From Deltaproteobacteria bacterium (GTDB taxonomy: Bacteria; Desulfobacterota; Binatia; UBA9968; JAJDTQ01): a stretch of 64,000 bases of DNA. Where the stretch lies: assembly GCA_028821115.1 (NCBI GenBank), contig JAPPHF010000144.1, positions 105 through 64,104 of the forward strand. The letters are read 5' to 3'. Below, in pieces: positions 1 to 64,000 of this stretch (position 1 is the stretch's first letter; each line of letters begins with the position of its first letter). The translations under genes were made by a program, and so were the position numbers. The notes below the pieces were generated by a model. It made no database searches. It was not told the DNA's origin and worked only from the letters and a program-made list of their open reading frames with translations.

Positions 1-176
1 AAGGCCCACAGCGAGAACAGGAAGGACAGGGTCACCGGCGCGCAGGCAATGAACGCCACCATGCGCTTGCCCGCGCGCTCCTGGATGCGCGCCCCCAGCA
101 GGCCGTTCAGCGCGGCGCCCAGCAGCGGGAAGATCACGATCCAACGCAGAAAATCGGTCTGAACGGGGTTATCCAT
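1..176 (-). CDS. nuoL: NADH-quinone oxidoreductase subunit L, N-terminal fragment. It runs off the window edge.
   Basis: Reverse-complement translation from ATG at 176 gives MDNPVQTDFLRWIVIFPLLGAALNGLLG..., a typical NuoL N-terminus. It sits directly downstream of nuoK. Confidence 0.75.
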   Translation of the reverse strand, partial: MDNPVQTDFLRWIVIFPLLGAALNGLLGARIQERAGKRMVAFIACAPVTLSFLFSLWA

Positions 177-201
177 GCGAAGCTACTCGTGCGGTTGAAT
201 A

Positions 202-534
202 CTAGTCCTTGAGCGTCTCGGTGGCCTCGACGTCGATGGTGCTGAAGAGCTGGTAGATGGCGAGGACGATGGCCAGGCCGATGGCAGCCTCGGAAGCCGC
301 CAGCATGATGATGAACACGGTATAGATCTGACCGTCCACCTGTCCGGTGCTGAAGTGCGAGAAGGCGACGTAGTTCAGTCCCGCCGAGTTCAGGATGAGC
401 TCCACCCCGAGAAGAATGGCGATGGCGTTGCGCCGGGTAAGGACGATGTAGATGCCCAGCGCGAACAGGATGCCCGCCACCACCAGGTAGTGTTCCAGTC
501 CGACGTTCGTCAACGTTGCAGCGTATGCGGCCAT
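202..534 (-). CDS. nuoK: NADH-quinone oxidoreductase subunit K
   Basis: ORF 202..618, trimmed to the internal Met (MAAYAATLTNVGLEHYLVV...). About 110 aa with 3 TM helices and classic NuoK/ND4L sequence. The upstream extension has no homology. Confidence 0.9.
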   Translation of the reverse strand: MAAYAATLTNVGLEHYLVVAGILFALGIYIVLTRRNAIAILLGVELILNSAGLNYVAFSHFSTGQVDGQIYTVFIIMLAASEAAIGLAIVLAIYQLFSTIDVEATETLKD

Positions 535-547
535 CTCGCGAACTCTC

Positions 548-1066
548 TTATTCCTTGATTTCCTTGCGGGACAGCGTGATGGCGCCGATGAGGGCCACCA
601 GCAACACCACTGCGGCAATCTGGAACGGCAGCAGGTAGTCGCCGAGGAAGAGGTTGCCGATCACCGCCGTGGTGGGCGCGAACGCCACTTCCTTCACCCT
701 CACCCAATCGGTCTCGCCGATGGCGTAGACCAGGATGCCCAGGAACACCGCCACCGCCACCAGTGCGGGAATACGGCCCACCGTGCGGTTGGTGATGTCG
801 ATGTCGCTGATCCGGTGGGTCAACATGACCGCGAACAGGATCAGCACCAGGATGCCGCCGACGTAGATCAGCACCTGCACCGCCGCCACGAAGTCGGCGC
901 CGAGGAACACGTAGAGCCCGGCCACTCCGCCGAAGGTGCCCAGCAGCGAGAACGCCGAATGCACGATGTTGCGCGAGAACGCCACGATGCAGGCCGATCC
1001 CACCACAACGAGGGAAACCAGATAGAAGATGAGAACGTCTATGGAAATCTCCATGATCAAAACCAC
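548..1066 (-). CDS. nuoJ: NADH-quinone oxidoreductase subunit J
   Basis: 172-aa hydrophobic NuoJ/ND6-like sequence. The start may instead be the Met at MEISIDV. Confidence 0.85.
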   Translation of the reverse strand: MVLIMEISIDVLIFYLVSLVVVGSACIVAFSRNIVHSAFSLLGTFGGVAGLYVFLGADFVAAVQVLIYVGGILVLILFAVMLTHRISDIDITNRTVGRIPALVAVAVFLGILVYAIGETDWVRVKEVAFAPTTAVIGNLFLGDYLLPFQIAAVVLLVALIGAITLSRKEIKE

Positions 1067-1193
1067 CCTTTAAATGGGAGGACGAGCGGCCCGTAGCGCA
1101 CGAATCGGGCCATCAGAGGTTTGCGCCGCGGCGGGGGGCCAGGAGCCTGTCCGACGAGATAGTCTCGCGAATCCTGACATGCCCTGCAGGCCG

Positions 1194-1733
1194 TCAGTTT
1201 TCCGGCTCGGCTATCTCGTCCATGTACGTTTTTCCGATATCCACCTTCTGAATCATCCGGGGTTCCGTCTCCCCGCCCTTCTTCGGCTTGTAGAGAGGCA
1301 CCTTCTCGGTGATGAAGTGCCGCACAAGACCGGCGGGGTTGTTGCAGGCGCCCTCGAACTCCTGCGTGTGACGGATGGATCCCGTGGGGCAGGCCTCCAT
1401 GCAGAGGCCGCAATACATGCACTTGCAAATGTCGATGTCGAACAGGGTGAAGTCGCGCTGCTTCGTCTCGGCGTTCATCTCGATGCCGATGGCGATGCAG
1501 TTGATGGGGCACACCCGCTCGCACGCCAGACAGCCCGTGCAGATGTCCATGTCGACCTCGAGGATGCCGCGGTAGCGTAGCGGCAGGGTCTCCTGCACCT
1601 GCTGCGCGATGCGGTCGGGGTACTGGACGGTCGACGGCTTTCGGACGAAGTGCGAGAAGGTGATGGTCATCCCCTCGAAGATGCTCCGCACCGTGTCCCT
1701 GACGTTCTGACAGTATTCAATGATTCCGTTCAT
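1194..1733 (-). CDS. nuoI: NADH-quinone oxidoreductase subunit I (2x[4Fe-4S] ferredoxin)
   Basis: Two CxxCxxCxxxCP motifs (CTGCLACERVCP and CMYCGLCMEACP). NuoI-typical length and flanks. Confidence 0.9.
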   Translation of the reverse strand: MNGIIEYCQNVRDTVRSIFEGMTITFSHFVRKPSTVQYPDRIAQQVQETLPLRYRGILEVDMDICTGCLACERVCPINCIAIGIEMNAETKQRDFTLFDIDICKCMYCGLCMEACPTGSIRHTQEFEGACNNPAGLVRHFITEKVPLYKPKKGGETEPRMIQKVDIGKTYMDEIAEPEN

Positions 1734-1766
1734 GGCGTTTTCCCCGGCCGTTGTCGGTCGTTTCCC

Positions 1767-2972
1767 CTATACATACGGCTTGAGATAGAGGGTGGGGCGC
1801 GAGTGCATGATCTGGTAGACCACCCGCCACATGAAATAAAGCACGATGAGACACGACACCGCCAGCGTGGCCATGGTCAGGGCGGTGTTTCCTTCGGGCC
1901 AGATCACCAGCAGCACGATGGTGCCGAACAGGCAGATGAACGACATCGGCACCATGTACTTCCAGCACATGGCCATGAGCTGGTCCACACGAACCCGCGG
2001 CAGGGTGCCCCGCACCCACATGGCGACGAAGGCCCAGAAGTAGGCCTTGACGAAAAAGACCGCGAACTCCAGGACGCCCTTGAGCAGCGGGTGCTCGGCC
2101 ATGGTGACGCCGAAGATCGTCGCCGGTATCTGCCAGCCCCCCAGGAACAGCGTCGCCGCGATGGCGCCGATGACGTACAGGTTGCCCCACTCCGCGAAGA
2201 AGAAGAACAGGAAACGCATGCCGCTGTACTCGGTCACGTAGCCGGCCACCAGCTCGGACTCGGCCTCGGGAATGTCGAAGGGCGTGCGGTTTCCCTCGGC
2301 CAGGGCCGCGGTGAAGAACAGGAAGAAGGCCACCAGGGTGAAGGGGTTGTAGAAGATGAACCAGTCCCAGGGCGCCCATCCCTGGGCCTTGATGATGCCC
2401 TGCATGCTGAGGGTCCCGGACAGGAAGATCACCGTCAGCACCGCGACCCCGGCGGGTATCTCGTAGCTGACGATCTGGGCGGCGGAGCGCATGCCCCCCA
2501 ACAGCGACCACTTGTTGTTGGACGACCAGCCCGCCATCAGGATTCCCACCACCACCAGGGAGGTGATGGCCAGGAGGTAGAGGATGCCGATGTTGAGATC
2601 AGCGGGGATCAGCCAGCTTCCGAAAGGGATGACGACGAAGGCGCCGAGGAACCCCGAGAAGACGACATAGGGCGCCAGCAGAAACAGCTTCCTGTCGGCC
2701 GACGCCGGGATGATGTCCTCTTTCTGGATGTTCTTGACCCCGTCCGCCAGCCACTGAAGAATTCCCTGCGGACCCACCCGGTTGGGACCAACCCGGGACT
2801 GCATGCGCGCCCACACGCGCCGCTCGAGCCAGCTCGTCACGCCGGCCAGCGGCGCCACGAAGAACGACAGCACGGCGAAGGCAACCGCCACCGCCGCCAG
2901 GGCATAGCCCAGCGCCGCCGGGACGGCGCCCGGCAACAACGTCGCGATCAGGTCTTGTACGGTGAAATCCAT
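1767..2972 (-). CDS. nuoH: NADH-quinone oxidoreductase subunit H
   Basis: 401-aa polytopic membrane protein with strong NuoH/ND1 sequence character. Confidence 0.9.
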   Translation of the reverse strand: MDFTVQDLIATLLPGAVPAALGYALAAVAVAFAVLSFFVAPLAGVTSWLERRVWARMQSRVGPNRVGPQGILQWLADGVKNIQKEDIIPASADRKLFLLAPYVVFSGFLGAFVVIPFGSWLIPADLNIGILYLLAITSLVVVGILMAGWSSNNKWSLLGGMRSAAQIVSYEIPAGVAVLTVIFLSGTLSMQGIIKAQGWAPWDWFIFYNPFTLVAFFLFFTAALAEGNRTPFDIPEAESELVAGYVTEYSGMRFLFFFFAEWGNLYVIGAIAATLFLGGWQIPATIFGVTMAEHPLLKGVLEFAVFFVKAYFWAFVAMWVRGTLPRVRVDQLMAMCWKYMVPMSFICLFGTIVLLVIWPEGNTALTMATLAVSCLIVLYFMWRVVYQIMHSRPTLYLKPYV

Positions 2973-2982
2973 CTCGGTGACA

Positions 2983-4119
2983 CTAGCGGTCGATCTCGGG
3001 GGCGTCCACGTCGAGGCTCGCGATCAGCGCGATCAGATCGGCCACCATGATGCCCGGACTGATCTTGTCGATGATGCTCATGGCGGTGAACGACCCGGTG
3101 CGAATCCTCACCCGGTAGGGGTACTCGCTGCCGTCGCTGACCACGTAGTAGCCCATGTCGCCGCGCGGCGCCTCGATGCGTACGTAGGTTTCGCCGGCGG
3201 GCGGCTTGAACTTGCGCGCCACCTTGGCGACGGCCGGGCCGTCGGGCATCTTGTCGAGGCACTGCCGGAGGATCTTGCAGCTCTCCATCAGCTCGCGGAT
3301 GCGCACGTAGTAGCGGTCGTAGGAGTCCCCCAGGGTGCCGCGCTCGCCGCGCCCCACCGGCACCTCGAAGTCGAGCTCGGGATAGACCGAGTAAGGGATG
3401 TCCCGCCGGATGTCCCACTGGACGCCGGAGGCCCGCAGGTTGGGACCCACGAGGTTGTACTGGAGGGCGTCCTCCTTGGAGATCACCGCGACGTTGGCCA
3501 GCCGCTCGATGAAGATCTTGTTGTACGAAAGCAGCCGGTTGTACTCGTCGACGATGGGCTCGAAGTGGTCCAGGAACGCGGTGATCCGCGCGCACGTCTC
3601 CGGCTTGATGTCGTAGCCGACGCCGCCGATCCGGAGGTAGTTGTAGGTGAGGCGGGCGCCGCAGATCTCCTCCATGAGGTCGTTGATGCTCTCCCGCTCC
3701 CGGAGCGCGTGCAGGAAGGGGGTGATGGCGCCGATGTCCTGCCCGAAGGTCCCCACCGCGATCAGGTGGCTAGCGACGCGGTTGAGCTCGCAGGCGATCA
3801 CCCGGCAGTACTCGCCCCGGGGCGGCACCTCGACGTCGCCCAGCCGCTCGGCCGCCATGCAGAAGCCCTGGTTGGCGAACATGGCGGCGAGGTAGTCGGC
3901 CCGGTCGGTGTAGGGAACGTAGCCGTGCCACGTGCACTTCTCGCCGATTTTCTCGATGGAGCGGTGCAGGTAGCCGACGTCGGGGATGGCCTCGTTGATG
4001 ACCTCGCCGTCCGTCTTCACCACGAACCGCAGCACCCCGTGGGTGCTCGGATGCTGCGGTCCCACGTTCAGGGTCATGTCTTCTGTGTGCAAGCCGGTGC
4101 CGGCGGCATCCTCGCTCAT
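2983..4119 (-). CDS. nuoD: NADH-quinone oxidoreductase subunit D (49 kDa)
   Basis: [15 protein letters not shown] ... [17 protein letters not shown] motifs of NuoD. Confidence 0.92.
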
Positions 4120-4143
4120 GATATCCGTCCTCCGCTGCCGCGG

Positions 4144-4650
4144 TCAGCGCATGTTCTCCGGGACCAACGGCTCGCGCTCGGTGCTGATGCCGTCGTACTC
4201 TTCCTGCTCCACGAAGTCCTTGCGCAGGGGATAGCCCACCCAGTCCTCGGGCAGCAGGATGCGCCGCAGGTCCGAATGCCCTTCGAAGACGACCCCGAAG
4301 AGGTCGAACACCTCGCGCTCGAACCAGTTGGCGACCTTCCAGACGCCCTCCACGGTGGCGATCCGGGATGCATCCCGGTCCACGTCGGCCTTGATCACGA
4401 TCTGCTGTTGAGGCTCGTAGGAGAACAGGTGGTAGACGATCTGTATGACGTTCTCGGTGGGCAGATCCACCGCCGTCAGGTCGGAAAGCACGCTGAACTT
4501 GAGCGCCCCGTCGTCCCGCAGCGCCAGGCACACCTCCTTGAGACTGGCCGCGTTGACCTTGAAGAACGGATCCAGACACTCTTCATCAAGGTCGGTGGCG
4601 GCGCCGGGGCAAAGCTCGTTCACGCGCTCGAATATCTCTTTTGCCGTCAT
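4144..4650 (-). CDS. nuoC: NADH-quinone oxidoreductase subunit C (30 kDa)
   Basis: 168-aa NuoC-like sequence (WFEREVFDLFGVVFEGH). Confidence 0.9.
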   Translation of the reverse strand: MTAKEIFERVNELCPGAATDLDEECLDPFFKVNAASLKEVCLALRDDGALKFSVLSDLTAVDLPTENVIQIVYHLFSYEPQQQIVIKADVDRDASRIATVEGVWKVANWFEREVFDLFGVVFEGHSDLRRILLPEDWVGYPLRKDFVEQEEYDGISTEREPLVPENMR

Positions 4651-4690
4651 GTCGTCGATACCTGCCTGGTGGCTGTCCGTTGTGAGATGC

Positions 4691-5068
4691 CTAGCTCTTC
4701 ACCCACTCCAGGTCGCCCTTGCACCAGTCGTAGATGAGGCCCAGGAACACGATGAGGGTGAAGACGGCGATGGCGCCGAACGCGAACAGTCCCGCGTCGT
4801 TCTGAAGCCAGTCGCGGAACACGACCGCCACCGGGAAGATGAAGGCGATCTCCACCTCGAAGATGATGAAGATCAGGGCGATGAAGTAGAACCGGACGTT
4901 GAAGTTGACCCACGCGCTCCCGGACGCGGGCTCGCCGCACTCGTAGGTGGAGAGCTTGCGGAGCTGGGGATTGGAAGGCCGCAGCAGGCGGCCGATCAAC
5001 AGGTTGACCCAGACGAAGGCCGCACCCAACAACGTAAAAACCAGCACGCTGGCGAAGTCAAAAAGCAT
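4691..5068 (-). CDS. nuoA: NADH-quinone oxidoreductase subunit A
   Basis: 125 aa with 3 TM helices and NuoA/ND3 sequence (YECGE...FDVEIAFIFP-like). Only 40 nt separate it from nuoC, so there is no nuoB. Confidence 0.88.
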   Translation of the reverse strand: MLFDFASVLVFTLLGAAFVWVNLLIGRLLRPSNPQLRKLSTYECGEPASGSAWVNFNVRFYFIALIFIIFEVEIAFIFPVAVVFRDWLQNDAGLFAFGAIAVFTLIVFLGLIYDWCKGDLEWVKS

Positions 5069-5252
5069 GGTTCCTCGGGTAAGATAAAGAAATCAATAAT
5101 TTTTTGCAGACGGTCACTATATACACAAAAGCCGTTGCCGGTCAACAAACCGGCCCCTGCTCCCCGCCGGCATCCTTACACTGCCCAACCATTCCTGTTA
5201 CCTTATCCCGTGGCCGGCGTCGACCGGCACGACACGGGAGAGATCGAACGCC

Positions 5253-6245
5253 ATGGCAAGAGTAAGCATCACCGTCGCCTGCTGGGACTATGACCGTACG
5301 CGCCCCTTGCAGGAGGGCCGCGTTCCGGTGGAAGGGGTCGACCTGACCTACCTGCCGTTCCGCGTGGAGGAAACCTTCTGGCGCATGCTGCGCTACCAGG
5401 ATTTCGACGCCGCCGAGATGTCCATGGGCTCCTACATGATGTCCCGGGACAAGGGCACGCCGCGGTTCGTGGCGATCCCGGTGTTTCCCTCCCGCGCGTT
5501 CCGGCACTCCGGCATCTACATCCATACCGGCTCGGGAATCAAGGAAGCCGCCGACCTCACGGGCAAGCGGGTCGGCGTCCCCGAGTACCAGATGACCGCG
5601 GCCATCTGGCAACGCGGCATCCTGCAGCACGAGTACGGCGTGGATCTCGAGAAGGTGAACTGGTTCACGGGCGGCGAAGAGACGCCCGGACGGGAGGAAA
5701 AGCTCCGTCCCGACCTGCCCGAGACCCTCTCCATCACCCCCATCGGCCCGGACCAGACTCTCTCCTCCATGCTGGAGAGCGGCGACATCGACGCGCTGAT
5801 CTCGGCCCACATGCCGTCGCCTTTCGTGCGTCGCTCGCCCAAGGTGGCGCGGCTGTTCCCGGACTTCCGCTCAGTGGAGGAGGATTACTTCCGGAAGACG
5901 GGAATCTTCCCCATCATGCACACCGTGGTCTTCCGGGAGGACGTGTACGAGTGCCATCCCTGGGTAGCACAGAACCTCTACAAGGCCTTCTGCGAGTCCA
6001 AGCGGCTCTGCGCGGAGGCCATGTACGAATACTCCGCGCTCAAGTACATGCTGGCCTGGTCCGTCGAGCAGATGGAGAAGGAGAAAGAGGTCCTGGGACC
6101 GGACCCCTGGGCCTACGGCCTGGAAGCCAACCGCAATGTCCTGGAGACGCTGGTGGGCTACGCCCACGAGCAGGGCCTCACCAAGCAACTGCTCGATGTC
6201 GACAGCCTGTTCGCGCCCAGCACGCTGAACGAGTTCAAGGTGTAG
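5253..6245 (+). CDS. NMT1/THI5-like periplasmic-binding-fold protein of the 4,5-dihydroxyphthalate decarboxylase-like family
   Basis: The N-terminus ITVACWDYDRTRPLQEGRVPVEGVDLTYLPFRVEETFWRM matches the PhtD-like family as I recall it. It is a 330-aa cytoplasmic protein. Confidence 0.55.
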   Translation: MARVSITVACWDYDRTRPLQEGRVPVEGVDLTYLPFRVEETFWRMLRYQDFDAAEMSMGSYMMSRDKGTPRFVAIPVFPSRAFRHSGIYIHTGSGIKEAADLTGKRVGVPEYQMTAAIWQRGILQHEYGVDLEKVNWFTGGEETPGREEKLRPDLPETLSITPIGPDQTLSSMLESGDIDALISAHMPSPFVRRSPKVARLFPDFRSVEEDYFRKTGIFPIMHTVVFREDVYECHPWVAQNLYKAFCESKRLCAEAMYEYSALKYMLAWSVEQMEKEKEVLGPDPWAYGLEANRNVLETLVGYAHEQGLTKQLLDVDSLFAPSTLNEFKV

Positions 6246-6344
6246 GGGCAGGACCCGGCTCCGAGGTTGTAGGGGCGGGTTTCAACCCGTCCGCGACCGA
6301 GACCGGCAGCCCGTCCGACCGACCGGAACCGTTACGAGGACGCC

Positions 6345-6932
6345 ATGTCCGACGCCGACAAACCCGACGCCGAAGCCCCAGCAACGGAAACAAAGGATTC
6401 CGCCGGCGAGCCGGACGCCTCCGTCCAGGAGGTGAAGTGGTGGATCGACACCGGAACCAAGCGCCAGCCGGAATCCGGTGAACGAGCCCCCATAGGCGTG
6501 ATCGAGCGCTGGGCCTTCGAGCTGCTGAAGGACTACCGCCAGGAGCGCGCGCTCCAGAACATCGTCGACATCAACGGCCAAGTCCTGCGGCAGCTCTCCG
6601 ATAACGAGGACCGCTGGGTGTACGTCTCCCTGGGCGTCGGCGAGTTCCCCCAGAAACGCCTCAACTACATCAAGGACGCGCTGCGAATCCCTCGCTACGC
6701 CCGCGCCCTTGCCATCGACGCGGGCTACTCCGTCCGCGTCCTCATCACCGGCAACCCCCCCGGCGAGAAGGTCCTGGATATCAACTTCACCGAGGCCCCG
6801 TCACTGGACTACTGGACCAACGGCGAGCTCATCGAGGAGCAGTTGTTCCGCTCCATCGACGACGCCCTCAAGCGGCTACGAAACTCGATCCACAGGTACC
6901 TGCGCAAGAACTCCGTCGACACGCCGGCATAA
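6345..6932 (+). CDS. Hypothetical protein (no recognisable domain)
   Basis: Clean 195-aa ORF with plausible codon usage in an intergenic-free slot. No motif recognised. Confidence 0.5.
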   Translation: MSDADKPDAEAPATETKDSAGEPDASVQEVKWWIDTGTKRQPESGERAPIGVIERWAFELLKDYRQERALQNIVDINGQVLRQLSDNEDRWVYVSLGVGEFPQKRLNYIKDALRIPRYARALAIDAGYSVRVLITGNPPGEKVLDINFTEAPSLDYWTNGELIEEQLFRSIDDALKRLRNSIHRYLRKNSVDTPA

Positions 6933-7039
6933 CCGCCCGCGGCACGGCCGACAGTCCTGCAAGCAGTGGGGCGGCAGAACCGGCGGCTGTAGTGCGGAGC
7001 CTGCCGCCGGGGACATGGGCGGCATGCGACCCGGACGGT

Positions 7040-8080
7040 TCACCCGACGAGAGCACCGAACACCACACCGCTCAGGATGGCGCCGGCGATGCCGAAGGCC
7101 ACATAGGCGGCGAACACCTGCCGCCGTACCAGCGCCCACACGGCGACCATGGCCGGGATGCTGCTCACGGACCCCGCGACCATGAACGCCATTGCCGCTC
7201 CAGCGCTCATGCCCTGTTGCATGAGGCCGGCGACCAGAGCGGGTGCGGCATATCCGTTCAGGTAAGCCGGCGCACTGACCAGTGCACCCATCACGATGGG
7301 CGCGAGACCATCCCCGCCGACAACCCCCGCGATCATGCGGGCCGGCACGTACGTGATGAGCAACGCCTCGAGAAGATAGGCGAACGCGAGCCACTTGACG
7401 AGAAACCGCGCGTTCGAGAACGCTTCGGAGCGGAACGTCGCCACCCGCGACGCCTCGCGCCAGAACTGCCATACGGTACCGCCCGTCGCGAACGTGCTTT
7501 CGCAACCGCCACAGGCAACACCCGCGTCTTTACGCAACGGGGAGGCGAAGGCTTCCCGCCGGGCGAGGAGGCGCACCCCAAAGCCCCCGAACAACCCCAG
7601 CGCCACAGCCGCGGCCGCCTTGCTCGCCGCGAAGTCCCAGCCGAGGGCAGCGGCGGTGATGAGCACGGTCGGCGGATCAACGAGCGGGGAGGACAGCCAA
7701 AACGCCATGATCGCGGAGATCGGCGCGCCGGCCGCGAGAAGGGCCGCGATGAAGGGGATGACGTCGCACGAGCAGAAGGGGGCGAGGCTGCCGAGGAGCG
7801 CCGCCAGCACGATCATGCGCGTCTCACGGCCCTCGAAGGCGCGCGCGACCAGTGTCGCCGCCCCAGCGGCCTTGAGGCCGGCGATGAGCGCGACTGCCGC
7901 AACGACATACGGCAGCGTTCCCACGAACGAGCCGACGGCGATGTGCAGGATGCCGGCGAGGCTCGGCAGGTCGATGGCCGCCACGGCAAGGGGGAGGGCG
8001 AGGATGACCCCCCACACGGACACCAATCCCTTGACCCCGGTATGCAGCCCGCCGATACCGCGAAGTGCCAATTCCGTCAC
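7040..8080 (-). CDS. arsP: ArsP-type permease (PF03773, putative organoarsenical efflux)
   Basis: 346-aa polytopic protein with the LAPFCSCDVIPF motif (the TPFcSCS-like signature of ArsP/YraQ permeases). It overlaps the arsR stop by 4 nt. Confidence 0.7.
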   Translation of the reverse strand: MTELALRGIGGLHTGVKGLVSVWGVILALPLAVAAIDLPSLAGILHIAVGSFVGTLPYVVAAVALIAGLKAAGAATLVARAFEGRETRMIVLAALLGSLAPFCSCDVIPFIAALLAAGAPISAIMAFWLSSPLVDPPTVLITAAALGWDFAASKAAAAVALGLFGGFGVRLLARREAFASPLRKDAGVACGGCESTFATGGTVWQFWREASRVATFRSEAFSNARFLVKWLAFAYLLEALLITYVPARMIAGVVGGDGLAPIVMGALVSAPAYLNGYAAPALVAGLMQQGMSAGAAMAFMVAGSVSSIPAMVAVWALVRRQVFAAYVAFGIAGAILSGVVFGALVG

Positions 8081-8454
8081 GACGGTTCACTCCTTAAGGC
8101 GACGAGCGCGGCGCGCGCCTGACGTGATGGCCTGGCATCGGCGCAGCATTCGTCGAGCAGAAAAGCCGCAAGGGCTTCGATGTGGGGGTAGACGGCGCGA
8201 CTGACCACGGCGCGGCCCTTGCGTTCCTGCGTCACCAGTCCGCCCGCGGCGAGGAATCGCAGATGATGGGCGAGTGTCGAGGCCGGCAAGCCGGAGCGCT
8301 GCTGGATCTGTCCGACGGTGAGTCCCTCGTCGCCGGCGCGCACGAGAAGGCGAAGCACCATGAGCCTCGGTTCGGATCCGCACGCGGCGAATCCCTGCGC
8401 GGCTTCCTCGTTGGAGAGTGTAAGGGTCGACTTGGTTTCGCGTTTCGTATTCAT
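8077..8454 (-). CDS. arsR: ArsR/SmtB family transcriptional regulator
   Basis: wHTH core (LTVGQIQQRSGLPASTLAHHLRFLAAGGLV). A C-terminal ECC cysteine pair resembles As(III)-binding ArsR variants. The start was trimmed to MNTKRE, immediately downstream of an AT-rich promoter-like segment at 8455-8495. Confidence 0.75.
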   Translation of the reverse strand: MNTKRETKSTLTLSNEEAAQGFAACGSEPRLMVLRLLVRAGDEGLTVGQIQQRSGLPASTLAHHLRFLAAGGLVTQERKGRAVVSRAVYPHIEALAAFLLDECCADARPSRQARAALVALRSEPS

Positions 8455-8655
8455 AAAACTAGATATATAGTTATATTGTTCTGATGTCAACTCCGGCGGT
8501 TGCATCAGGCCTCCGAGCAATCTGCCGGCTATGGCTTGCGCCACGACGGCCGCAGGAATACTCGGGGGCGACCCGTCACGTGCTATGCGACCGGTCCGGT
8601 TCTATGTCTGCTGGAAAGCTGGTTCAGTTCCGATAGCCCGGTAGGGGCGAGGGCG

Positions 8656-9765
8656 TCACCCTCCGGCGGCGCCGCGCCGGATGGTGCCGGGGCGCATGGG
8701 GAAGGGGACGGAGCTGGTGATTTCCAGGCCGTAGCCGGACAGGCCGACGAGGTTCCTGGGGTTGTTGGTTACGAGCTTGAGTTTGCGGATGCCCAGGTCT
8801 CTGAGGATCTGGGCGCCGATGCCGAAGTCGCGGAAGCTCCTTTCCTCCCTGGCTTCCGCGGTGCGCAGGCCCTTGCCCTCGGGCTGGAGGTAGAGCAGCA
8901 CGCCGGCGCCTTCCCTGGCGATGAGTTCCAGGGACTGCTTGATGACCGAGCCGGTGTCGAAGAACTCGAAGCCGAAGACGTCGCCGGGAAGGAACTTGGT
9001 GCACACCCGCACCAGGGTCTCGCGGTCCTCGGAGATCTCTCCCTTGATGAGCGCCAGGTGCTCGCTGGAGTCCACGTGGGTGTTGTACACCACCGCCTCG
9101 AACTCGCCGCCGTAGCGGGTGGGCAACCGGGTGTTGGCGACCCGGTGGATCAGCGAGTCGTGCTTGAGGCGGTACTGGATCAGGTCCGCGATGGTGCAGA
9201 TCTTGAGGTCGTACTTCTCGCCGAACTCCTCCAGGTCCGGCAGCCGCGCCATGGTGCCGTCGTCCTTCATGATCTCGCAGATCACGCCGGCGGGCTTGAG
9301 CCCGGCCAGCCGGCACAGGTCCACCGAGCCCTCGGTCTGCCCCGTGCGCACCAGCACGCCGCCGTTCCGGGCGCGCAGCGGAAAGATGTGACCGGGCGTG
9401 CACAGGTCGCCGGGTGCGGCGTCGTCGGCGATGGCCGCGAGGATGGTCTCGGCGCGGTCGGACGCCGAGATGCCGGTGGTGACGTTCTTGACGCCGTCGA
9501 TGGAGACCGTGAACGCGGTGCCGAAAGGAGCCGTGTTGTCCCGCACCATCATGGTGAGGCCGAGCTGGGCGACCTTCTCCTCGGTGAGGGGCAGGCAGAT
9601 CAGGCCCCGTCCCCAGGTGGCCATGAAGTTGATGGCCTCGGGCGTGACCAGCTCCGCCGCCATGGTGAGGTCGCCCTCGTTCTCGCGGTTCTGGTCATCC
9701 ATCAGGATGACCATCCTGCCTTGGCGGATGTCTTCGAGGGCTTCTTCGATGGTGGCTACGGGCAT
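8656..9765 (-). CDS. ribBA: 3,4-dihydroxy-2-butanone-4-phosphate synthase (RibB) fused to a degenerate GTP cyclohydrolase II-like domain
   Basis: The N-terminal half is canonical RibB (RENEGDL, motifs through GHIFPL). The C-terminal half aligns to RibA but has lost the zinc-ligand cysteines: HSECL becomes CTKFL and RCDCG becomes FFDTG. Confidence 0.85.
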   Translation of the reverse strand: MPVATIEEALEDIRQGRMVILMDDQNRENEGDLTMAAELVTPEAINFMATWGRGLICLPLTEEKVAQLGLTMMVRDNTAPFGTAFTVSIDGVKNVTTGISASDRAETILAAIADDAAPGDLCTPGHIFPLRARNGGVLVRTGQTEGSVDLCRLAGLKPAGVICEIMKDDGTMARLPDLEEFGEKYDLKICTIADLIQYRLKHDSLIHRVANTRLPTRYGGEFEAVVYNTHVDSSEHLALIKGEISEDRETLVRVCTKFLPGDVFGFEFFDTGSVIKQSLELIAREGAGVLLYLQPEGKGLRTAEAREERSFRDFGIGAQILRDLGIRKLKLVTNNPRNLVGLSGYGLEITSSVPFPMRPGTIRRGAAGG

Positions 9766-9867
9766 GGGTTCCTAACTTAACATTTCGATAGTCGGTTGAC
9801 GACTCATGTGCTCAGTGTGGTGCGTCACACTAGGGACACTCTGATCAATCGGCGTCGAGCGAGATGT

Positions 9868-9984
9868 CGCCCTTCGACTTCGCTTCGCTACGCCTGTCCT
9901 GAGCCTTGTCGAAGGGCTCAGGGCGAACGGTTTGGGACTCTCCTCCCGTTCGCCCTGAGCGTAGCGAAGCGAAGTCGAAGGGCG
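9868..9984. repeat. Nested-palindromic intergenic repeat (MITE/REP-like), copy A
   Basis: The arms CGCCCTTCGACTTCGCTTCGCTACGC and GCGTAGCGAAGCGAAGTCGAAGGGCG are perfect inverted repeats. They enclose inner palindromes CCTGAGC/GCTCAGG and GGGCGAACGG/CCGTTCGCCC. Related copies lie at 24741, 29011 and 47965. Confidence 0.8.
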
Positions 9985-10001
9985 ACCCGTACAAATTCTC
10001 C

Positions 10002-10732
10002 CTAAAGGCCGCCGTTCATCTCCGCCACCACCGACCGGGCCGCCTCGACCGGGTCGTCCGCTCCGGTGATGGGCCTGCCGACGACGATGTAGTCGATGCC
10101 GGCGGCCACGGCGTCGCCGGGGGTCATGACCCGCTTCTGATCGCCGGCCTGCTGGCCCGCGGGCCGGATGCCCGGCGTCACCAGCAAGAAGGAGTCGCCG
10201 CACGCGCCCCGGATCTCTTGGGCCTCCTGGGCGGAGCAGACCACGCCGGCAAGGCCTTCTTCCTGCGCCATGCCGGCCATCCGCACTACCTGGGTACGAA
10301 CGTCTCCCTGCATTCCCAACGCTTCGAGGTCCGGTCCATCCAGGCTGGTAAGGACCGTCACGCCCAGCACCGACGGCCGCCGCAGCCCTTCGTTCCCGCA
10401 CACCTCCTCCACCGCAGCGGCCGTCTGCCGCATCATCTCCCGGCCGCCTGAGACGTGAATGTTGAACAACCTGACCCCGAGCCGGGCGGCTTCCACCCCC
10501 GCCGCCGCCACGGTGTTGGGAATGTCGTGGAACTTGAGGTCGAGGAAGACCTCGCCGCCAAGGTCGTGGATCATGCGGACGATGTCCGGCCCGGCGTTGA
10601 CGAAGAGCTGCTTTCCGACCTTGAGCATCCCCACTTCGGGCGCCAGCAAGGTCGCGAGGGACCTCGCCCTGGCCGGGTCGGCCAGGTCCAGCGCCACGAT
10701 CAGGCGCTGCTTGACGGAAGATGCCGCCGCCG

Positions 10733-10736
<4 letters not shown>
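10002..10736 (-). CDS. pyrF: Orotidine 5'-phosphate decarboxylase
   Basis: ORF 10002..11132, trimmed to the internal Met (MTAAASSVKQRLIVALD...). It carries the DLKFHDIPNTV and VVGRPI motifs. The 130-aa Arg-rich upstream extension is antisense junk overlapping proS. Confidence 0.88.
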
Positions 10737-12451
<1,715 letters not shown>

Positions 12452-12518
12452 GCGATCACTTATAGGAAGCGCCCATAACCCTGTCAAATTCCGGACCCCG
12501 CCGCGCTCCACAGTCTGG

Positions 12519-12538
12519 ATTCCCGCTTTCGCGGGAAT
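12519..12538. terminator. 8-bp stem / 4-nt loop hairpin (ATTCCCGC-TTTC-GCGGGAAT) between the RND pump stop and the proS start
   Basis: A perfect hairpin is seen directly. A near-identical hairpin lies at 32473..32492. There is no strong U-tract, so its role as terminator or RNA-stability element is uncertain. Confidence 0.35.
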
Positions 12539-12573
12539 GAGGGTTTGCGGGCGCCAGTGCGTGTTCCCATGGC

Positions 12574-15500
12574 CTACGGATGCTCCGGGGCGACGCTTTC
12601 GGGGGGAGCTACATCCAAGCGGAACAGTTTCCTTGCGATGGCCTTGACGTCGTCGAGGATGGCATAGAGGCAGGGCGTGAGCATCAGCGTCAGGATGGTC
12701 GCGAAGGACAATCCCCAGACCACCGAGATGGCCATGGGCGAAAGGAACTTGGCCTGGCCGGTGGCGAAGAAGGCCAGCGGGACGAGTCCGCCCACGGTGG
12801 TGACGGTGGTCAGCATGACGGGCCTCAGGCGCATGACGCCGGACTGGATGATGGAGTCGTAGGCCGACGTTCCCCTTCTCCGGCTGCGGTTGATGAAATC
12901 CACCAGGATGAGGGAATCGTTGACCACGACCCCCGCCAGGGCGACGAAACCCAGGAGGGACAGGAAACTCAGGTTCTCGCCCATGATCAGGTGGCCGATC
13001 ACGATGCCGCCGAAGGAGAAGGGGATCGCGGCCATGACGATGAACGGTTGTACGAACGATTTGAACAGGGAGCCCAGCACAAAGTAGATGACGAACAACG
13101 TGATCAGGGAGATCTGCGGCAACGCGGCCAGGGACTCCTCCATTTCCTGCCGTTCGCCCTTCACCACCACCCGCTGCCCGGGGTAACGCTGCCCAACGTC
13201 GGCGAACTGCCGCTTCAAGGCGTTGGTGGCCTCCACCACCGTGGTCTTTTCCGCCTCCACCTCGGCGAAGACGCTCAACGCCCGCTTGCGGTCGTCGCGG
13301 TTGATCTGGCTCGGGCTGATGCCGACGCCTATGTCGGCGATGTCACGCAGGAAGACCCGCTCGCCGGAGGGCAGCGTGAGCTTCATCCGCGACACGGTGT
13401 CGACGTGGCTGCGCCGGGCCCGGGGAAACCGGACGACGATGGGCACATCCTCGTCGCCGCGCTGGATGCTCGAGGCCTCCACCCCCTGGAAGCCCTGCTG
13501 CACCTGGCGCGCGATGCCCCTCACGTCGAGACCCAGCGTGCGGCCTTCCGGCTTGAGGCTGATACGGAGCTCCTCCTTGCCCGCCACGAGGTCATCGCGA
13601 ATGTCCCGCACCCCGGGCAGGGTGGCCAGGAAGCCCTTGACCTCCTCGGTCAGGCTCCTGAGGCTCGCGAGGTCCTCGCCGATGATCCGGGCCTCGATGT
13701 CCGGCCCCCCGGGCCCGGCCTGGAGACTGAGGAACTGGAGCTTGGTGATACCCGGTATCCGCTCCAGCTTCCCCCGGAGATCGTCGATGACCTCGGCCGA
13801 CGACCGGCCCCGGTCGTCGTGAAGCTCCAGCGTGAGCTGTCCCACGTTGCTTCCCCTCACCACCCGGTTCACGTCGAGGAAGGCCACGCCGACGGTCGTG
13901 GACAGGGACTTGAGCTCACCCGGGGGCAGATCCAGCACGATCTGTTCGGCCTGAACGGCCACGGCCTCGGTGTCTTCCAGCTTGGCGTTGGCGGAAGTTT
14001 CGAAGTTCACGAAGAACTGACTCGACTCGAACTCGCGAAAGAGCACGAAGGGCACCCGGTACTGGGCCGCCGCGGCCAGCAGCACGCTGCCCGCCACGAT
14101 CAGGCTCACCGCTACGTAACGCCAGCGCACCGCGACTCCCAGGAGCGCTTCATAGGCATGGCGGAAGCTGGTCAACCACAGGCGCTGGCCGCCCACGTGC
14201 AGTCGGCGGAGACCGGCCAGCCGCTCGCCGCGGCTGCGCAGCCGGGTGAGCCACAGGCGCTCGCCGCGGCGGAGCTTGTTCGCGTAGGCGGGCGTGATGA
14301 CGTCCGAGAGATGCGACGGCAGGATGAACAGGACCTCCAGGAGCGAGAGCAGCAGCGCAAAGGTCACCACCCAGGGGAGCGGCTCCATGAAGAAGCCGAT
14401 GGTTCCCGGGATCAACAGGAACGGGACGAAGGCGGCGACGGTAGTCAGCACCGTGGTGACCACCGGCCACGCGACCTCGTAGGTGCCCTGGAGGGCCGCT
14501 TCCTTGGGAGGCAGGCCCTGCTCGACGTAGCGGTACACGTTTTCGGTCACGATGACGGCGTCGTCCACCAGAAGGCCGAGCACCAGGATCAGGCCGAAGG
14601 CCGAGATCATGTTGAGACTGAGGCCGCTGATCGACATCAAGACCAGACAACCCAGCACGGCGAACGGAATGCCGAGGGAGGTCATCAGGGCGATGCGGCC
14701 GCGGACGAAGACACAAAGCACCCCCAGCACGATGGTCAGTCCGATGGCGCCGCTCTCGCCCAGGGTGCTCAAGCGGTTTCGGATGAACACCGAGAAGTCA
14801 TTGAAGAGTCCGACGGAAACGGTCGCGGGCAAGGTCTTGCGGATTTCCGCGACGGAGTCGCGCACGCGTTCCGCGACGCTGATGGTATCGCCGCTCAGCT
14901 CCTTGATGACCACGAGGTTGAGCGCCGGCTTGCCGTCGAAGCGCGAGAGGACCGTCGCGTCCTCGAAGGATTCGCGCACCACGGCGACATCCGCGACGGT
15001 AAGCGCATGTCCGGTGTCGGTGGAACGCAGGATCATGCGTTCCACGTCGGCCACGCCGCCGGCTACGCCCAGTGTCCGCACCAGGATTTCGCCCCGGGCG
15101 GTCTTCAGCGCCCCGCCGGGCACGTTGCGGTTCTGGTTGCCGACGGCCGCGCGGATCTCGTCCAGGCTCAGCCGGTACTGGTCGAGCCGTTCCGGGTCGA
15201 TCTCGATGATTATGCGGCTTTCACGGATGCCGAAGATCGACACGGTGGCGACACCGTCGACGCGTCTGAGTTGATCACGCACATCCTTGGCGATCTCACG
15301 TAGCTCCTGTTCCGGTATGTCGCCGCTCAACGAAACTGTGATTACCGGGATGGTGGACAGGACCTCGGAGACCTGGGGCTCCTCCGCTTCCTCCGGCAAG
15401 TTCACGACCCGGTCCAGGGCGGCGCGCACGTCCCCCAGGGCGCGGCTCATCTCCGTGTCCGACTGCATCCGGAGGCGGATCTCAGATTGGCCCTCGCGAG

Positions 15501-15753
15501 AGCTGGAAAGCATCTCGTTCACGCCGTCGACGTTGCGGACCCGGTCCTCGATCCTCGCGGTGATGAGCTCCTCAACCTCCTCGGGTGACGCACCCGCGTA
15601 GACCGTATCGATGCGGATCACCCGTTGGGAGAAATCGGGGAACAGCTCCCGCTTGAGCCGCAGATAGGACACCACCCCCGAAATGATGATCAGCAGCACC
15701 AGCAGGTTAACGATGACGGGGTTCCCGATGGAGAACTCGATGATCTTCTTCAT
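12574..15753 (-). CDS. RND family efflux transporter permease (AcrB/CzcA superfamily)
   Basis: 1059 aa with 12-TM RND architecture and sequence. It is translationally coupled (ATGA) to the upstream membrane-fusion protein gene. Confidence 0.9.
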   Translation of the reverse strand: MKKIIEFSIGNPVIVNLLVLLIIISGVVSYLRLKRELFPDFSQRVIRIDTVYAGASPEEVEELITARIEDRVRNVDGVNEMLSSSREGQSEIRLRMQSDTEMSRALGDVRAALDRVVNLPEEAEEPQVSEVLSTIPVITVSLSGDIPEQELREIAKDVRDQLRRVDGVATVSIFGIRESRIIIEIDPERLDQYRLSLDEIRAAVGNQNRNVPGGALKTARGEILVRTLGVAGGVADVERMILRSTDTGHALTVADVAVVRESFEDATVLSRFDGKPALNLVVIKELSGDTISVAERVRDSVAEIRKTLPATVSVGLFNDFSVFIRNRLSTLGESGAIGLTIVLGVLCVFVRGRIALMTSLGIPFAVLGCLVLMSISGLSLNMISAFGLILVLGLLVDDAVIVTENVYRYVEQGLPPKEAALQGTYEVAWPVVTTVLTTVAAFVPFLLIPGTIGFFMEPLPWVVTFALLLSLLEVLFILPSHLSDVITPAYANKLRRGERLWLTRLRSRGERLAGLRRLHVGGQRLWLTSFRHAYEALLGVAVRWRYVAVSLIVAGSVLLAAAAQYRVPFVLFREFESSQFFVNFETSANAKLEDTEAVAVQAEQIVLDLPPGELKSLSTTVGVAFLDVNRVVRGSNVGQLTLELHDDRGRSSAEVIDDLRGKLERIPGITKLQFLSLQAGPGGPDIEARIIGEDLASLRSLTEEVKGFLATLPGVRDIRDDLVAGKEELRISLKPEGRTLGLDVRGIARQVQQGFQGVEASSIQRGDEDVPIVVRFPRARRSHVDTVSRMKLTLPSGERVFLRDIADIGVGISPSQINRDDRKRALSVFAEVEAEKTTVVEATNALKRQFADVGQRYPGQRVVVKGERQEMEESLAALPQISLITLFVIYFVLGSLFKSFVQPFIVMAAIPFSFGGIVIGHLIMGENLSFLSLLGFVALAGVVVNDSLILVDFINRSRRRGTSAYDSIIQSGVMRLRPVMLTTVTTVGGLVPLAFFATGQAKFLSPMAISVVWGLSFATILTLMLTPCLYAILDDVKAIARKLFRLDVAPPESVAPEHP

Positions 15754-17003
15754 GAGGACAGATCCCGGCGCGTGACCACGCGGATGCGGGTGCCGTCCAC
15801 GAGCAGGCGCTGTCCGGCGGTCACGAGGAGTTCCCCGGGTTCAAGGCCCGCCGCGATCATGTAACGCGACCCGAAGCGCCTGGCGATGCGCACCGTGCGT
15901 CGCGCGGCCCGTCCCGAGTCGGGGTCGGCCACGAAAACGGCCGGCTCGGCGTCCTCGAAGATGACGCTTTCCCGCGGTATCAGGATGGCGCCCGGATAGT
16001 CCCGCACCGGGATGACGGCGCGCGCGAACATTCCGGGGAGAAGCTTCCGGCCCGAAGTGTTGGAAAGGAAGATCTCCACCGGAAACGAGCGCGTCTCCCG
16101 GTCCGCCCGCGGGCCGATGTTGGCGACCCGCCCGGTAAACTCCTCCTCCAGCCCGCGCACCCGGACCTCGGCCACGATCCGGGGATCGAGCCGGTGGATG
16201 TCGCCGGCCGGAATGCGCACGTCGAGCTTCACGGTCTTGACGTCGGCCAGCCGGAAGAGCACCTGGCCCGGCGCGACGCGCTCCCCCAGCGTCACGTTCT
16301 TGCTCGCGATCACGCCGGCAAAAGGCGCGCGGATCTCGGTATCCCTCAGGGTTTCCCGCGCCTGCTCGAGCTGGACGTCGGCCAGGGCCAGCTCCGCCCG
16401 GGCGATGGCGTGCAGCGCTTCGGTCTCCCGCTCCCCGCTTCGGGCCGATTCGAGCTCCTCTTCGATCCGCCGCCACGCCAGCTCCTGCCGTTCCGCCTCC
16501 TGGCTGGACACCAGTTCCTTCTTCAGAAGCTTCGTGAGGCGTTCGTGCTCCGCCCGCGCCAGCCGCAGCTGCTCGCGGTTGAGCTTCACCAGCTTGCGCT
16601 GCCGCTCGATGTCCACCGCGGCCTTCCGGACCCGCGCCTTCGCGCTGGCCACCTGTGCCGCCGCCTTGCGCACGGCGATCTCGAAATCCGTGGAATCCAC
16701 CCGCGCCAGCAGCGCCCCGGCCCGCACCACGCTGCCGAGGCCTATGCTTCCCGGTATCCCGACGATGCGGCCGCTGACCTCCGCGCCGACAGGACCCTCG
16801 CGCGCGGCGGCAATGGTGCCCAGTGCCTCGATCCGGTGCACGAAATCAGCCGCCGCCACCGCCGCCACCTCCACCGGCACGGGCGCAGCCTGCGGTTCGA
16901 CAGGGGGCTTTTCCTCCACGTCGCTGATGACGTACACGCCCACGGCGGTGACCGCGCTTACCAGGAGGATGAGCAGGATGGAAACGGCGATGCGGATCTT
17001 CAT
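15750..17003 (-). CDS. RND efflux membrane fusion protein (HlyD/AcrA family periplasmic adaptor)
   Basis: N-terminal TM/signal (MKIRIAVSILLILLVSAV), coiled-coil hairpin and beta-barrel regions. The start was trimmed to MKIRIAV, which overlaps the tetR stop. Confidence 0.85.
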   Translation of the reverse strand: MKIRIAVSILLILLVSAVTAVGVYVISDVEEKPPVEPQAAPVPVEVAAVAAADFVHRIEALGTIAAAREGPVGAEVSGRIVGIPGSIGLGSVVRAGALLARVDSTDFEIAVRKAAAQVASAKARVRKAAVDIERQRKLVKLNREQLRLARAEHERLTKLLKKELVSSQEAERQELAWRRIEEELESARSGERETEALHAIARAELALADVQLEQARETLRDTEIRAPFAGVIASKNVTLGERVAPGQVLFRLADVKTVKLDVRIPAGDIHRLDPRIVAEVRVRGLEEEFTGRVANIGPRADRETRSFPVEIFLSNTSGRKLLPGMFARAVIPVRDYPGAILIPRESVIFEDAEPAVFVADPDSGRAARRTVRIARRFGSRYMIAAGLEPGELLVTAGQRLLVDGTRIRVVTRRDLSS

Positions 17004-17599
17004 CCCAGGCTCCTCATGACCGACCGCGTAAGGGCTTCGGTCATCTCCTCCAGGTCGAATGCCTCCTGGTCGTAAAGCCAGTGCAGCGCCAACCCGTCGA
17101 CGCACGCAAGGATGTGTTCGGCCGTGAGCCTGGGGTGCTCGCTCTGGAAGAAGCCGCCAGCGACGCCCGCTTCGACGACCATCGTCAGGTCATCGATGGA
17201 GGACTGGTACGCGTCCCGCAACTGCATGCGCAGGAGGCTTTGCTGCTCCGCCCGGCCAGCCTCGGCCCAGACGTCGCAGAATACGTAGAAGAAGGGCTCC
17301 CATTGGCGGAAACTGACCAGGGCCGCGGCCAGAAAACGCCGGATGATCTCCGGAGGCTCCTCGATGCCGTGCAGCTCCGCGGCGTAGTAGTCCTTCAGCT
17401 TGGCCAGCATGTAACCGTGGAGCGACTGCAGGAGCTGGTGCTTGCTCTCGAAGTACTCGTAGATGGTCCCCTTGCCGATGCCGGCGGCAACCGCGACTTC
17501 CTCCATCTTCGAACGGTGGAACCCCTTCTGGGCGAAAACCGTCATGGCCGCCTCGAGTATCTCCGCGCGCTTGCGCTCCTTGTCGACTACGATGGGCAT
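17000..17599 (-). CDS. TetR/AcrR family transcriptional regulator
   Basis: N-terminal HTH (RKRAEILEAAMTVFAQKGFHRSKMEEVAVAAGIGKGTIYEYFESK) typical of TetR. It is the first gene of the efflux operon. Confidence 0.88.
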   Translation of the reverse strand: MPIVVDKERKRAEILEAAMTVFAQKGFHRSKMEEVAVAAGIGKGTIYEYFESKHQLLQSLHGYMLAKLKDYYAAELHGIEEPPEIIRRFLAAALVSFRQWEPFFYVFCDVWAEAGRAEQQSLLRMQLRDAYQSSIDDLTMVVEAGVAGGFFQSEHPRLTAEHILACVDGLALHWLYDQEAFDLEEMTEALTRSVMRSLG

Positions 17600-17610
17600 G
17601 TTCTCTCAAA

Positions 17611-17660
17611 ACTTGTGAGTCACGAGCACTAGTTCACGAACAACAATTCACGAGCACCGT
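17611..17660. promoter_or_regulatory. Candidate TetR operator/promoter region: three TCACGA(G/A)C boxes, including the palindrome GTGAGTCAC
   Basis: Direct and inverted repeats are seen directly in the 145-nt region upstream of tetR. Confidence 0.3.
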
Positions 17661-17669
17661 TTAATCTTG

Positions 17670-17685
17670 ACCGGCCAGCCGGTCA
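17670..17685 (-). terminator. Candidate intrinsic terminator downstream of jag (GACCGGC-NN-GCCGGTC stem followed by an A/T-rich run)
   Basis: Inverted repeat seen in the sequence 60 nt past the jag stop. Confidence 0.3.
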
Positions 17686-17744
17686 ATTTAAAAGACTACA
17701 CCCGTCCACCTTGCAGGTCAACGAGTCAAGCACTGATTCGACGG

Positions 17745-18581
17745 TTATTTGTCGTCGGCGACGTGTTCCGAATCCGGGTCCTTCCGGTCCCCTTCGGGGA
17801 TGATCAGGAGCCGGCGGAAGGCGCCGTGTCCGAGGCTCTTGGTGGTGAGCCAGGGATCGTCCTTGAGGGCCAGGTGGACGACGCGCCGGTCGCGGGCGCT
17901 GAGGGCGTCGATCCCTTGGGTCTTGCGGCTGCGTTTGGCCTTCTCGCCCATGCGCAAGGCCATGTCCTCCAGGGACCTGACACGCCTTCCACGGTAGTCT
18001 TCGGCGTCGACGATGGGCTGCGGAACGCCCGCGCCGACCTTGTCGGCCACGATACGGCTCAGGATGTGCTGGAGTGACTCCAAGGTCTGACCCCGGCGGC
18101 CGATGAGGAGCGCGCTGCTGTCGCCCTGGACATCCAGCACGAACTCCGAAGCGCTCGCGCCCGGCTTGACCACCACCTCCGCCTCCACGCCCATCAGCCG
18201 GAGGATCTCCGTGAGCACCTCGACGCTGACCTTCCGGACCTCCGCGGACCGCTCATCGGTCTCCGCGGGTTCTTCATCCGGCTCGCCGTCGTCGGATCGA
18301 TCGACGACCGCCGCGGCTTCCTCCGGCTCGGTCTCCGCCGGCTCGTCCGCGGGCGCCGCGGCGACCTCCATGTCCCCGGCGTCCTCGTCCTGCGCGACCG
18401 CCGCCGCCTCCCGGATGGTGGCCCGGACCCGCGCGTTCTGGCGGCCGAAGCCGAGCAGGCCCATCTTTTCCTCCGCCAGAATGTCCAGCGAGACCTTGTC
18501 CCGCTCGACGCCCAACAGGTTCAGTGCCTTGGTGATGGCTTCGTCAAGTGTTTCTCCTTCGGTTTCGACTTGCTTCATCAC
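17745..18581 (-). CDS. jag: RNA-binding protein Jag/KhpB (Jag_N, KH and R3H domains)
   Basis: Jag_N start (MMKQVETEGETLDEAITKALNLLGV) and a C-terminal R3H-like region. Conserved position downstream of yidC. Confidence 0.85.
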   Translation of the reverse strand: MMKQVETEGETLDEAITKALNLLGVERDKVSLDILAEEKMGLLGFGRQNARVRATIREAAAVAQDEDAGDMEVAAAPADEPAETEPEEAAAVVDRSDDGEPDEEPAETDERSAEVRKVSVEVLTEILRLMGVEAEVVVKPGASASEFVLDVQGDSSALLIGRRGQTLESLQHILSRIVADKVGAGVPQPIVDAEDYRGRRVRSLEDMALRMGEKAKRSRKTQGIDALSARDRRVVHLALKDDPWLTTKSLGHGAFRRLLIIPEGDRKDPDSEHVADDK

Positions 18582-18626
18582 AAACCTCTCCTCCGCGGGC
18601 GCCGCGACGCTATCGACAGCCGGCCC

Positions 18627-20261
18627 TCAGCTCTCTTTCCGGTTGATCATGTATTGCTGGACGATGCTCAGGATATTGTTCACGAACCAGTAGATCGTGA
18701 GTCCCGACGGGAAGCTTACGAAGATCACGGTGAAGATCAGCGGCATGAGCATCATCATGCGCCGCTGGTTGGCATCGCCGATGGCCGGCGACATCCACTG
18801 CTGGATGAACATGCTCGCCCCCATGAGCAGCACCAGCACGGGAACGCCCACGTCAAAACCGAAGGCCGAGAACGGCAGCGATTCCCAGTCCGGACGCGAC
18901 AGGTCCTTGATCCACAGGAAGCTCGCGTGACGGAGCTCGATGGGGGTCAGCAACGCGTTGTAGAAGCCGATGAAGAAGGGGAACTGGAGGAGCATGGGCA
19001 GACAACTTCCAAACGGATTCACCTTGTTCCGCTTGTAGAGGTCCATCATCTCCTTGTTCAGCCGCGCCTTGTCGTCGCCGAACTTGTCCTTGAGGCGCTG
19101 CATCTGCGGCTGCAGCTTCTGCATGCGCTTCATGGAGACGAAGCTCTTGTGCGTCAACGGCCACAGCAGCAGCTTGATGATGAGCGTCAGCAGGATGATG
19201 TCCAGACCGTAGTTCCCGGTGTAGGTCTGAAAGAAATGCAGCGCCTGCAGCATCGGCATCGAGATGAAGGCGAAGTAGCCGAAGTCGATGGATTCCTCGA
19301 GACCGCGGTCGAACGACTCGAGCAGGCTGAGCACCTTGGGGCCCATTAAGAGCCGGTAGCGCGCGCTGCGTTCCGTGCTCGACAGCACCCGGCCGCGCGT
19401 TTCCAGCACGAAGCCGCGGTCGCGTCCGGTGGCGGGCACCACCGCCGCGTCCGCCTCGACGCCGTCGGCGGGGATGAGAGCGGAAACAAAGTAAGTGTAG
19501 CCGAAGCCGGCCCATGAAAGCGGAGCGTTGAGATTGATTCGGGCCTCGATGTCGCCCGGCCACTCGCGGGTGATCTCCCCCTCCCGCAACGCGATGAGCC
19601 CCTCGAAGATTCCGTCGCCCTTGACGCCCTTGGCCTCGCCGCCCGTGGTGAGAAGCAGAACGGCGCCCTGCGCCGACCCGCCGATCGACACCGCCACCTC
19701 CACCGCGTAGCTGGAACCGTTGAAGGTGAACTCCTTGACCACCGGACGGCCCGAAGGCGTCGCGCCGACGAAGGTGATCCTGCCGTCGCCGCCCGCCTGG
19801 ATGTTCAGGTCCGTGCCCTGGACCTCATAGACGATCCCTCGATCGGTGCCGGAGGGCGTATCGTCGAGGCGCAGTCCCAAGGGATACTCCATCCCCGGTC
19901 CCGGGGAGGCCATTTCGATCAACGGGCTGTCCGCCGCCACGCTCGCGCGGTACCGCTTCAGGCGGAAGCTCTTGAGCCGGGCCCCCTGGTTGGTGAAACG
20001 CGCGATGTAGTCGGGTGTCTCCACCGTCACGTCCCGCACCGGCACCACCTGGGCTGGCTTGACGGCCTCGGGAGCGGGGGCCGGGGAGGGCGCCGGAGGC
20101 TTGGACGCCGCCACCGGCGGGGCGGCGGGCTGCCTTTCGGGCTTGGCGGCCGTCTCCTTCGGCGGCGGCTCCGCGGGCGGATAGAAGCGCCGCATGTACT
20201 CCTGGTAGAGGATGATGATGAGGATCGAGATGACGACCGCTATGAAGGCTCGCTTTTCCAT
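18627..20261 (-). CDS. yidC: Membrane protein insertase YidC
   Basis: 544 aa with an N-terminal TM, a large periplasmic domain and a conserved 5-TM C-terminal core. Sits in the rnpA-yidD-yidC-jag context. Confidence 0.92.
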   Translation of the reverse strand: MEKRAFIAVVISILIIILYQEYMRRFYPPAEPPPKETAAKPERQPAAPPVAASKPPAPSPAPAPEAVKPAQVVPVRDVTVETPDYIARFTNQGARLKSFRLKRYRASVAADSPLIEMASPGPGMEYPLGLRLDDTPSGTDRGIVYEVQGTDLNIQAGGDGRITFVGATPSGRPVVKEFTFNGSSYAVEVAVSIGGSAQGAVLLLTTGGEAKGVKGDGIFEGLIALREGEITREWPGDIEARINLNAPLSWAGFGYTYFVSALIPADGVEADAAVVPATGRDRGFVLETRGRVLSSTERSARYRLLMGPKVLSLLESFDRGLEESIDFGYFAFISMPMLQALHFFQTYTGNYGLDIILLTLIIKLLLWPLTHKSFVSMKRMQKLQPQMQRLKDKFGDDKARLNKEMMDLYKRNKVNPFGSCLPMLLQFPFFIGFYNALLTPIELRHASFLWIKDLSRPDWESLPFSAFGFDVGVPVLVLLMGASMFIQQWMSPAIGDANQRRMMMLMPLIFTVIFVSFPSGLTIYWFVNNILSIVQQYMINRKES

Positions 20262-20267
20262 GAATCC

Positions 20268-20489
20268 CTACGGAACCGGGTCGTAGCCCCCGTCGGTGAG
20301 CGGATTGCAGCGCAGGAGCCGCCAGACCCCCAGGCCCAGCCCCTTCAGGACACCGTGGCGGTGAACCGCCTGCAACGCGTAGGCGGAACACGTCGGATAG
20401 TACCGGCAGGTGCGCGGTAACAGCGGCGAAACGAACCGCTGGTAGGCCCTGATGGGGATTCGCACGGCGGTACGGGCGATGGTGTTCAT
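20268..20489 (-). CDS. yidD: Membrane protein insertion efficiency factor YidD
   Basis: 73 aa with YidD motifs ([11 protein letters not shown]). Confidence 0.9.
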
Positions 20490-20493
20490 GGGA

Positions 20494-20868
20494 TCACCGG
20501 GACTGTGTGCCAGTATGGCGCTGGAGGCCGGGGCCGATCGCCTTGCGGAGCTCCGCGGTCATGGCCGAGTAACTCAACTCTCCCGCTCCTCTGCGGGCAA
20601 TGATGACCGTATCCTGGTCGGAACGAAAATTCTCCCGTCCGCGACGGAAGAACTCGCGCAACCCCCGCTTCACGCGATTGCGCACGACCGCGTTCCCCAC
20701 CTTGGAGCTGACCGTGACTCCCAGCCGTTTACCCAGATGGTCGTTGTCTCTGCGGATGATGATGAAGTGCGGCGTGTAGAACTTCCTGCCCTTTCGGGAC
20801 AGCAGCAGGAACTCGGAACGTCTCGTCAGGCGGGCTTCCCTGGGGAAACTCTCGCGGACACCGGACAA
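20494..20868 (-). CDS. rnpA: Ribonuclease P protein component
   Basis: 124 aa with the RNR motif region ([11 protein letters not shown]). Confidence 0.9.
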
Positions 20869-20878
20869 CGGCCCGTTC

Positions 20879-21040
20879 CTAGGTGCGAGGACCCTTCGGT
20901 GGGATGACGACGGTCAACCGCTTCCTTCCCTTGGCCCTCCGACGCTTCAGCACATTGCGACCGCCGGGGGTCTCCATTCGCGCGAAGAAACCGTGGGTTC
21001 TCTTGCGCCTAAGATTGCTCGGTTGATACGTCCGTTTCAT
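20879..21040 (-). CDS. rpmH: 50S ribosomal protein L34
   Basis: Not in the ORF track because it is under 60 aa. Reverse-complement translation gives [53 protein letters not shown], directly upstream of rnpA. Confidence 0.9.
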
Positions 21041-21194
21041 TTCCGCACCCTCATTCTTCAGTCACATCTTTCAAGCATACGCGGGATGGCTTGTCAATTT
21101 GCCGAAGGCGCCGCGCGAACCCGGGGGAACACGCTTTGGTTTTGCCGACAAGAGCCGATGAAGAAGTCCAGAGGCGGGTTCAAGCCGCCCCGAC

Positions 21195-22190
21195 TCAGTC
21201 CGCCTCCGCTCTCTGGGTGCGCCCCATGAGGTCACGGACGGCCTGGGTCGGGGCCTTGTCCTCGTAGAGGACGCGGTACATCTGCTCCACGATGGGCATC
21301 TCGACGCCGTAACGTTGGGCCAGGAGGTGCACGGTGCGCGTGTTGCGGACGCCCTCGGCGACCATCCGGGTCCCCCCGACGATGTCCACGAGCCGGCGTC
21401 CCTGGCCGAGCTCGACGCCGACCTTACGGTTGCGGCTCAACTGGCCGGTGCAGGTGAGCACGAGATCGCCGAGGCCGGGGAGGCCGGCGAGGGTGACCGG
21501 ATCGGCGCCCATCTTGACCGCCAGACGGGTCATTTCGGCCAGTCCACGGGTGATGAGGGCGGCCCGGGCATTGTGTCCGAGCTCCAGCCCGTCGCTCACG
21601 CCCGCGGCGATGGCTATGACGTTCTTGATCACGCCACCCATCTGGACACCCACCACGTCCGTCGACGAGTAGACCCGGAACTCGCGGGAGCCGAGGCTCT
21701 CCTGCACCTCGTGCGCCACCCCGGGGTCGGCGCTCGCCACCGTGATGGCGGCGGGGCGCCCCTGCGCCACTTCCAGGGCGAAGGTCGGCCCTGACAGGAA
21801 GGCGTGCCGCCGCGGGTGGCCCACAACCTCCGCCAGAACGTCGCCCATGGTCATCAGGGTCGACTCCTCGATCCCCTTGGAGCCGCAGACGACGATGGTC
21901 TCGGGCGTCACGAACGGTGCCGCCTGGCCCATGACCTCACGCAGGAAGTGGGACGGGGTCACGCAGATGAGCAGGTCCCGGCCGGAGGCCGCGGTTTCCA
22001 GGGAAGGGGTGACCTGGAGCCGGTCGGGGAGCTTGACGGAGGGCAGGTAGATGGAGTTCTCGCCGCCCTCCTGGATCCGGGCGAGGGTTTCCGGGGAGTG
22101 GCACCACAGGACGACGTCCTCGTGCTTCCTGCACAGCAGCACCGCCAGGGCCGTGCCCCAGCCGCCCGCGCCTATGATGCCGATGGACAT
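21195..22190 (-). CDS. gpsA: NAD(P)H-dependent glycerol-3-phosphate dehydrogenase
   Basis: GxGxxG (IGIIGAGGWGTALA) and GpsA-family sequence. Confidence 0.9.
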   Translation of the reverse strand: MSIGIIGAGGWGTALAVLLCRKHEDVVLWCHSPETLARIQEGGENSIYLPSVKLPDRLQVTPSLETAASGRDLLICVTPSHFLREVMGQAAPFVTPETIVVCGSKGIEESTLMTMGDVLAEVVGHPRRHAFLSGPTFALEVAQGRPAAITVASADPGVAHEVQESLGSREFRVYSSTDVVGVQMGGVIKNVIAIAAGVSDGLELGHNARAALITRGLAEMTRLAVKMGADPVTLAGLPGLGDLVLTCTGQLSRNRKVGVELGQGRRLVDIVGGTRMVAEGVRNTRTVHLLAQRYGVEMPIVEQMYRVLYEDKAPTQAVRDLMGRTQRAEAD

Positions 22191-22241
22191 TCCGGGAATC
22201 CGGAGAAGTTAGGGGCCCGTCCGAGTCGTCAGGGCAGTTTC

Positions 22242-24710
<2,469 letters not shown>

Positions 24711-24740
24711 AATAGGGAATGCTACGATGTCGGCAGAGCA

Positions 24741-24838
24741 CGGCGTCCTTCGACTTCGCTCGACTCCGCCTCGCTACGCTCAGGACGAACGGTCAAACAG
24801 CTTTCGTCTCCGTTCGTCCTAAGCGTAGCCGAAAGACG
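24741..24838. repeat. Nested-palindromic intergenic repeat (MITE/REP-like), copy B, shorter variant
   Basis: Shares CCTTCGACTTCGC...CGCTACGCTCAGGACGAACGG...CCGTTCGTCCTAAGCGTAGC with copies A and D. Lies in the gyrB-gyrA intergenic. Confidence 0.75.
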
Positions 24839-24877
24839 CCAATTGATCGGAGTTTTCCCAAGAGGACGTGGCACTTA

Positions 24878-27379
<2,502 letters not shown>

Positions 27380-27416
27380 TCATGGAGCGCATTCGGTAGA
27401 ACACCGTGCATATCGA

Positions 27417-27446
27417 ATAATAGCATTTACCGGCCCTGAATGCCAA
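27417..27446 (-). promoter_or_regulatory. Candidate sigma70-type promoter for gyrB (TTGGCA-18 nt-TATTAT on the minus strand)
   Basis: Hexamers read directly from the sequence, about 70 nt upstream of the gyrB ATG. Confidence 0.3.
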
Positions 27447-27532
27447 CCGGACGGGGCTCGGACGGGTGGCCGTGGGCTCATTGGAAGGCAGCACAAGTTG
27501 GCTGTCGATTGGTTCGGCACGAGTGCGTGCGG

Positions 27533-27620
27533 CGGGGGGGGGGGGGGGGGGGGGCCCCGCCCGGGCGGGGGGGCGCGCCCCCCCCCCCCCCCGCGGGGGC
27601 CCCCCCCCCCCCCCCCCGCG
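27533..27620. repeat. Extreme G/C homopolymer tract (G~24, then C~14 and C~17 runs separated by short GC-only spacers)
   Basis: Seen directly: gcggcgggggggggggggggggggggggccccgcccgggcgggggggcgcgcccccccccccccgcgggggccccccccccccccccc. The G and C runs are mutually complementary. Confidence 0.9.
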
Positions 27621-27712
27621 AGGGTGAGTGGGGAGCCGGGCAGTGTTTGTCGCGGAAATCCCGCATCCATCGCGGGGAGTGGTGCCAGGAACTTGTCCGA
27701 GTAATCAAACAC

Positions 27713-27740
27713 AACCCCTCTCCCTTTGGGAAAGGGGGGC
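27713..27740 (-). terminator. Candidate intrinsic terminator of the MFS transporter gene (CCCTTT-GGG-AAAGGG hairpin followed by a T-rich run on the minus strand)
   Basis: Perfect 6-bp stem seen about 20 nt past the stop. Confidence 0.35.
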
Positions 27741-27758
27741 CAAAGGCCGGGTGAGGGC

Positions 27759-28958
27759 CTAGCGCGCGGGGCCGCCAGGGCGGGCTTCCGATACGAATAT
27801 GGCGATGTTGGCGGTTCCCAGCGCCAGCACGGCGGCCAGGGCCTGCCACGCGGTGGCGTAGGAGCCGGTGGCGTCGACAATGTAACCGAACGCGGGCGTG
27901 CCCACCACGGTGCCGACGGCGTTGATGGAGATCATCAGGCCGAGGGCCATCCCGGCCCTGGACTGACCGGCGATCTCGCTGATCAGGGAATAGGACACGC
28001 CCTGATAGCCGATCATGGTGAACCCGCCGAGGAAGGTCAGGGGAACCAGGATAAACGGCGACACCCCTTGGTCGAGGGCGCTCAACGCGGTGCACAGAAA
28101 CACGGATATCACACCGACGAGCACCAGCACGACCTTGCGCCGGCCGCCGTAGAGGCGGTCGCTGACCGTGCCCCAGCCGATGCGGCCGAAGACCGCTCCG
28201 CCCTGGGTGACGGACAGCCATTGGCTGGCGTGGACGGCGGAGAACGCCAGTCTCTCCTTGAGGAACAACGGCAGATAGGTGAGCAGCGACATCTGGCCGA
28301 TGAGCAACAGGGCGGTGCCGCAACTCAACGCCAGCACGCTCCTGATGCGCAGCGTCCCGCGTCCGGCGGCGCCGGAGCGGTCCCCGCCGGTCCCGTCGGC
28401 GTCGGCGGGCTCGCGCCAGAGGAACCAGAAGAGCAGGCCGAACAGCACGTTGACGACTCCGAAGCCCGTCAGCGTCGCGCGCCAGCCGAACAACGCCGCC
28501 AACGGCGCGCCCACCAGGGCCGTCACCACCCCGCCCGCGGGAACGCCGGTCTGCTTGATTCCCATGGCCGTGGCGCGGTGGCGCCGGAACCACATCAACA
28601 CGCCCTTGGTGGAAGCAGGGTTGAGAAAGCTGTAGCCCAGGCCGGTCAGGAGAAAGCAGGCGAAGGCCCAACCGAAGGACCCGGCCGACGAAGCGATGAT
28701 GACCGCCGTGCCCGCGCCCACGTGGCCTATGAGGGACGCGCGCCGCACCCCCAGCCGGTCGCTGAACCATCCGGCGGTGAACGAGAACCCGGCCATGCCG
28801 ATGTAGAAAGCGGTGAAGAACAGCCCCACTTGGGCCCGGGTGAGCCCCAACTCGTCCTGGTAGAACGGCGCGAAGGTATTGATGCCGTACTGCGCCGAGG
28901 CCCCGATGATGTGGGTAGCGGTGGTGAGGGCGAGAATCGCCAGGGGGAACGAAGCCAT
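27759..28958 (-). CDS. MFS transporter
   Basis: 12-TM MFS-like protein. The start was trimmed to MASFPLAIL, because the ORF extension runs into repeat copy C. Confidence 0.8.
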   Translation of the reverse strand: MASFPLAILALTTATHIIGASAQYGINTFAPFYQDELGLTRAQVGLFFTAFYIGMAGFSFTAGWFSDRLGVRRASLIGHVGAGTAVIIASSAGSFGWAFACFLLTGLGYSFLNPASTKGVLMWFRRHRATAMGIKQTGVPAGGVVTALVGAPLAALFGWRATLTGFGVVNVLFGLLFWFLWREPADADGTGGDRSGAAGRGTLRIRSVLALSCGTALLLIGQMSLLTYLPLFLKERLAFSAVHASQWLSVTQGGAVFGRIGWGTVSDRLYGGRRKVVLVLVGVISVFLCTALSALDQGVSPFILVPLTFLGGFTMIGYQGVSYSLISEIAGQSRAGMALGLMISINAVGTVVGTPAFGYIVDATGSYATAWQALAAVLALGTANIAIFVSEARPGGPAR

Positions 28959-29010
28959 GATGTTCCGGCGCCTCCCGAAGGACGTCGCAGGTTGCTGGAA
29001 AAGTCCGCCT

Positions 29011-29055
29011 GGCGCCATTCGCCCTGAGCGTAGCAAAGCGAAGTCGAAGGGCGCC
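29011..29055. repeat. Nested-palindromic intergenic repeat, copy C (right half only)
   Basis: TTCGCCCTGAGCGTAGCAAAGCGAAGTCGAAGGGCGCC matches the right arm of copy A. Confidence 0.7.
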
Positions 29056-29088
29056 AACCCGTGTCAGACGGAGTTTCTCAACAGCCTG

Positions 29089-29538
29089 CTAGCCGTCTGC
29101 TCCCAGCTCGGCGGCCGCCCTCAGCGCCAGAAGGTAGCTCTGGTGACCGAATCCCGCGATCTGCCCGACGACCACGTCCGAGATCAGGGAGGTTCGCCGG
29201 AACTCTTCGCGCTTGTGGATGTTGGAGAGATGCACTTCGATGGCCGGGACGCCGCTCGCGGACAGCGCGTCCCGCACAGCCACGCTCGTGTGGGTGTAGG
29301 CGCCGGCGTTGATGACGACGGCGCGAAAACCCTCCGCGCCGGCCTGCTGGATCCAGGTGACCAGCTCGCCTTCGTAATTGGACTGGCGCGCCTCCACGGC
29401 GACCCCTAGCTCCGCGGCGAGGGCTTCCAGGCGGGCGTCGATGTCCGCGAGCGTGTCGTGTCCGTAAATCTCGGGCTCCCGGGAGCCGAGCAGGTTCAGG
29501 TTCGGTCCGTGGAGGACCAGGATCTTGGTGTCACCAAT
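29089..29538 (-). CDS. aroQ: 3-dehydroquinate dehydratase, type II
   Basis: [21 protein letters not shown] ... HTSVAVRDA ... [14 protein letters not shown] motifs. No ATG/GTG/TTG precedes the conserved N-terminus in frame. An ATT start at 29536-29538 gives [13 protein letters not shown], the right length against MSELIVNVINGPN of known enzymes. The alternative GTG at 29600 overlaps aroB by 57 nt. Confidence 0.8.
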
Positions 29539-29543
29539 CGAAA

Positions 29544-30644
29544 CTATCTCTTGGGGGCGGGCCTGGGGCGGGACGCCAGCTCCTGAACGATCTCGGTCGC
29601 GGAAAACCACTGAAAGCGGGTGCTGCCGATTCCTTCGCACAGCACGAACTTGATCTTGCCGGCATGGGATTTCTTGTCCAGGGCCATGCCCGCCACCAGG
29701 TCCTCCAGGGCGATGTCGTCCGGTATGCGCCACGGCAGGCCGGCCCGCCGCACCAGGGTCTCGATGCGCTCCAACTCGGCGGCGCTCAACAGGCCCTGCC
29801 CGGCGGACAGCGCGGCCGCCTGGATCATGCCGATGGCCACGGCCTCGCCGTGGAGAAACCGTTCGTAGCCGGTGAAGGCCTCCAGCGCGTGGCCGATGGT
29901 GTGGCCGAAGTTGAGGATGGCGCGGCGATCCTCCTCGCGCTCGTCCTGCTCCACCACCGCCGCCTTGATGCGGCAGGAGACCGCGACGGCTTCCTCGACC
30001 GCCGCCGCCTCCATGCGCGCCAGCGCGTCCATCTCCTCTTCGAGGAAGCCGAAGTAGCCGGCGTCCTGGATGACGGCGTGCTTGATCACCTCGGCCATTC
30101 CCGCGGCGAATTCACGTTCCGGCAACGTCCGCAGCGTCTTCATGTCGATGACCACCAGCCGGGGCTGATGGAAGGCGCCGATGAGGTTCTTGCCCTGATC
30201 GTGGTTGACCGCGGTCTTCCCGCCGACGCTGGCGTCCACCTGCGCCAGCAGGGTCGTGGGGATCTGGACATAGCCGACGCCGCGCAGGAACGTTGCCGCG
30301 GCGAACCCGGTGATGTCGCCGATGACCCCGCCGCCCAGGGCGATGAGCGTGGCGCTGCGGTCGAAGCGGTGTTCCACCAGGGCGTCGTAGATCGACCCCA
30401 GGGACGCCGTGTTCTTGTGCGCCTCGCCCTCCGGGATCAACACCAGCGCGGTCTCGTACCCCGCCTCCCGGAGGGACTCCCGGAGTTCCTCCGCGTAAAG
30501 GTCGGCCACCGGCGGGTTCGACACGATGCCCACGCGGCCGCCGATGCCCTGGGCCTTCATGAGTTCGCCCACCCGGGAAAGGAGTCCCTCGCCCAGTTCG
30601 ATGGGGTACGAGCGCTGTCCCAGATTGACGGTTACGGTCTGCAT
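29544..30644 (-). CDS. aroB: 3-dehydroquinate synthase
   Basis: 366-aa AroB sequence with a GGGxxxD NAD-binding region. Confidence 0.9.
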
Positions 30645-31147
30645 AGCTGCTCTTCGATCCGCCGCACCACCTGGTCCACCGTCAGCTCGTCGGTGTCTAC
30701 GGTGACGCCGGCCTCGGCGTAGATGGCTTCCCGCTGCGCCGAAAGCTCCTCGATCCGCTTGAGCCTGTCGGGTCCCCGCAGCAACGGGCGGTCGTCGGTC
30801 TCTCCCACGCGGCCGAGGACGGTCCGCGGCGACACCCTTAGCCAGACCAGGAGACTGTGCTGTTTCAACAGCCTCCGGCTGTCGCCGTCCACCACGGCCC
30901 CTCCGCCCAACGCGATCACCTGCGTAGACCCTTCCAGGACCCGTGCGAGGGCCGCCTTCTCACGCTCCCTGAAGTATGGTTCCCCGTGGCTGGCGAAGAT
31001 CTCCCGGACGGCGCATCCCTCGGCGGCCTCGATGACGTCGTCCAGATCCACGAACGACCAGTTCAAGGAACGCGCCAGCCTCCGGCCCACCACGGTCTTG
31101 CCGGCGGCCATGAAACCGGTCAGAGCGATATTCTCGTAATCGGTAAT
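30632..31147 (-). CDS. aroK: Shikimate kinase
   Basis: The annotated ATG at 31111 would start the protein at MAAGKT, inside the P-loop. The conserved N-terminus ITDYENIALTGFMAAGKT is encoded in frame upstream, beginning at ATT 31145-31147. That ATT is preceded by GAGG 8 nt upstream and directly follows the aroC TGA. Confidence 0.8.
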   Translation of the reverse strand: MTDYENIALTGFMAAGKTVVGRRLARSLNWSFVDLDDVIEAAEGCAVREIFASHGEPYFREREKAALARVLEGSTQVIALGGGAVVDGDSRRLLKQHSLLVWLRVSPRTVLGRVGETDDRPLLRGPDRLKRIEELSAQREAIYAEAGVTVDTDELTVDQVVRRIEEQLCRP

Positions 31148-31156
31148 GACGTGGCC

Positions 31157-32353
31157 TCAGAGGCTCTTGATCTGGTCCAGGTAGCCGTCGTAGTTGCGGC
31201 TGATTTCCGCCAGCGAGTCGCCGCCGAACTTCTCCAGGAACGCTCGCGCCAGTTCGAAGGACACGATGGCCTCGCCGATGACGGCCGCGGCCGGCGCCGA
31301 GCAGACGTCGGAGCGCTCCACCGAGGCGTCCTCGGGCTGCTTGGTGTCGAGATTCACCGACTGGAGCGGGCTCATGAGGGTCGAGATCGGCTTCATCGCC
31401 ACCCGCACCACCAGCGGCGCGCCCGTGGTCATGCCACCTTCCAGCCCGCCCGAGTTGTTGCTGCCGCGGTAGAAGTCCGTAGGCTGCATCCGCGGCTTGG
31501 TCTCGGAGATCATGTGCTGGGGGTCGAAGAATATCTCGTCGTGCACCTCGGACCCGCGCCGCATGGCCATGTCGAAGCCGCGGCCGATCTCCACTCCCTT
31601 CATGGCCTGGATGCTCATGAGGCTCTGGGCTAGGCGGCCGTCGAGCTTCCGGTCATAGTGGACATGGCTTCCCAGGCCCGGCGGGACGCCGGTGGCCACC
31701 ACCTCGAAGACCCCGCCCAAGGTGTTGCCTTCCTTCTTGCACTCGTCGATGAGGGCGATGGCCTTCTTCTCGGCGTCCGGGTCGGCCATGCGCACCGGGG
31801 AGTTCTCAGCCAGCTCGTAGATCTCGTCGTAGCTCTTCCCGTCCACGTCCGCCTCGATGCCGCCCAGGGAGCGCAGGTAGCCCCGCACCTTGACCGAGAA
31901 CGGCTCGATGAGCTGCTTGCAGAAGGACCCTACCGCGACCCGTGAGACGGTCTCGCGGGCGCTGGCGCGCTCGAGGATGTTGCGGATGTCCGAGTGGCCG
32001 TACTTGAGGATGCCGGTGAGGTCCGCGTGGCCCGGACGCGGCTTCTTGACCGGGATCGCCTGGCCCTCGTCCTCCGCGTACGGCGACATTTTCTTGGTCC
32101 AATTCTTCCAGTCGCGGTTGTCGATGCCGAAGGTGACCGGCGAGCCGATGGTCTTCCCCCACCGCAACCCGGACCGCACCTGCACTTCGTCCTTCTCGAT
32201 CAGCATCCGGCCGCCCCGGCCGTAGCCCTGCTGCCGCCGCCAGAGATCGTGGTTGACCTTCTCGATGTCAATGTCGAACCCCGCCGGCACCCCCTCGATG
32301 ATGGTCGTGAGGCACGGGCCGTGGGACTCTCCTGCAGTGAAATAGCGCAACAT
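31157..32353 (-). CDS. aroC: Chorismate synthase
   Basis: Start trimmed to MLRYFTAGESHGPCLTTIIEGVPAG. Chorismate synthase motifs throughout. Confidence 0.92.
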   Translation of the reverse strand: MLRYFTAGESHGPCLTTIIEGVPAGFDIDIEKVNHDLWRRQQGYGRGGRMLIEKDEVQVRSGLRWGKTIGSPVTFGIDNRDWKNWTKKMSPYAEDEGQAIPVKKPRPGHADLTGILKYGHSDIRNILERASARETVSRVAVGSFCKQLIEPFSVKVRGYLRSLGGIEADVDGKSYDEIYELAENSPVRMADPDAEKKAIALIDECKKEGNTLGGVFEVVATGVPPGLGSHVHYDRKLDGRLAQSLMSIQAMKGVEIGRGFDMAMRRGSEVHDEIFFDPQHMISETKPRMQPTDFYRGSNNSGGLEGGMTTGAPLVVRVAMKPISTLMSPLQSVNLDTKQPEDASVERSDVCSAPAAAVIGEAIVSFELARAFLEKFGGDSLAEISRNYDGYLDQIKSL

Positions 32354-32472
32354 GTTCCACATCTTAGCCCAAATCCCCGGCCCCGGCCAGCGCGCGAATC
32401 CGTCGTCCCCGCGAAGCACGCTGTGTCGATGCTGCGATCGGATACGGAATGGCAGGGAGGCCCCGTATCGTC

Positions 32473-32492
32473 ATTCCGGCGAAAGCCGGAAT
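32473..32492. terminator. 8-bp stem / 4-nt loop hairpin (ATTCCGGC-GAAA-GCCGGAAT) downstream of atpC
   Basis: Perfect hairpin seen directly. It is the sister of the hairpin at 12519..12538. Confidence 0.35.
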
Positions 32493-32523
32493 CCAGGGGC
32501 GGCAGGTAGCGGACCGGTCGGCG

Positions 32524-32928
32524 CTACTCGGCGGTTTCGAGCCTCAGGAGCGCGCGTTTCAGGGCGGCTTCCGCCGCCACCAGCGCCTGGTCGTCGGCGT
32601 TGTCGCGGTCCTCGAGGGTGCGCTCGGCGCGGGCACGGGCGTTCTCGGCGCGGGCGGTGTCGATCTCGTTGGGGAACTCGGCGGCGTCGGCCAGCACGGT
32701 GACGACGTTGTCCAGCACCTCCGCGTAGCCGCCGGTAAGGGTGATGACCGAGTTGGCGCCGGACGTCTTGTAGCTGAGCTGTCCGATGTCGAGGGTGGTC
32801 ATCAGCGCGGCGTGGTCGGGCAGGATACCGAGCTGGCCCAGGGGACCGGGCGCGGTCAGCTCGTCCACCTGCTCCTCTAGCACCAGACGGACCGGAGTGA
32901 CGACTCTCAGTGAAATGCTGTCGGCCAT
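32524..32928 (-). CDS. atpC: F1Fo ATP synthase subunit epsilon
   Basis: 134-aa AtpC-like sequence with a beta-sandwich N-terminus, downstream of atpD. Confidence 0.85.
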   Translation of the reverse strand: MADSISLRVVTPVRLVLEEQVDELTAPGPLGQLGILPDHAALMTTLDIGQLSYKTSGANSVITLTGGYAEVLDNVVTVLADAAEFPNEIDTARAENARARAERTLEDRDNADDQALVAAEAALKRALLRLETAE

Positions 32929-32964
32929 GACCTGCTCCGCTTGGAACCTACTCCGCTTGGAACC

Positions 32965-34401
<1,437 letters not shown>

Positions 34402-35259
34402 TCAACCGAGCGCTTCCGCGGTGGAGACCACTTCCAGCAGCTCCTTGGTGATGGCCGCCTGCCGCGCCCGGTTCATCTGCAACGTGAGGGCGCTTATGAG
34501 GTCGGAGGCGTTGTTGGTGGCGGACTCCATGGCCGTCATCCGCGCGCCGTGCTCGCCGGCGGTGGCCTCGAGGAGCGCCTGGTAGACCTGTACCTCCACG
34601 TTCTTGGGCAACAGGTTGGAGAGCAGGTCGCCGATGCTGGGCTCGAGCAGGTACTCGGTGAGGTGCTGCTCCTCGTCCACCTGCGGCGGCGCCACCGGGA
34701 TGATCCGGGCGGCCGCGGGAACCTGCGACAGCGCCGAGCGGAACTGGCTGTATACGATGTAGGCGGCGTCGGACTCGCCGTTCAGGAAGCGCCCGATGAG
34801 GCGGCCGGCCGCAACCGAGGCGAGCTCGTCCGGGGACGCGTGCCAGGTCACCGGACCATCGTCCATGGCGGCGACCCCCCGGCGGCGGAAGTACTCCGAA
34901 CCCTTGCGCCCGACGAACCGGAACGTGACCTCCTGTTCTCCGCGGTCGACACGAAAGTTGTCGGCCAAACGGATCACGTTGCTGTTGTAGGCGCCGCACA
35001 AGCCGCGGTCGGCGGTGACCAGCAGAACGTCGACGCGCTTCTCCTCCCGCTCGATCAGCAGGGGATGGCTTTCCTCGGATACCCTCGCCGAAAGGTTCGA
35101 CAGAAGCTCGCGCATCTTTTCCGCGTACGGCCGCGCTTCCACCGCGGCGTCATGGGCCCGGCGCAGCTTGGCCGCCGCCACCGCCTTCATCGCCTTGGTG
35201 ATCTGCTGCGTGTTGCGGACCGAAGAGATCCGCTTTCGTATGTCCTTGAGAGAGGGCAC
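34402..35259 (-). CDS. atpG: F1Fo ATP synthase subunit gamma
   Basis: 285-aa gamma-subunit sequence (MPSLKDIRKRISSVRNTQQITKAMKAVAAAKLRRA). Confidence 0.92.
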   Translation of the reverse strand: MPSLKDIRKRISSVRNTQQITKAMKAVAAAKLRRAHDAAVEARPYAEKMRELLSNLSARVSEESHPLLIEREEKRVDVLLVTADRGLCGAYNSNVIRLADNFRVDRGEQEVTFRFVGRKGSEYFRRRGVAAMDDGPVTWHASPDELASVAAGRLIGRFLNGESDAAYIVYSQFRSALSQVPAAARIIPVAPPQVDEEQHLTEYLLEPSIGDLLSNLLPKNVEVQVYQALLEATAGEHGARMTAMESATNNASDLISALTLQMNRARQAAITKELLEVVSTAEALG

Positions 35260-35268
35260 CTACGACAC

Positions 35269-36777
35269 TTACGCTTCAAACCGTTGGTTGAATTCCTGCA
35301 GAGCCTTCTCCGCCGCCGCCTTGTTGTCGTCGTCGATCTGGCCCTTCTCGACGATGGCCGGCAGCAGATCCGGGTGCTGCGACTCCACGAACTCGAACAG
35401 CTCGTTCTGGTAACGGAGCAGGTTCTCGGGCTCGATCTGGTCGACGAAGCCGTTGGTGCCCGCGTAGATGACCAACACCTGTTTCTCGACCGGCATGGGC
35501 TGGTACTGCCCCTGCTTGAGGATCTCCACCAGCCGGCTGCCGCGGGCGATCTGCCGTTGAGTGGCCGCGTCCAGGTCCGATCCGAACTGGGCGAAGGCCG
35601 CCATCTCGCGGTATTGGGCAAGGTCCAGCCGGAGTCCGCCGGCTACCTGTTTCATGGCCCGGATCTGCGCGTTGCCGCCGACACGGGAGACCGACAGGCC
35701 CACGTTGATGGCGGGACGAACGCCGGAGTAGAACAGGTCCGACTCGAGATAGATCTGGCCGTCGGTGATGGAGATGACGTTGGTCGGGATGTAGGCGGAG
35801 ACGTCGCCCGCCTGCGTCTCGATGATCGGCAAGGCCGTGAGCGAGCCGCCGCCCTGCTCGTCGCTCATCTTGGCCGCGCGCTCCAGCAACCGGGAGTGCA
35901 GGTAGAAAACGTCGCCCGGAAAGGCCTCGCGGCCGGGCGGGCGGCGCAGCAGCAGGGAGAGCTGCCGGTAGGCCACCGCGTGCTTGGAGAGGTCGTCGTA
36001 GATGGCCAGGGCGTGGCCGCCGTTGTCGCGGATGTGCTCGCCCATGGTGCAGCCGCTGTAGGGCGCGATGTACTGAAGCGGCGCCGACTCCGAGGCGGTG
36101 GCGGCCACCACGATGGTGTAGTCCATGGCGCCGTACTGCCGGAGCTGGTCCACCACCTGCGCCACGGTGGAGCGCTTCTGGCCCACGGCGACGTAGATGC
36201 AGGTGACGTCGCCGCCCTTCTGGTTGATGATGGTGTCGATGCAGACCGCGGTCTTGCCGGTCTGGCGGTCGCCGATGATCAGCTCCCGCTGGCCGCGCCC
36301 GATAGGGATCATGGAGTCGATGGCCTTGAGACCCGTCTGGAGCGGCTGCATCACCGGCTGGCGCTGGACGATGCCCGGGGCCTTGAGCTCGATGCGGCGG
36401 CGCTCCGTGGTCTCGATGGGGCCGCGTCCGTCGATGGGCTCTCCGAGCGGGCTCACCACCCGGCCTCTCAGCGCGTCGCCTACCGGGACCTCGACGATGC
36501 GGCCGGTGCGGTTGACACGGTCGCCTTCCTTGATGAGGTGCGACTCGCCGAACAGCGCCGCGCCGACGTTGTCCTCCTCAAGGTTGAGCGCCATGCCGAA
36601 CACGTCGTTGGGGAACTCCAGGAGCTCTCCGGCGGCGGCGTTGTCGAGACCGTAGATCCGGGCGATGCCGTCCCCCGTGGACAGGACGGTGCCGATCTCC
36701 TCGACGGTGACGCCCTTGTCGTAGTCCTCGATCTGTTTCTTGATGATGCTGGTAATTTCGGCGGTGCCGATCTCCAT
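35269..36777 (-). CDS. atpA: F1Fo ATP synthase subunit alpha
   Basis: Start trimmed to [13 protein letters not shown]. Walker A GDRQTGKT. Confidence 0.95.
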
Positions 36778-36895
36778 GGCTCGCTCCCTTGGATGTGTGC
36801 CGTATCCACACACGGGCGGATTTGAAACCCGCCCCTACACGTAACGCCTTCGCGCCTGCTCTCTAGTGTCCTGCCCCGCGCAATTCTTCCCCCGG

Positions 36896-37432
36896 CTAGT
36901 ATGTCCGCTCGAAGCTCTTTCTAAGGGTTTGAAGCTGCGTGCGCACGCTGCCGTCGTAGACCTTGCCGCCGACCTCGACGACGATGCCGCCGACGATGCC
37001 GGGGTCGACCTCTTCGGCGAGCATCGCGGTCTTGCCGGTCATTTCGCCCACCACCGCCACAAGGCTGTTGCGCTGGTCCTCGCCCAGGGGTTGGGACACC
37101 GTGACCTTGACGTTCACCCGCCCCGCCGCATCGTCCAGCAGCCGGTGGTAGTGATTCGCGATGGAGGACAAGCCGTCCAGGCGGTCCCGGGAAACCAGCA
37201 GCGAAAGGAAGTTGGTGGTCAGGTCCGACAAACCCAAGTGGCCCGCTACCTCCACCACGATATCCTTGCGGCGGTCCTGGTCGAAAGCGGGATTTCCCAG
37301 AACCTTCTTCAGGTCGGGGTCCTGGTACGCCTCAAGGAAGCCGTCCACCTCGGCGCCGATGGCCTCCTCGCGGTTAGCGGCCAGCTCGAACACGGCTCTT
37401 GCGTAACGGCGGCTGAGCTTTCCTTCGATCAT
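36896..37432 (-). CDS. atpH: F1Fo ATP synthase subunit delta
   Basis: 178-aa OSCP/delta-like sequence, between the b subunits and alpha. Confidence 0.85.
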   Translation of the reverse strand: MIEGKLSRRYARAVFELAANREEAIGAEVDGFLEAYQDPDLKKVLGNPAFDQDRRKDIVVEVAGHLGLSDLTTNFLSLLVSRDRLDGLSSIANHYHRLLDDAAGRVNVKVTVSQPLGEDQRNSLVAVVGEMTGKTAMLAEEVDPGIVGGIVVEVGGKVYDGSVRTQLQTLRKSFERTY

Positions 37433-37460
37433 ATCTGTCGCTCGAAACCGGTAACCGGGG

Positions 37461-38003
37461 TCACAGTTCCCGAATCTGCTGCGAGAAGTTCTCGACCATT
37501 CGGTCCTGATCGGCGGCCGCCATGTGCTGCTGGATCACCCGCTCGGCGGCGGCCTCGGCCAGAAGCGCCATCTCCCCGCGGATCTGCTGGCGCGCCATCT
37601 TGACTTCCTGCTCGGCCAGGAAATCCGCGTCGGCTTTCAGCTTGGCCGCAGACTCCTCCGCCTCGGCCACGATGCGCGTGCGCTCCCGCTCGCCCTCCGC
37701 TCTCAGCCCCTGCCGGATCCGCTCACACTCATTGTCGAGAACTTCCAGCAATTCCCGATACTTGCGAACATATCGCTCGGCTTCTCCCTTGGCCTCCTGG
37801 GCGGTGGCCACGGCTCCGATGAGTCCCTCCCGGCGCTGCTCGAGGTGCTTCTTGATCAGCGGAAGGCCGTAGCGTTTGACCAGGAAGGCGAAGATCGTGA
37901 AGTTGATGAGCGGATACAGCAGCTCCGTAATGGACGGAGTATGGGTTCCGCCCGCGGTCGCGGCCCAAGCCGTGGACACGAAGATGTCGGTCAAAAGGGT
38001 CAT
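37461..38003 (-). CDS. atpF: F1Fo ATP synthase subunit b
   Basis: 180 aa with an N-terminal TM plus a long charged coiled coil. Confidence 0.8.
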   Translation of the reverse strand: MTLLTDIFVSTAWAATAGGTHTPSITELLYPLINFTIFAFLVKRYGLPLIKKHLEQRREGLIGAVATAQEAKGEAERYVRKYRELLEVLDNECERIRQGLRAEGERERTRIVAEAEESAAKLKADADFLAEQEVKMARQQIRGEMALLAEAAAERVIQQHMAAADQDRMVENFSQQIREL

Positions 38004-38428
38004 GTCAGCTTCCGGCCCAGAACCTTCTCCGCCATCTGCTGCGCAAGCGCCTCGGCATTGGTCGAGGCCACTTGGCGCGCCGACTCCATCTCCTTCTGGA
38101 CCTCTTCCCGGATCTCCTGGATCTTTTGGGTGGCGGCGTCGCGTCCCTGGGAGAGGATCACGTTGCGGGCCTTGAGGGCCTCTTCACGGATCTCGCTCTT
38201 GATGGCTTCCCCCTCGGCGCGCGCCTTGGCGATGGCGGCGTCGTACTGCTCCTGTAACTCTTTTCCGTCCTCGGTCATGGAGCGTGCTTCGGCATGGGCG
38301 CCCTCGGTGCGGCGCTCCCGTTCCGCCATCAAACGCCCGACAGGCCCGAACAGCACCCGGCGCAGGATGCTCAAAAGGATCAGGAACAGGACGATTTGGA
38401 CGACCAGAGAAAAGTCTATGCTGATCAT
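38000..38428 (-). CDS. F1Fo ATP synthase subunit b'
   Basis: 142 aa, a second b-type subunit (TM plus coiled coil). It overlaps the atpF start by 4 nt. Confidence 0.75.
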   Translation of the reverse strand: MISIDFSLVVQIVLFLILLSILRRVLFGPVGRLMAERERRTEGAHAEARSMTEDGKELQEQYDAAIAKARAEGEAIKSEIREEALKARNVILSQGRDAATQKIQEIREEVQKEMESARQVASTNAEALAQQMAEKVLGRKLT

Positions 38429-38548
38429 GCTTCGCGTTCGTTGCTGAAGACACCGGACTCGGACGGCGAGCCCCGGTCAAGGAAGATACGGAGTGGCGTG
38501 AACCGTCTGAGGAAAGGCAAACCTCTTTCAACTGCCGACCACGGACGG

Positions 38549-38578
38549 TCTATAGCATCCGCACCTATGCTTGTCAAA
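38549..38578 (-). promoter_or_regulatory. Candidate sigma70 promoter for the atp operon (TTGACA-18 nt-TATAGA on the minus strand)
   Basis: Hexamers read from the sequence, about 110 nt upstream of the b' start. Confidence 0.4.
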
Positions 38579-38624
38579 GAGAGGGGCGAGGAAGCATGGG
38601 GAGCGCGAAGGCGCGGTCTCATGT

Positions 38625-39488
38625 CTATACGTTCCCCATCATCATGCTGGTGATGCGCTCCAGATCGTCCTGTGAATAGTACTCGATTTCCAGCTTCCCC
38701 TTGTCGTCACTGGCCCTATGCATGAGCCTCACCCGGGTGCCGAGTCGGCGCTGCAATGTTTCGACCAGGTTCGACAGGTCGGGATCCAACCGGTCGCTCG
38801 ACTTGACGCGCCTCGGCTTGTTCAATCTCCGGACCAGGGCCTCCGTATCGCGCGTCGAAAGGTCCTTGCCCATGACCTCGCGCGCCGCCGCCGGCAGCAT
38901 CGACTTGTCGCTGAGCCCCAGGAGCGCCCGGGCCTGGCCGGCGGCCAGCTTGCCGGCGGCCACGTGCTCCTTGATCTGGTCTGGCAAGGACAGAAGTCTC
39001 AGCCCGTTGGCGACCGCCGACCGGCTCCGGCCCACCTTCTCGGCCACCTGTTCCTGGGTCAGGTGGAACTGCCCCTGAAGCTCGGCGAACGCCGCCGCCT
39101 CCTCGATGGGGTTGAGGTCCTCACGCTGGAGGTTCTCGATCAGGGCCAGCAGCAACGAGTTCGGGTCGGGCGTTTCATGAATGATAATAGGTACTTCCGA
39201 GAGCCCGAGCCTGCGCGCGGCGCGCAACCGGCGCTCTCCGGCGATCAGTTCGTAACCGGTGGTCGTGGTCCGGACAACCAGGGGCTGCAGCATACCGCTG
39301 GCCTCGATGGAGCTGGCCAGCTCGTCTATCTTCTCATCGTCGAAAACCTGCCGCGGCTGGTTCGGGTTCGGGACGATCAACGAGGGGTGGACCGACGTGG
39401 GGGCGGTCTCCTGTTGAGAATCCTCCACGACGGGTTCGCTCCCCGGAAGCAGGGCATCCAGACCCCGGCCCAGTCTATTCTTTTGCAT
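38625..39488 (-). CDS. parB: Chromosome partitioning protein ParB (Spo0J)
   Basis: ParB N-terminal GERRLRAA box and HTH. Confidence 0.92.
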   Translation of the reverse strand: MQKNRLGRGLDALLPGSEPVVEDSQQETAPTSVHPSLIVPNPNQPRQVFDDEKIDELASSIEASGMLQPLVVRTTTTGYELIAGERRLRAARRLGLSEVPIIIHETPDPNSLLLALIENLQREDLNPIEEAAAFAELQGQFHLTQEQVAEKVGRSRSAVANGLRLLSLPDQIKEHVAAGKLAAGQARALLGLSDKSMLPAAAREVMGKDLSTRDTEALVRRLNKPRRVKSSDRLDPDLSNLVETLQRRLGTRVRLMHRASDDKGKLEIEYYSQDDLERITSMMMGNV

Positions 39489-40257
39489 GGCTTGACTCCT
39501 TTCGCCCCATCAATTCGGCCGCGAGACCGAGATAGCTCTGGGCTCCCGTCGAGCGGGCGTCGTAGAGCAGCACCGGCCTTCCGTGGCTGGGACTCTCGCT
39601 CAGACGAACGTTTCGGGGGATGACGGTCTCGAAGACGGCTTCGGGGAAATGGCCGCGAACGTCTTCAGCCACTTGAGCGGAGAGATTGCTGCGGCCGTCG
39701 TACATGCAAAGGACCACCCCTTCGAACTGGAGGTGTTGATTGTACGAGACCTGGACGCGTTTCATGGTGTCCAGCACCGCGGTGAGGCCTTCGAGAGCGT
39801 AGTACTCGCACTGAAGCGGTACCAGCAGGGAATCGGCCGCCGCCAACGCATTGAGAGTGAGCAAGCCCAGGGAAGGGGGGCAATCCAGCAGGATGTAGTC
39901 AAACCGGTACCGCACCGTCTCCAGCGCTTGTCTCAGGCGCCCGATACGGTTCTCCATGTCGATCATGTGAATTTCGGCGCTGACGAGGTCGCGGTTGGCG
40001 GGCAAGAGGAACAGCGTGGGTATCTCCGTGGCGCACAGCGCCTCGGTGACGAAACAATTCTCGAGCATCACATCGTAGATGCTCTTGTTCAGAGACCTCG
40101 GATCGACCCCGAAACCCGTTGTGCAATTACCCTGCGGGTCCATGTCCACGATCAGGGTCCTCTTCGCAGCGTCGGCCAGGGACGCGCCCAGGTTCACCGC
40201 CGTGGTTGTCTTCCCGACCCCCCCCTTCTGGTTGGCTATGGCGATAATTTTACCCAA
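39475..40257 (-). CDS. parA: Chromosome partitioning ATPase ParA (Soj)
   Basis: Deviant Walker A KGGVGKTT and a 260-aa ParA sequence. Confidence 0.92.
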   Translation of the reverse strand: MGKIIAIANQKGGVGKTTTAVNLGASLADAAKRTLIVDMDPQGNCTTGFGVDPRSLNKSIYDVMLENCFVTEALCATEIPTLFLLPANRDLVSAEIHMIDMENRIGRLRQALETVRYRFDYILLDCPPSLGLLTLNALAAADSLLVPLQCEYYALEGLTAVLDTMKRVQVSYNQHLQFEGVVLCMYDGRSNLSAQVAEDVRGHFPEAVFETVIPRNVRLSESPSHGRPVLLYDARSTGAQSYLGLAAELMGRKESSHAKE

Positions 40258-40338
40258 AAGTCTTTTATTTTCAAAAAGTTATGAATCTTATGCCGTTACT
40301 GTTTCTTAGCATTTCCGAACACGGAAAGGAAGGCCGAT

Positions 40339-40354
40339 GTTTCACGTGAAACAT
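40339..40354. promoter_or_regulatory. parS centromere-like site (TGTTTCACGTGAAACA), intergenic between parA and rsmG
   Basis: Perfect 16-bp palindrome matching the canonical parS consensus tGTTtCACGTGAAAca. It is embedded in the 18-bp palindrome ATGTTTCACGTGAAACAT. Confidence 0.85.
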
Positions 40355-40398
40355 GAACCGGCTGTTGTGACACGCGGCCAAGCCCGCTGAGAATACGA

Positions 40399-41079
40399 CT
40401 AAGTCTTACGGAAAGTCAGCACGGTCCTTTGTTCTCCGCCGAACGGCAGCTCGAAGTGGCTGCTTTCCCCTTCGGTGAGTCCGTAACCGGAGATGCATGC
40501 TCGGAGCTCATCCAATAAAGTCATGCCTTTCGGTCCATGCATAACTACGGCCATTCCGCCCGGACCCAGCAGTTCCGCACTGGCCTTCAGAAACCCGGGA
40601 ATATCCGAGAATCCGCGTGTAACCGTCTCCCTCATGGACGGCAACGGCTCGGCGGACAGATCCTCCATGCGCCTCTCGATGACATGCACGTCTGCAAGCT
40701 GCAACTCCCGGGCGACTTGTCTCAAGAAGTTCGCGCGCTTACGGCGCGGCTCCACGAGATGGACAGCCTTGCCGGGGAGCGCAAGCTTGATGGGAATGCC
40801 CGGGAAGCCCGCACCGCTGCCGACATCCAGGATTCCTCCATCACCGCTCAGAAATGGGACAATGGAAAGCGAATCGACAAAGTGGCGACGGACGACGAGT
40901 TCGGGGTCCCGGATGGAGGTGAGGTTCAGGCGCCGGTTCCAAAACGTGAGAAGGTCGAGATACTGGCGGAAGGGGTGGATTTGATCCGGCGACAGTTTGA
41001 CACCAAACGCCCTGGCGCCAGCGACGAGGAGTTGCTCGTTGGTGGCTCCGTCGTCATTTGGCACCTTCCGGGAGACCAT
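40399..41079 (-). CDS. rsmG: 16S rRNA (guanine527-N7)-methyltransferase RsmG (GidB)
   Basis: SAM-binding motif (LDVGSGAGFPGIP) and GidB-family sequence. Confidence 0.9.
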   Translation of the reverse strand: MVSRKVPNDDGATNEQLLVAGARAFGVKLSPDQIHPFRQYLDLLTFWNRRLNLTSIRDPELVVRRHFVDSLSIVPFLSGDGGILDVGSGAGFPGIPIKLALPGKAVHLVEPRRKRANFLRQVARELQLADVHVIERRMEDLSAEPLPSMRETVTRGFSDIPGFLKASAELLGPGGMAVVMHGPKGMTLLDELRACISGYGLTEGESSHFELPFGGEQRTVLTFRKT

Positions 41080-41115
41080 GAGCGCCTGAGCAGTAATTGA
41101 CGGGCCCCTGTCCGC

Positions 41116-43014
41116 TCAGCCCGCCTTCATCTTGTACACGTAAAGGGAAAGCACCGAGATAGCGGCCGGCGTCACACCCGAAATCCTGTAGGCCTGCCCC
41201 AGCGACCGCGGCCGCACGTGGGTCAACTTTTCCTTTATTTCACGGGAAAGTCCGTTGATCTTGCCGTAGTCCAGGTCGTCGGGGAGCGATACGTTCTCCA
41301 TCCTCTGGAAGCGCTTGAGGCCCTGGGCCTGCCGCTCCACGTAGCCGCTGTACTTGATCGACACCTCCGCCTGCAGGGCCACGTCGGCCGGCACATCCGC
41401 CAACTCGGGACAGAAGACTGCCAAATCCGCGAATGCTATCTCGGGACGCCGCAACAGTTGGGCCAAGGATGTGATGTTTCGGATGGCCGCGGTCTTCAGA
41501 GCGTCAAGCCGGACCTGGACCGATCGCGACGGATTGATGCGCGTGCTCTCGAGCTTTTCGGCGAGCTCGTTGATCCGGCCCTGTTTGCCCGTGGTCCGCG
41601 CATGCGCCTCTGGAGTGGCTAGGCCGATCCGGTAGCCCAGTTCCGTGAGGCGTAGATCGGCGTTGTCCTCCCGCAACAGCAAGCGATACTCGGCGCGGGA
41701 CGTGAACATCCGGTAGGGCTCGCCATCCGTTCCCTTGGTTACCAAATCGTCAATCAATACGCCGATGTACGCCTGGTTCCGGGACAAGACGAGGGGCTCT
41801 TCCCCGCGGATGCTCAGGACCGCATTGATGGCCGCCATGAGGCCCTGGCTCGCGGCCTCTTCATATCCCGTCGTTCCATTGATCTGGCCGGCCAGGTAGA
41901 GACTGTCAATGGCCTTCGTCTCCAACGTCGGCTTGAGTTGTGTCGGCTCCACGTAGTCATACTCGATGGCGTAGCCGGGCCTCATGATCTCGGCTTCTTC
42001 CAGGCCTTCGATGCTGTGGACCAGGTCCACCTGGACATCGAGCGGCAGGCTGGTGGAGATGCCGTTGGGATAGACCTCGACCGTGTCGTATCCCTCGGGC
42101 TCAAGAAAAATCTGGTGCCTCTGCTTGTCCGCGAACCGTACCACCTTGTCCTCGATAGACGGGCAATAACGGGGACCGCGGCTCTTGATGACTCCGGAGT
42201 ACATGGGCGAGCGATGAATGGCCGCCTGAATGATCTCGTGAGTCCCGGGGTTCGTGTAGGTGATGTGGCAGGGGATCTGCCGCTGCTCGATTCGTTCCGT
42301 TCCAAATGAGAACGGGATGGGGTTCTCATCGCCGTGCTGAACCGAAAGCCTCGAATAATCAATAGTATGGGCGTTCAACCGTGGACATGTCCCGGTCTTG
42401 AGGCGGCCCAATCGAAGGCCCAGCGCGCTCAACGAGCCGCTCAGCCCCTGGGCCGCGAAATCCCCGGCACGGCCGGCGGAGAAATTGCGGTCGCCCACGT
42501 GGATGACGCCCTGGAGAAACGTCCCCGTCGTCAGAATGGTCTTTTTCGCCTCGAATACTTCCCCGATCTGGGTTTCGACACCCAAGACCTGGCCGTCACC
42601 GCAGACGAGGGCTTCAACGCTGCCTTGCTTGAGGGTCAGATTCTCGCAGTTCTCCACCACCCTCTTCATCCGCTGACGGTAAAGCGCCTTATCCGCCTGA
42701 GCGCGGGACGCCCTGACAGCCGGACCCTTTTTCGTGTTCAACATGCGGAACTGGATCCCGGTCTCGTCGATGGCCAGGGCCATCTCGCCGCCAAGGGCAT
42801 CGATCTCCTTGACCAGATGCCCTTTCCCGATGCCGCCAATGGCGGGATTGCAGGACATCTGTCCGATGTGATCGAGGTTCAGCGTCAGCATCAACGTCTC
42901 GAAACCCATGCGGGCGGCCGCCAAAGAGGCTTCAATACCTGCGTGTCCGGCCCCGACAACGATCACATCGTAGACCTTCCCTTTCCGTATATCCGACTGT
43001 TTCACGTGAAACAT
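41116..43014 (-). CDS. mnmG: tRNA uridine 5-carboxymethylaminomethyl modification enzyme MnmG (GidA)
   Basis: FAD motif (YDVIVVGAGHAGIEAS) and a 632-aa MnmG sequence. Confidence 0.95.
   Translation of the reverse strand: MFHVKQSDIRKGKVYDVIVVGAGHAGIEASLAAARMGFETLMLTLNLDHIGQMSCNPAIGGIGKGHLVKEIDALGGEMALAIDETGIQFRMLNTKKGPAVRASRAQADKALYRQRMKRVVENCENLTLKQGSVEALVCGDGQVLGVETQIGEVFEAKKTILTTGTFLQGVIHVGDRNFSAGRAGDFAAQGLSGSLSALGLRLGRLKTGTCPRLNAHTIDYSRLSVQHGDENPIPFSFGTERIEQRQIPCHITYTNPGTHEIIQAAIHRSPMYSGVIKSRGPRYCPSIEDKVVRFADKQRHQIFLEPEGYDTVEVYPNGISTSLPLDVQVDLVHSIEGLEEAEIMRPGYAIEYDYVEPTQLKPTLETKAIDSLYLAGQINGTTGYEEAASQGLMAAINAVLSIRGEEPLVLSRNQAYIGVLIDDLVTKGTDGEPYRMFTSRAEYRLLLREDNADLRLTELGYRIGLATPEAHARTTGKQGRINELAEKLESTRINPSRSVQVRLDALKTAAIRNITSLAQLLRRPEIAFADLAVFCPELADVPADVALQAEVSIKYSGYVERQAQGLKRFQRMENVSLPDDLDYGKINGLSREIKEKLTHVRPRSLGQAYRISGVTPAAISVLSLYVYKMKAG
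42999..43014. promoter_or_regulatory. Second parS site (TGTTTCACGTGAAACA), overlapping the mnmG start codon
   Basis: Identical 16-mer. The mnmG N-terminus MFHVKQ is encoded by the parS sequence itself. Confidence 0.85.
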
Positions 43015-43106
43015 CCTTCTCTGACTTTCCGATCAATACCCCGATTGTGCCAAATTTCCCGGCGAACCACCATGCGCCGCACCAAACAAGTTGGTCGCCG
43101 TCTCCT

Positions 43107-44474
43107 TTACTTCCCAATACAGAACTGAGAAAAAATCCGATCCAGGATGTCGTCGTTGGTCACGGTGCCGATTATTTCTTCCAGGCTATCCCGGGCCTCC
43201 TGCAAGTCCACGGCGACGATATCCGGCGGCATACCCTGATCGACGGCGTGATGAACCTCCACCAGGCTGGCCCGGGCCCGCTCCAGGGCGGCCTTGTGGC
43301 GAACGTTGGTTACGACCACCTCCGGCTCTTCCGCGGAATCCAGAAAGCACTCACGGAGGGCGTCCTTCAACATGTCCAGTCCCTGCCCGGTCAGCGCCGA
43401 GACCTCAATCTGCCGTAAATCGGTCAAGCGCGTAGAAACGGCAGACCCGTCGAGCTTCCGCGGCAGATCGGACTTGTTGACGACCACCACCCCCGGCCGA
43501 TCGCGAACCCTCTCGATCACATCCAGGTCTTCCGCGGCAAGCGGCGAGGACCCGTCAACCACCAGCATGCACCCCTGGCTCTCCTCGAGCCGCTTGAGCG
43601 TTACGTCGATGCCGATCTGCTCCACGCCTTCCGTCCTGTCCCTGATGCCGGCGGTGTCCCACAACACCACGGGCAAACCGTTGAGGTTGACGGTTTCCTC
43701 GATGAAGTCCCGGGTGGTCCCGGGGGTCGCCGTGACAATCGCCCGATCCACGCCGAGCAGGGCATTCAACAGGCTCGATTTGCCGACATTAGGCCGCCCG
43801 ACGATGCACACGCGCACGCCCTCGCGAATCAGGCGCCCCCATTCGTAGCTGTCCACCAGAGCGGAGATCCGGTCAATGACACCGGCGACCTTGCGGCTCA
43901 ACTCCTGACGCTGGAGCAGCTCGATCTCTTCCTCCGGAAAGTCGATGGCCGCCTCCACTTGCACCAGAGTATCCACGAGCTGTTCCCGCAACTCCTGGAC
44001 CTCCTGGGACAAACCGCCTTCCATCTGGCCCAACGCCACACCGGCGGCCTTGTCGGTGCGTGACCGGATCAGATCCAGCACCGCCTCGGCTTGGGCCAAA
44101 TCCAACCGTCCATTCAAGAAAGCTCTCTTGGTGAACTCACCGGGATCCGCGTGCCGGGCACCACGCCCAAGCGCCAGACCGAGCACCTGACGGACGACGA
44201 CAGGACCTCCATGGCAGTGGATCTCCACGGTATCCTCACCCGTGTAGCTCCTGGGCTCCCGCAGGAAGGCGAACATCACCTCGTCGACCACCGACCCGCC
44301 ATCCGGATCGCAAACCTTCCCGTAGTACAACCGGTGCGATTCCCAGTCGACGTCCCCGCGGGAGAGGATCTCCGTGCCGATTCGCCTGGCGTCGGGACCG
44401 CTCAATCGCACCACGGCCACACCCCCTTCACCCGGGGGCGTCGCCACCGCCGCTATGGTGTCTGCCTCGTACAT
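43107..44474 (-). CDS. mnmE: tRNA modification GTPase MnmE (TrmE)
   Basis: Start trimmed to MYEADTIAAVATPPGEGG. G-domain GRPNVGKSSLLN and the C-terminal CIGK motif. Confidence 0.93.
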   Translation of the reverse strand: MYEADTIAAVATPPGEGGVAVVRLSGPDARRIGTEILSRGDVDWESHRLYYGKVCDPDGGSVVDEVMFAFLREPRSYTGEDTVEIHCHGGPVVVRQVLGLALGRGARHADPGEFTKRAFLNGRLDLAQAEAVLDLIRSRTDKAAGVALGQMEGGLSQEVQELREQLVDTLVQVEAAIDFPEEEIELLQRQELSRKVAGVIDRISALVDSYEWGRLIREGVRVCIVGRPNVGKSSLLNALLGVDRAIVTATPGTTRDFIEETVNLNGLPVVLWDTAGIRDRTEGVEQIGIDVTLKRLEESQGCMLVVDGSSPLAAEDLDVIERVRDRPGVVVVNKSDLPRKLDGSAVSTRLTDLRQIEVSALTGQGLDMLKDALRECFLDSAEEPEVVVTNVRHKAALERARASLVEVHHAVDQGMPPDIVAVDLQEARDSLEEIIGTVTNDDILDRIFSQFCIGK

Positions 44475-44645
44475 CCGTCTTTTCGGAATCTTGACTGCGT
44501 TGACTGCGCCGGCGCTGCCAACGATCATTATATCCTATTCGGCCCGGTCTTGCGTCCAAGCCCGACAACCCCCCAGTTGACGTCGTGCGGCGTATTCGCC
44601 TCCTGTGGAAAACTGTGCTAAATACCCGATTCGGATAGGAATGCC

Positions 44646-45704
44646 ATGAGCCAAACCACCGACGACCTGAGAATCGAAACCTTGCGCCCGCTGTTGCCGC
44701 CGATGATCCTGGTGAACGAGGAATTGCCGATTACCGAGCAGGCTACCGCCACAGTCACCAAGGCACGCCAGGAGATCGAGGCGATCCTTGAAGGCCGTGA
44801 CCGGCGGCTACTGGTGATCTCCGGCCCGTGCTCCATCCATGATTCGGACGCGGCTCTCGACTACGCGGGCCGCTTGAAAGAGCAAGCCGACCGCCTGGCC
44901 GAGGACCTGCTGATCATCATGCGCGTCTACTTCGAGAAACCGCGCACGACCGTCGGCTGGAAGGGCCTGATCAACGACCCGGACCTCGACGGCGGGTTCA
45001 ACATCAACAAGGGACTGCGGCTCGCCCGGGGCCTGCTGCTGGATTTGGCCAACATGGGCCTGCCCGCGGGGTCCGAGTTCCTGGACACCATCACTCCGCA
45101 GTTCACTGCCGACCTGGTCTCATGGGGCGCCATCGGCGCGCGCACGGCCGAGAGCCAGGTGCACCGGGAGCTGGCCTCCGGACTGTCCATGCCCGTCGGT
45201 TTCAAGAACGGCACCGGCGGCTCGATCCAAATCGCCATCGACGGTGTGCGCGCCGCGCGGCACCCGCACCATTTCCTCGGCGTCACCCATCAGGGTATCG
45301 CCGCGGTAATCTCAACCTCGGGAAACGAGAGTTGCCACGTCATCCTGAGAGGTTCCAACGGCGGCTGCAACTTCGAGCGCGCCGTAGTAGGCGAAACCGC
45401 GCGGACGCTCCGCGACGCCAACCTTCCGCATCGCGTGCTCGTCGACTGCAGCCACGGCAACAGCCAGAAAGACTACACGCGCCAACGCGAAGTCTGCGTC
45501 GACGTCTGCGAGCAGGTAGCCTCCGGTTCCGACAACATCTGCGGCGTCATGATGGAAAGCCACCTGGTGGCGGGGCGCCAGGACATCAAGCCCGACACGC
45601 CACTCACCTACGGCCAGAGCGTCACCGACGCCTGCATCGACTGGGAAACCACCGTTCCCATGCTTGAACAACTGGCCCGGGCCGCGGCCAAGCGGCGCTC
45701 CTGA
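44646..45704 (+). CDS. aroG: 3-deoxy-7-phosphoheptulonate (DAHP) synthase, class I alpha
   Basis: Close colinear resemblance to enterobacterial AroG (DDLRI..LLPP, KPRTTVGWKGLINDP, DxxHxxS region). Confidence 0.9.
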   Translation: MSQTTDDLRIETLRPLLPPMILVNEELPITEQATATVTKARQEIEAILEGRDRRLLVISGPCSIHDSDAALDYAGRLKEQADRLAEDLLIIMRVYFEKPRTTVGWKGLINDPDLDGGFNINKGLRLARGLLLDLANMGLPAGSEFLDTITPQFTADLVSWGAIGARTAESQVHRELASGLSMPVGFKNGTGGSIQIAIDGVRAARHPHHFLGVTHQGIAAVISTSGNESCHVILRGSNGGCNFERAVVGETARTLRDANLPHRVLVDCSHGNSQKDYTRQREVCVDVCEQVASGSDNICGVMMESHLVAGRQDIKPDTPLTYGQSVTDACIDWETTVPMLEQLARAAAKRRS

Positions 45705-45708
45705 GATC

Positions 45709-47898
45709 TCAGGGGCTCTCCACGATCTCGAGGGCAGCGTCATCGAGGCCCAGCGATTCGAGCACCGGACCAAAGTACCCCGCAAAGCTGCTCGTCACGG
45801 AGCCGTCGACGATCAGACGCTGGTCGTCGCCGCAATGGATAACAAGGGCATCCGCCAAGGGACGTGACAATCGGCTTAAACGAATCTCGTCTTTCAGGTA
45901 GGTACTCGACTCGCCGTCGTCGAGTGAGAGTTCCTCCTTCGGAACATCCCCGACAACAACCCGGTCAGCAAACAGGAGCACCCAGCGCGCCCGCGCGTTG
46001 CCGGACGACGCCTCGAACACCGCGACGGCCTCGTTCCGACCGTCGGCAGTGACGACGCGGTCTGCCGGCGCAGGGAATTCCTGGGTGCCGATCTGCCGCA
46101 GGATAGCCGGCGCCGACCCTGACGGGACGGTCGACAGCCTCCCGTGCTTCAGGCGATCCCGCAACCGCGACTCCACCGCCTTCAGATATCGCGACCAGAG
46201 CGCAGTGACCTGCTTACGCTCCGTGAGCAACACCGAAGCATTGAACAGCACCATATGGTCGTGTTCGACCGGCCAGTCCTCCGCCGCCGTTGTCGCCAGC
46301 AGATCGACGAAGGACGCCATCAATGGTTCGGCGAGCGGGTCTCCGATCAGATCCCGCGGGGGCTCGATCAAGTATTGCTCACTTTCCGCAACGCGGTCCG
46401 ATTCAGGGCCACTATCGTCGAAGGCGATCGGCATCGCCTTCTCCAGCAGCACGCGGTTCACGTCGACATCGCCGATACGCTTGCGCGCGGCCACGGCGAA
46501 CGCACTGCCTTCGATCACCTGCCGTGCTTCCTCGATGTCGAGCCGGCACCAGTCGCGGGCAAGCATCGCGAGTTGAATGAATCCCTCCTGGATGCGCATC
46601 TCCTCGCGGCGGCCGGCGCCGATCAGATCGACCTGCAGACCGATCGACAGCGCCTTTTCCATTTCCTCAATCGCCTGGCTGGCCTTCGTCTCATTCAATC
46701 CACGCATTTCCCGCAGGATCTCGCCGAGACATCCGGCAATCGCCTGGCGCTGCGCGGGGCGCAAGGACGCGAAGTCGATGGACGGCGTCAGCGTGGAGTC
46801 CGGTTCACCGTCGGCGGCGAGCGCGCGCAGCAGCGCCAACTTGGCGAACTCGTCCGGAATCTGCGCGCGCAGAATGCGGTCCGACAGGAGCTTGCGGTTG
46901 TGGTCGATGCCCGGAACCAGATTGTGAATGCGAAGCGCCTCGACGAGCCCCAGCCAGTCGGCGCTCCGATACGTGCGGCGCGGATCGTATGCGCCCGCCA
47001 CCTGCAGGTAGACCAGCGCGACGGAACCTTCCAGGAGTTCCTTTAGCCAGGCCTCGGCGTAAGTCTTGACGACGTGCTTGCCGACCCGCGACAATGCCTC
47101 CCCGGCGAGAACCGACGCCGCCAGCGTAATCGGGTTCGCACCGAGGGCAATGCGAGCGGCCAGCGTCGCGCCGCGCACATAATGCTGCCAGGGAGTGTAC
47201 ATCCGGTAGAGGTTACGCGCCTTCTGCACCTGTTCGAGCCGCGTCACGACTTCTCTTACGGTCCACCCCGTGACGTTGAGGACCGGCACCTGCTGCGCCA
47301 CCTGGAGGAGGTCGCCGATGGCGGACCGTCCGGCCAACGCGATATCACCGATGCGCGCATCGAGTTCCGCCTTCTCGGCATCCTGCCCGTATAGCCGAGC
47401 GACTTCCTTCACAACGTCGCGGAATTCCTCGAAAATGATGCGGCCATCGATGCCCTTGATCTCTCCGTCCTCTTGCTTCACGTAGCGACGGTCGCGGATA
47501 CCATCCCAGACGCGGTCACAGCGAGCCTGGATCATTCTCCCGAGTTGAGCGTCCAGCTCCGGCGCCGGCCCGTCCGGTTCGGAGCCCTGCGACCGCTGGA
47601 GCGCACTCCAAATCTGTTCCACCGGCGACACGCCCTCAGCGAGCCAGCGTTTCTCAACCTCCCTCCGATCGCGCTCACGCAGTCCGTCGATGTGCTGCTC
47701 AATCTCCGTGACAAGCCCTTTGTCAACGGCAGCGGAGCGTGTGAGGCCCACCGAGAAACCCAGCGCACCGGCGCCGAGCAAGGTGACGGCGATCCCCAAC
47801 TCCACCGAGAGCAGGAAGAGGAGAGCGACCCCGGCGACCGTGACGCCGCATCCAGCGACCAACCAGCCGACGGACGCGCTCATTCGGATCAGTCGCAC
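45709..47898 (-). CDS. Hypothetical membrane-anchored protein (two N-terminal TM helices plus about 650 aa of helical cytoplasmic domain)
   Basis: Long clean ORF with normal codon usage. No motif recognised. Confidence 0.55.
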   Translation of the reverse strand: MRLIRMSASVGWLVAGCGVTVAGVALLFLLSVELGIAVTLLGAGALGFSVGLTRSAAVDKGLVTEIEQHIDGLRERDRREVEKRWLAEGVSPVEQIWSALQRSQGSEPDGPAPELDAQLGRMIQARCDRVWDGIRDRRYVKQEDGEIKGIDGRIIFEEFRDVVKEVARLYGQDAEKAELDARIGDIALAGRSAIGDLLQVAQQVPVLNVTGWTVREVVTRLEQVQKARNLYRMYTPWQHYVRGATLAARIALGANPITLAASVLAGEALSRVGKHVVKTYAEAWLKELLEGSVALVYLQVAGAYDPRRTYRSADWLGLVEALRIHNLVPGIDHNRKLLSDRILRAQIPDEFAKLALLRALAADGEPDSTLTPSIDFASLRPAQRQAIAGCLGEILREMRGLNETKASQAIEEMEKALSIGLQVDLIGAGRREEMRIQEGFIQLAMLARDWCRLDIEEARQVIEGSAFAVAARKRIGDVDVNRVLLEKAMPIAFDDSGPESDRVAESEQYLIEPPRDLIGDPLAEPLMASFVDLLATTAAEDWPVEHDHMVLFNASVLLTERKQVTALWSRYLKAVESRLRDRLKHGRLSTVPSGSAPAILRQIGTQEFPAPADRVVTADGRNEAVAVFEASSGNARARWVLLFADRVVVGDVPKEELSLDDGESSTYLKDEIRLSRLSRPLADALVIHCGDDQRLIVDGSVTSSFAGYFGPVLESLGLDDAALEIVESP

Positions 47899-47964
47899 GT
47901 CACCATCCTTACGAGTCTGTCCGAGTGCTTCCAGGGGGAGCGATTCCCAGGGGCAGCGGAAGGG

Positions 47965-48093
47965 GTCCTTCGACTTCGCGACGCTGCGCTACGCCTGTCC
48001 TGAGCTTGTCGAAGGGCTCAGGACGAACGGAGAAAGCAATCACAACCGTTCGTCCTGAGCGTAGCGACGCGAAACGTCGCGCAGTCGAAGGAC
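47965..48093. repeat. Nested-palindromic intergenic repeat (MITE/REP-like), copy D
   Basis: GTCCTTCGACTTCGCG...CTGTCCTGAGCTTGTCGAAGGGCTCAGGACGAACGG...CCGTTCGTCCTGAGCGTAGCGACGCGAAACGTCGCGCAGTCGAAGGAC. It has the same architecture as copy A with a compensatory-looking arm variant. Confidence 0.8.
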
Positions 48094-48116
48094 AGTTCGA
48101 TTGCTCGGACAAGCTC

Positions 48117-49211
48117 CTATAGCTCCACGGCCCGCCCTTGCTCCGACGACGCTGCAATAGCGTCGACGAGCCGGTGCAGGTCCACGGCGGTGTTGAAGTC
48201 GGGTTCGCAGCGCGTGCCGTTGCGGATGGCGTCGGCGAACCTCACGTACATTTCGCCGACGTTCCTCGGCTCCATCTCCGGCGTCTCCGCCGGCGCCTTT
48301 ACATACTCGGACGGCACCGGCAAGTCCTGAAAACCTGTATCTCCGGTCTTGGCTCCGCGCAGGCGGACCACTTCGATCTGCGGCGTGTTGGCGGATGTGG
48401 CCGCCAGAGTACCCTCACGGCCGTAGATCTCCATGCCATATCCGTACGCCTTCAAGGGTACGGCGGCGACATAGACCGAGGCCACGGCGCCGTTGGCCAG
48501 CCGGCCGCTCACCAGCACGTTGTCCGGGGCGGTGACGTCCACGTAACGTTGCGTGTCGGTCTCGAGCCACTGGCGCGCCTGGGTGCTCACCACCGCCGAA
48601 ACGGAGGCAAAATCCCCCACGATGAAACGGAGTGCATCGATAGTATGGGCGCACGGGATCGTCAGGGTGGTGGCGCCCAGGGAATTGTCCCTCTGCCAGG
48701 TCCTGTCCGAGGGCCGTTGCAGCACGCCGCCACGGGCCGCGCTCACGTGGCAGGCCATGACCTCGCCCACGTAACCGTCCGCCACCAGGTCCCTGGCGTA
48801 GACGACGGCCGGGTTGCCCCTGGCCTGGAGACCGACCATGTGCGTGAGCCCACGGACCTCGGCCAGGTCACGCATCTCCACGGCCTCCGCCGTGGTATTC
48901 CCCAGTGGCCACTCGGTGAACACGTGTTTGCCCGCGTTGAGCGCATCCATGGTGACCTGGTAGTGGGCCGGCACCCGCAGCAACACCGCCACCGCTTCGA
49001 TGTCGGGACAGGCCAGCATCTCGCGGTAGTCGTCGAACGCCATCTTCGCGCCGTACTTCGCGGCCGACGCCTCGGCGCTCTCCTTGCGGGTGGTGCAAAC
49101 CGCCGTCAACTCAACGTGGCGGCTCGGCACGATGGCGGGCAAGTGGCCCCTGGGGCCCCACCCGCGGGTAGGATTGGCGCCGATAACACCAAGTTTAACC
49201 TTTTCTGCCAT
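48117..49211 (-). CDS. Gfo/Idh/MocA family oxidoreductase
   Basis: N-terminal Rossmann fold (KLGVIGANPTRGWG...) and a 364-aa family-typical sequence. Confidence 0.85.
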   Translation of the reverse strand: MAEKVKLGVIGANPTRGWGPRGHLPAIVPSRHVELTAVCTTRKESAEASAAKYGAKMAFDDYREMLACPDIEAVAVLLRVPAHYQVTMDALNAGKHVFTEWPLGNTTAEAVEMRDLAEVRGLTHMVGLQARGNPAVVYARDLVADGYVGEVMACHVSAARGGVLQRPSDRTWQRDNSLGATTLTIPCAHTIDALRFIVGDFASVSAVVSTQARQWLETDTQRYVDVTAPDNVLVSGRLANGAVASVYVAAVPLKAYGYGMEIYGREGTLAATSANTPQIEVVRLRGAKTGDTGFQDLPVPSEYVKAPAETPEMEPRNVGEMYVRFADAIRNGTRCEPDFNTAVDLHRLVDAIAASSEQGRAVEL

Positions 49212-49272
49212 GTTCCTTCTTTCTGGCTAAGTCGTCAGGTTACATAGAGAAACTACAGTCCAAGATCCGACC

Positions 49273-51321
49273 CTATTCCTCCAGCAGCGGCTTGAGCCCC
49301 TCCCAGTCCGTCACCGGCGGCGCGCAGGTAAAGTTCCGGCAGACGTAGACCGTGGGCTTGTCGCCGACCTGCGATTTCCCCTCCAGCAGCGGGGAGATTT
49401 CCTCCAGCTTCGCGTCCGGACTGACCCACTGGAGCGTCTTGTTGGGCAGGTAGCTGTCCTGCACCTGCTGCACGATGCCGCGCGCATCCGGGTCATCCGT
49501 TGCCGCCACCATGACGATCTCCGCGGGCTTCGACAGGTGGAAGTCCAGCGCCCCGAGCATGGTGGCCAGACCGAACGGCTCTCTGGCCATGTTGTCGTAG
49601 TGGAGGCGCAGCACCTTCTCCGCGCGCTCCAGCAGGTCCTGCTCCCCGGTGTAGTGGTGGAGCCGCACGAGCACCAGCGCCGCCACCGAGTTGCCCGACG
49701 GGATGGAGTGGTCGAACCCGGGCTTGGTGCGGCTGATGAGCTGCTCGTGGGACTTGCCGGTGTAGAAGAACCCGCCGTTCGTCTCGTCCCAGAACTCCTC
49801 CACCATGGTCCGCGCCAGGGCCTTGGCCCGCTCCAGCAGCTCGGTTTCGTGGGTCGCCTCGAACAAGTCCAGCAGGCCGGCGATCAGGAAGGCGTAGTCG
49901 TCCAGATAACCAAGCAGCTTGGCCTGCCCGTCCTTGTAGGTGTGCAGCAGCAGTCCCTTGTCGAACATCCGCGTGAAGATGAAATCCACGGTGCGGGCGC
50001 CGGCGTCGCGGATGCGCGCGTCGCCGGTGATGGCGTAGGCCGCGGCCACGCCCGACAGCATCAGGCCGTTCCACGAGACGATGACCTTCTCGTCGCGAAA
50101 CGGCTTGATCCGCTTCTCGCGCTCCTCGAACAGGCGCGCCCGGGCGCCGGCCAGCACGCTCTCGATCTCTTCCTCGTCCTTCTTGAAATACTTGGCCGCC
50201 TGCTCGACCGTCAGGATGGGGTGCAGGATGTTCTTGCCCTCGAAGTTGCCGAGGTCCGAGACATCGTAGAAACGGCAGAATATCTCGCCGTGCTCCTTGC
50301 CGAGGAGTTCCAGGACTTCCCCGCGGGTCCACACGAAGAACTTGCCTTCCTCCCCCTCGCTATCCGCGTCCTGGGCGGAGTAGAAGCCGCCTTCGGCTTG
50401 GCACATCTCGCGCAGCACGTACTCCAGGGTTTCCTCGACGATGCGCTTGAAGAATCCGTCCTTGGTGATCCGGTACGCCTCGGCGTAGACCTGCGCGAGT
50501 TGGCCGTTGTCGTAGAGCATCTTCTCGAAGTGGGGCACGAGCCACTTGTCGTCCACGGAGTAGCGGTGGAAGCCGCCGCCGAGCTGGTCGTACATGCCGC
50601 CCTCGGCCATCTTCCGAAGCGTCTCGGTGATCATCTCCAGGTAGCGCCGGTTCCCCGACAGCCGGTAGGCGCGCAGGAACATGTTGAACACCCCGGCGTT
50701 GGGAAACTTGGGCGCCCGGCCGAAGCCGCCGTGGGTTGCGTCGTAGGCCGGCGTCAGACCCTCCGCCCCGCGGGTGACGAGCTCCACGCTCATCTCGCCG
50801 CCGGTCAGGTTCAGCACGCTCATGCGGTCCAGCGCGGCCACGATCTGGTCGACATTCCTGGCGACGTCCTGCGGCTTGTTGCGGTAGGCCTCCACCACCG
50901 CCTTGAGCACCCGCGGAAAGCCCGGCATGCCGTGCCGGTCTTCGGGCGGGTAATAGGTGCCGCCGAAGAACGGCTTCCCCTCCGGGGTCAGGAACACGGT
51001 CATGGGCCAGCCGCCCCGCTTGGTGAGCAACTGGACGGCGTTCATGTAGATCTCGTCCAGGTCCGGCCGCTCTTCCCGGTCCACCTTGATGCTGACGAAG
51101 TTCTCGTTCATCAGCGCGGCGATGGCCTCGTCCTCGAAGGACTCGTGCTCCATCACGTGGCACCAGTGACAGGCAGAGTAGCCGATGCTCAGCAGGACCG
51201 GCTTGTCTTCCGCCCGGGCCTTGGCGAAGGCCTCCTCTCCCCAGGGGTACCAGTCCACGGGGTTGCCGGCGTGCTGCAGCAGGTACGGACTCGTCTCGTT
51301 GGCCAAGCGGTTCATTGACAT
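49273..51321 (-). CDS. Thioredoxin-domain protein of the YyaL/DUF255 family (N-acylglucosamine 2-epimerase-like C-terminus)
   Basis: [22 protein letters not shown]...[18 protein letters not shown] is the hallmark YyaL N-terminus. Confidence 0.88.
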
Positions 51322-51343
51322 TTTCTCCTATCCACCACGAACA

Positions 51344-51703
51344 CTAGTACTTCCGCACCACCGCGACCACCACGCCGCGGATCTCCACTTCTTCTTCCGC
51401 GGCTACGATGGGGGCGAGTCCCTCGCCGGCGGACCGCAGCACGACTTTCCCGTCCCGGCGGTGGTACTGCCTGACCGAGGGCTCGCCCCGGACCAAGGCC
51501 ACCACGGTGTCGCCGTCTCGCGCCGCGGGCGCCGACCGCGCCAGGATGAGATCGCCGTCGCGGAGCTGCTCCGCGGCCATGGAGTCGCCGCGAACCCGCA
51601 GGGCGAACGTGCCGGGGCTTCGCAGCAGCTCCCTGGGCGCGCCGGAGGCAGCGTCCGGCTCTACGGGTTCGAGGACCCGACCTTGACGCCCGGTGACGGT
51701 CAT
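51344..51703 (-). CDS. Standalone S24 (LexA/UmuD-like) peptidase domain protein with no HTH
   Basis: VRGDSM (Ser nucleophile) ... GDLILAR ... DGDTVVALV ... EPSVRQYHRRDGKVVLRS ... EIRGVVVAVVRKY align to the LexA C-terminal domain. At the position of the LexA catalytic Lys (TVKRL), the alignment places Arg (SVRQY). Confidence 0.65.
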   Translation of the reverse strand: MTVTGRQGRVLEPVEPDAASGAPRELLRSPGTFALRVRGDSMAAEQLRDGDLILARSAPAARDGDTVVALVRGEPSVRQYHRRDGKVVLRSAGEGLAPIVAAEEEVEIRGVVVAVVRKY

Positions 51704-51730
51704 CGGATCATCCCGGCGCCTTCCAGCCTA

Positions 51731-52033
51731 TCAGCCTTCGGAACCCATGGCACCCTTGGCGGCGTCGACCATGCCCTGGGCCTTGAGGGCATTGGCGTCG
51801 TCGGCGCCGTAGAACTTCCCGAGGTAGGCCGCCACCTTCCGCAGCACCTCGTGATGCGCCGAGGCGCACGCGGCGCGCGCCTCGGGTGCCAACTCGTTGA
51901 ACTCCCGCTCGATGTTGCCCAGCCACCCCGGCAGGTACTCCGTCTCGATGTCCTCGCCGGTGTAGAGGTAGCCTTCCAGCGAACCCACCCTGGCCGCCAG
52001 GCCGTAGACCCGTTCGATGTCGGATGCATCCAT
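51731..52033 (-). CDS. Hypothetical 100-aa protein, co-oriented directly upstream of the S24 peptidase
   Basis: ORF with good codon usage, 27 nt upstream of the peptidase gene. No recognisable motif. Confidence 0.45.
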   Translation of the reverse strand: MDASDIERVYGLAARVGSLEGYLYTGEDIETEYLPGWLGNIEREFNELAPEARAACASAHHEVLRKVAAYLGKFYGADDANALKAQGMVDAAKGAMGSEG

Positions 52034-52090
52034 GATCGCGTCCTCCCTTTTGTCGTGAACCGAGCGACGGGGCAGGGGACTCCGGCTACT

Positions 52091-53119
52091 CTACGGCGCT
52101 TCCGTAAACCCCGCGCGACGGTTCTTCTGGTACTTCCTCACCGCCGAATTGTGCTCCCGGAGGCTCTCGGAGAAGTAGTGGCTGCCGTCGTTCCTGGACA
52201 CGAAGTACAGGTAGCCGACGTCCGCCGGGAACAGGGCCGCCTTCATCGCGGCCAGTCCGGGATTGGCGATGGGCCCCGGGGGCAGGCCGTTGATCCTGTA
52301 GGTATTGTAGGGGCCGGGCGTTCGGAGGTCCTCGCGCGTCAGGTCGCCGTTGAAGTCCTCCAGACCGTAGATGACCGTCGGATCGCTCTGAAGCCGCATG
52401 CCTCGCTTCAGGCGGTTGTGGAACACGGCGGAGACCATCGGCATCTCGTCCACGGGGCCGCCTTCCTTCTCGATGATCGACGCCAGGGTCACCAGTTGGT
52501 GCCGGCTCAAGCCGAGCTGCCTCGCGCGCGCCTCCATTTCGGCAGTGAAGGTATCCTTGAACTCCGTGAACATGGTCTTGACGATCTCCTCTTCCGTGGC
52601 CAGCGCACGGAAGAGATAGGTGGAAGGGAACAAGTAGCCTTCCATGCTGCCGGTCCCGAGGGAAGCAAGGACCGCCGGCTCGCTCACAGCCGAGGCAAAC
52701 CTCTCCGGCGCGACCAGTCCCTTTCCTTCCAGCAGCCGGCCGATCTGCCGGACCGTGAAGCCCTCGGGAATCGTGACCTTGTGGACCACGGTCCTGCCAC
52801 GGACGAGACCGTCGAGCACCGACCGGGGCGACACCGCCCCCTCGAAGCGGTAGAGGCCGCGATGGACCTTGGTGTCGAACCCGTGAAGCCAAGCCCACAG
52901 CACGAACAGGCGGGGGTGGGAGATGACGCCCTTGTCGGCAAGCTCGCGGGCCACGGCCGAAAACGTGTCGCCGCGCCGGATCTCGATCTCCACAACCGAT
53001 GAACGGCCGTGAAAGGGGGTCAGGAGAAACGCGGCAACGTAACCGAGGATGAAGAGGGCGGCGAGCAGACCACCGGCAACCAGGAGGCCTCTGCGACGGA
53101 TAGGCGGGGACTCCGGCAC
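52091..53119 (-). CDS. mltG: Endolytic murein transglycosylase MltG (YceG)
   Basis: N-terminal TM and YceG-family motifs (GLPPGPI...). Confidence 0.88.
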   Translation of the reverse strand: MPESPPIRRRGLLVAGGLLAALFILGYVAAFLLTPFHGRSSVVEIEIRRGDTFSAVARELADKGVISHPRLFVLWAWLHGFDTKVHRGLYRFEGAVSPRSVLDGLVRGRTVVHKVTIPEGFTVRQIGRLLEGKGLVAPERFASAVSEPAVLASLGTGSMEGYLFPSTYLFRALATEEEIVKTMFTEFKDTFTAEMEARARQLGLSRHQLVTLASIIEKEGGPVDEMPMVSAVFHNRLKRGMRLQSDPTVIYGLEDFNGDLTREDLRTPGPYNTYRINGLPPGPIANPGLAAMKAALFPADVGYLYFVSRNDGSHYFSESLREHNSAVRKYQKNRRAGFTEAP

Positions 53120-53121
53120 TG

Positions 53122-53724
53122 TCAGTTATCGGTTACGTTCACCTTCATCCATCCTTCGATCTGCTTCAGGAAACCGGCGAATGGATCGTCCTTTTTCGGC
53201 GCAGCCGCAAAGTAGGCCTTGTGCATGTAGTCGAGCGCCCCGGAGAGGTACTCGAACTTTTCCGAAAGCTCCTGGAAGAGCAGGAACCCGGTCCGGTAGA
53301 GCGACAGGTCCACTTCGGAAACCTTCCGGTAAGAACGGCGGCCCTCCTGCAGGTAGTAGTCGAGGTAGCCGCCGCGCTCCACGTAGGAACGGAAGACCCC
53401 GCTCATGAAGAGCGTATAGTCCCCCAGGTACTTCCGCATCCGCCGTTCCTGCATGAGCGGGTTCTCGCGGGAGACCGTCGCGTCATCCTCCACCAACATC
53501 TCCACCACGCTGTCCAGCCTCTGGTTCCTGCGGGAACGCATGCGATACAGCCGGTCGCTGCGGGCGAACTCCGTCAGCACATCCGCCACGTAGCCGGTCA
53601 CCTCCGCATCGCGGATCCCCAACTCGCCGAAGCTTCGCTGCGTCATATTCAGGAAAAATCCCTGCAACCGGTCTTTCGAAAGGGTCTTTGTCATGGCGTC
53701 TCCCGTGGCAGGGTATGCCATCAA
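53122..53724 (-). CDS. Hypothetical protein, first gene of the mltG operon
   Basis: 200-aa ORF with no recognised domain. Its stop is within 5 nt of the mltG start. Confidence 0.5.
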   Translation of the reverse strand: MMAYPATGDAMTKTLSKDRLQGFFLNMTQRSFGELGIRDAEVTGYVADVLTEFARSDRLYRMRSRRNQRLDSVVEMLVEDDATVSRENPLMQERRMRKYLGDYTLFMSGVFRSYVERGGYLDYYLQEGRRSYRKVSEVDLSLYRTGFLLFQELSEKFEYLSGALDYMHKAYFAAAPKKDDPFAGFLKQIEGWMKVNVTDN

Positions 53725-53901
53725 GAAACCGCGGGGATGTCAACTGAATTCGCGGGATGGTTGCCTGCGGTCGCGGCGGTAGCGGCCGCTTCGCGAGAGC
53801 GTCGCCGCGACCAATCCGCTCGCGGACGCCATTGCGCCCAGCCCCGACGCCACGTAGGGTAGAGGCACGCTCCCCGAGGTATCTTTTCGAAGGGCGCTTC
53901 C

Positions 53902-54708
53902 GTGGAGATCTACAAGGCACTCACGATCGCGGGCTCGGACTCCGGGGCCGGGGCCGGACTTCAGGCGGACCTCAAGACCTTCGCGGCGCTGGGGGTCTAC
54001 GGCACGTCCGTGGTGACCGCCATCACCGCCCAGAACACCACCGGGGTCACGCGGGTCCTCGAGACGCCGGCGCCGGTGGTGGCCGCGCAGATCGACGCCG
54101 TCATGGACGACATCGGCGCCGACGCGGTCAAGACCGGCATGCTCGCCAACGCCCGCATCATCCGCACCGTCGCCGACAAGATCCGCCAGCACGGTATCCA
54201 GCGCCTGGTGGTGGACCCGGTGATGGTGGCCAAGGGCGGCCACGTGCTGCTGCGCCCGGACGCCATACGGACACTGCAGAACCGCCTGTTTCCGCTGGCC
54301 GCCGTGGTGACGCCGAACCTGCCCGAGGCGCAGGCGCTGACGGGGGTGGAAGGGACCGGCGTACGCGCAATCAAGGAAATGGCGCGACGCATGGTGGACA
54401 TGGGGGCGAGAAGCGTCGTGGTAAAGGGGGGTCATCGGAAGGGCACCGCCACCGACATCCTCTATGACGGCGCTGCCTTCCACGAATACCCGAGCCCACG
54501 GATACGGACCCGCAACACCCACGGCACCGGTTGCACATATTCGGCAGCCCTGGCCTGCGGCCTGGCCCGGAACGAAACGCTGGAAACCGCGGTCGCCGAG
54601 GCCAAGGAGTTCATTACCCGGGCCATCCGCCAGTCGTACTCCATCGGAGCGGGACACAGCCCGGTGAATCATTTCCACGGATACGGGGGCGCGAACGGTC
54701 TCGAATGA
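53902..54708 (+). CDS. thiD: Hydroxymethylpyrimidine / phosphomethylpyrimidine kinase
   Basis: ALTIAGSDSGAGAGLQADLKT and the ThiD ribokinase-fold sequence throughout. Confidence 0.92.
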   Translation: MEIYKALTIAGSDSGAGAGLQADLKTFAALGVYGTSVVTAITAQNTTGVTRVLETPAPVVAAQIDAVMDDIGADAVKTGMLANARIIRTVADKIRQHGIQRLVVDPVMVAKGGHVLLRPDAIRTLQNRLFPLAAVVTPNLPEAQALTGVEGTGVRAIKEMARRMVDMGARSVVVKGGHRKGTATDILYDGAAFHEYPSPRIRTRNTHGTGCTYSAALACGLARNETLETAVAEAKEFITRAIRQSYSIGAGHSPVNHFHGYGGANGLE

Positions 54709-54741
54709 TCGTCACGCTCATGCGCGAGTCGAACCCGCGAA

Positions 54742-55272
54742 TCAGCCCGGAGCAGACCGGGACCGGCCATCTCCGATCCAACCGACACTTAGAGTAGCCA
54801 CTCCGGTGAGCACCAGCGTGATCCCCGAGAACACCGTACGAACGACGTTCCAGCGCTGCCACGGTTCAGAATAGGACTGCCATACCGCTTTCGCGCGCGC
54901 CGAATCCAACGGGGTCTCCACCAGTGCCAGCGTCTCATTGAGCGCGACGTTGACGGTGACAGTCGGAACCATGGCGCCCAGAACGTAGAGCACAACACCC
55001 GCGCCAAAAAAGAGAGCGGCCTGTCCTTCCCCACATTTCCACGCTACCAACGCCGCAGCCATCAGGACCAACGGTGTACCCCAGAATGCGGGGGCGAAGA
55101 CAAGGTTGCGCACGCTGGCGTTCATCGCCTGCATGGCGGCGATGGCGACGTTGGGATCCGCCGCATCCAGGCCCCACATCGTCGAACAGACCCAAGCATA
55201 AAAGAACCCGAAAATGGCTCCCGAAAACAACAGGGCCAGCACCGCCATGGGCGTCAGAAGGAATATCCGCAT
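54742..55272 (-). CDS. DUF1772 (anthrone-oxygenase-like) membrane protein
   Basis: 4-TM 176-aa protein with a DUF1772-like pattern (FFYAW...AAMQAMN...NVALNETL...W..YS..W..WN.VRT). Confidence 0.55.
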   Translation of the reverse strand: MRIFLLTPMAVLALLFSGAIFGFFYAWVCSTMWGLDAADPNVAIAAMQAMNASVRNLVFAPAFWGTPLVLMAAALVAWKCGEGQAALFFGAGVVLYVLGAMVPTVTVNVALNETLALVETPLDSARAKAVWQSYSEPWQRWNVVRTVFSGITLVLTGVATLSVGWIGDGRSRSAPG

Positions 55273-55325
55273 ATCCTCGGTCCCACGTGTGTCCAGTGAG
55301 CCCCCGTCGTAGCCGAATACACGCC

Positions 55326-56681
55326 TTACGCAGCGAGCCGCTCAACGCACCTGCGGGCCGCCTCGGCGACCGCGACCGTATCCACCGTCGTCAGCACGCC
55401 GCCATGCACCACCGGGCGTCCTTCCACCAGCAGGTCACGAACGGTGAACGGGCCGCAGAGCATGAGAGCGGCCACCGGGTCCCAGGCGCCGGCGGCGCCC
55501 AAGCCGGAAACGTCCCAGATCGCCAGGTCGGCGCGCTTGCCCGGCTCGATGGTCCCGATTTCGCAGGCGCGCCCGAGAACGGTCGCTCCGCCCAGGGTCG
55601 CCAGCTCGAGGGCTTCGCGGGCGCTCATGGCGGCTGCGCCGCGGCGGACCCGCTGCAGCATCATGGCCTGCCGGGCTTCGGGCAAGAGGCTTCCGGAGTC
55701 GTTGCTGGCCGATCCGTCGACGCCCAGGCCGACGGCGACCCCGGCGTCGCGCATGGCCCGAACCGGCGCGATGCCCGACCCCAATCGGCAGTTCGACGAC
55801 GGGCAGTGCGCCACACCGGTCCCGGTCCGGGCAAATAGGGCGATCTCGCTCGGGTCGAGTTGAACACAGTGGGCGTGCCACACATGCTCTCCGACCCAGC
55901 CCAGCGACTCGGCATACTCGCCGGGACGGCAACCGATGTTGTCGAGCGACCAGGCGACGTCCTCGGCGTTCTCAGCCAGATGCGTGTGCAGGCGGACGCC
56001 CTTGTCGGCCGCCAGCGCGGCGGCATCCCGCATCAGTTCCCGGGAGACGGAGAAGGGCGAGCATGGGGCGATGCCGACCCGGACCATAGCGCCCTCGGAC
56101 GGATCGTGAAAGGCGTCGATGACGCGGATACAGTCTTCGATGATGTCGGCCTCGCGCTCGGTCATGTTGTCAGGAGGCAAACCGCCGGAGCTTTCGCCCA
56201 CGCTCATTGCGCCACGGGTGGGGTGGAAGCGCAGACCGACGGTGCCCGCGGCCTCGATGGTGTCCTCCAGCCGGACGCCGTCGGGATAGAGATAGAGATG
56301 GTCGGAGCTCATGCCGCAGCCGGACAGGGCCAGTTCCGCCAGCCCCAGTTGCGTCGACACGAACATGTCCTCGGGCCGCATGCGCGCCCAAACAGGGTAG
56401 AGTGACCTGAGCCAGCCGAACAGCGACGCGTCCTGGCAGGCCGGCACGGCGCGCGTCAGCGTCTGGAAGAGGTGATGATGGGTATTGACGAGCGCCGGCG
56501 TCACCACGCAACCGCCAGCGTCGATCACCTCCCACCCCGCAGAGTCCTCCGGACCGCCGGCGCCCACGCTTTCGATGCGGCCGTCCACCATAAGGATGTC
56601 CGCGCCAGTCAGCTCGCTTCGGTCCGCGTCCATCGTGACGACGACGTCGGCGTTACGGATCCAGTGTTTGTAGCCTGCCAA
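55326..56681 (-). CDS. Amidohydrolase-superfamily 8-oxoguanine deaminase-like enzyme
   Basis: LVNTHHHLFQTLTRA, LYPVWAR, HTHLAE and CPSSN motifs. Colinear with Pseudomonas 8-oxoguanine deaminase as recalled. Confidence 0.75.
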   Translation of the reverse strand: MAGYKHWIRNADVVVTMDADRSELTGADILMVDGRIESVGAGGPEDSAGWEVIDAGGCVVTPALVNTHHHLFQTLTRAVPACQDASLFGWLRSLYPVWARMRPEDMFVSTQLGLAELALSGCGMSSDHLYLYPDGVRLEDTIEAAGTVGLRFHPTRGAMSVGESSGGLPPDNMTEREADIIEDCIRVIDAFHDPSEGAMVRVGIAPCSPFSVSRELMRDAAALAADKGVRLHTHLAENAEDVAWSLDNIGCRPGEYAESLGWVGEHVWHAHCVQLDPSEIALFARTGTGVAHCPSSNCRLGSGIAPVRAMRDAGVAVGLGVDGSASNDSGSLLPEARQAMMLQRVRRGAAAMSAREALELATLGGATVLGRACEIGTIEPGKRADLAIWDVSGLGAAGAWDPVAALMLCGPFTVRDLLVEGRPVVHGGVLTTVDTVAVAEAARRCVERLAA

Positions 56682-56693
56682 TGGATTTTGGTA

Positions 56694-56930
56694 TCAAGAA
56701 CGCCCCGCACGTCCGGCTGCCACCTCGTCATCGAGCAGGTCAAGAATCGCCTGCTGGTCATACGCGGCATTGCGATCCTTTACCTGCTCGACGGTAAGGT
56801 CCTGAACGCGACGGCGCACGGCTTCGTCAACGAACCGGGACAGATCGTCCTTCTTTCCGCCGTTGCGCGCGAGAAAGGTGCGGACGATCCTGTCGGTCTC
56901 TTCGGAAACGGAAAGGTTCCACCGAGTCAT
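56694..56930 (-). CDS. Ribbon-helix-helix (CopG/ParD-like) small protein
   Basis: N-terminal beta-strand followed by two helices (TRWNLSVSEETDRIVRTFLA...DLSRFVDEAVRRRV). No adjacent toxin gene. Confidence 0.5.
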   Translation of the reverse strand: MTRWNLSVSEETDRIVRTFLARNGGKKDDLSRFVDEAVRRRVQDLTVEQVKDRNAAYDQQAILDLLDDEVAAGRAGRS

Positions 56931-56991
56931 GTCTCAATTCACCCTATACACCTAGTCCGCATATGCGCTTGTGCGGGCATCATATCGCGAG

Positions 56992-57390
56992 TCAGCCGGT
57001 CCGGCCAACGGCGAGGACCGTATATGCGCGGTGTCCCAGCCAGACCGCGACGAGACACAGCGTCACCGACAGGGCGATGTTGCCGAGAGCCTGGGGCCAG
57101 TGGCCGGCCCGCAGGAGGTCCAGCGTCTGCAGGCTGAAGGCGGAGAAGGTCGTGTAGCCTCCGCACACGCCCACCATGAGGAACGCGCGCGCTTCCGGTC
57201 CCGGCAATCCAAGGCGGCCCGGAAAGGAATCCATCGACGCCAGGACCCCGATGAGAAACGATCCCGTGACATTCACGGCAATCGTGCCCCACGGGAAGGC
57301 CTGCCCGAACGCTCCGGCAACCAGGTTGTTGCACCCGTGGCGCGCTACGCCGCCGATGGCGCTACCGAGCGCAATCCAGAAATAGATCAT
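56992..57390 (-). CDS. crcB: Fluoride ion channel CrcB (Fluc)
   Basis: 132 aa with 4 TM and a CrcB signature (GxxGGxTTFSxF : GVCGGYTTFSAFS). Confidence 0.9.
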   Translation of the reverse strand: MIYFWIALGSAIGGVARHGCNNLVAGAFGQAFPWGTIAVNVTGSFLIGVLASMDSFPGRLGLPGPEARAFLMVGVCGGYTTFSAFSLQTLDLLRAGHWPQALGNIALSVTLCLVAVWLGHRAYTVLAVGRTG

Positions 57391-59633
57391 GTCGAGGAAT
57401 CTGTACCGTCACGAGATGTAAGCACCACGAGGGCATCGAGGGCGACACCGCCCCGGCCTCGCAGCATGAAGGGATTGACGTCGATGGACTCGAGCCGGTC
57501 GCCCAGGTCACAGGCGAGCCGCGACACCGCCATCAACGCCTTGACTACGGCACACCGGTCCAGCGCCGGCGCCCCGCGATAGCCGTCGATCAACCAGGCG
57601 GCCCTGGTGCGCGCGATCAAGGCCTCGGCCCCGGCCTCATCGAGGGTCGGGGCGGCGAAGGCTATGTCACGATAAAGCTCCAGCGCCACTCCGCCCGATC
57701 CGAACATCACCATGGGGCCCATCTCCGGATCGCGCGAGGCGCCGACCACCAGCTCTAGCTCCCCGGCCACCTGCTCGGCCACCAGCACGCCGTCCACGGC
57801 GACTCCCCTGGCCTTGCGCGCGACGTTGCGCAGGATGGCGCCGTAGCCCTGGCGCACGGCGCTGGCGGTTGTGTTGTTCAGCAGCACGGCGCCCACGTCG
57901 GACTTGTGCGTCAGCTCGGCGCCCGCGGCCTTCAGCACCACCGGGAATCCCATGGCGCGGGCGATCCGCACCGCTTCGGCCGCGCTGCCGGCCAACCGCT
58001 CCCGAGGCGTCCGAAGGCCATAGGCGCGGAGCAGCGCCTTGGAGTCGACCTCCGACAGCGGGGTCGGGCCTGCACCGTGGCCGGGCCTGCCGAGCACCCT
58101 TCGCACGGCCGCCGGCACCCCTGAGGGACTGCGCCGCGGGGCCGACGCATTCCTCGACAACCGCCGCGCACAGGAGATGACCGAACGGACCGTCCGAAGC
58201 GATTTGTCCGTTTCCTGCAGGAACGCGACGTTTCGCAGACCGTCGCGCAGCTCCCTGGCATAGTCGTTCAGGCCGTGCGAGATCATGGTGACGAAGGCGA
58301 TGGGTTTCTTCGCCTTCGCCGCCAGCGCGTTGACTGCCCGCATGTTGGCTTCCTTGTTCCCGCCCTCGGGCGCCCGCAGCAGCTCCTCCTGCAGCAACAG
58401 CATGTCGATGGCGGGATCGTCCAGCAGCGTCTCGACGCAACGGATGTAGGTCTCGTGGCTCGTCAGCGCGCCAAATCCGGAATCCAGGGGATTGCCGATG
58501 ACGGTGCCGACGCCGAGCAACTGCCCCAGGCGCCTGCGGGTCTTGGCGGCGAGGGGCGGAAAGGAAAGGCCGTTGACTTCCGCCTGATCCAGGAGGACGC
58601 CGCGCAGGCCTCCCGAGAAGGTCATGGCGCCCAGCCCTTCGCCCTTGGGCAGCCGGGCGTGCAGCAGGTACTCAGCCATCTCCACCACGTCATCCAGCGT
58701 GGTGACGCGAACGGCGCCGTAATCGCCGGCGATGGCGTCGAAGGCATCGACGGAGCCCGCCAGCGCGCCGGTATGGGCGAGGGCGGCCGCCCGGCCGTTA
58801 TCCGAGGTGCCGAGCTTGACCACGATCACCGGCTTTCCCGCCTTCCTCGCCGCGCCGCAGGCGGCCAGGAACCGCTCCGGCTCCCGTACCGCTTCCAGGT
58901 ACGAAACGATGAGCCGTGTCTGAGGATCGGCCGCGAAATACTCGATGTAATCGGCGGTCTTGAGCCCGGCCTCGTTGCCGCTGCTGACGATGTAGCCCAC
59001 GTCCATGCCGCGTTCTTCGAGGGTGCGCTTGAGCGCCATCACCAGCCCGCCCGACTGCCCGACGATGGCGATGGGACCCGGTTTGGTGCGGTGCGGGCGG
59101 TTGTCGGTCATGGTGACAAACCCGGCGCGGCCGTTGAAGTTGCCGATGCAGTTGGGGCCGGAAACGGCGATCCCCAACTCCGCGATGGTGGCGGAGAGCC
59201 GCCGCCCGCGCTCGACCGCGACCGGGTGGGGCACTTCGCCGAAGCCGGACGACACCACCGTGGCGCTGCGCGCCCCGGCCGCCGCCCCTTCGCGCAGGGT
59301 GGCCTCCACGAACGGCGCCGGCACGAACACCGCCAGATGGTCGGGCGGCTCGGGAAGCTCGGCGTAGCTCTGGTAGCAGCGCGTGCCCCACACTTCCTCC
59401 CGCCTCGGGTTGAGGGGATAGACCGGGCCGCCGTAGCCGTAGCGGCCGAGATTGCGCCAGCAACGCTGGGGCCAGTTTCCCGGCTTGTCGGTGGCGCCGA
59501 CGATGACCACGTTGAGGGGGTTCAGCAGCGCCTCCACGTCGGGGCGCGGGTTCGGTGCCGATCGTGGCATTAGGGTTACCTGCGTGGGGCGGTCTGTCTC
59601 GATTGTCTGAAGACCCGACAATGGGTGCGTCAA
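57387..59633 (-). CDS. Acetyl/acyl-CoA synthetase (NDP-forming), with fused CoA-binding/ligase alpha and ATP-grasp beta domains
   Basis: CoA-binding Rossmann N-terminus (VVIVGATDKPGNW), succinyl-CoA-synthetase-like fold, ATP-grasp C-terminal half. Alternative start at MPRSAPN (59570). Confidence 0.85.
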   Translation of the reverse strand: MTHPLSGLQTIETDRPTQVTLMPRSAPNPRPDVEALLNPLNVVIVGATDKPGNWPQRCWRNLGRYGYGGPVYPLNPRREEVWGTRCYQSYAELPEPPDHLAVFVPAPFVEATLREGAAAGARSATVVSSGFGEVPHPVAVERGRRLSATIAELGIAVSGPNCIGNFNGRAGFVTMTDNRPHRTKPGPIAIVGQSGGLVMALKRTLEERGMDVGYIVSSGNEAGLKTADYIEYFAADPQTRLIVSYLEAVREPERFLAACGAARKAGKPVIVVKLGTSDNGRAAALAHTGALAGSVDAFDAIAGDYGAVRVTTLDDVVEMAEYLLHARLPKGEGLGAMTFSGGLRGVLLDQAEVNGLSFPPLAAKTRRRLGQLLGVGTVIGNPLDSGFGALTSHETYIRCVETLLDDPAIDMLLLQEELLRAPEGGNKEANMRAVNALAAKAKKPIAFVTMISHGLNDYARELRDGLRNVAFLQETDKSLRTVRSVISCARRLSRNASAPRRSPSGVPAAVRRVLGRPGHGAGPTPLSEVDSKALLRAYGLRTPRERLAGSAAEAVRIARAMGFPVVLKAAGAELTHKSDVGAVLLNNTTASAVRQGYGAILRNVARKARGVAVDGVLVAEQVAGELELVVGASRDPEMGPMVMFGSGGVALELYRDIAFAAPTLDEAGAEALIARTRAAWLIDGYRGAPALDRCAVVKALMAVSRLACDLGDRLESIDVNPFMLRGRGGVALDALVVLTSRDGTDSST

Positions 59634-59865
59634 TACGTGGGTGGCGCGAGGTTGTCAATGGGAGTTGCATCCGGTTCCCTCGGCGGCGCACCTGGACTCC
59701 CGCCCGCGAACCACTGTCCGACCTTCTTTCACTTTCCTGTCAACGACCGGAGAATTTCCCGAGCTGAAACGAAAAAAGGTTGGCTCAGGCTAAAGAAAGC
59801 GGATAAGATAACGATCAATAAAATATGACCATGGAATCGGGGCCGAGAGGGTTGTCGCCGGCCCT

Positions 59866-60231
59866 ATGACAAAGGCCGTTCAGGCAGCAGAAGGAGCCTG
59901 GCAAGAAATGAACGCAGAAACGATCAGCATTATCGTGTCCGTGGTAACCGTCGGCGCGGCAGTCGGAACCCTCACAATGATGGGCACCAGGCAACTGCGC
60001 CAAGACATGGACCGACGCTTCACCGAACTGCGTGACGACATTCGTGAAGTACGACACGATGTGAGTGAAGTGCGACGTGACGTGAATGCCCTGCGCGAGG
60101 CAGTAGGGATTCTAAAGGAGGCCGTAGCGTCTTTGAAGGAGGCAGTGGGGTTTTTGAGAAAGGATGTAGGGTCCCTGAAGGAGGAGGTGGCCGCTCAGAA
60201 AGAGCGGAGTGGGACTGCGGCTGCGAATTGA
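59866..60231 (+). CDS. Small membrane-anchored coiled-coil protein encoded by seven tandem 21-nt (heptad) repeats
   Basis: TM (ISIIVSVVTVGAAVGTLTMMG) followed by EVRHDVS/EVRRDVN/EAVGILK/EAVASLK/EAVGFLR/KDVGSLK/EEVAAQK. It sits in a lower-GC, AT-rich-flanked segment. Confidence 0.5.
   Translation: MTKAVQAAEGAWQEMNAETISIIVSVVTVGAAVGTLTMMGTRQLRQDMDRRFTELRDDIREVRHDVSEVRRDVNALREAVGILKEAVASLKEAVGFLRKDVGSLKEEVAAQKERSGTAAAN
60046..60201. repeat. Tandem 21-nt repeats (about seven units) inside the coiled-coil gene
   Basis: gaggcagtagggattctaaag / gaggccgtagcgtctttgaag / gaggcagtggggtttttgaga ... seen directly. Confidence 0.8.
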
Positions 60232-60475
60232 TATGAGACGCAGGGAACAAATCGCGGAACGCACAGACCGGGGCGCGACACCGAAACAGCGCTGACGGAG
60301 GTGCTCGCTCATGTACGTGGCGAGGCGAATCTTTCTTACCGAATCGTGTACGATCCTTGGCTGAACAGTTTGTCCCCTTCGGAAGCGACCGCAAACCGGG
60401 AATCTGCCGTCATCGGTCCAGCGACGAACTAGACAGGCGACGCCGACGAGGGCAGCAGACGCCACTCTAAACGGC

Positions 60476-63400
60476 TCAACCCGCCACCACTTTACCCGCC
60501 TGATACAGCCACCCCGGCATCGGGCGTTCAAGTTCCCACAGTATTTTCATCGGGCGTTCGGATTCATGCCTACGGTAACGGGCAAGACCGAGGCAGTGGT
60601 ACGGGAGGGTTTCACCGCGACCATCCTTCTTTCGCTCGCGCACGAACAGGATAACATTCGTGCCCCGAGTCGGCTGTTCAACATAGCGGCGCCCAGCGGG
60701 CGTGTCGGGTGATGCGCTGTTTTGCGACTCCCAGTGGAACAGCGTGGGGGAGATCGGGTAGTCAGCATACCGGGTCGTTGGGGAGTAGTCCGCGTCCGAT
60801 TTCTCGAGCGTAACGAAGAGCAGATCCGTCTGGGTCATTTCATCCCAGAGAACTCCGCCCTGCGGCACCACAAGCTTGCCACTCTTTGTTGTTCGAGCAT
60901 ACGCCGCCACGATCTCGCCGAGCGTATAGGTCGCGTGGCTCGCAAGAGGGACATCGCTCGCAACGTCAAGGAATTGCGACACAGTACGAATTCGGTCAGC
61001 CAGTATATCGATGAGATCAATAACTTCTCGACGCAACGCCGCAAATTCCCGGACCCGGTCAAGGAACCCATCGACTCCCGTGTTCGATTTACTGCCGACG
61101 CCCAGGATGGCGAACAACATGAGGCCTAGACGATAGTCGCGCCCGCGGAGTCCTGAAATCGGCTTGGGGCCATCCCCTTCCAGAATTGCCCGCCACGCGC
61201 CGAGCCTCTCGCGATCATCCACGTGAAGCAGTCGGCCGATGGCCCGCAAGAGAGGATCACCGGTGCCCAATAACGCGGTGTTCTGAACGAAGCCCGCCCT
61301 CTGGTGAAGCTCTGTGAAGCAGTGTCCCGTTCGGGGTTGTGCGTAAATCTCCTCGAGTTCAACGCCCGCTTTACGCATGAAATCCCCAAGCCGCGTCTCG
61401 GGGCCAAGGGCGCGCAGATCATCGGCGAGGCGTGCGCGGCTGTTCTGCACAGCTTCGCGTAGATTGTGCAACACCGTGTCTTTTGCGATCCGGTCGAGCT
61501 TCAGAGCGCATCCCGGTGGCAGAAGTGGGAAGTCCGCCTCCACGGCCCGCCGGATTTGGTGACGCGTGCCGCCCAGTAAAGCCCGGTAACGTATGTCATA
61601 GCGATACTCGCGCCGTACTTGGCCAACGAGGTCGAGCACGGTCAACACCCGCTTTCCCGCCGTCCATCGTAACCCCCTACCAAGCTGTTGGAGAAATACG
61701 GTGGCGCTTTCGGTCGGCCGGAGCATGAGCACGGTGTCAACCTCAGGTAGGTCGACACCCTCGTTGAACAGGTCAACGGCGAAGACAGCACGAATCTCTC
61801 CCCGACGCAGTCGCGTAAGCGCCGCACGACGATTCTCTGTCGGGGTGCTACCGTCAAGGGCCACCGCCGGATAGCCGAAACGGGTGAACTCCCTTGCCAT
61901 GAAGTGCGCGTGATCGACGCCTGCGCAGAATCCCAGAGCCCGCATTTGGCGTGGGTCCGTCACGTATTCGGTTACGGCGTCACGAATTCGGAGCGCGCGA
62001 GCGTGATCGCCGGTGAGCACATTATCCAGGTCGTTTGGCACATATCTCCCACGCTCGAAACGCACCGTCGAAAGATCGGTCGCATCGTTCACACCGAAGT
62101 AGTGGAAGGGACAGAGCAGTCCCTGGTCGAGCGCGTCCCAAAGACGCGATTCCGACGCGATGCGGCCGTCAAACCAATCGAGTACGGACTGGCCGTCGGC
62201 GCGTTCGGGCGTAGCGGTTAACCCGAGCAGAACCTTCGGTTTCAGGCGCGACAGGAGGCGCTCGTAGCTCGCGGCTGCCGCATGGTGAAACTCGTCGACG
62301 ATGACAACATCGAACCCGTCGGGTTCGATGTCGTCGACTCTATTGACGAGCGACTGCACCGAGGCAAACACATAACGACCTGACTGCGGGCGCTCACCGC
62401 GGATCAACCGCTCACCAAACCCCGGTTCGCCCAGTACGAGCTGGAAGACTTGTTGGCTTTGACGAAGAATCTCGTCGCGGTGCGCGACGAAAAGCAACGA
62501 TTGCCCCATACCCTGGTCACGCAATCGTTTGAAATCAAAAGCCGCGATCCAAGTCTTACCGGTACCGGTTGCCGCGACCACCAGATTGCGGCGATGCCCG
62601 CGCAGGCGCTCGGATTCGAGCGCCTCGAGCGCAACCGCCTGGTGGGGCTTCGGCCAGACGTCGACCAAGAGCGAAAGCGCGGTGTCGTCCGGTCTACCGC
62701 CGTGACTCTGTCTCGACAGCGCGTGGTCGAGTCGTCTGGCATCGCGTTCAGGTGTATAGTCCTCGAATTCGGGTTCCTGCCAGTATTGTTCGAAGGTGGC
62801 TTTGAAGCGCTCGATGACCTCAGGATTCTGGACTGCACTCACACGCACGTTCCATTCGAGTCCCTCAATCTGCGCTGTGTGGGTGAGGTTCGACGAACCA
62901 ATGTAAGCGGTATCCAGGCCACTGGCTCGGTGGAACAACCACGCTTTGGCATGGAGGCGTGTCCGCGCGATCTCGTACGAAACCTTTACTTGGGCACCGA
63001 GTGCGACCAGAGCATCGAGCGCGCGGCGTTCTGTCGAGCCAGTATAGACACTCGCAATCACCCGTACTTGCGCGCCTTCCTGTACTCGGGTCTCAAGCTC
63101 GGACCTAAACAACCGTAACCCGGAGTGACGCACGAACGCACATAGAAGATCGATTCGATCGGCGCTTGGAATCTCCCGCGCAATCTCACTTGCAATCTGA
63201 ACGTCGCGCCGCCCGTTGACGAGGAGACCGGTTCGACGGAGAGATAGTGTCGGGCGGGGGAGTGGCGAGGGCGTGCCCGCCAGTCCACGATGTTCGAGAA
63301 CCTCAAGGAGCAACCGTGCAGCCCCTGCGACTCGGTCGTCATGCACTGCACCATACTCGAAGAGGATTTCTACCAGCCGATTTACAAGGGTGATCTGGTC

Positions 63401-63610
63401 AGTGACCTGTCTGGCTCCCTCGCCCGGTACCGCTTCCAGCGCACGCCGAAGGAGTCCATATACGTGACGAGCCAAATGCTCGGGGCGCGCGGTTGCATCC
63501 GCCCAGCGGACATCCGCTCGCCAGCCCTCTTCGGTCCGGGCTGCTATCTCCGCCTCCAGAGCAGCGGTTAGCAGGTCCTCGTAGAGCCCGGGACGAAGCG
63601 GTCGCGTCAT
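60476..63610 (-). CDS. PLD(HKD)-family nuclease + SF2 DEAH-box helicase + C-terminal DUF3427-like domain protein (about 1044 aa)
   Basis: HKD-type motif LHAKAWLFHRASGLDTAYIGSSNLT. Helicase motif I is AATGTGKT, motif II is VIVDEFHH, motif III is LGLTATPER, and motif VI is QQLGRGLR. A long C-terminal domain follows. The start was moved to MTRPLRPGLYEDLL (63610), because the longer ORF start at 63754 overlaps the upstream HNH gene in another frame. Confidence 0.8.
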   Translation of the reverse strand: MTRPLRPGLYEDLLTAALEAEIAARTEEGWRADVRWADATARPEHLARHVYGLLRRALEAVPGEGARQVTDQITLVNRLVEILFEYGAVHDDRVAGAARLLLEVLEHRGLAGTPSPLPRPTLSLRRTGLLVNGRRDVQIASEIAREIPSADRIDLLCAFVRHSGLRLFRSELETRVQEGAQVRVIASVYTGSTERRALDALVALGAQVKVSYEIARTRLHAKAWLFHRASGLDTAYIGSSNLTHTAQIEGLEWNVRVSAVQNPEVIERFKATFEQYWQEPEFEDYTPERDARRLDHALSRQSHGGRPDDTALSLLVDVWPKPHQAVALEALESERLRGHRRNLVVAATGTGKTWIAAFDFKRLRDQGMGQSLLFVAHRDEILRQSQQVFQLVLGEPGFGERLIRGERPQSGRYVFASVQSLVNRVDDIEPDGFDVVIVDEFHHAAAASYERLLSRLKPKVLLGLTATPERADGQSVLDWFDGRIASESRLWDALDQGLLCPFHYFGVNDATDLSTVRFERGRYVPNDLDNVLTGDHARALRIRDAVTEYVTDPRQMRALGFCAGVDHAHFMAREFTRFGYPAVALDGSTPTENRRAALTRLRRGEIRAVFAVDLFNEGVDLPEVDTVLMLRPTESATVFLQQLGRGLRWTAGKRVLTVLDLVGQVRREYRYDIRYRALLGGTRHQIRRAVEADFPLLPPGCALKLDRIAKDTVLHNLREAVQNSRARLADDLRALGPETRLGDFMRKAGVELEEIYAQPRTGHCFTELHQRAGFVQNTALLGTGDPLLRAIGRLLHVDDRERLGAWRAILEGDGPKPISGLRGRDYRLGLMLFAILGVGSKSNTGVDGFLDRVREFAALRREVIDLIDILADRIRTVSQFLDVASDVPLASHATYTLGEIVAAYARTTKSGKLVVPQGGVLWDEMTQTDLLFVTLEKSDADYSPTTRYADYPISPTLFHWESQNSASPDTPAGRRYVEQPTRGTNVILFVRERKKDGRGETLPYHCLGLARYRRHESERPMKILWELERPMPGWLYQAGKVVAG

Positions 63611-63650
63611 GCCTCGTCCCGGCTGGAAGGAACCGGCAAGAGCCTTGGCA

Positions 63651-64000
63651 TCACCCGAGATAAACCTCTGAGTTGTGCCATTCCAGGAACTCGCGCCTTG
63701 GGTGATCCGTTGGCCGGTCGGGTAGGTTTGCCAGCGCCTTGTCGGCAAGTTCATAGTATATGCGGCCGTTCTCGAATTCCTCGCGTAGTCTCGAGCTCAC
63801 CACGAAACGAAGGGCGGGGTCGACAGTCACGTAGCCGTCATCGAACAGCCTATGAATATCCGCACGTAGTAGAAGTCCGTTCTGGGTACGATTAGGACCC
63901 GCGGCCGCATGTGCCTTGATGTGCGCTGCCTCCAGGGCAGGAAGGCTCCGCTCGGCTGTAACCGCACAGCGCCGGTGATACGCATCGGCAACAAGCGTCC
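63651..64000 (-). CDS. HNH endonuclease (HNH_2-like), C-terminal part. The gene continues beyond the window.
   Basis: Reverse-complement frame gives ...CAVTAERSLPALEAAHIKAHAAAGPNRTQNGLLLRADIHRLFDDGYVTVDPALRFVVS... (H-N-H motif). The stop TGA is at 63651-63653, 40 nt upstream of the helicase start. It is missing from the ORF track because it is edge-truncated. Confidence 0.7.
   Translation of the reverse strand, partial: TLVADAYHRRCAVTAERSLPALEAAHIKAHAAAGPNRTQNGLLLRADIHRLFDDGYVTVDPALRFVVSSRLREEFENGRIYYELADKALANLPDRPTDHPRREFLEWHNSEVYLG

Follow-up and report, generated by a model that had tools for sequence, protein, structure and literature searches.

Palindromic repeats in intergenic regions are an already known feature of bacteria, and the closest described systems are the REP and REPIN elements. 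In the accessible part of the survey of tagged REPs (PMC3733652) these are extragenic imperfect palindromes occurring as singletons, inverted dimers and clusters, mostly in co-directional or convergent settings, with compensatory changes in the stems, G.T pairs, a GTAG motif and no target-site duplications, and in all these respects the repeats analysed here are similar to them. As far as the available text goes, the conserved part of a REP is a terminal tag plus stem, whereas in the present repeats it is an internal purine-rich loop. REPIN-RAYT systems are reported to be lineage-specific and vertically inherited, while the core described here is common to about 13 phyla among the matches listed; it was set apart from the families of PMC3733652 by their text descriptions. 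A further difference is that a GIY-YIG gene is associated with the present repeats, and no RAYT was found adjoining the units.

The second group of systems to be compared is that of the GIY-YIG nucleases. The solved structures 1zg2 and 1ywl represent the bacterial Slx1 family, minimal GIY-YIG domains without auxiliary domains, and the Slx1 lineage was considered mainly vertically inherited and distinct from the UvrC+ lineage behind the selfish GIY-YIG enzymes (PMC1564403). The UPF0213/YhbQ-YazA proteins (1zg2, 1ywl), regarded as vertically inherited and repair-type (PMC1564403), resemble the nucleases found with the repeats in sequence and in their minimal GIY-YIG domain, but the clade found here is embedded in dispersed repeats, in unrelated operon spacers of many phyla. 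Free-standing GIY-YIG homing endonucleases (I-TevI/Seg) share with it the location of the nuclease gene within repeated, horizontally spread DNA and the proposed break-and-copy process without target-site duplication, with which an interior swap between conserved flanks (see below) fits. In contrast to these enzymes, the present nucleases consist of the catalytic domain only (~97 aa, without NUMOD or other DNA-binding domain), they belong to the Slx1 lineage, set against the UvrC+ lineage in PMC1564403, and their presumed target is a multi-copy hairpin repeat and not a unique gene. Integron attC sites resemble the repeats in being imperfectly palindromic around an unpaired centre, with a stem that is conserved, a terminal structure that varies and one extrahelical base; in both, the substrate is made by the folding of one strand. 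The repeats were also considered as attC sites themselves, but the RYYYAAC/GTTRRRY core sites are missing, there are no cassette arrays and no integrase nearby, and single units are scattered over operon spacers.

The window, i.e. the whole stretch of 64,000 nucleotides that was analysed, had been said in a preliminary description to hold at least four intergenic copies of one repeat, and the four that were listed are all present. It is part of a scaffold of soil-type metagenomic origin, and the nearest relatives with a name are Candidatus Binatia MAGs. They are designated A to D and are composed of the following parts (bit scores were obtained with the covariance model R1):

9866 to 9986, no strand assigned: element A, an inverted doublet in the pyrF-ribBA spacer; arms 9866-9893 and 9959-9986, 28 nt, 100% complementary
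9863 to 9930, minus strand: left unit of A ('type B'), with a mini-unit nested after CCTGA (33.1 bits, E = 4.9e-7)
9890 to 9923, plus strand: nested mini-unit of A, CTGTCCTGAGCCTTGTCGAAGGGC, a core without GTAG or apical hairpin (21.6 bits, E = 7.6e-4)
9931 to 9945, no strand assigned: central loop of A, 15 nt, TTTGGGACTCTCCTC
9946 to 9989, plus strand: right unit of A, canonical and minimal, with a GCGAAGC apical mini-hairpin (64.6 bits, E = 8e-16)
24739 to 24792, minus strand: left unit of B in the gyrB-gyrA spacer, with an extended apical segment, AGGCGGAGTCGAGC (63.0 bits)
24793 to 24809, no strand assigned: central loop of B
24810 to 24843, plus strand: right unit of B, truncated and degenerate, CCGTTCGTCCTAAGCGTAGCCGAAAGACGCC (16.9 bits, E = 0.016)
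29015 to 29058, plus strand: element C, one unit standing alone in the aroQ-MFS spacer, in antisense orientation to the genes on either side (58.4 bits)
47959 to 48030, minus strand: left unit of D, type B (32.1 bits)
47991 to 48023, plus strand: nested mini-unit of D (22.1 bits)
48031 to 48045, no strand assigned: central loop of D, AGAAAGCAATCACAA
48046 to 48099, plus strand: right unit of D, with a 6-bp apical hairpin GCGACG-CGAAA-CGTCGC (52.2 bits)

The 26-mer arm and its complement were located in the window at 9868-9893, 9959-9984 and, with 1 mismatch, 29028-29053, while the number of such matches expected in shuffled sequence was 0. Perfect 26-nt inverted arms had been ascribed to the copies in general; this is correct for A, where the arms are in fact 28 nt long, but not for B, C and D. 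Enclosed inner palindromes were likewise recovered in A and, as the mini-unit, in D only. Element B (24739-24843) is a simpler doublet in which the inner mini-palindrome is missing, its right arm being truncated as well as degenerate. Element C consists of one unit only, which differs by 1 mismatch from the arm of A and has no left or partner arm. Element D (47959-48099) is a doublet with an inner mini-palindrome as in A; its arms are diverged and of unequal length, and the right one has its own apical hairpin, GCGACGCGAAACGTCGC. The coordinated arm changes described for D do preserve pairing, since the D-specific changes pair mutually in the fold. The composite form of the left unit of A was also found in four other loci (L034, L011, L060 and L212), and so in further phyla. 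A covariance-model scan of the whole window with the filters off gave no further convincing copies; an 18-bit match at 55017-55074, considered as an extra copy, lies inside coding sequence and is not unit-like.

When each copy was folded, A, B and D were far better than shuffled sequences and C was not. Element A reached -94.5 kcal/mol when folded as RNA (z = -13.3) and -56.5 kcal/mol when folded as DNA (z = -12.4); for the RNA folds of B and D the z values were about -6 to -8 and about -6.4, respectively, and for C z was -1.8. The proposed pairing of the right unit of A was recovered by the DNA minimum-energy fold, and the right unit of B pairs with the left arm of B in the fold despite its degeneration. 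The location of the copies in short spacers of operons was upheld by Pfam, which assigned DHBP_synthase/GTP_cyclohydro2 and OMPdecase to the flanks of A, gyrA and gyrB to those of B, MFS_1 and DHquinase_II to those of C, and GFO_IDH_MocA to one flank of D, the other being a 729-aa ORF without Pfam assignment; the flanking genes are all on the minus strand.

Some other identities of the elements were examined and rejected. By eye they bear a CUGA...GAA likeness to the hammerhead ribozyme, but G8/A9 are missing and no hammerhead model matched. Intrinsic terminators were discarded as there is no T-run after any of A-D on either strand. Rfam gave no match in the whole window at gathering thresholds, and under permissive settings the best scores for element A were 12-15 bits against gathering scores of 38-60; tRNA or tmRNA was not found either.

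The repeat had been taken for a fixed element of ~120 nt. Comparison with at least 119 loci from other genomes showed that the repeated entity is instead a hairpin unit of ~40 nt, which occurs solo, as an inverted doublet or nested, and reads CCGTTCG-Y-CCTGAGCGTAG-(variable apical hairpin)-GRAGTCGAAGG-R-CG; the ends are CCGTTCGY... and ...GGRCG, and the length ranges from about 39 to 60 nt. The unit is a rod-like hairpin, in which a covarying basal stem of 4-6 bp (CGYCCT/AGGRCG) is followed by an invariant, purine-rich internal region with GAGCGTA facing GRAGTCGA. In regions of this type G.A pairs of the tandem sheared kind can form, with a single T bulged out. The shortest and commonest apical part is GCGNAGC, and mini-hairpins of the d(GCGAAGC) type have exceptional stability. 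Longer apical parts are nearly always perfect hairpins, with more than 30 distinct stems and mostly GCA or GAA (GNA) triloops, and apical segments were paired as hairpins over 59% of their length versus 9% in shuffles. The GTAG, invariant by construction of the search pattern, is found at the foot of the apical hairpin within the larger conserved rod, and it is missing from mini-units and variant units.

Compensatory covariation, predicted for the case that more copies were aligned, was indeed present. The pair beside CCT/AGG was UA in 72 cases, CG in 50, UG in 20, GC in 1 and other in 2, and its covariation score was 0.172 versus 0.111 in shuffles, 0 of 500 shuffles being as high; most core columns are fixed by the search pattern, so that covariation is measurable at few pairs only. 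Overall 93% of the cells were paired versus 32-48% in slid registers, and in variant families there is a compensated change in the core stem too (GGCT...AGCC for YCCT...AGGR). Wobbles were strongly asymmetric (T.G 21 versus C.A 2, with UG 44 at pair 17-49), and the great excess of T.G over C.A indicates that it is the fold of the G-rich strand that counts. For this strand the proposed rod pairing is also given by the DNA minimum-energy fold. Since the nearest-neighbour energies of single units were no better than those of shuffles (z = -0.8 to +0.1), the fold of the unit rests on the covariation and on literature knowledge of G.A/GNA motifs. The earlier suggestion that selection acts on structure rather than on sequence could not be maintained, as the core CTGAG...GTAG...AGTCGAAG hardly varies from phylum to phylum, and covariation is seen in the flanking stem and the apical hairpin.

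The copies are not limited to the window: when the gapped core pattern (13+8 nt) was scanned against one genome per species, at least 119 loci in other genomes were obtained. Among the matches listed, the core is near-identical in about 13 phyla, isolates included. The carriers listed are Binatia, Thermodesulfobacteriota, Myxococcota (Anaeromyxobacter), Acidobacteriota, Nitrospirota, Gamma-, Beta- and Alphaproteobacteria, Verrucomicrobiota, Planctomycetota, Eremiobacterota, Chloroflexota, Cyanobacteriota, Patescibacteria and one Streptomycetaceae MAG, and the isolates carrying units include Lysobacter, Rhodanobacter, Granulicella and Microcoleus. Among complete genomes, units are present in OZ244869, OZ241979 and OZ251459 (Binatia), AP017928 (Methylocaldum marinum) and Lysobacter niastensis. 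The 139 elements among the matches listed comprise 103 solo units and 36 pairs, 29 of the latter inverted; in 21 inverted pairs the CCGTTCG ends face a variable loop of 8-30 nt, which is the form of A, B and D, and in the other 8 the opposite ends face each other. Nesting of units within other units was also found. The loops of the doublets (n = 38, 8-30 nt) are mostly unrelated in sequence. A second class of units starts with TGTCAT..., a beginning reminiscent of the TGTC variant of the CGTC tag in a superfamily without known transposase, as characterized in the accessible text of PMC3733652. The repeat gave no blastn match in the plasmids of PLSDB and no pattern match among 2.9 million viral contigs.

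Copies are gained or lost between close relatives. Relatives whose RibBA is 93, 91 and 86% identical have no element A between pyrF and ribBA, and in them the rest of the spacer is too diverged for exact junctions. In loci L212/L214 and L216, which are the same locus at 97% identity in several metagenomes, the interior of one unit was swapped precisely between CCTGAGC and GAAGTCGAAGG, one allele having a type-B interior of 37 nt and the other GTAGCGCAGC; this is the outcome expected of templated repair or gene conversion from another copy. Other genomes of Binatia and Thermodesulfobacteriota contain whole composites of the A type at 81-88% identity, thus the composites are copied as wholes.

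It has to be considered whether the repeats are host-selected structural signals, such as mRNA processing or stability hairpins, attenuators or sites of nucleoid or topology proteins, which the GIY-YIG gene parasitises. Comparable regulatory or structural roles have been proposed for REP/BIME elements. Most elements are intergenic (118 of 139), and the flanking genes are co-directional in 62 and convergent in 24 cases versus divergent in 19; all four window copies lie between co-directional operon genes, and the doublets are very stable hairpins on either strand, which would suit such a role. The solo units between co-directional genes were, however, sense in 21 cases and antisense in 22 (by heuristic, GC3-based gene calls), and this lack of orientation bias makes a strand-specific RNA role unlikely; the units behave at the level of the DNA rather than of the transcript. 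In the closest GyrB relatives in JGI metagenomes (73-75% identical) a different palindromic repeat occupies the gyrB-gyrA spacer, as if some hairpin were wanted there, but in locus L124 the gap between gyrB and gyrA is only 2 nt, and close relatives manage without element A as well. The hairpins, having no T-run, are not intrinsic terminators, none has an Rfam match, and a host function in one lineage does not account for a near-identical core in 13 phyla among the matches listed. We therefore regard the selection of the repeats by their hosts as rather unlikely.

The association with a nuclease was found in the ORFs enclosed by inverted units. Two of these, in L044 (a Gammaproteobacteria MAG) and L059 (Binatia), encode GIY-YIG proteins of ~100 aa (Pfam PF01541, E = 7e-18 and 8e-18) which are homologous to each other (E = 1e-42). 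In 12 of the 13 contexts examined, stand-alone GIY-YIG genes (~97 aa) were enclosed by units or adjacent to them, and in independent look-ups of homologues units were present within 0-130 nt in 8 of 8. Typically a unit of the same orientation ends 0-55 nt upstream of the start codon and an inverted unit often follows the stop codon. The layout is mixed: it is mostly unit(+)-ORF-unit(-), in Methylocaldum marinum unit(-)-ORF-unit(+), and in some loci there is an upstream unit only. In M. marinum, an isolate, the nuclease gene occupies the loop of a doublet of the window type in the ureD-ureA spacer, and the sites of the gene in general are unrelated operon spacers (oadB-carboxyltransferase, ureD-ureA, ABC-phoU, GMC oxidoreductase-enoyl-CoA hydratase). 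No GIY-YIG nuclease gene was found in the window itself.

The nuclease family comprises 3733 clusters at E <= 1e-10, many of the homologues being on contigs shorter than 2 kb, and the subfamily is virtually absent from viral contigs. The units accompanying plasmid-borne homologues with 59% and 51% identity (Sphingomonas and Methylobacterium) are variants in which the changes of the stem are compensated; one homologue has GGCTGAGCGAAGTCGAAGCC, the other CCTGAGGTGCC...GGCCTCGAAGG, and the nuclease cluster P0066 is accompanied by the variant unit GTGCTGAGGTATCGAAGCAC. Such variant units at distant homologues indicate that a change of nuclease clade goes with a change of repeat variant. Beside the gene of a homologue with 45% identity no units were found. 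The catalytic residues Y6, Y15/Y16, G18, R26, H30 and E63 (Tyr, Tyr-x-Gly, Arg, His, Glu) are invariant in 12 sequences. The proteins have 93-106 aa, in which the GIY-YIG domain alone was detected, with no separate DNA-binding domain and no NCBIfam match. The nearest solved structures are 1zg2 (E = 7.8e-20) and 1ywl (E = 7.2e-14), and E. coli yhbQ and B. subtilis yazA were recovered at 37-39% identity; the NCBI name for YhbQ is DNA damage response exodeoxyribonuclease.

On these grounds we find it somewhat probable that the window copies (one solo unit and three doublets) are non-autonomous members of a GIY-YIG-associated hairpin family which would have spread by break-and-copy; the association itself was observed, and the mechanism is what we infer from it. 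The G-rich strand may fold as single-stranded or cruciform DNA, and the folded unit would then be the substrate of the structure-selective GIY-YIG nuclease. A nick or break in a unit could be repaired by copying another copy, through homing or gene conversion with the conserved core as homology, and such a process might spread units, doublets and occasionally the nuclease gene, and would hold the core constant across hosts. The copies in the window would be passive passengers in operon spacers, although their long perfect hairpins on polycistronic mRNAs may alter processing or stability as a side effect. If less weight is given to the adjacency, the nuclease gene could simply home into, or be tolerated in, pre-existing repeats.

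In its wider form the break-and-copy reading is put forward tentatively: the units and the Slx1-like GIY-YIG gene may together constitute a previously unrecognised pan-bacterial selfish element, in which the nuclease cuts the hairpins or cruciforms of its own repeats and repair spreads both. A hairpin family with an Slx1-like nuclease gene would apparently be an undescribed kind of selfish DNA element. In the open-access literature and bioRxiv no co-mention of GIY-YIG with repetitive extragenic palindromes or bacterial MITEs was found, and the unit core is not described in the accessible text of the tagged-REP survey PMC3733652.

The repeats had also been called a nested MITE/REP-like family, of which the dispersed, intergenic and palindromic character stands. 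In the REP form of this proposal the units are REPs and the doublets REPINs, both moved in trans by a RAYT, the Y1 HUH transposase encoded by one gene elsewhere in each genome, and the GIY-YIG gene is an unrelated tenant. Short extragenic imperfect palindromes as singletons and inverted dimers are indeed what the available part of PMC3733652 describes for REPs. A GTAG occurs in the units too, where the apical hairpin begins, but it lies inside a conserved rod and may not correspond to an unpaired terminal tag. The lack of target-site duplications and the strand-specific asymmetry of the wobbles fit the single-strand chemistry of HUH enzymes. No Y1 transposase, however, adjoins any unit in about 0.9 Mb (at least 119 loci and the window); a sample of 8-kb blocks could miss RAYTs, since they are single-copy. 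The sole match to the RAYT/IS200 queries (E. coli YafM and IS608 TnpA) was a lone, Pfam-confirmed Y1_Tnp ORF in L017, which lies at a distance of 5 kb from the unit and has another repeat on its flanks. The same core in about 13 phyla, among the matches listed, is at odds with the lineage-specific nature of REPIN-RAYT systems, and an ordinary REP would leave unexplained the 12 of 13 GIY-YIG contexts with unit variants that track the nuclease clade. We consider this explanation improbable. The origin of the repeats as classical MITEs, i.e. internally deleted derivatives of DDE insertion sequences mobilised by cut-and-paste via terminal inverted repeats, is highly improbable even though the copies are small, numerous and intergenic and have terminal inverted arms, as the search for target-site duplications around the copies revealed none at the doublets (0 nt in 23 of 29, 1 nt in 5 and 2 nt in 1), units are often solo or nested, the neighbourhood of the units has no recurrent transposase-like family (clustering of 4261 ORFs from the loci gave ordinary housekeeping families only) and the ORF within the full-length relatives is a GIY-YIG nuclease and not a DDE enzyme.

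Compared with the known palindromic intergenic repeats, three features of the GIY-YIG-associated hairpin family are unusual, namely the near-constant core across about 13 phyla among the matches listed, the self-similar hairpin unit with G.A pairs and GNA triloops, and the consistent link to a minimal nuclease of the Slx1 lineage, the members of which are regarded as vertically inherited repair enzymes and not as selfish genes. Should the nuclease act on the repeats, bacteria would possess a new means of DNA mobility without DDE or HUH transposase; this would give a biological role and a testable function to part of the large UPF0213 family, and it might supply the missing mobilising enzyme of transposase-less REP superfamilies. 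The repeats are also of practical concern because they break metagenome assemblies, seed spurious ORFs and put stable hairpins inside housekeeping operons, e.g. gyrB-gyrA.

If the selfish-element reading holds, an intergenic repeat that is among the commonest in environmental genomes would be explained, together with the spurious 'hypothetical proteins' arising from it. Translation of the units gives peptides such as ...PELVEGR..., ...FDKLRANG... and ...VILSEAKDL..., which are, we presume, among the familiar spurious ORFs of many environmental genomes. The peptide PSTSLRYA, noticed earlier in ORFs across the window copies, is of the repeat itself, as CCTTCGACTTCGCTTCGCTACGC translates to P-S-T-S-L-R-Y-A.

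In two loci, L079 and L090, a complete mini-unit, the short form of the hairpin unit (CCTGAGCCTGTCGAAGGGC), was found in place of the apical hairpin, giving a unit within a unit. Since the mini-unit replaces the apical hairpin in these cases, insertion or conversion seems to be targeted not only to the site following CCTGA but also to the apex of the unit. A longer stretch, approx. 2 kb, is enclosed by two inverted units in L002 and may represent a cargo segment bounded by them; it carries an ORF resembling the BrnA antitoxin (Pfam E = 6e-18) and a 367-aa ORF, for which the Pfam search gave no match.

L079 5044-5109: mini-unit at the apex of a unit
L090 2734-2795: mini-unit at the apex of a unit
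L002 93-2198: segment between two inverted units

A second class of units, identified from unit flanks, begins with YTGTCATCCTGAGCG and ends with GAAGGATC, while the class present in the window starts with CCGTTCGYCC. Its hosts are Acidobacteriota, Verrucomicrobiota, Eremiobacterota, Planctomycetota and Parcubacteria. The TGTC-AT start of this class resembles the 'CGTC-tagged' REP superfamily, which is without a known transposase.

L017 6990-7040: second-class unit
L026, L050, L058, L066, L082, L093, L119: second-class units

L017, from a Verrucomicrobiae MAG, encodes at 1340-2240 a Y1 transposase of the IS200-like type (Pfam Y1_Tnp, E = 2e-27). On its flanks are repeats of a further palindromic family, with the sequences CGTCCCGGAGGGACG and CCCGGCAATTCATTGCCGGG; the arrangement looks like a pairing of the RAYT/REP type, unrelated to the hairpin units described here.

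In three Binatia-like contigs, the units upstream of the GIY-YIG nuclease gene have short repeats arrayed in tandem between them. The repeats are of two types, one of approx. 24 nt (CTGGAATCCCATTTGGGCCAGGAC) and the other GGGTTTTTGTCGCGGAGGGATAAC-like, and their copy number varies among orthologous loci.

L239 370-630: tandem short-repeat array
L241 470-630: tandem short-repeat array
L202 1270-1400: tandem short-repeat array

The 97-aa GIY-YIG protein of Methylocaldum marinum (P0031; AP017928.1, L203 1501-1794) bears the name 'tRNA/rRNA methyltransferase SpoU' in both NCBI and UniRef, probably through a mistaken annotation transferred from a gene that neighbours it in other genomes; the Sphingomonas homologue (L228) adjoins an RNA methyltransferase gene.

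Hairpin repeats that are unrelated to one another appear to have landed repeatedly in the gyrB-gyrA spacer. In three relatives with 73-75% GyrB identity it holds a palindromic repeat of a different family, of the GTTCAA-N-CGTTCAA type (peptide reading ...FKRFK.../...LNDLN...); in L124 the two genes are separated by 2 nt only.

L121 5790-5900: different palindromic repeat
L122 3490-3560: different palindromic repeat
L123 4060-4170: different palindromic repeat

The window also contains an extraordinary palindrome, built of runs of G and of C in the pattern GCGG(G)n CCCCGCCCGGGCGGGGGGGCGCG (C)n GCGGGGG (C)n GCG. It could be genuine, forming a G4 or a hairpin, or could have arisen as an artefact of sequencing or assembly.

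27532-27620: G-run/C-run palindrome, in the spacer from the gyrB start to the end of the MFS gene

Follow-up and report, generated by a model that had tools for sequence, protein, structure and literature searches.

A SauUSI-like restriction gene and a PUA-like–HNH gene share a small, horizontally acquired islet in a high-GC bacterial genome

The stretch of bacterial DNA analyzed here, 64,000 nucleotides in length and referred to as the window, ends in a small, horizontally acquired islet of about 4.2–5 kb, which very probably encodes two restriction endonucleases, each sufficient by itself and directed at modified rather than unmodified DNA, and is an ordinary islet, not a new system. Judging by its sequence, the larger of the two genes belongs to the characterized SauUSI family of restriction enzymes directed at methylated-cytosine DNA. 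The smaller one (the HNH gene) is cut by the end of the window, and the model of its product combines a reader of the PUA superfamily (ASCH/EVE-like) with an HNH nuclease, as in modification-dependent endonucleases of the VcaM4I type. An earlier note on this DNA had described the locus as a candidate uncharacterized defense system, a two-gene nuclease module residing in a segment of suggested horizontal origin; the defense role, the nuclease content and the foreign origin are supported by our analysis, whereas neither the novelty of the system nor an obligate module is.

The whole open reading frame of the large gene spans positions 60476–63754 of the minus strand, and its likely start is the ATG at 63610, which is preceded by GGACGAGG and yields a product of 1044 amino acids, identical to the database protein P0001. 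Pfam and motif inspection (DEFH, H220-x-K222) agree with the initial description of this protein as a combination of an HKD-type PLD motif, the helicase motifs I, II, III and VI, and a DUF3427 domain (Table 1). The catalytic H220-x-K222, encoded at 62945–62953, is followed by GSSN, and H220, K222 and the segment G238–T243 are invariant among 50 homologues. The same holds for all of the helicase motifs in the subfamily alignment (A1, 50 homologues), namely ATGTGKT (Walker A, motif I, at 62552–62575), DEFH (motif II, at 62285–62296), TATP (motif III) and QQLGRGLR (motif VI). In the AlphaFold model of the full-length protein, which is of moderate confidence (pLDDT 64.8), residues 703–873 are all-helical and lead into a beta-rich domain; the position of this helical region matches that of the coupler domain of SauUSI, residues 618–805 (PMC7913695). 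Within the DUF3427 region the pLDDT is mostly 70–90, and this domain is expected to be SRA-like in its fold and to flip out a modified cytosine. At the other end of the protein, the N-terminal extension is modeled as four helices with low to moderate confidence.

Table 1. Features of the islet and its flank, in window coordinates
Feature	Position	Strand	Basis or detail
Low-GC islet flank with AT-rich stretch and 121-aa ORF (59866-60231, plus)	59634..60475	.	GC 0.572
Large gene, SauUSI-family Type IV restriction endonuclease (predicted), 1044 aa	60476..63610	-	Profile, PDB and fold matches
DUF3427 target-recognition domain, aa 858-1037	60500..61039	-	Pfam, E 3.4e-19
Helical coupler, ATPase to target-recognition domain, aa ~670-857	61040..61603	-	AlphaFold, position
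Second RecA lobe, Helicase_C, aa 547-649, with motif VI QQLGRGLR	61664..61972	-	Pfam, E 6e-16
First RecA lobe, SF2 helicase-like ATPase, ResIII, aa 320-470	62201..62653	-	Pfam, E 6e-34
PLD-type nuclease domain, PLDc_2, aa 169-277	62780..63106	-	Pfam, E 1.7e-8
N-terminal extension, ~118 aa, predicted helical	63257..63610	-	Alignment starts, AlphaFold model
Spacer of 40 nt, HNH stop to large-gene start	63611..63650	-	Ribosome-binding site GGACGAGG at 63612-63619
3' end of PUA-like (ASCH/EVE-like) + HNH endonuclease gene, last 115 codons and stop	63651..64000	-	

The assignment of the large protein to the SauUSI family is based on both sequence and fold. The PADLOC profile PDLC03659 ('mREase_IV') matches it with 831 bits over profile positions 16–940 of 945, as compared to 105 bits for the second-best PADLOC family. 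Its best solved relative by sequence is SauUSI (PDB 7clg, E 5.7e-82), and the same structure is the top Foldseek match (E 7e-33, 940 aligned columns) and the sole one over the whole length, the next matches covering the helicase core only (~380 columns). The PLD–helicase–DUF3427 architecture is the one published for SauUSI (PMC3141236, PMC6765204, PMC7913695), and since the protein matches a named family for which a PADLOC profile already exists, the proposal of an uncharacterized system can be set aside as a false lead. Taken by itself, the helicase core resembles those of RadD, type I HsdR and XPB (NCBIfam RadD, 95 bits; PDB 6jde, E 4e-22), which would fit a housekeeping helicase-nuclease of repair or recombination, of the RadD or XPB kind, rather than a defense enzyme. 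However, these matches are confined to the helicase core and far under the cut-offs (95 versus 720 bits), and this explanation leaves the PLD and DUF3427 domains, as well as the whole-length match to SauUSI, unaccounted for. Furthermore, the foreign codons of the gene, its patchy spread across phyla at ~80% identity and the presence of AbiE and other defense genes in its neighborhood are the behavior of a mobile defense gene, and we consider a housekeeping role extremely unlikely. Identification of the large protein as PbeA, type I HsdR, RadD or a Cas3-like protein was rejected, the matches in each case being to the helicase core only.

SauUSI and the large protein are alike in being single polypeptides with the same order of domains (PLD nuclease, linker, SF2 ATPase, helical coupler, DUF3427), and they are ~21% identical in the structural alignment. 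The H119 and K121 of SauUSI (PMC7913695) align with H220 and K222, whereas the acidic residue of the H-x-K-x4-E motif, E126, corresponds to H227 in the large protein. The pocket of SauUSI that accommodates the flipped 5-methylcytosine consists of Y831, F841, I842, D858 and W868 (PMC7913695). The last four of these residues align with F932, V933, D950 and W960 of the large protein in a local alignment that scores only 8 bits, and F932, D950 and W960 are invariant or nearly so in the family; by ungapped extrapolation only, the positions of Y831 and M829 would be taken by W922 and V920. A further difference is the N-terminal extension, which is missing from both SauUSI and the PADLOC profile (residues before 129 are outside the alignment with the former, and residues before 119 outside the latter) and is conserved within the subfamily alignment. 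The two proteins also differ in their hosts, SauUSI being from Staphylococcus aureus, a Firmicute, and the large gene from a high-GC MAG deposited as 'Deltaproteobacteria bacterium'. These comparisons document a branch of the SauUSI family that is divergent, of high GC and endowed with an extra N-terminal extension.

Other restriction enzymes share parts of this architecture. NgoAVII and CglI, like the large protein, join PLD nuclease and helicase-like ATPase for ATP-dependent cleavage (PMC7913695), but they are R2H2 complexes made of two subunits, recognize DNA through a B3-type domain and form part of R-M systems that include a methyltransferase, whereas the large protein has all its domains in one chain and a DUF3427 reader. 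McaZI and YenY4I, which are DUF3427 + PD-(D/E)XK/DUF3883 fusions, have the DUF3427 reader in common with the large protein and are found in defense islands (PMC6765204) but, unlike it, contain neither a helicase nor a PLD domain and are ATP-independent. No methyltransferase gene is adjacent to the large gene, the neighbors being the HNH gene, an SDR gene, a small coiled-coil ORF and an acyl-CoA synthetase gene, and a crude regular-expression search of all frames of at least 200 aa in the 64-kb window detected no C5-methyltransferase motif IV. Within the window, the large gene is a solitary restriction gene without a cognate protective methyltransferase at its locus.

The HNH gene terminates with the stop codon at 63651–63653 and, in line with its original description as an HNH_2 gene located 40 nt upstream on the same strand, this stop lies exactly 40 nt before the ATG of the large gene. 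The remainder of the gene lies beyond the window end and, if the coordinates are continued, would extend to about 64556. Searches for sequences identical to the large protein (in its 1044-aa and 1092-aa versions and as P0001) led to no contig; the DNA beyond the window was obtained through the HNH protein P0262, and the full HNH protein, of 301 aa, was taken from L163, a contig identical to the window. A search with the 115-aa fragment returned only proteins of up to 200 aa, many of them fragments, and missed the full-length family, so the search was redone with the full protein from the relative L064. The family comprises over 7900 proteins of ~300 aa, and no single neighbor gene predominates beside them. 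Pfam detects an HNH_2 domain (E 2.5e-13), of which AAH-IK...QNG...IHRLFD is readable in the visible part of the gene, and H212, N226 and H235 are invariant among 50 homologues, so that the catalytic H...N...H arrangement is intact. The HNH domain aligns with that of VcaM4I, which is the sole PDB match of the family profile (E 4.7e-14) and also the top Foldseek match of the protein, over both domains.

The N-terminal domain of the HNH protein matches no Pfam family and is structurally closest to ASCH, less so to EVE or SRA. The characterized enzymes VcaM4I and TspA15I (EVE-HNH) and TagI and ScoA3IV (SRA-HNH) have the same two-domain plan and a similar total length, their EVE and SRA readers contrasting with the Pfam-less, ASCH-closest reader of the HNH protein. 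The latter may be nearer to the ScoA3V group, which has been described as 'distantly PUA-related' and is stimulated by 6mA (PMC6765204). Annotation as a 'phosphorothioated DNA-binding restriction endonuclease' (NCBIfam NF045808) was rejected, as this model matches the HNH half only (positions 162–283) with 71–78 bits, under the 180-bit cut-off, and the sulfur-binding domain is not covered.

On the basis of the mechanism described for SauUSI (PMC3141236, PMC7913695, bioRxiv 10.1101/2025.10.16.682607), the large protein would be expected to dimerize through its PLD nuclease domains, while its C-terminal DUF3427 domain would flip out and recognize 5-methyl- or 5-hydroxymethyl-cytosine. This recognition would turn on the SF2 ATPase, and the enzyme would then translocate along the duplex and cut repeatedly at a distance, with the result that modified foreign DNA is shredded. 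We infer the modification dependence of the large protein, its target specificity and the identity of the modified base from homology. The HNH protein, for its part, would cleave close to a modified base to which it has bound and would not require ATP, like VcaM4I, TspA15I and TagI. Together, the two enzymes would restrict a broader spectrum of modified invader DNA, with neither needing the other; if they are characterized, their specificities could serve as reagents for mapping modified bases.

No terminator is predicted in the 40-nt spacer, which makes it probable that the two genes are co-transcribed; a scan for promoters and terminators yielded nothing above background. We considered as a regulatory element a hairpin that would sequester both the start codon of the large gene and the ribosome-binding site in front of it, but rejected it, because it is no better than in shuffled sequence (z −1.6) and is not kept in relatives.

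Conservation of the HNH–helicase pair, which the view of a two-gene module implied, is not observed. Of 75 genome loci that carry a close homologue of the large gene, a single one has the HNH gene upstream, and 73 show no trace of it; the remaining two (L001 and L002, from one genome, the closest relative) retain a deletion remnant, in which 819 nt of the HNH gene have been lost in frame next to an intact SauUSI-like gene of 1045 aa. An AbiE toxin-antitoxin pair occupies the upstream position in 23 of the 75 loci. In nearly every locus, DNA homology to the window breaks off where the large gene begins and ends. Inheritance of the two genes together is limited to one small subclade, comprising the window, L164, L064, L083, L165 and, in a decayed form, L078–L082, which have a split HNH gene and a SauUSI-like gene without its helicase. 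Given the single paired locus, the end of homology at the gene borders and the lack of a dominant neighbor of the HNH family, an obligate two-gene system was rejected. The large gene travels by itself, as a single-gene unit, among MAGs from many phyla, some of them bearing sponge-associated taxon names, beside a variable partner, which can be AbiE, the PUA-like–HNH gene or nothing. Seen from the side of the HNH gene, 6 of the 9 contexts sampled from close relatives have a SauUSI-like gene immediately downstream, and divergent partners have become adjacent, sporadically and independently, in reversed order in the unrelated low-GC organisms L120 (with a 31-nt gap) and L105. A SauUSI-like or DUF3427 neighbor is found in 5 of the 65 HNH-family metagenome loci with usable flanks, and some close HNH homologues have a NOV_C/DUF3883 nuclease gene after them or no nuclease gene at their side. 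The pairing is facultative, with both gene orders recurring in a minority of HNH-family loci, and looks like defense-island clustering, although the frequent downstream position and the reversed pairs indicate linkage above pure chance and hence the possibility of some functional interplay.

It is conceivable that the PUA-like–HNH and SauUSI-like proteins form one cooperating two-component Type IV system, in which complementary readers feed one cleavage or HNH nicks load or trigger the translocase. Such cooperation would be compatible with the close spacing on the same strand without a predicted terminator, with the co-inheritance, in part in decayed form, in the small subclade, and with the divergent pairs and metagenome neighbors just described. 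We nevertheless consider it unlikely, because SauUSI on its own is active both in vitro and in vivo (PMC3141236, PMC7913695) and PUA-HNH enzymes of like architecture are active alone (PMC6765204, PMC7897488), and because the large gene persists intact after deletion of the HNH gene, is usually found with no trace of it and often with AbiE in its place, while HNH homologues occur with another nuclease gene or with none. Should the tightly spaced, recurrent pairing, in both orders and across unrelated lineages of high and of low GC, reflect real cooperation of two Type IV enzymes after all, an outcome to which we assign a low probability, the Pfam-less N-terminal reader would define a new modified-base specificity. 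Two readers of different modification specificities might then, for example, act on the same invader, or the translocating PLD nuclease might enter, or be triggered, at HNH nicks.

The decay in L078–L082, the loss of the HNH gene in L001 and L002, and the calling of no more than 113–145-aa fragments for several close HNH homologues on long contigs would also be in keeping with both genes being decaying relics that encode no active enzymes. In the window and the identical L163, however, both frames are complete (1044 and 301 aa), and every catalytic motif is intact and invariant, which makes this explanation very unlikely.

The foreign origin of the islet is apparent from its composition. The GC content of positions 59634–64000 is 0.599 versus 0.651 for the remaining window, and that of the AT-rich stretch at 59760–59830 is 0.394, in agreement with the lower-GC segment, running from ~59.7 kb to the end, that the earlier note had pointed out. 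The large gene has a GC content of 0.605, a value so low that only 2.7% of gene-sized windows elsewhere match it, and the contrast with the remaining window becomes much sharper at third codon positions: GC3 is 0.652 in the large gene, 0.612 in the visible part of the HNH gene and 0.598 in the ORF at 59866–60231 (0.60–0.67 for the islet genes), compared to roughly 0.84–0.95 in most other long ORFs of the window. Signatures of mobility were not detected: there is no integrase or transposase among the adjacent genes, the islet borders lack convincing repeats, whether direct or inverted, and the window contains no tRNA genes or Rfam matches. The 121-aa product of the ORF at 59866–60231, which has a foreign codon composition, is predicted to be a membrane-anchored coiled-coil protein and matches no Pfam family above threshold; the same ORF adjoins the large gene in L164, a 94%-identical relative. 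As a caveat, further compositional dips in the window occur at 40–44 kb and in the ORF at 4445–5293.

The locus comprises a SauUSI-family Type IV enzyme beside a PUA-HNH endonuclease, both of known kinds. Translation of the larger gene plausibly starts at the ATG at 63610, which follows GGACGAGG; the resulting product of 1044 aa has the same sequence as P0001, a database entry titled 'MAG: DUF3427 domain-containing protein [Deltaproteobacteria bacterium]' that comes from a 76.2-kb contig. Its PLD nuclease, helicase and DUF3427 regions were all recovered as Pfam domains, and an HNH_2 gene precedes it on the same strand, exactly 40 nt separating the end of that gene from the ATG, so that the description of the two genes in the earlier note was accurate. 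Its view of them as an uncharacterised system was not supported, since a named family was matched. The PADLOC model PDLC03659, 'Type IV methyl-directed restriction enzyme', aligns to the large protein with 831 bits over profile positions 16–940 of 945, the next unrelated model, PbeA, scoring 105 bits. The crystal structure of SauUSI from Staphylococcus aureus (PDB 7CLG) is the best match among all PDB sequences (E 5.7e-82). It is also the first Foldseek match for an AlphaFold model of the protein (E 7e-33, 940 aligned columns), all matches ranked below it being confined to the helicase core; the quality of the model is moderate (pLDDT 64.8 overall, most of the C-terminal third lying at 70–90). 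As judged from sequence and modelled fold, the large gene belongs to the SauUSI family of Type IV enzymes.

Features of the locus, of the window and of the compared loci (positions in the window unless a locus or amino acids are given)
Feature	Position	Strand	Remark
Large gene, open reading frame	63754 to 60476	minus	
PLDc_2	aa 169-277		Pfam, large protein
ResIII	aa 320-470		Pfam, large protein
Helicase_C	aa 547-649		Pfam, large protein
DUF3427	aa 858-1037		Pfam, large protein
HNH_2 gene	stop end at 63651	minus	cut by window end
Candidate hairpin	63586-63620	minus	rejected
121-aa ORF	59866-60231	plus	GC3 0.598
282-aa ORF	4445-5293	plus	GC3 0.618
Broad composition dip	39475-47898		
AbiEi/AbiEii pair	L003:8273-9960		equivalent positions in 22 other loci, e.g. 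L004, L005, L007, L009, L011, L014
~590-aa methyltransferase-domain gene	L064:13143-14918, L165:9080-10849		directly downstream of SauUSI-like gene
Small NOV_C gene (DUF3883, PD-(D/E)XK-type)	L077:8418-9251, L166:5976-6713		downstream of HNH homologue
Variant architecture	L155:854-4395		also in L084; downstream of close HNH homologue

SauUSI-like enzymes are widespread, and in SauUSI itself a PLD nuclease at the N terminus is followed by an SF2 ATPase, a helical coupler and, at the C terminus, the DUF3427 target-recognition domain, which adopts an SRA fold (PMC3141236, PMC6765204, PMC7913695). The domain architecture of the large protein is exactly as published for SauUSI; the differences are an extra N-terminal helical extension of ~118 aa, the replacement of E126 by H227, and a low overall identity. 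The catalytic H220-x-K222, the counterpart of SauUSI H119/K121, is invariant in 50 homologues, as are the GSSN, Walker A, DEFH, TATP and QQLGRGLR motifs. F932, D950 and W960 are conserved and align with F841, D858 and W868 of the SauUSI 5-methylcytosine pocket; because this local alignment is weak by itself, we take such a pocket in the large protein as suggestive only. By homology with SauUSI (PMC7913695; bioRxiv 10.1101/2025.10.16.682607), the enzyme would dimerise via its PLD domains, and recognition of a flipped modified cytosine by the DUF3427 domain would switch on the ATPase; translocation along the duplex, with repeated cleavage at a distance, would then shred the modified DNA. Its modification dependence and specificity are, to this extent, presumed.

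The complete product of the HNH gene was found by a search with a full-length relative: P0262 (301 aa, 'HNH endonuclease [Deltaproteobacteria bacterium]') is encoded on the same 76.2-kb contig as P0001, and its final 115 residues match the fragment in the window exactly. An ENA contig (L163) shares 10,350 nt of identical sequence with the window, reaches 1702 nt past the window end and gives the gene order SDR gene, 138 nt, HNH gene, 40 nt, large gene, the last two presumably being co-transcribed. VcaM4I, an EVE-HNH modification-dependent endonuclease, is the first Foldseek match over both domains and the sole match of the HNH-family profile among all PDB sequences; on these grounds the gene is predicted to encode a reader-plus-HNH fusion of a kind for which autonomous, modification-dependent endonuclease activity has been shown (PMC6765204, PMC7897488). 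Structural matches of the N-terminal domain with lower scores include archaeal McrB N-domains, YTH and TagI. The NCBIfam assignment 'phosphorothioated DNA-binding restriction endonuclease' was rejected, as the HNH half alone matches, below the cut-off. Such a PUA-like-HNH enzyme would recognise a modified base and cleave close to it, independently of ATP.

The lower-GC composition that had been claimed for this segment was confirmed. GC3 is 0.652 in the large gene, 0.612 in that part of the HNH gene which lies inside the window (0.666 in the whole gene) and lower still in the small 121-aa ORF, compared with ~0.84–0.95 in most other long ORFs of the window and 0.87 in the flanking SDR gene just past its end; bulk GC shows the contrast less clearly than third codon positions do. 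The genes of this islet, which sits between the SDR gene and an acyl-CoA synthetase gene, are of foreign origin; the window contains no tRNA gene and no Rfam element, and neither an integrase gene among the adjacent genes nor convincing repeats at the islet borders were found. In the 121-aa ORF one membrane helix is predicted, along with a region of heptad-like repeats (VSEVRRDVNALREAVGILKEAVASLKEAVGFLRKDVGSLKEEV), and no Pfam family exceeds the threshold; its counterpart also adjoins the SauUSI-like gene in L164, a 94% relative. Elsewhere in the window, the 282-aa ORF, which has no Pfam match, is a second compositionally foreign gene, and in the broad composition dip GC falls to 0.57–0.63 over 40–44 kb, and the long ORFs across 39475–47898 have GC3 mostly of ~0.77–0.79 (one 0.85). 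A candidate 11-bp hairpin, in which the ribosome-binding site of the large gene pairs with codons 4–8 (CGGGACGAGGC / GCUUCGUCCCG), was rejected: the local fold is no better than that of shuffled sequence (z -1.6), and relatives do not conserve the pairing.

A two-gene module conserved as a pair was not supported when relatives of the large gene were compared. Among 75 genome loci encoding relatives of the large protein (45–86% identity), an HNH gene lies upstream in one, L064. In nearly all of these loci DNA similarity to the window starts and stops within a few bases of the start and stop of the large gene, which argues that it travels as a single-gene unit; seen from this side, there is no two-gene module. 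Of the three outcomes that the earlier note had set against its own proposal, a named-family match and unpaired relatives were thus both found, and the third, a composition like that of the flanking genes, was not. In the closest relative (L001/L002, 86% identity), where an acyl-CoA synthetase gene and crcB lie downstream as in the window, an 819-nt in-frame deletion has fused the HNH gene's upstream region and initial codons to its last ~26 codons, while the SauUSI-like gene is intact. In a neighbour-joining tree built without bootstraps the window groups with L002 and L064 in one subclade, which would fit the HNH gene having been captured once. A far commoner partner in the 75 loci is an AbiEi/AbiEii toxin-antitoxin pair (AbiEi antitoxin, AbiEii nucleotidyltransferase toxin), directly upstream on the same strand in 23. 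SauUSI-like genes at ~65–86% amino-acid identity occur in MAGs of many distant lineages (L002–L076), including Alphaproteobacteria, Arenicellales, Thermodesulfobacteriota, Binatia, Latescibacterota, Acidobacteria, Poriferihabitaceae, Chloroflexi and even 'Saccharibacteria', and sponge-associated taxon names are among them. The confinement of DNA homology to the gene points to its recent cross-phylum spread as a single-gene unit.

Seen from the HNH gene, the evidence on a module is less clear-cut. A SauUSI-like gene lies directly downstream of close HNH homologues in six contexts (the window, L164, L165, L064, L083 and L078–L082), the last of which is a decayed cassette with the HNH gene broken into two ORFs (138 and 145 aa) and one PLD and one DUF3427 piece left of the SauUSI-like gene, residues 354–616 (helicase) being missing. 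In L077 and L166 a NOV_C/DUF3883 gene replaces the SauUSI-like gene, so that different second nucleases may be interchangeable at the downstream site; L167/L168 have no nuclease gene there. In the wider HNH family (80 metagenome loci, 65 with usable flanks) there is no dominant single neighbour, and a SauUSI-like/DUF3427 neighbour occurs in five of the 65, two of which (L120 and L105, from low-GC organisms) have the gene order reversed, with a gap of 31 nt in L120. Genuine cooperation of the HNH enzyme with the SauUSI-like enzyme is improbable, and we read their adjacency as the usual clustering of Type IV enzymes in defence islets, plus a lineage-specific linked pair.

Two further arrangements were observed around these genes. 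In one lineage (L064, L165) the SauUSI-like gene is followed by a ~590-aa gene, absent from the window, whose product has a SAM-methyltransferase domain at its N terminus and weakly matches PADLOC 'mad2' (MADS system); a 587-aa gene with a methyltransferase-like domain, present too in L064 and L165, follows the decayed cassette of L078–L082. In L155 and L084 the PLD-helicase protein begins with a HIT-like sequence, as judged by eye, and the region matching DUF3427 is split from it, forming the end of a separate 274-aa protein, an arrangement with the 'specificity domain as a separate protein' that is mentioned in PMC6765204.
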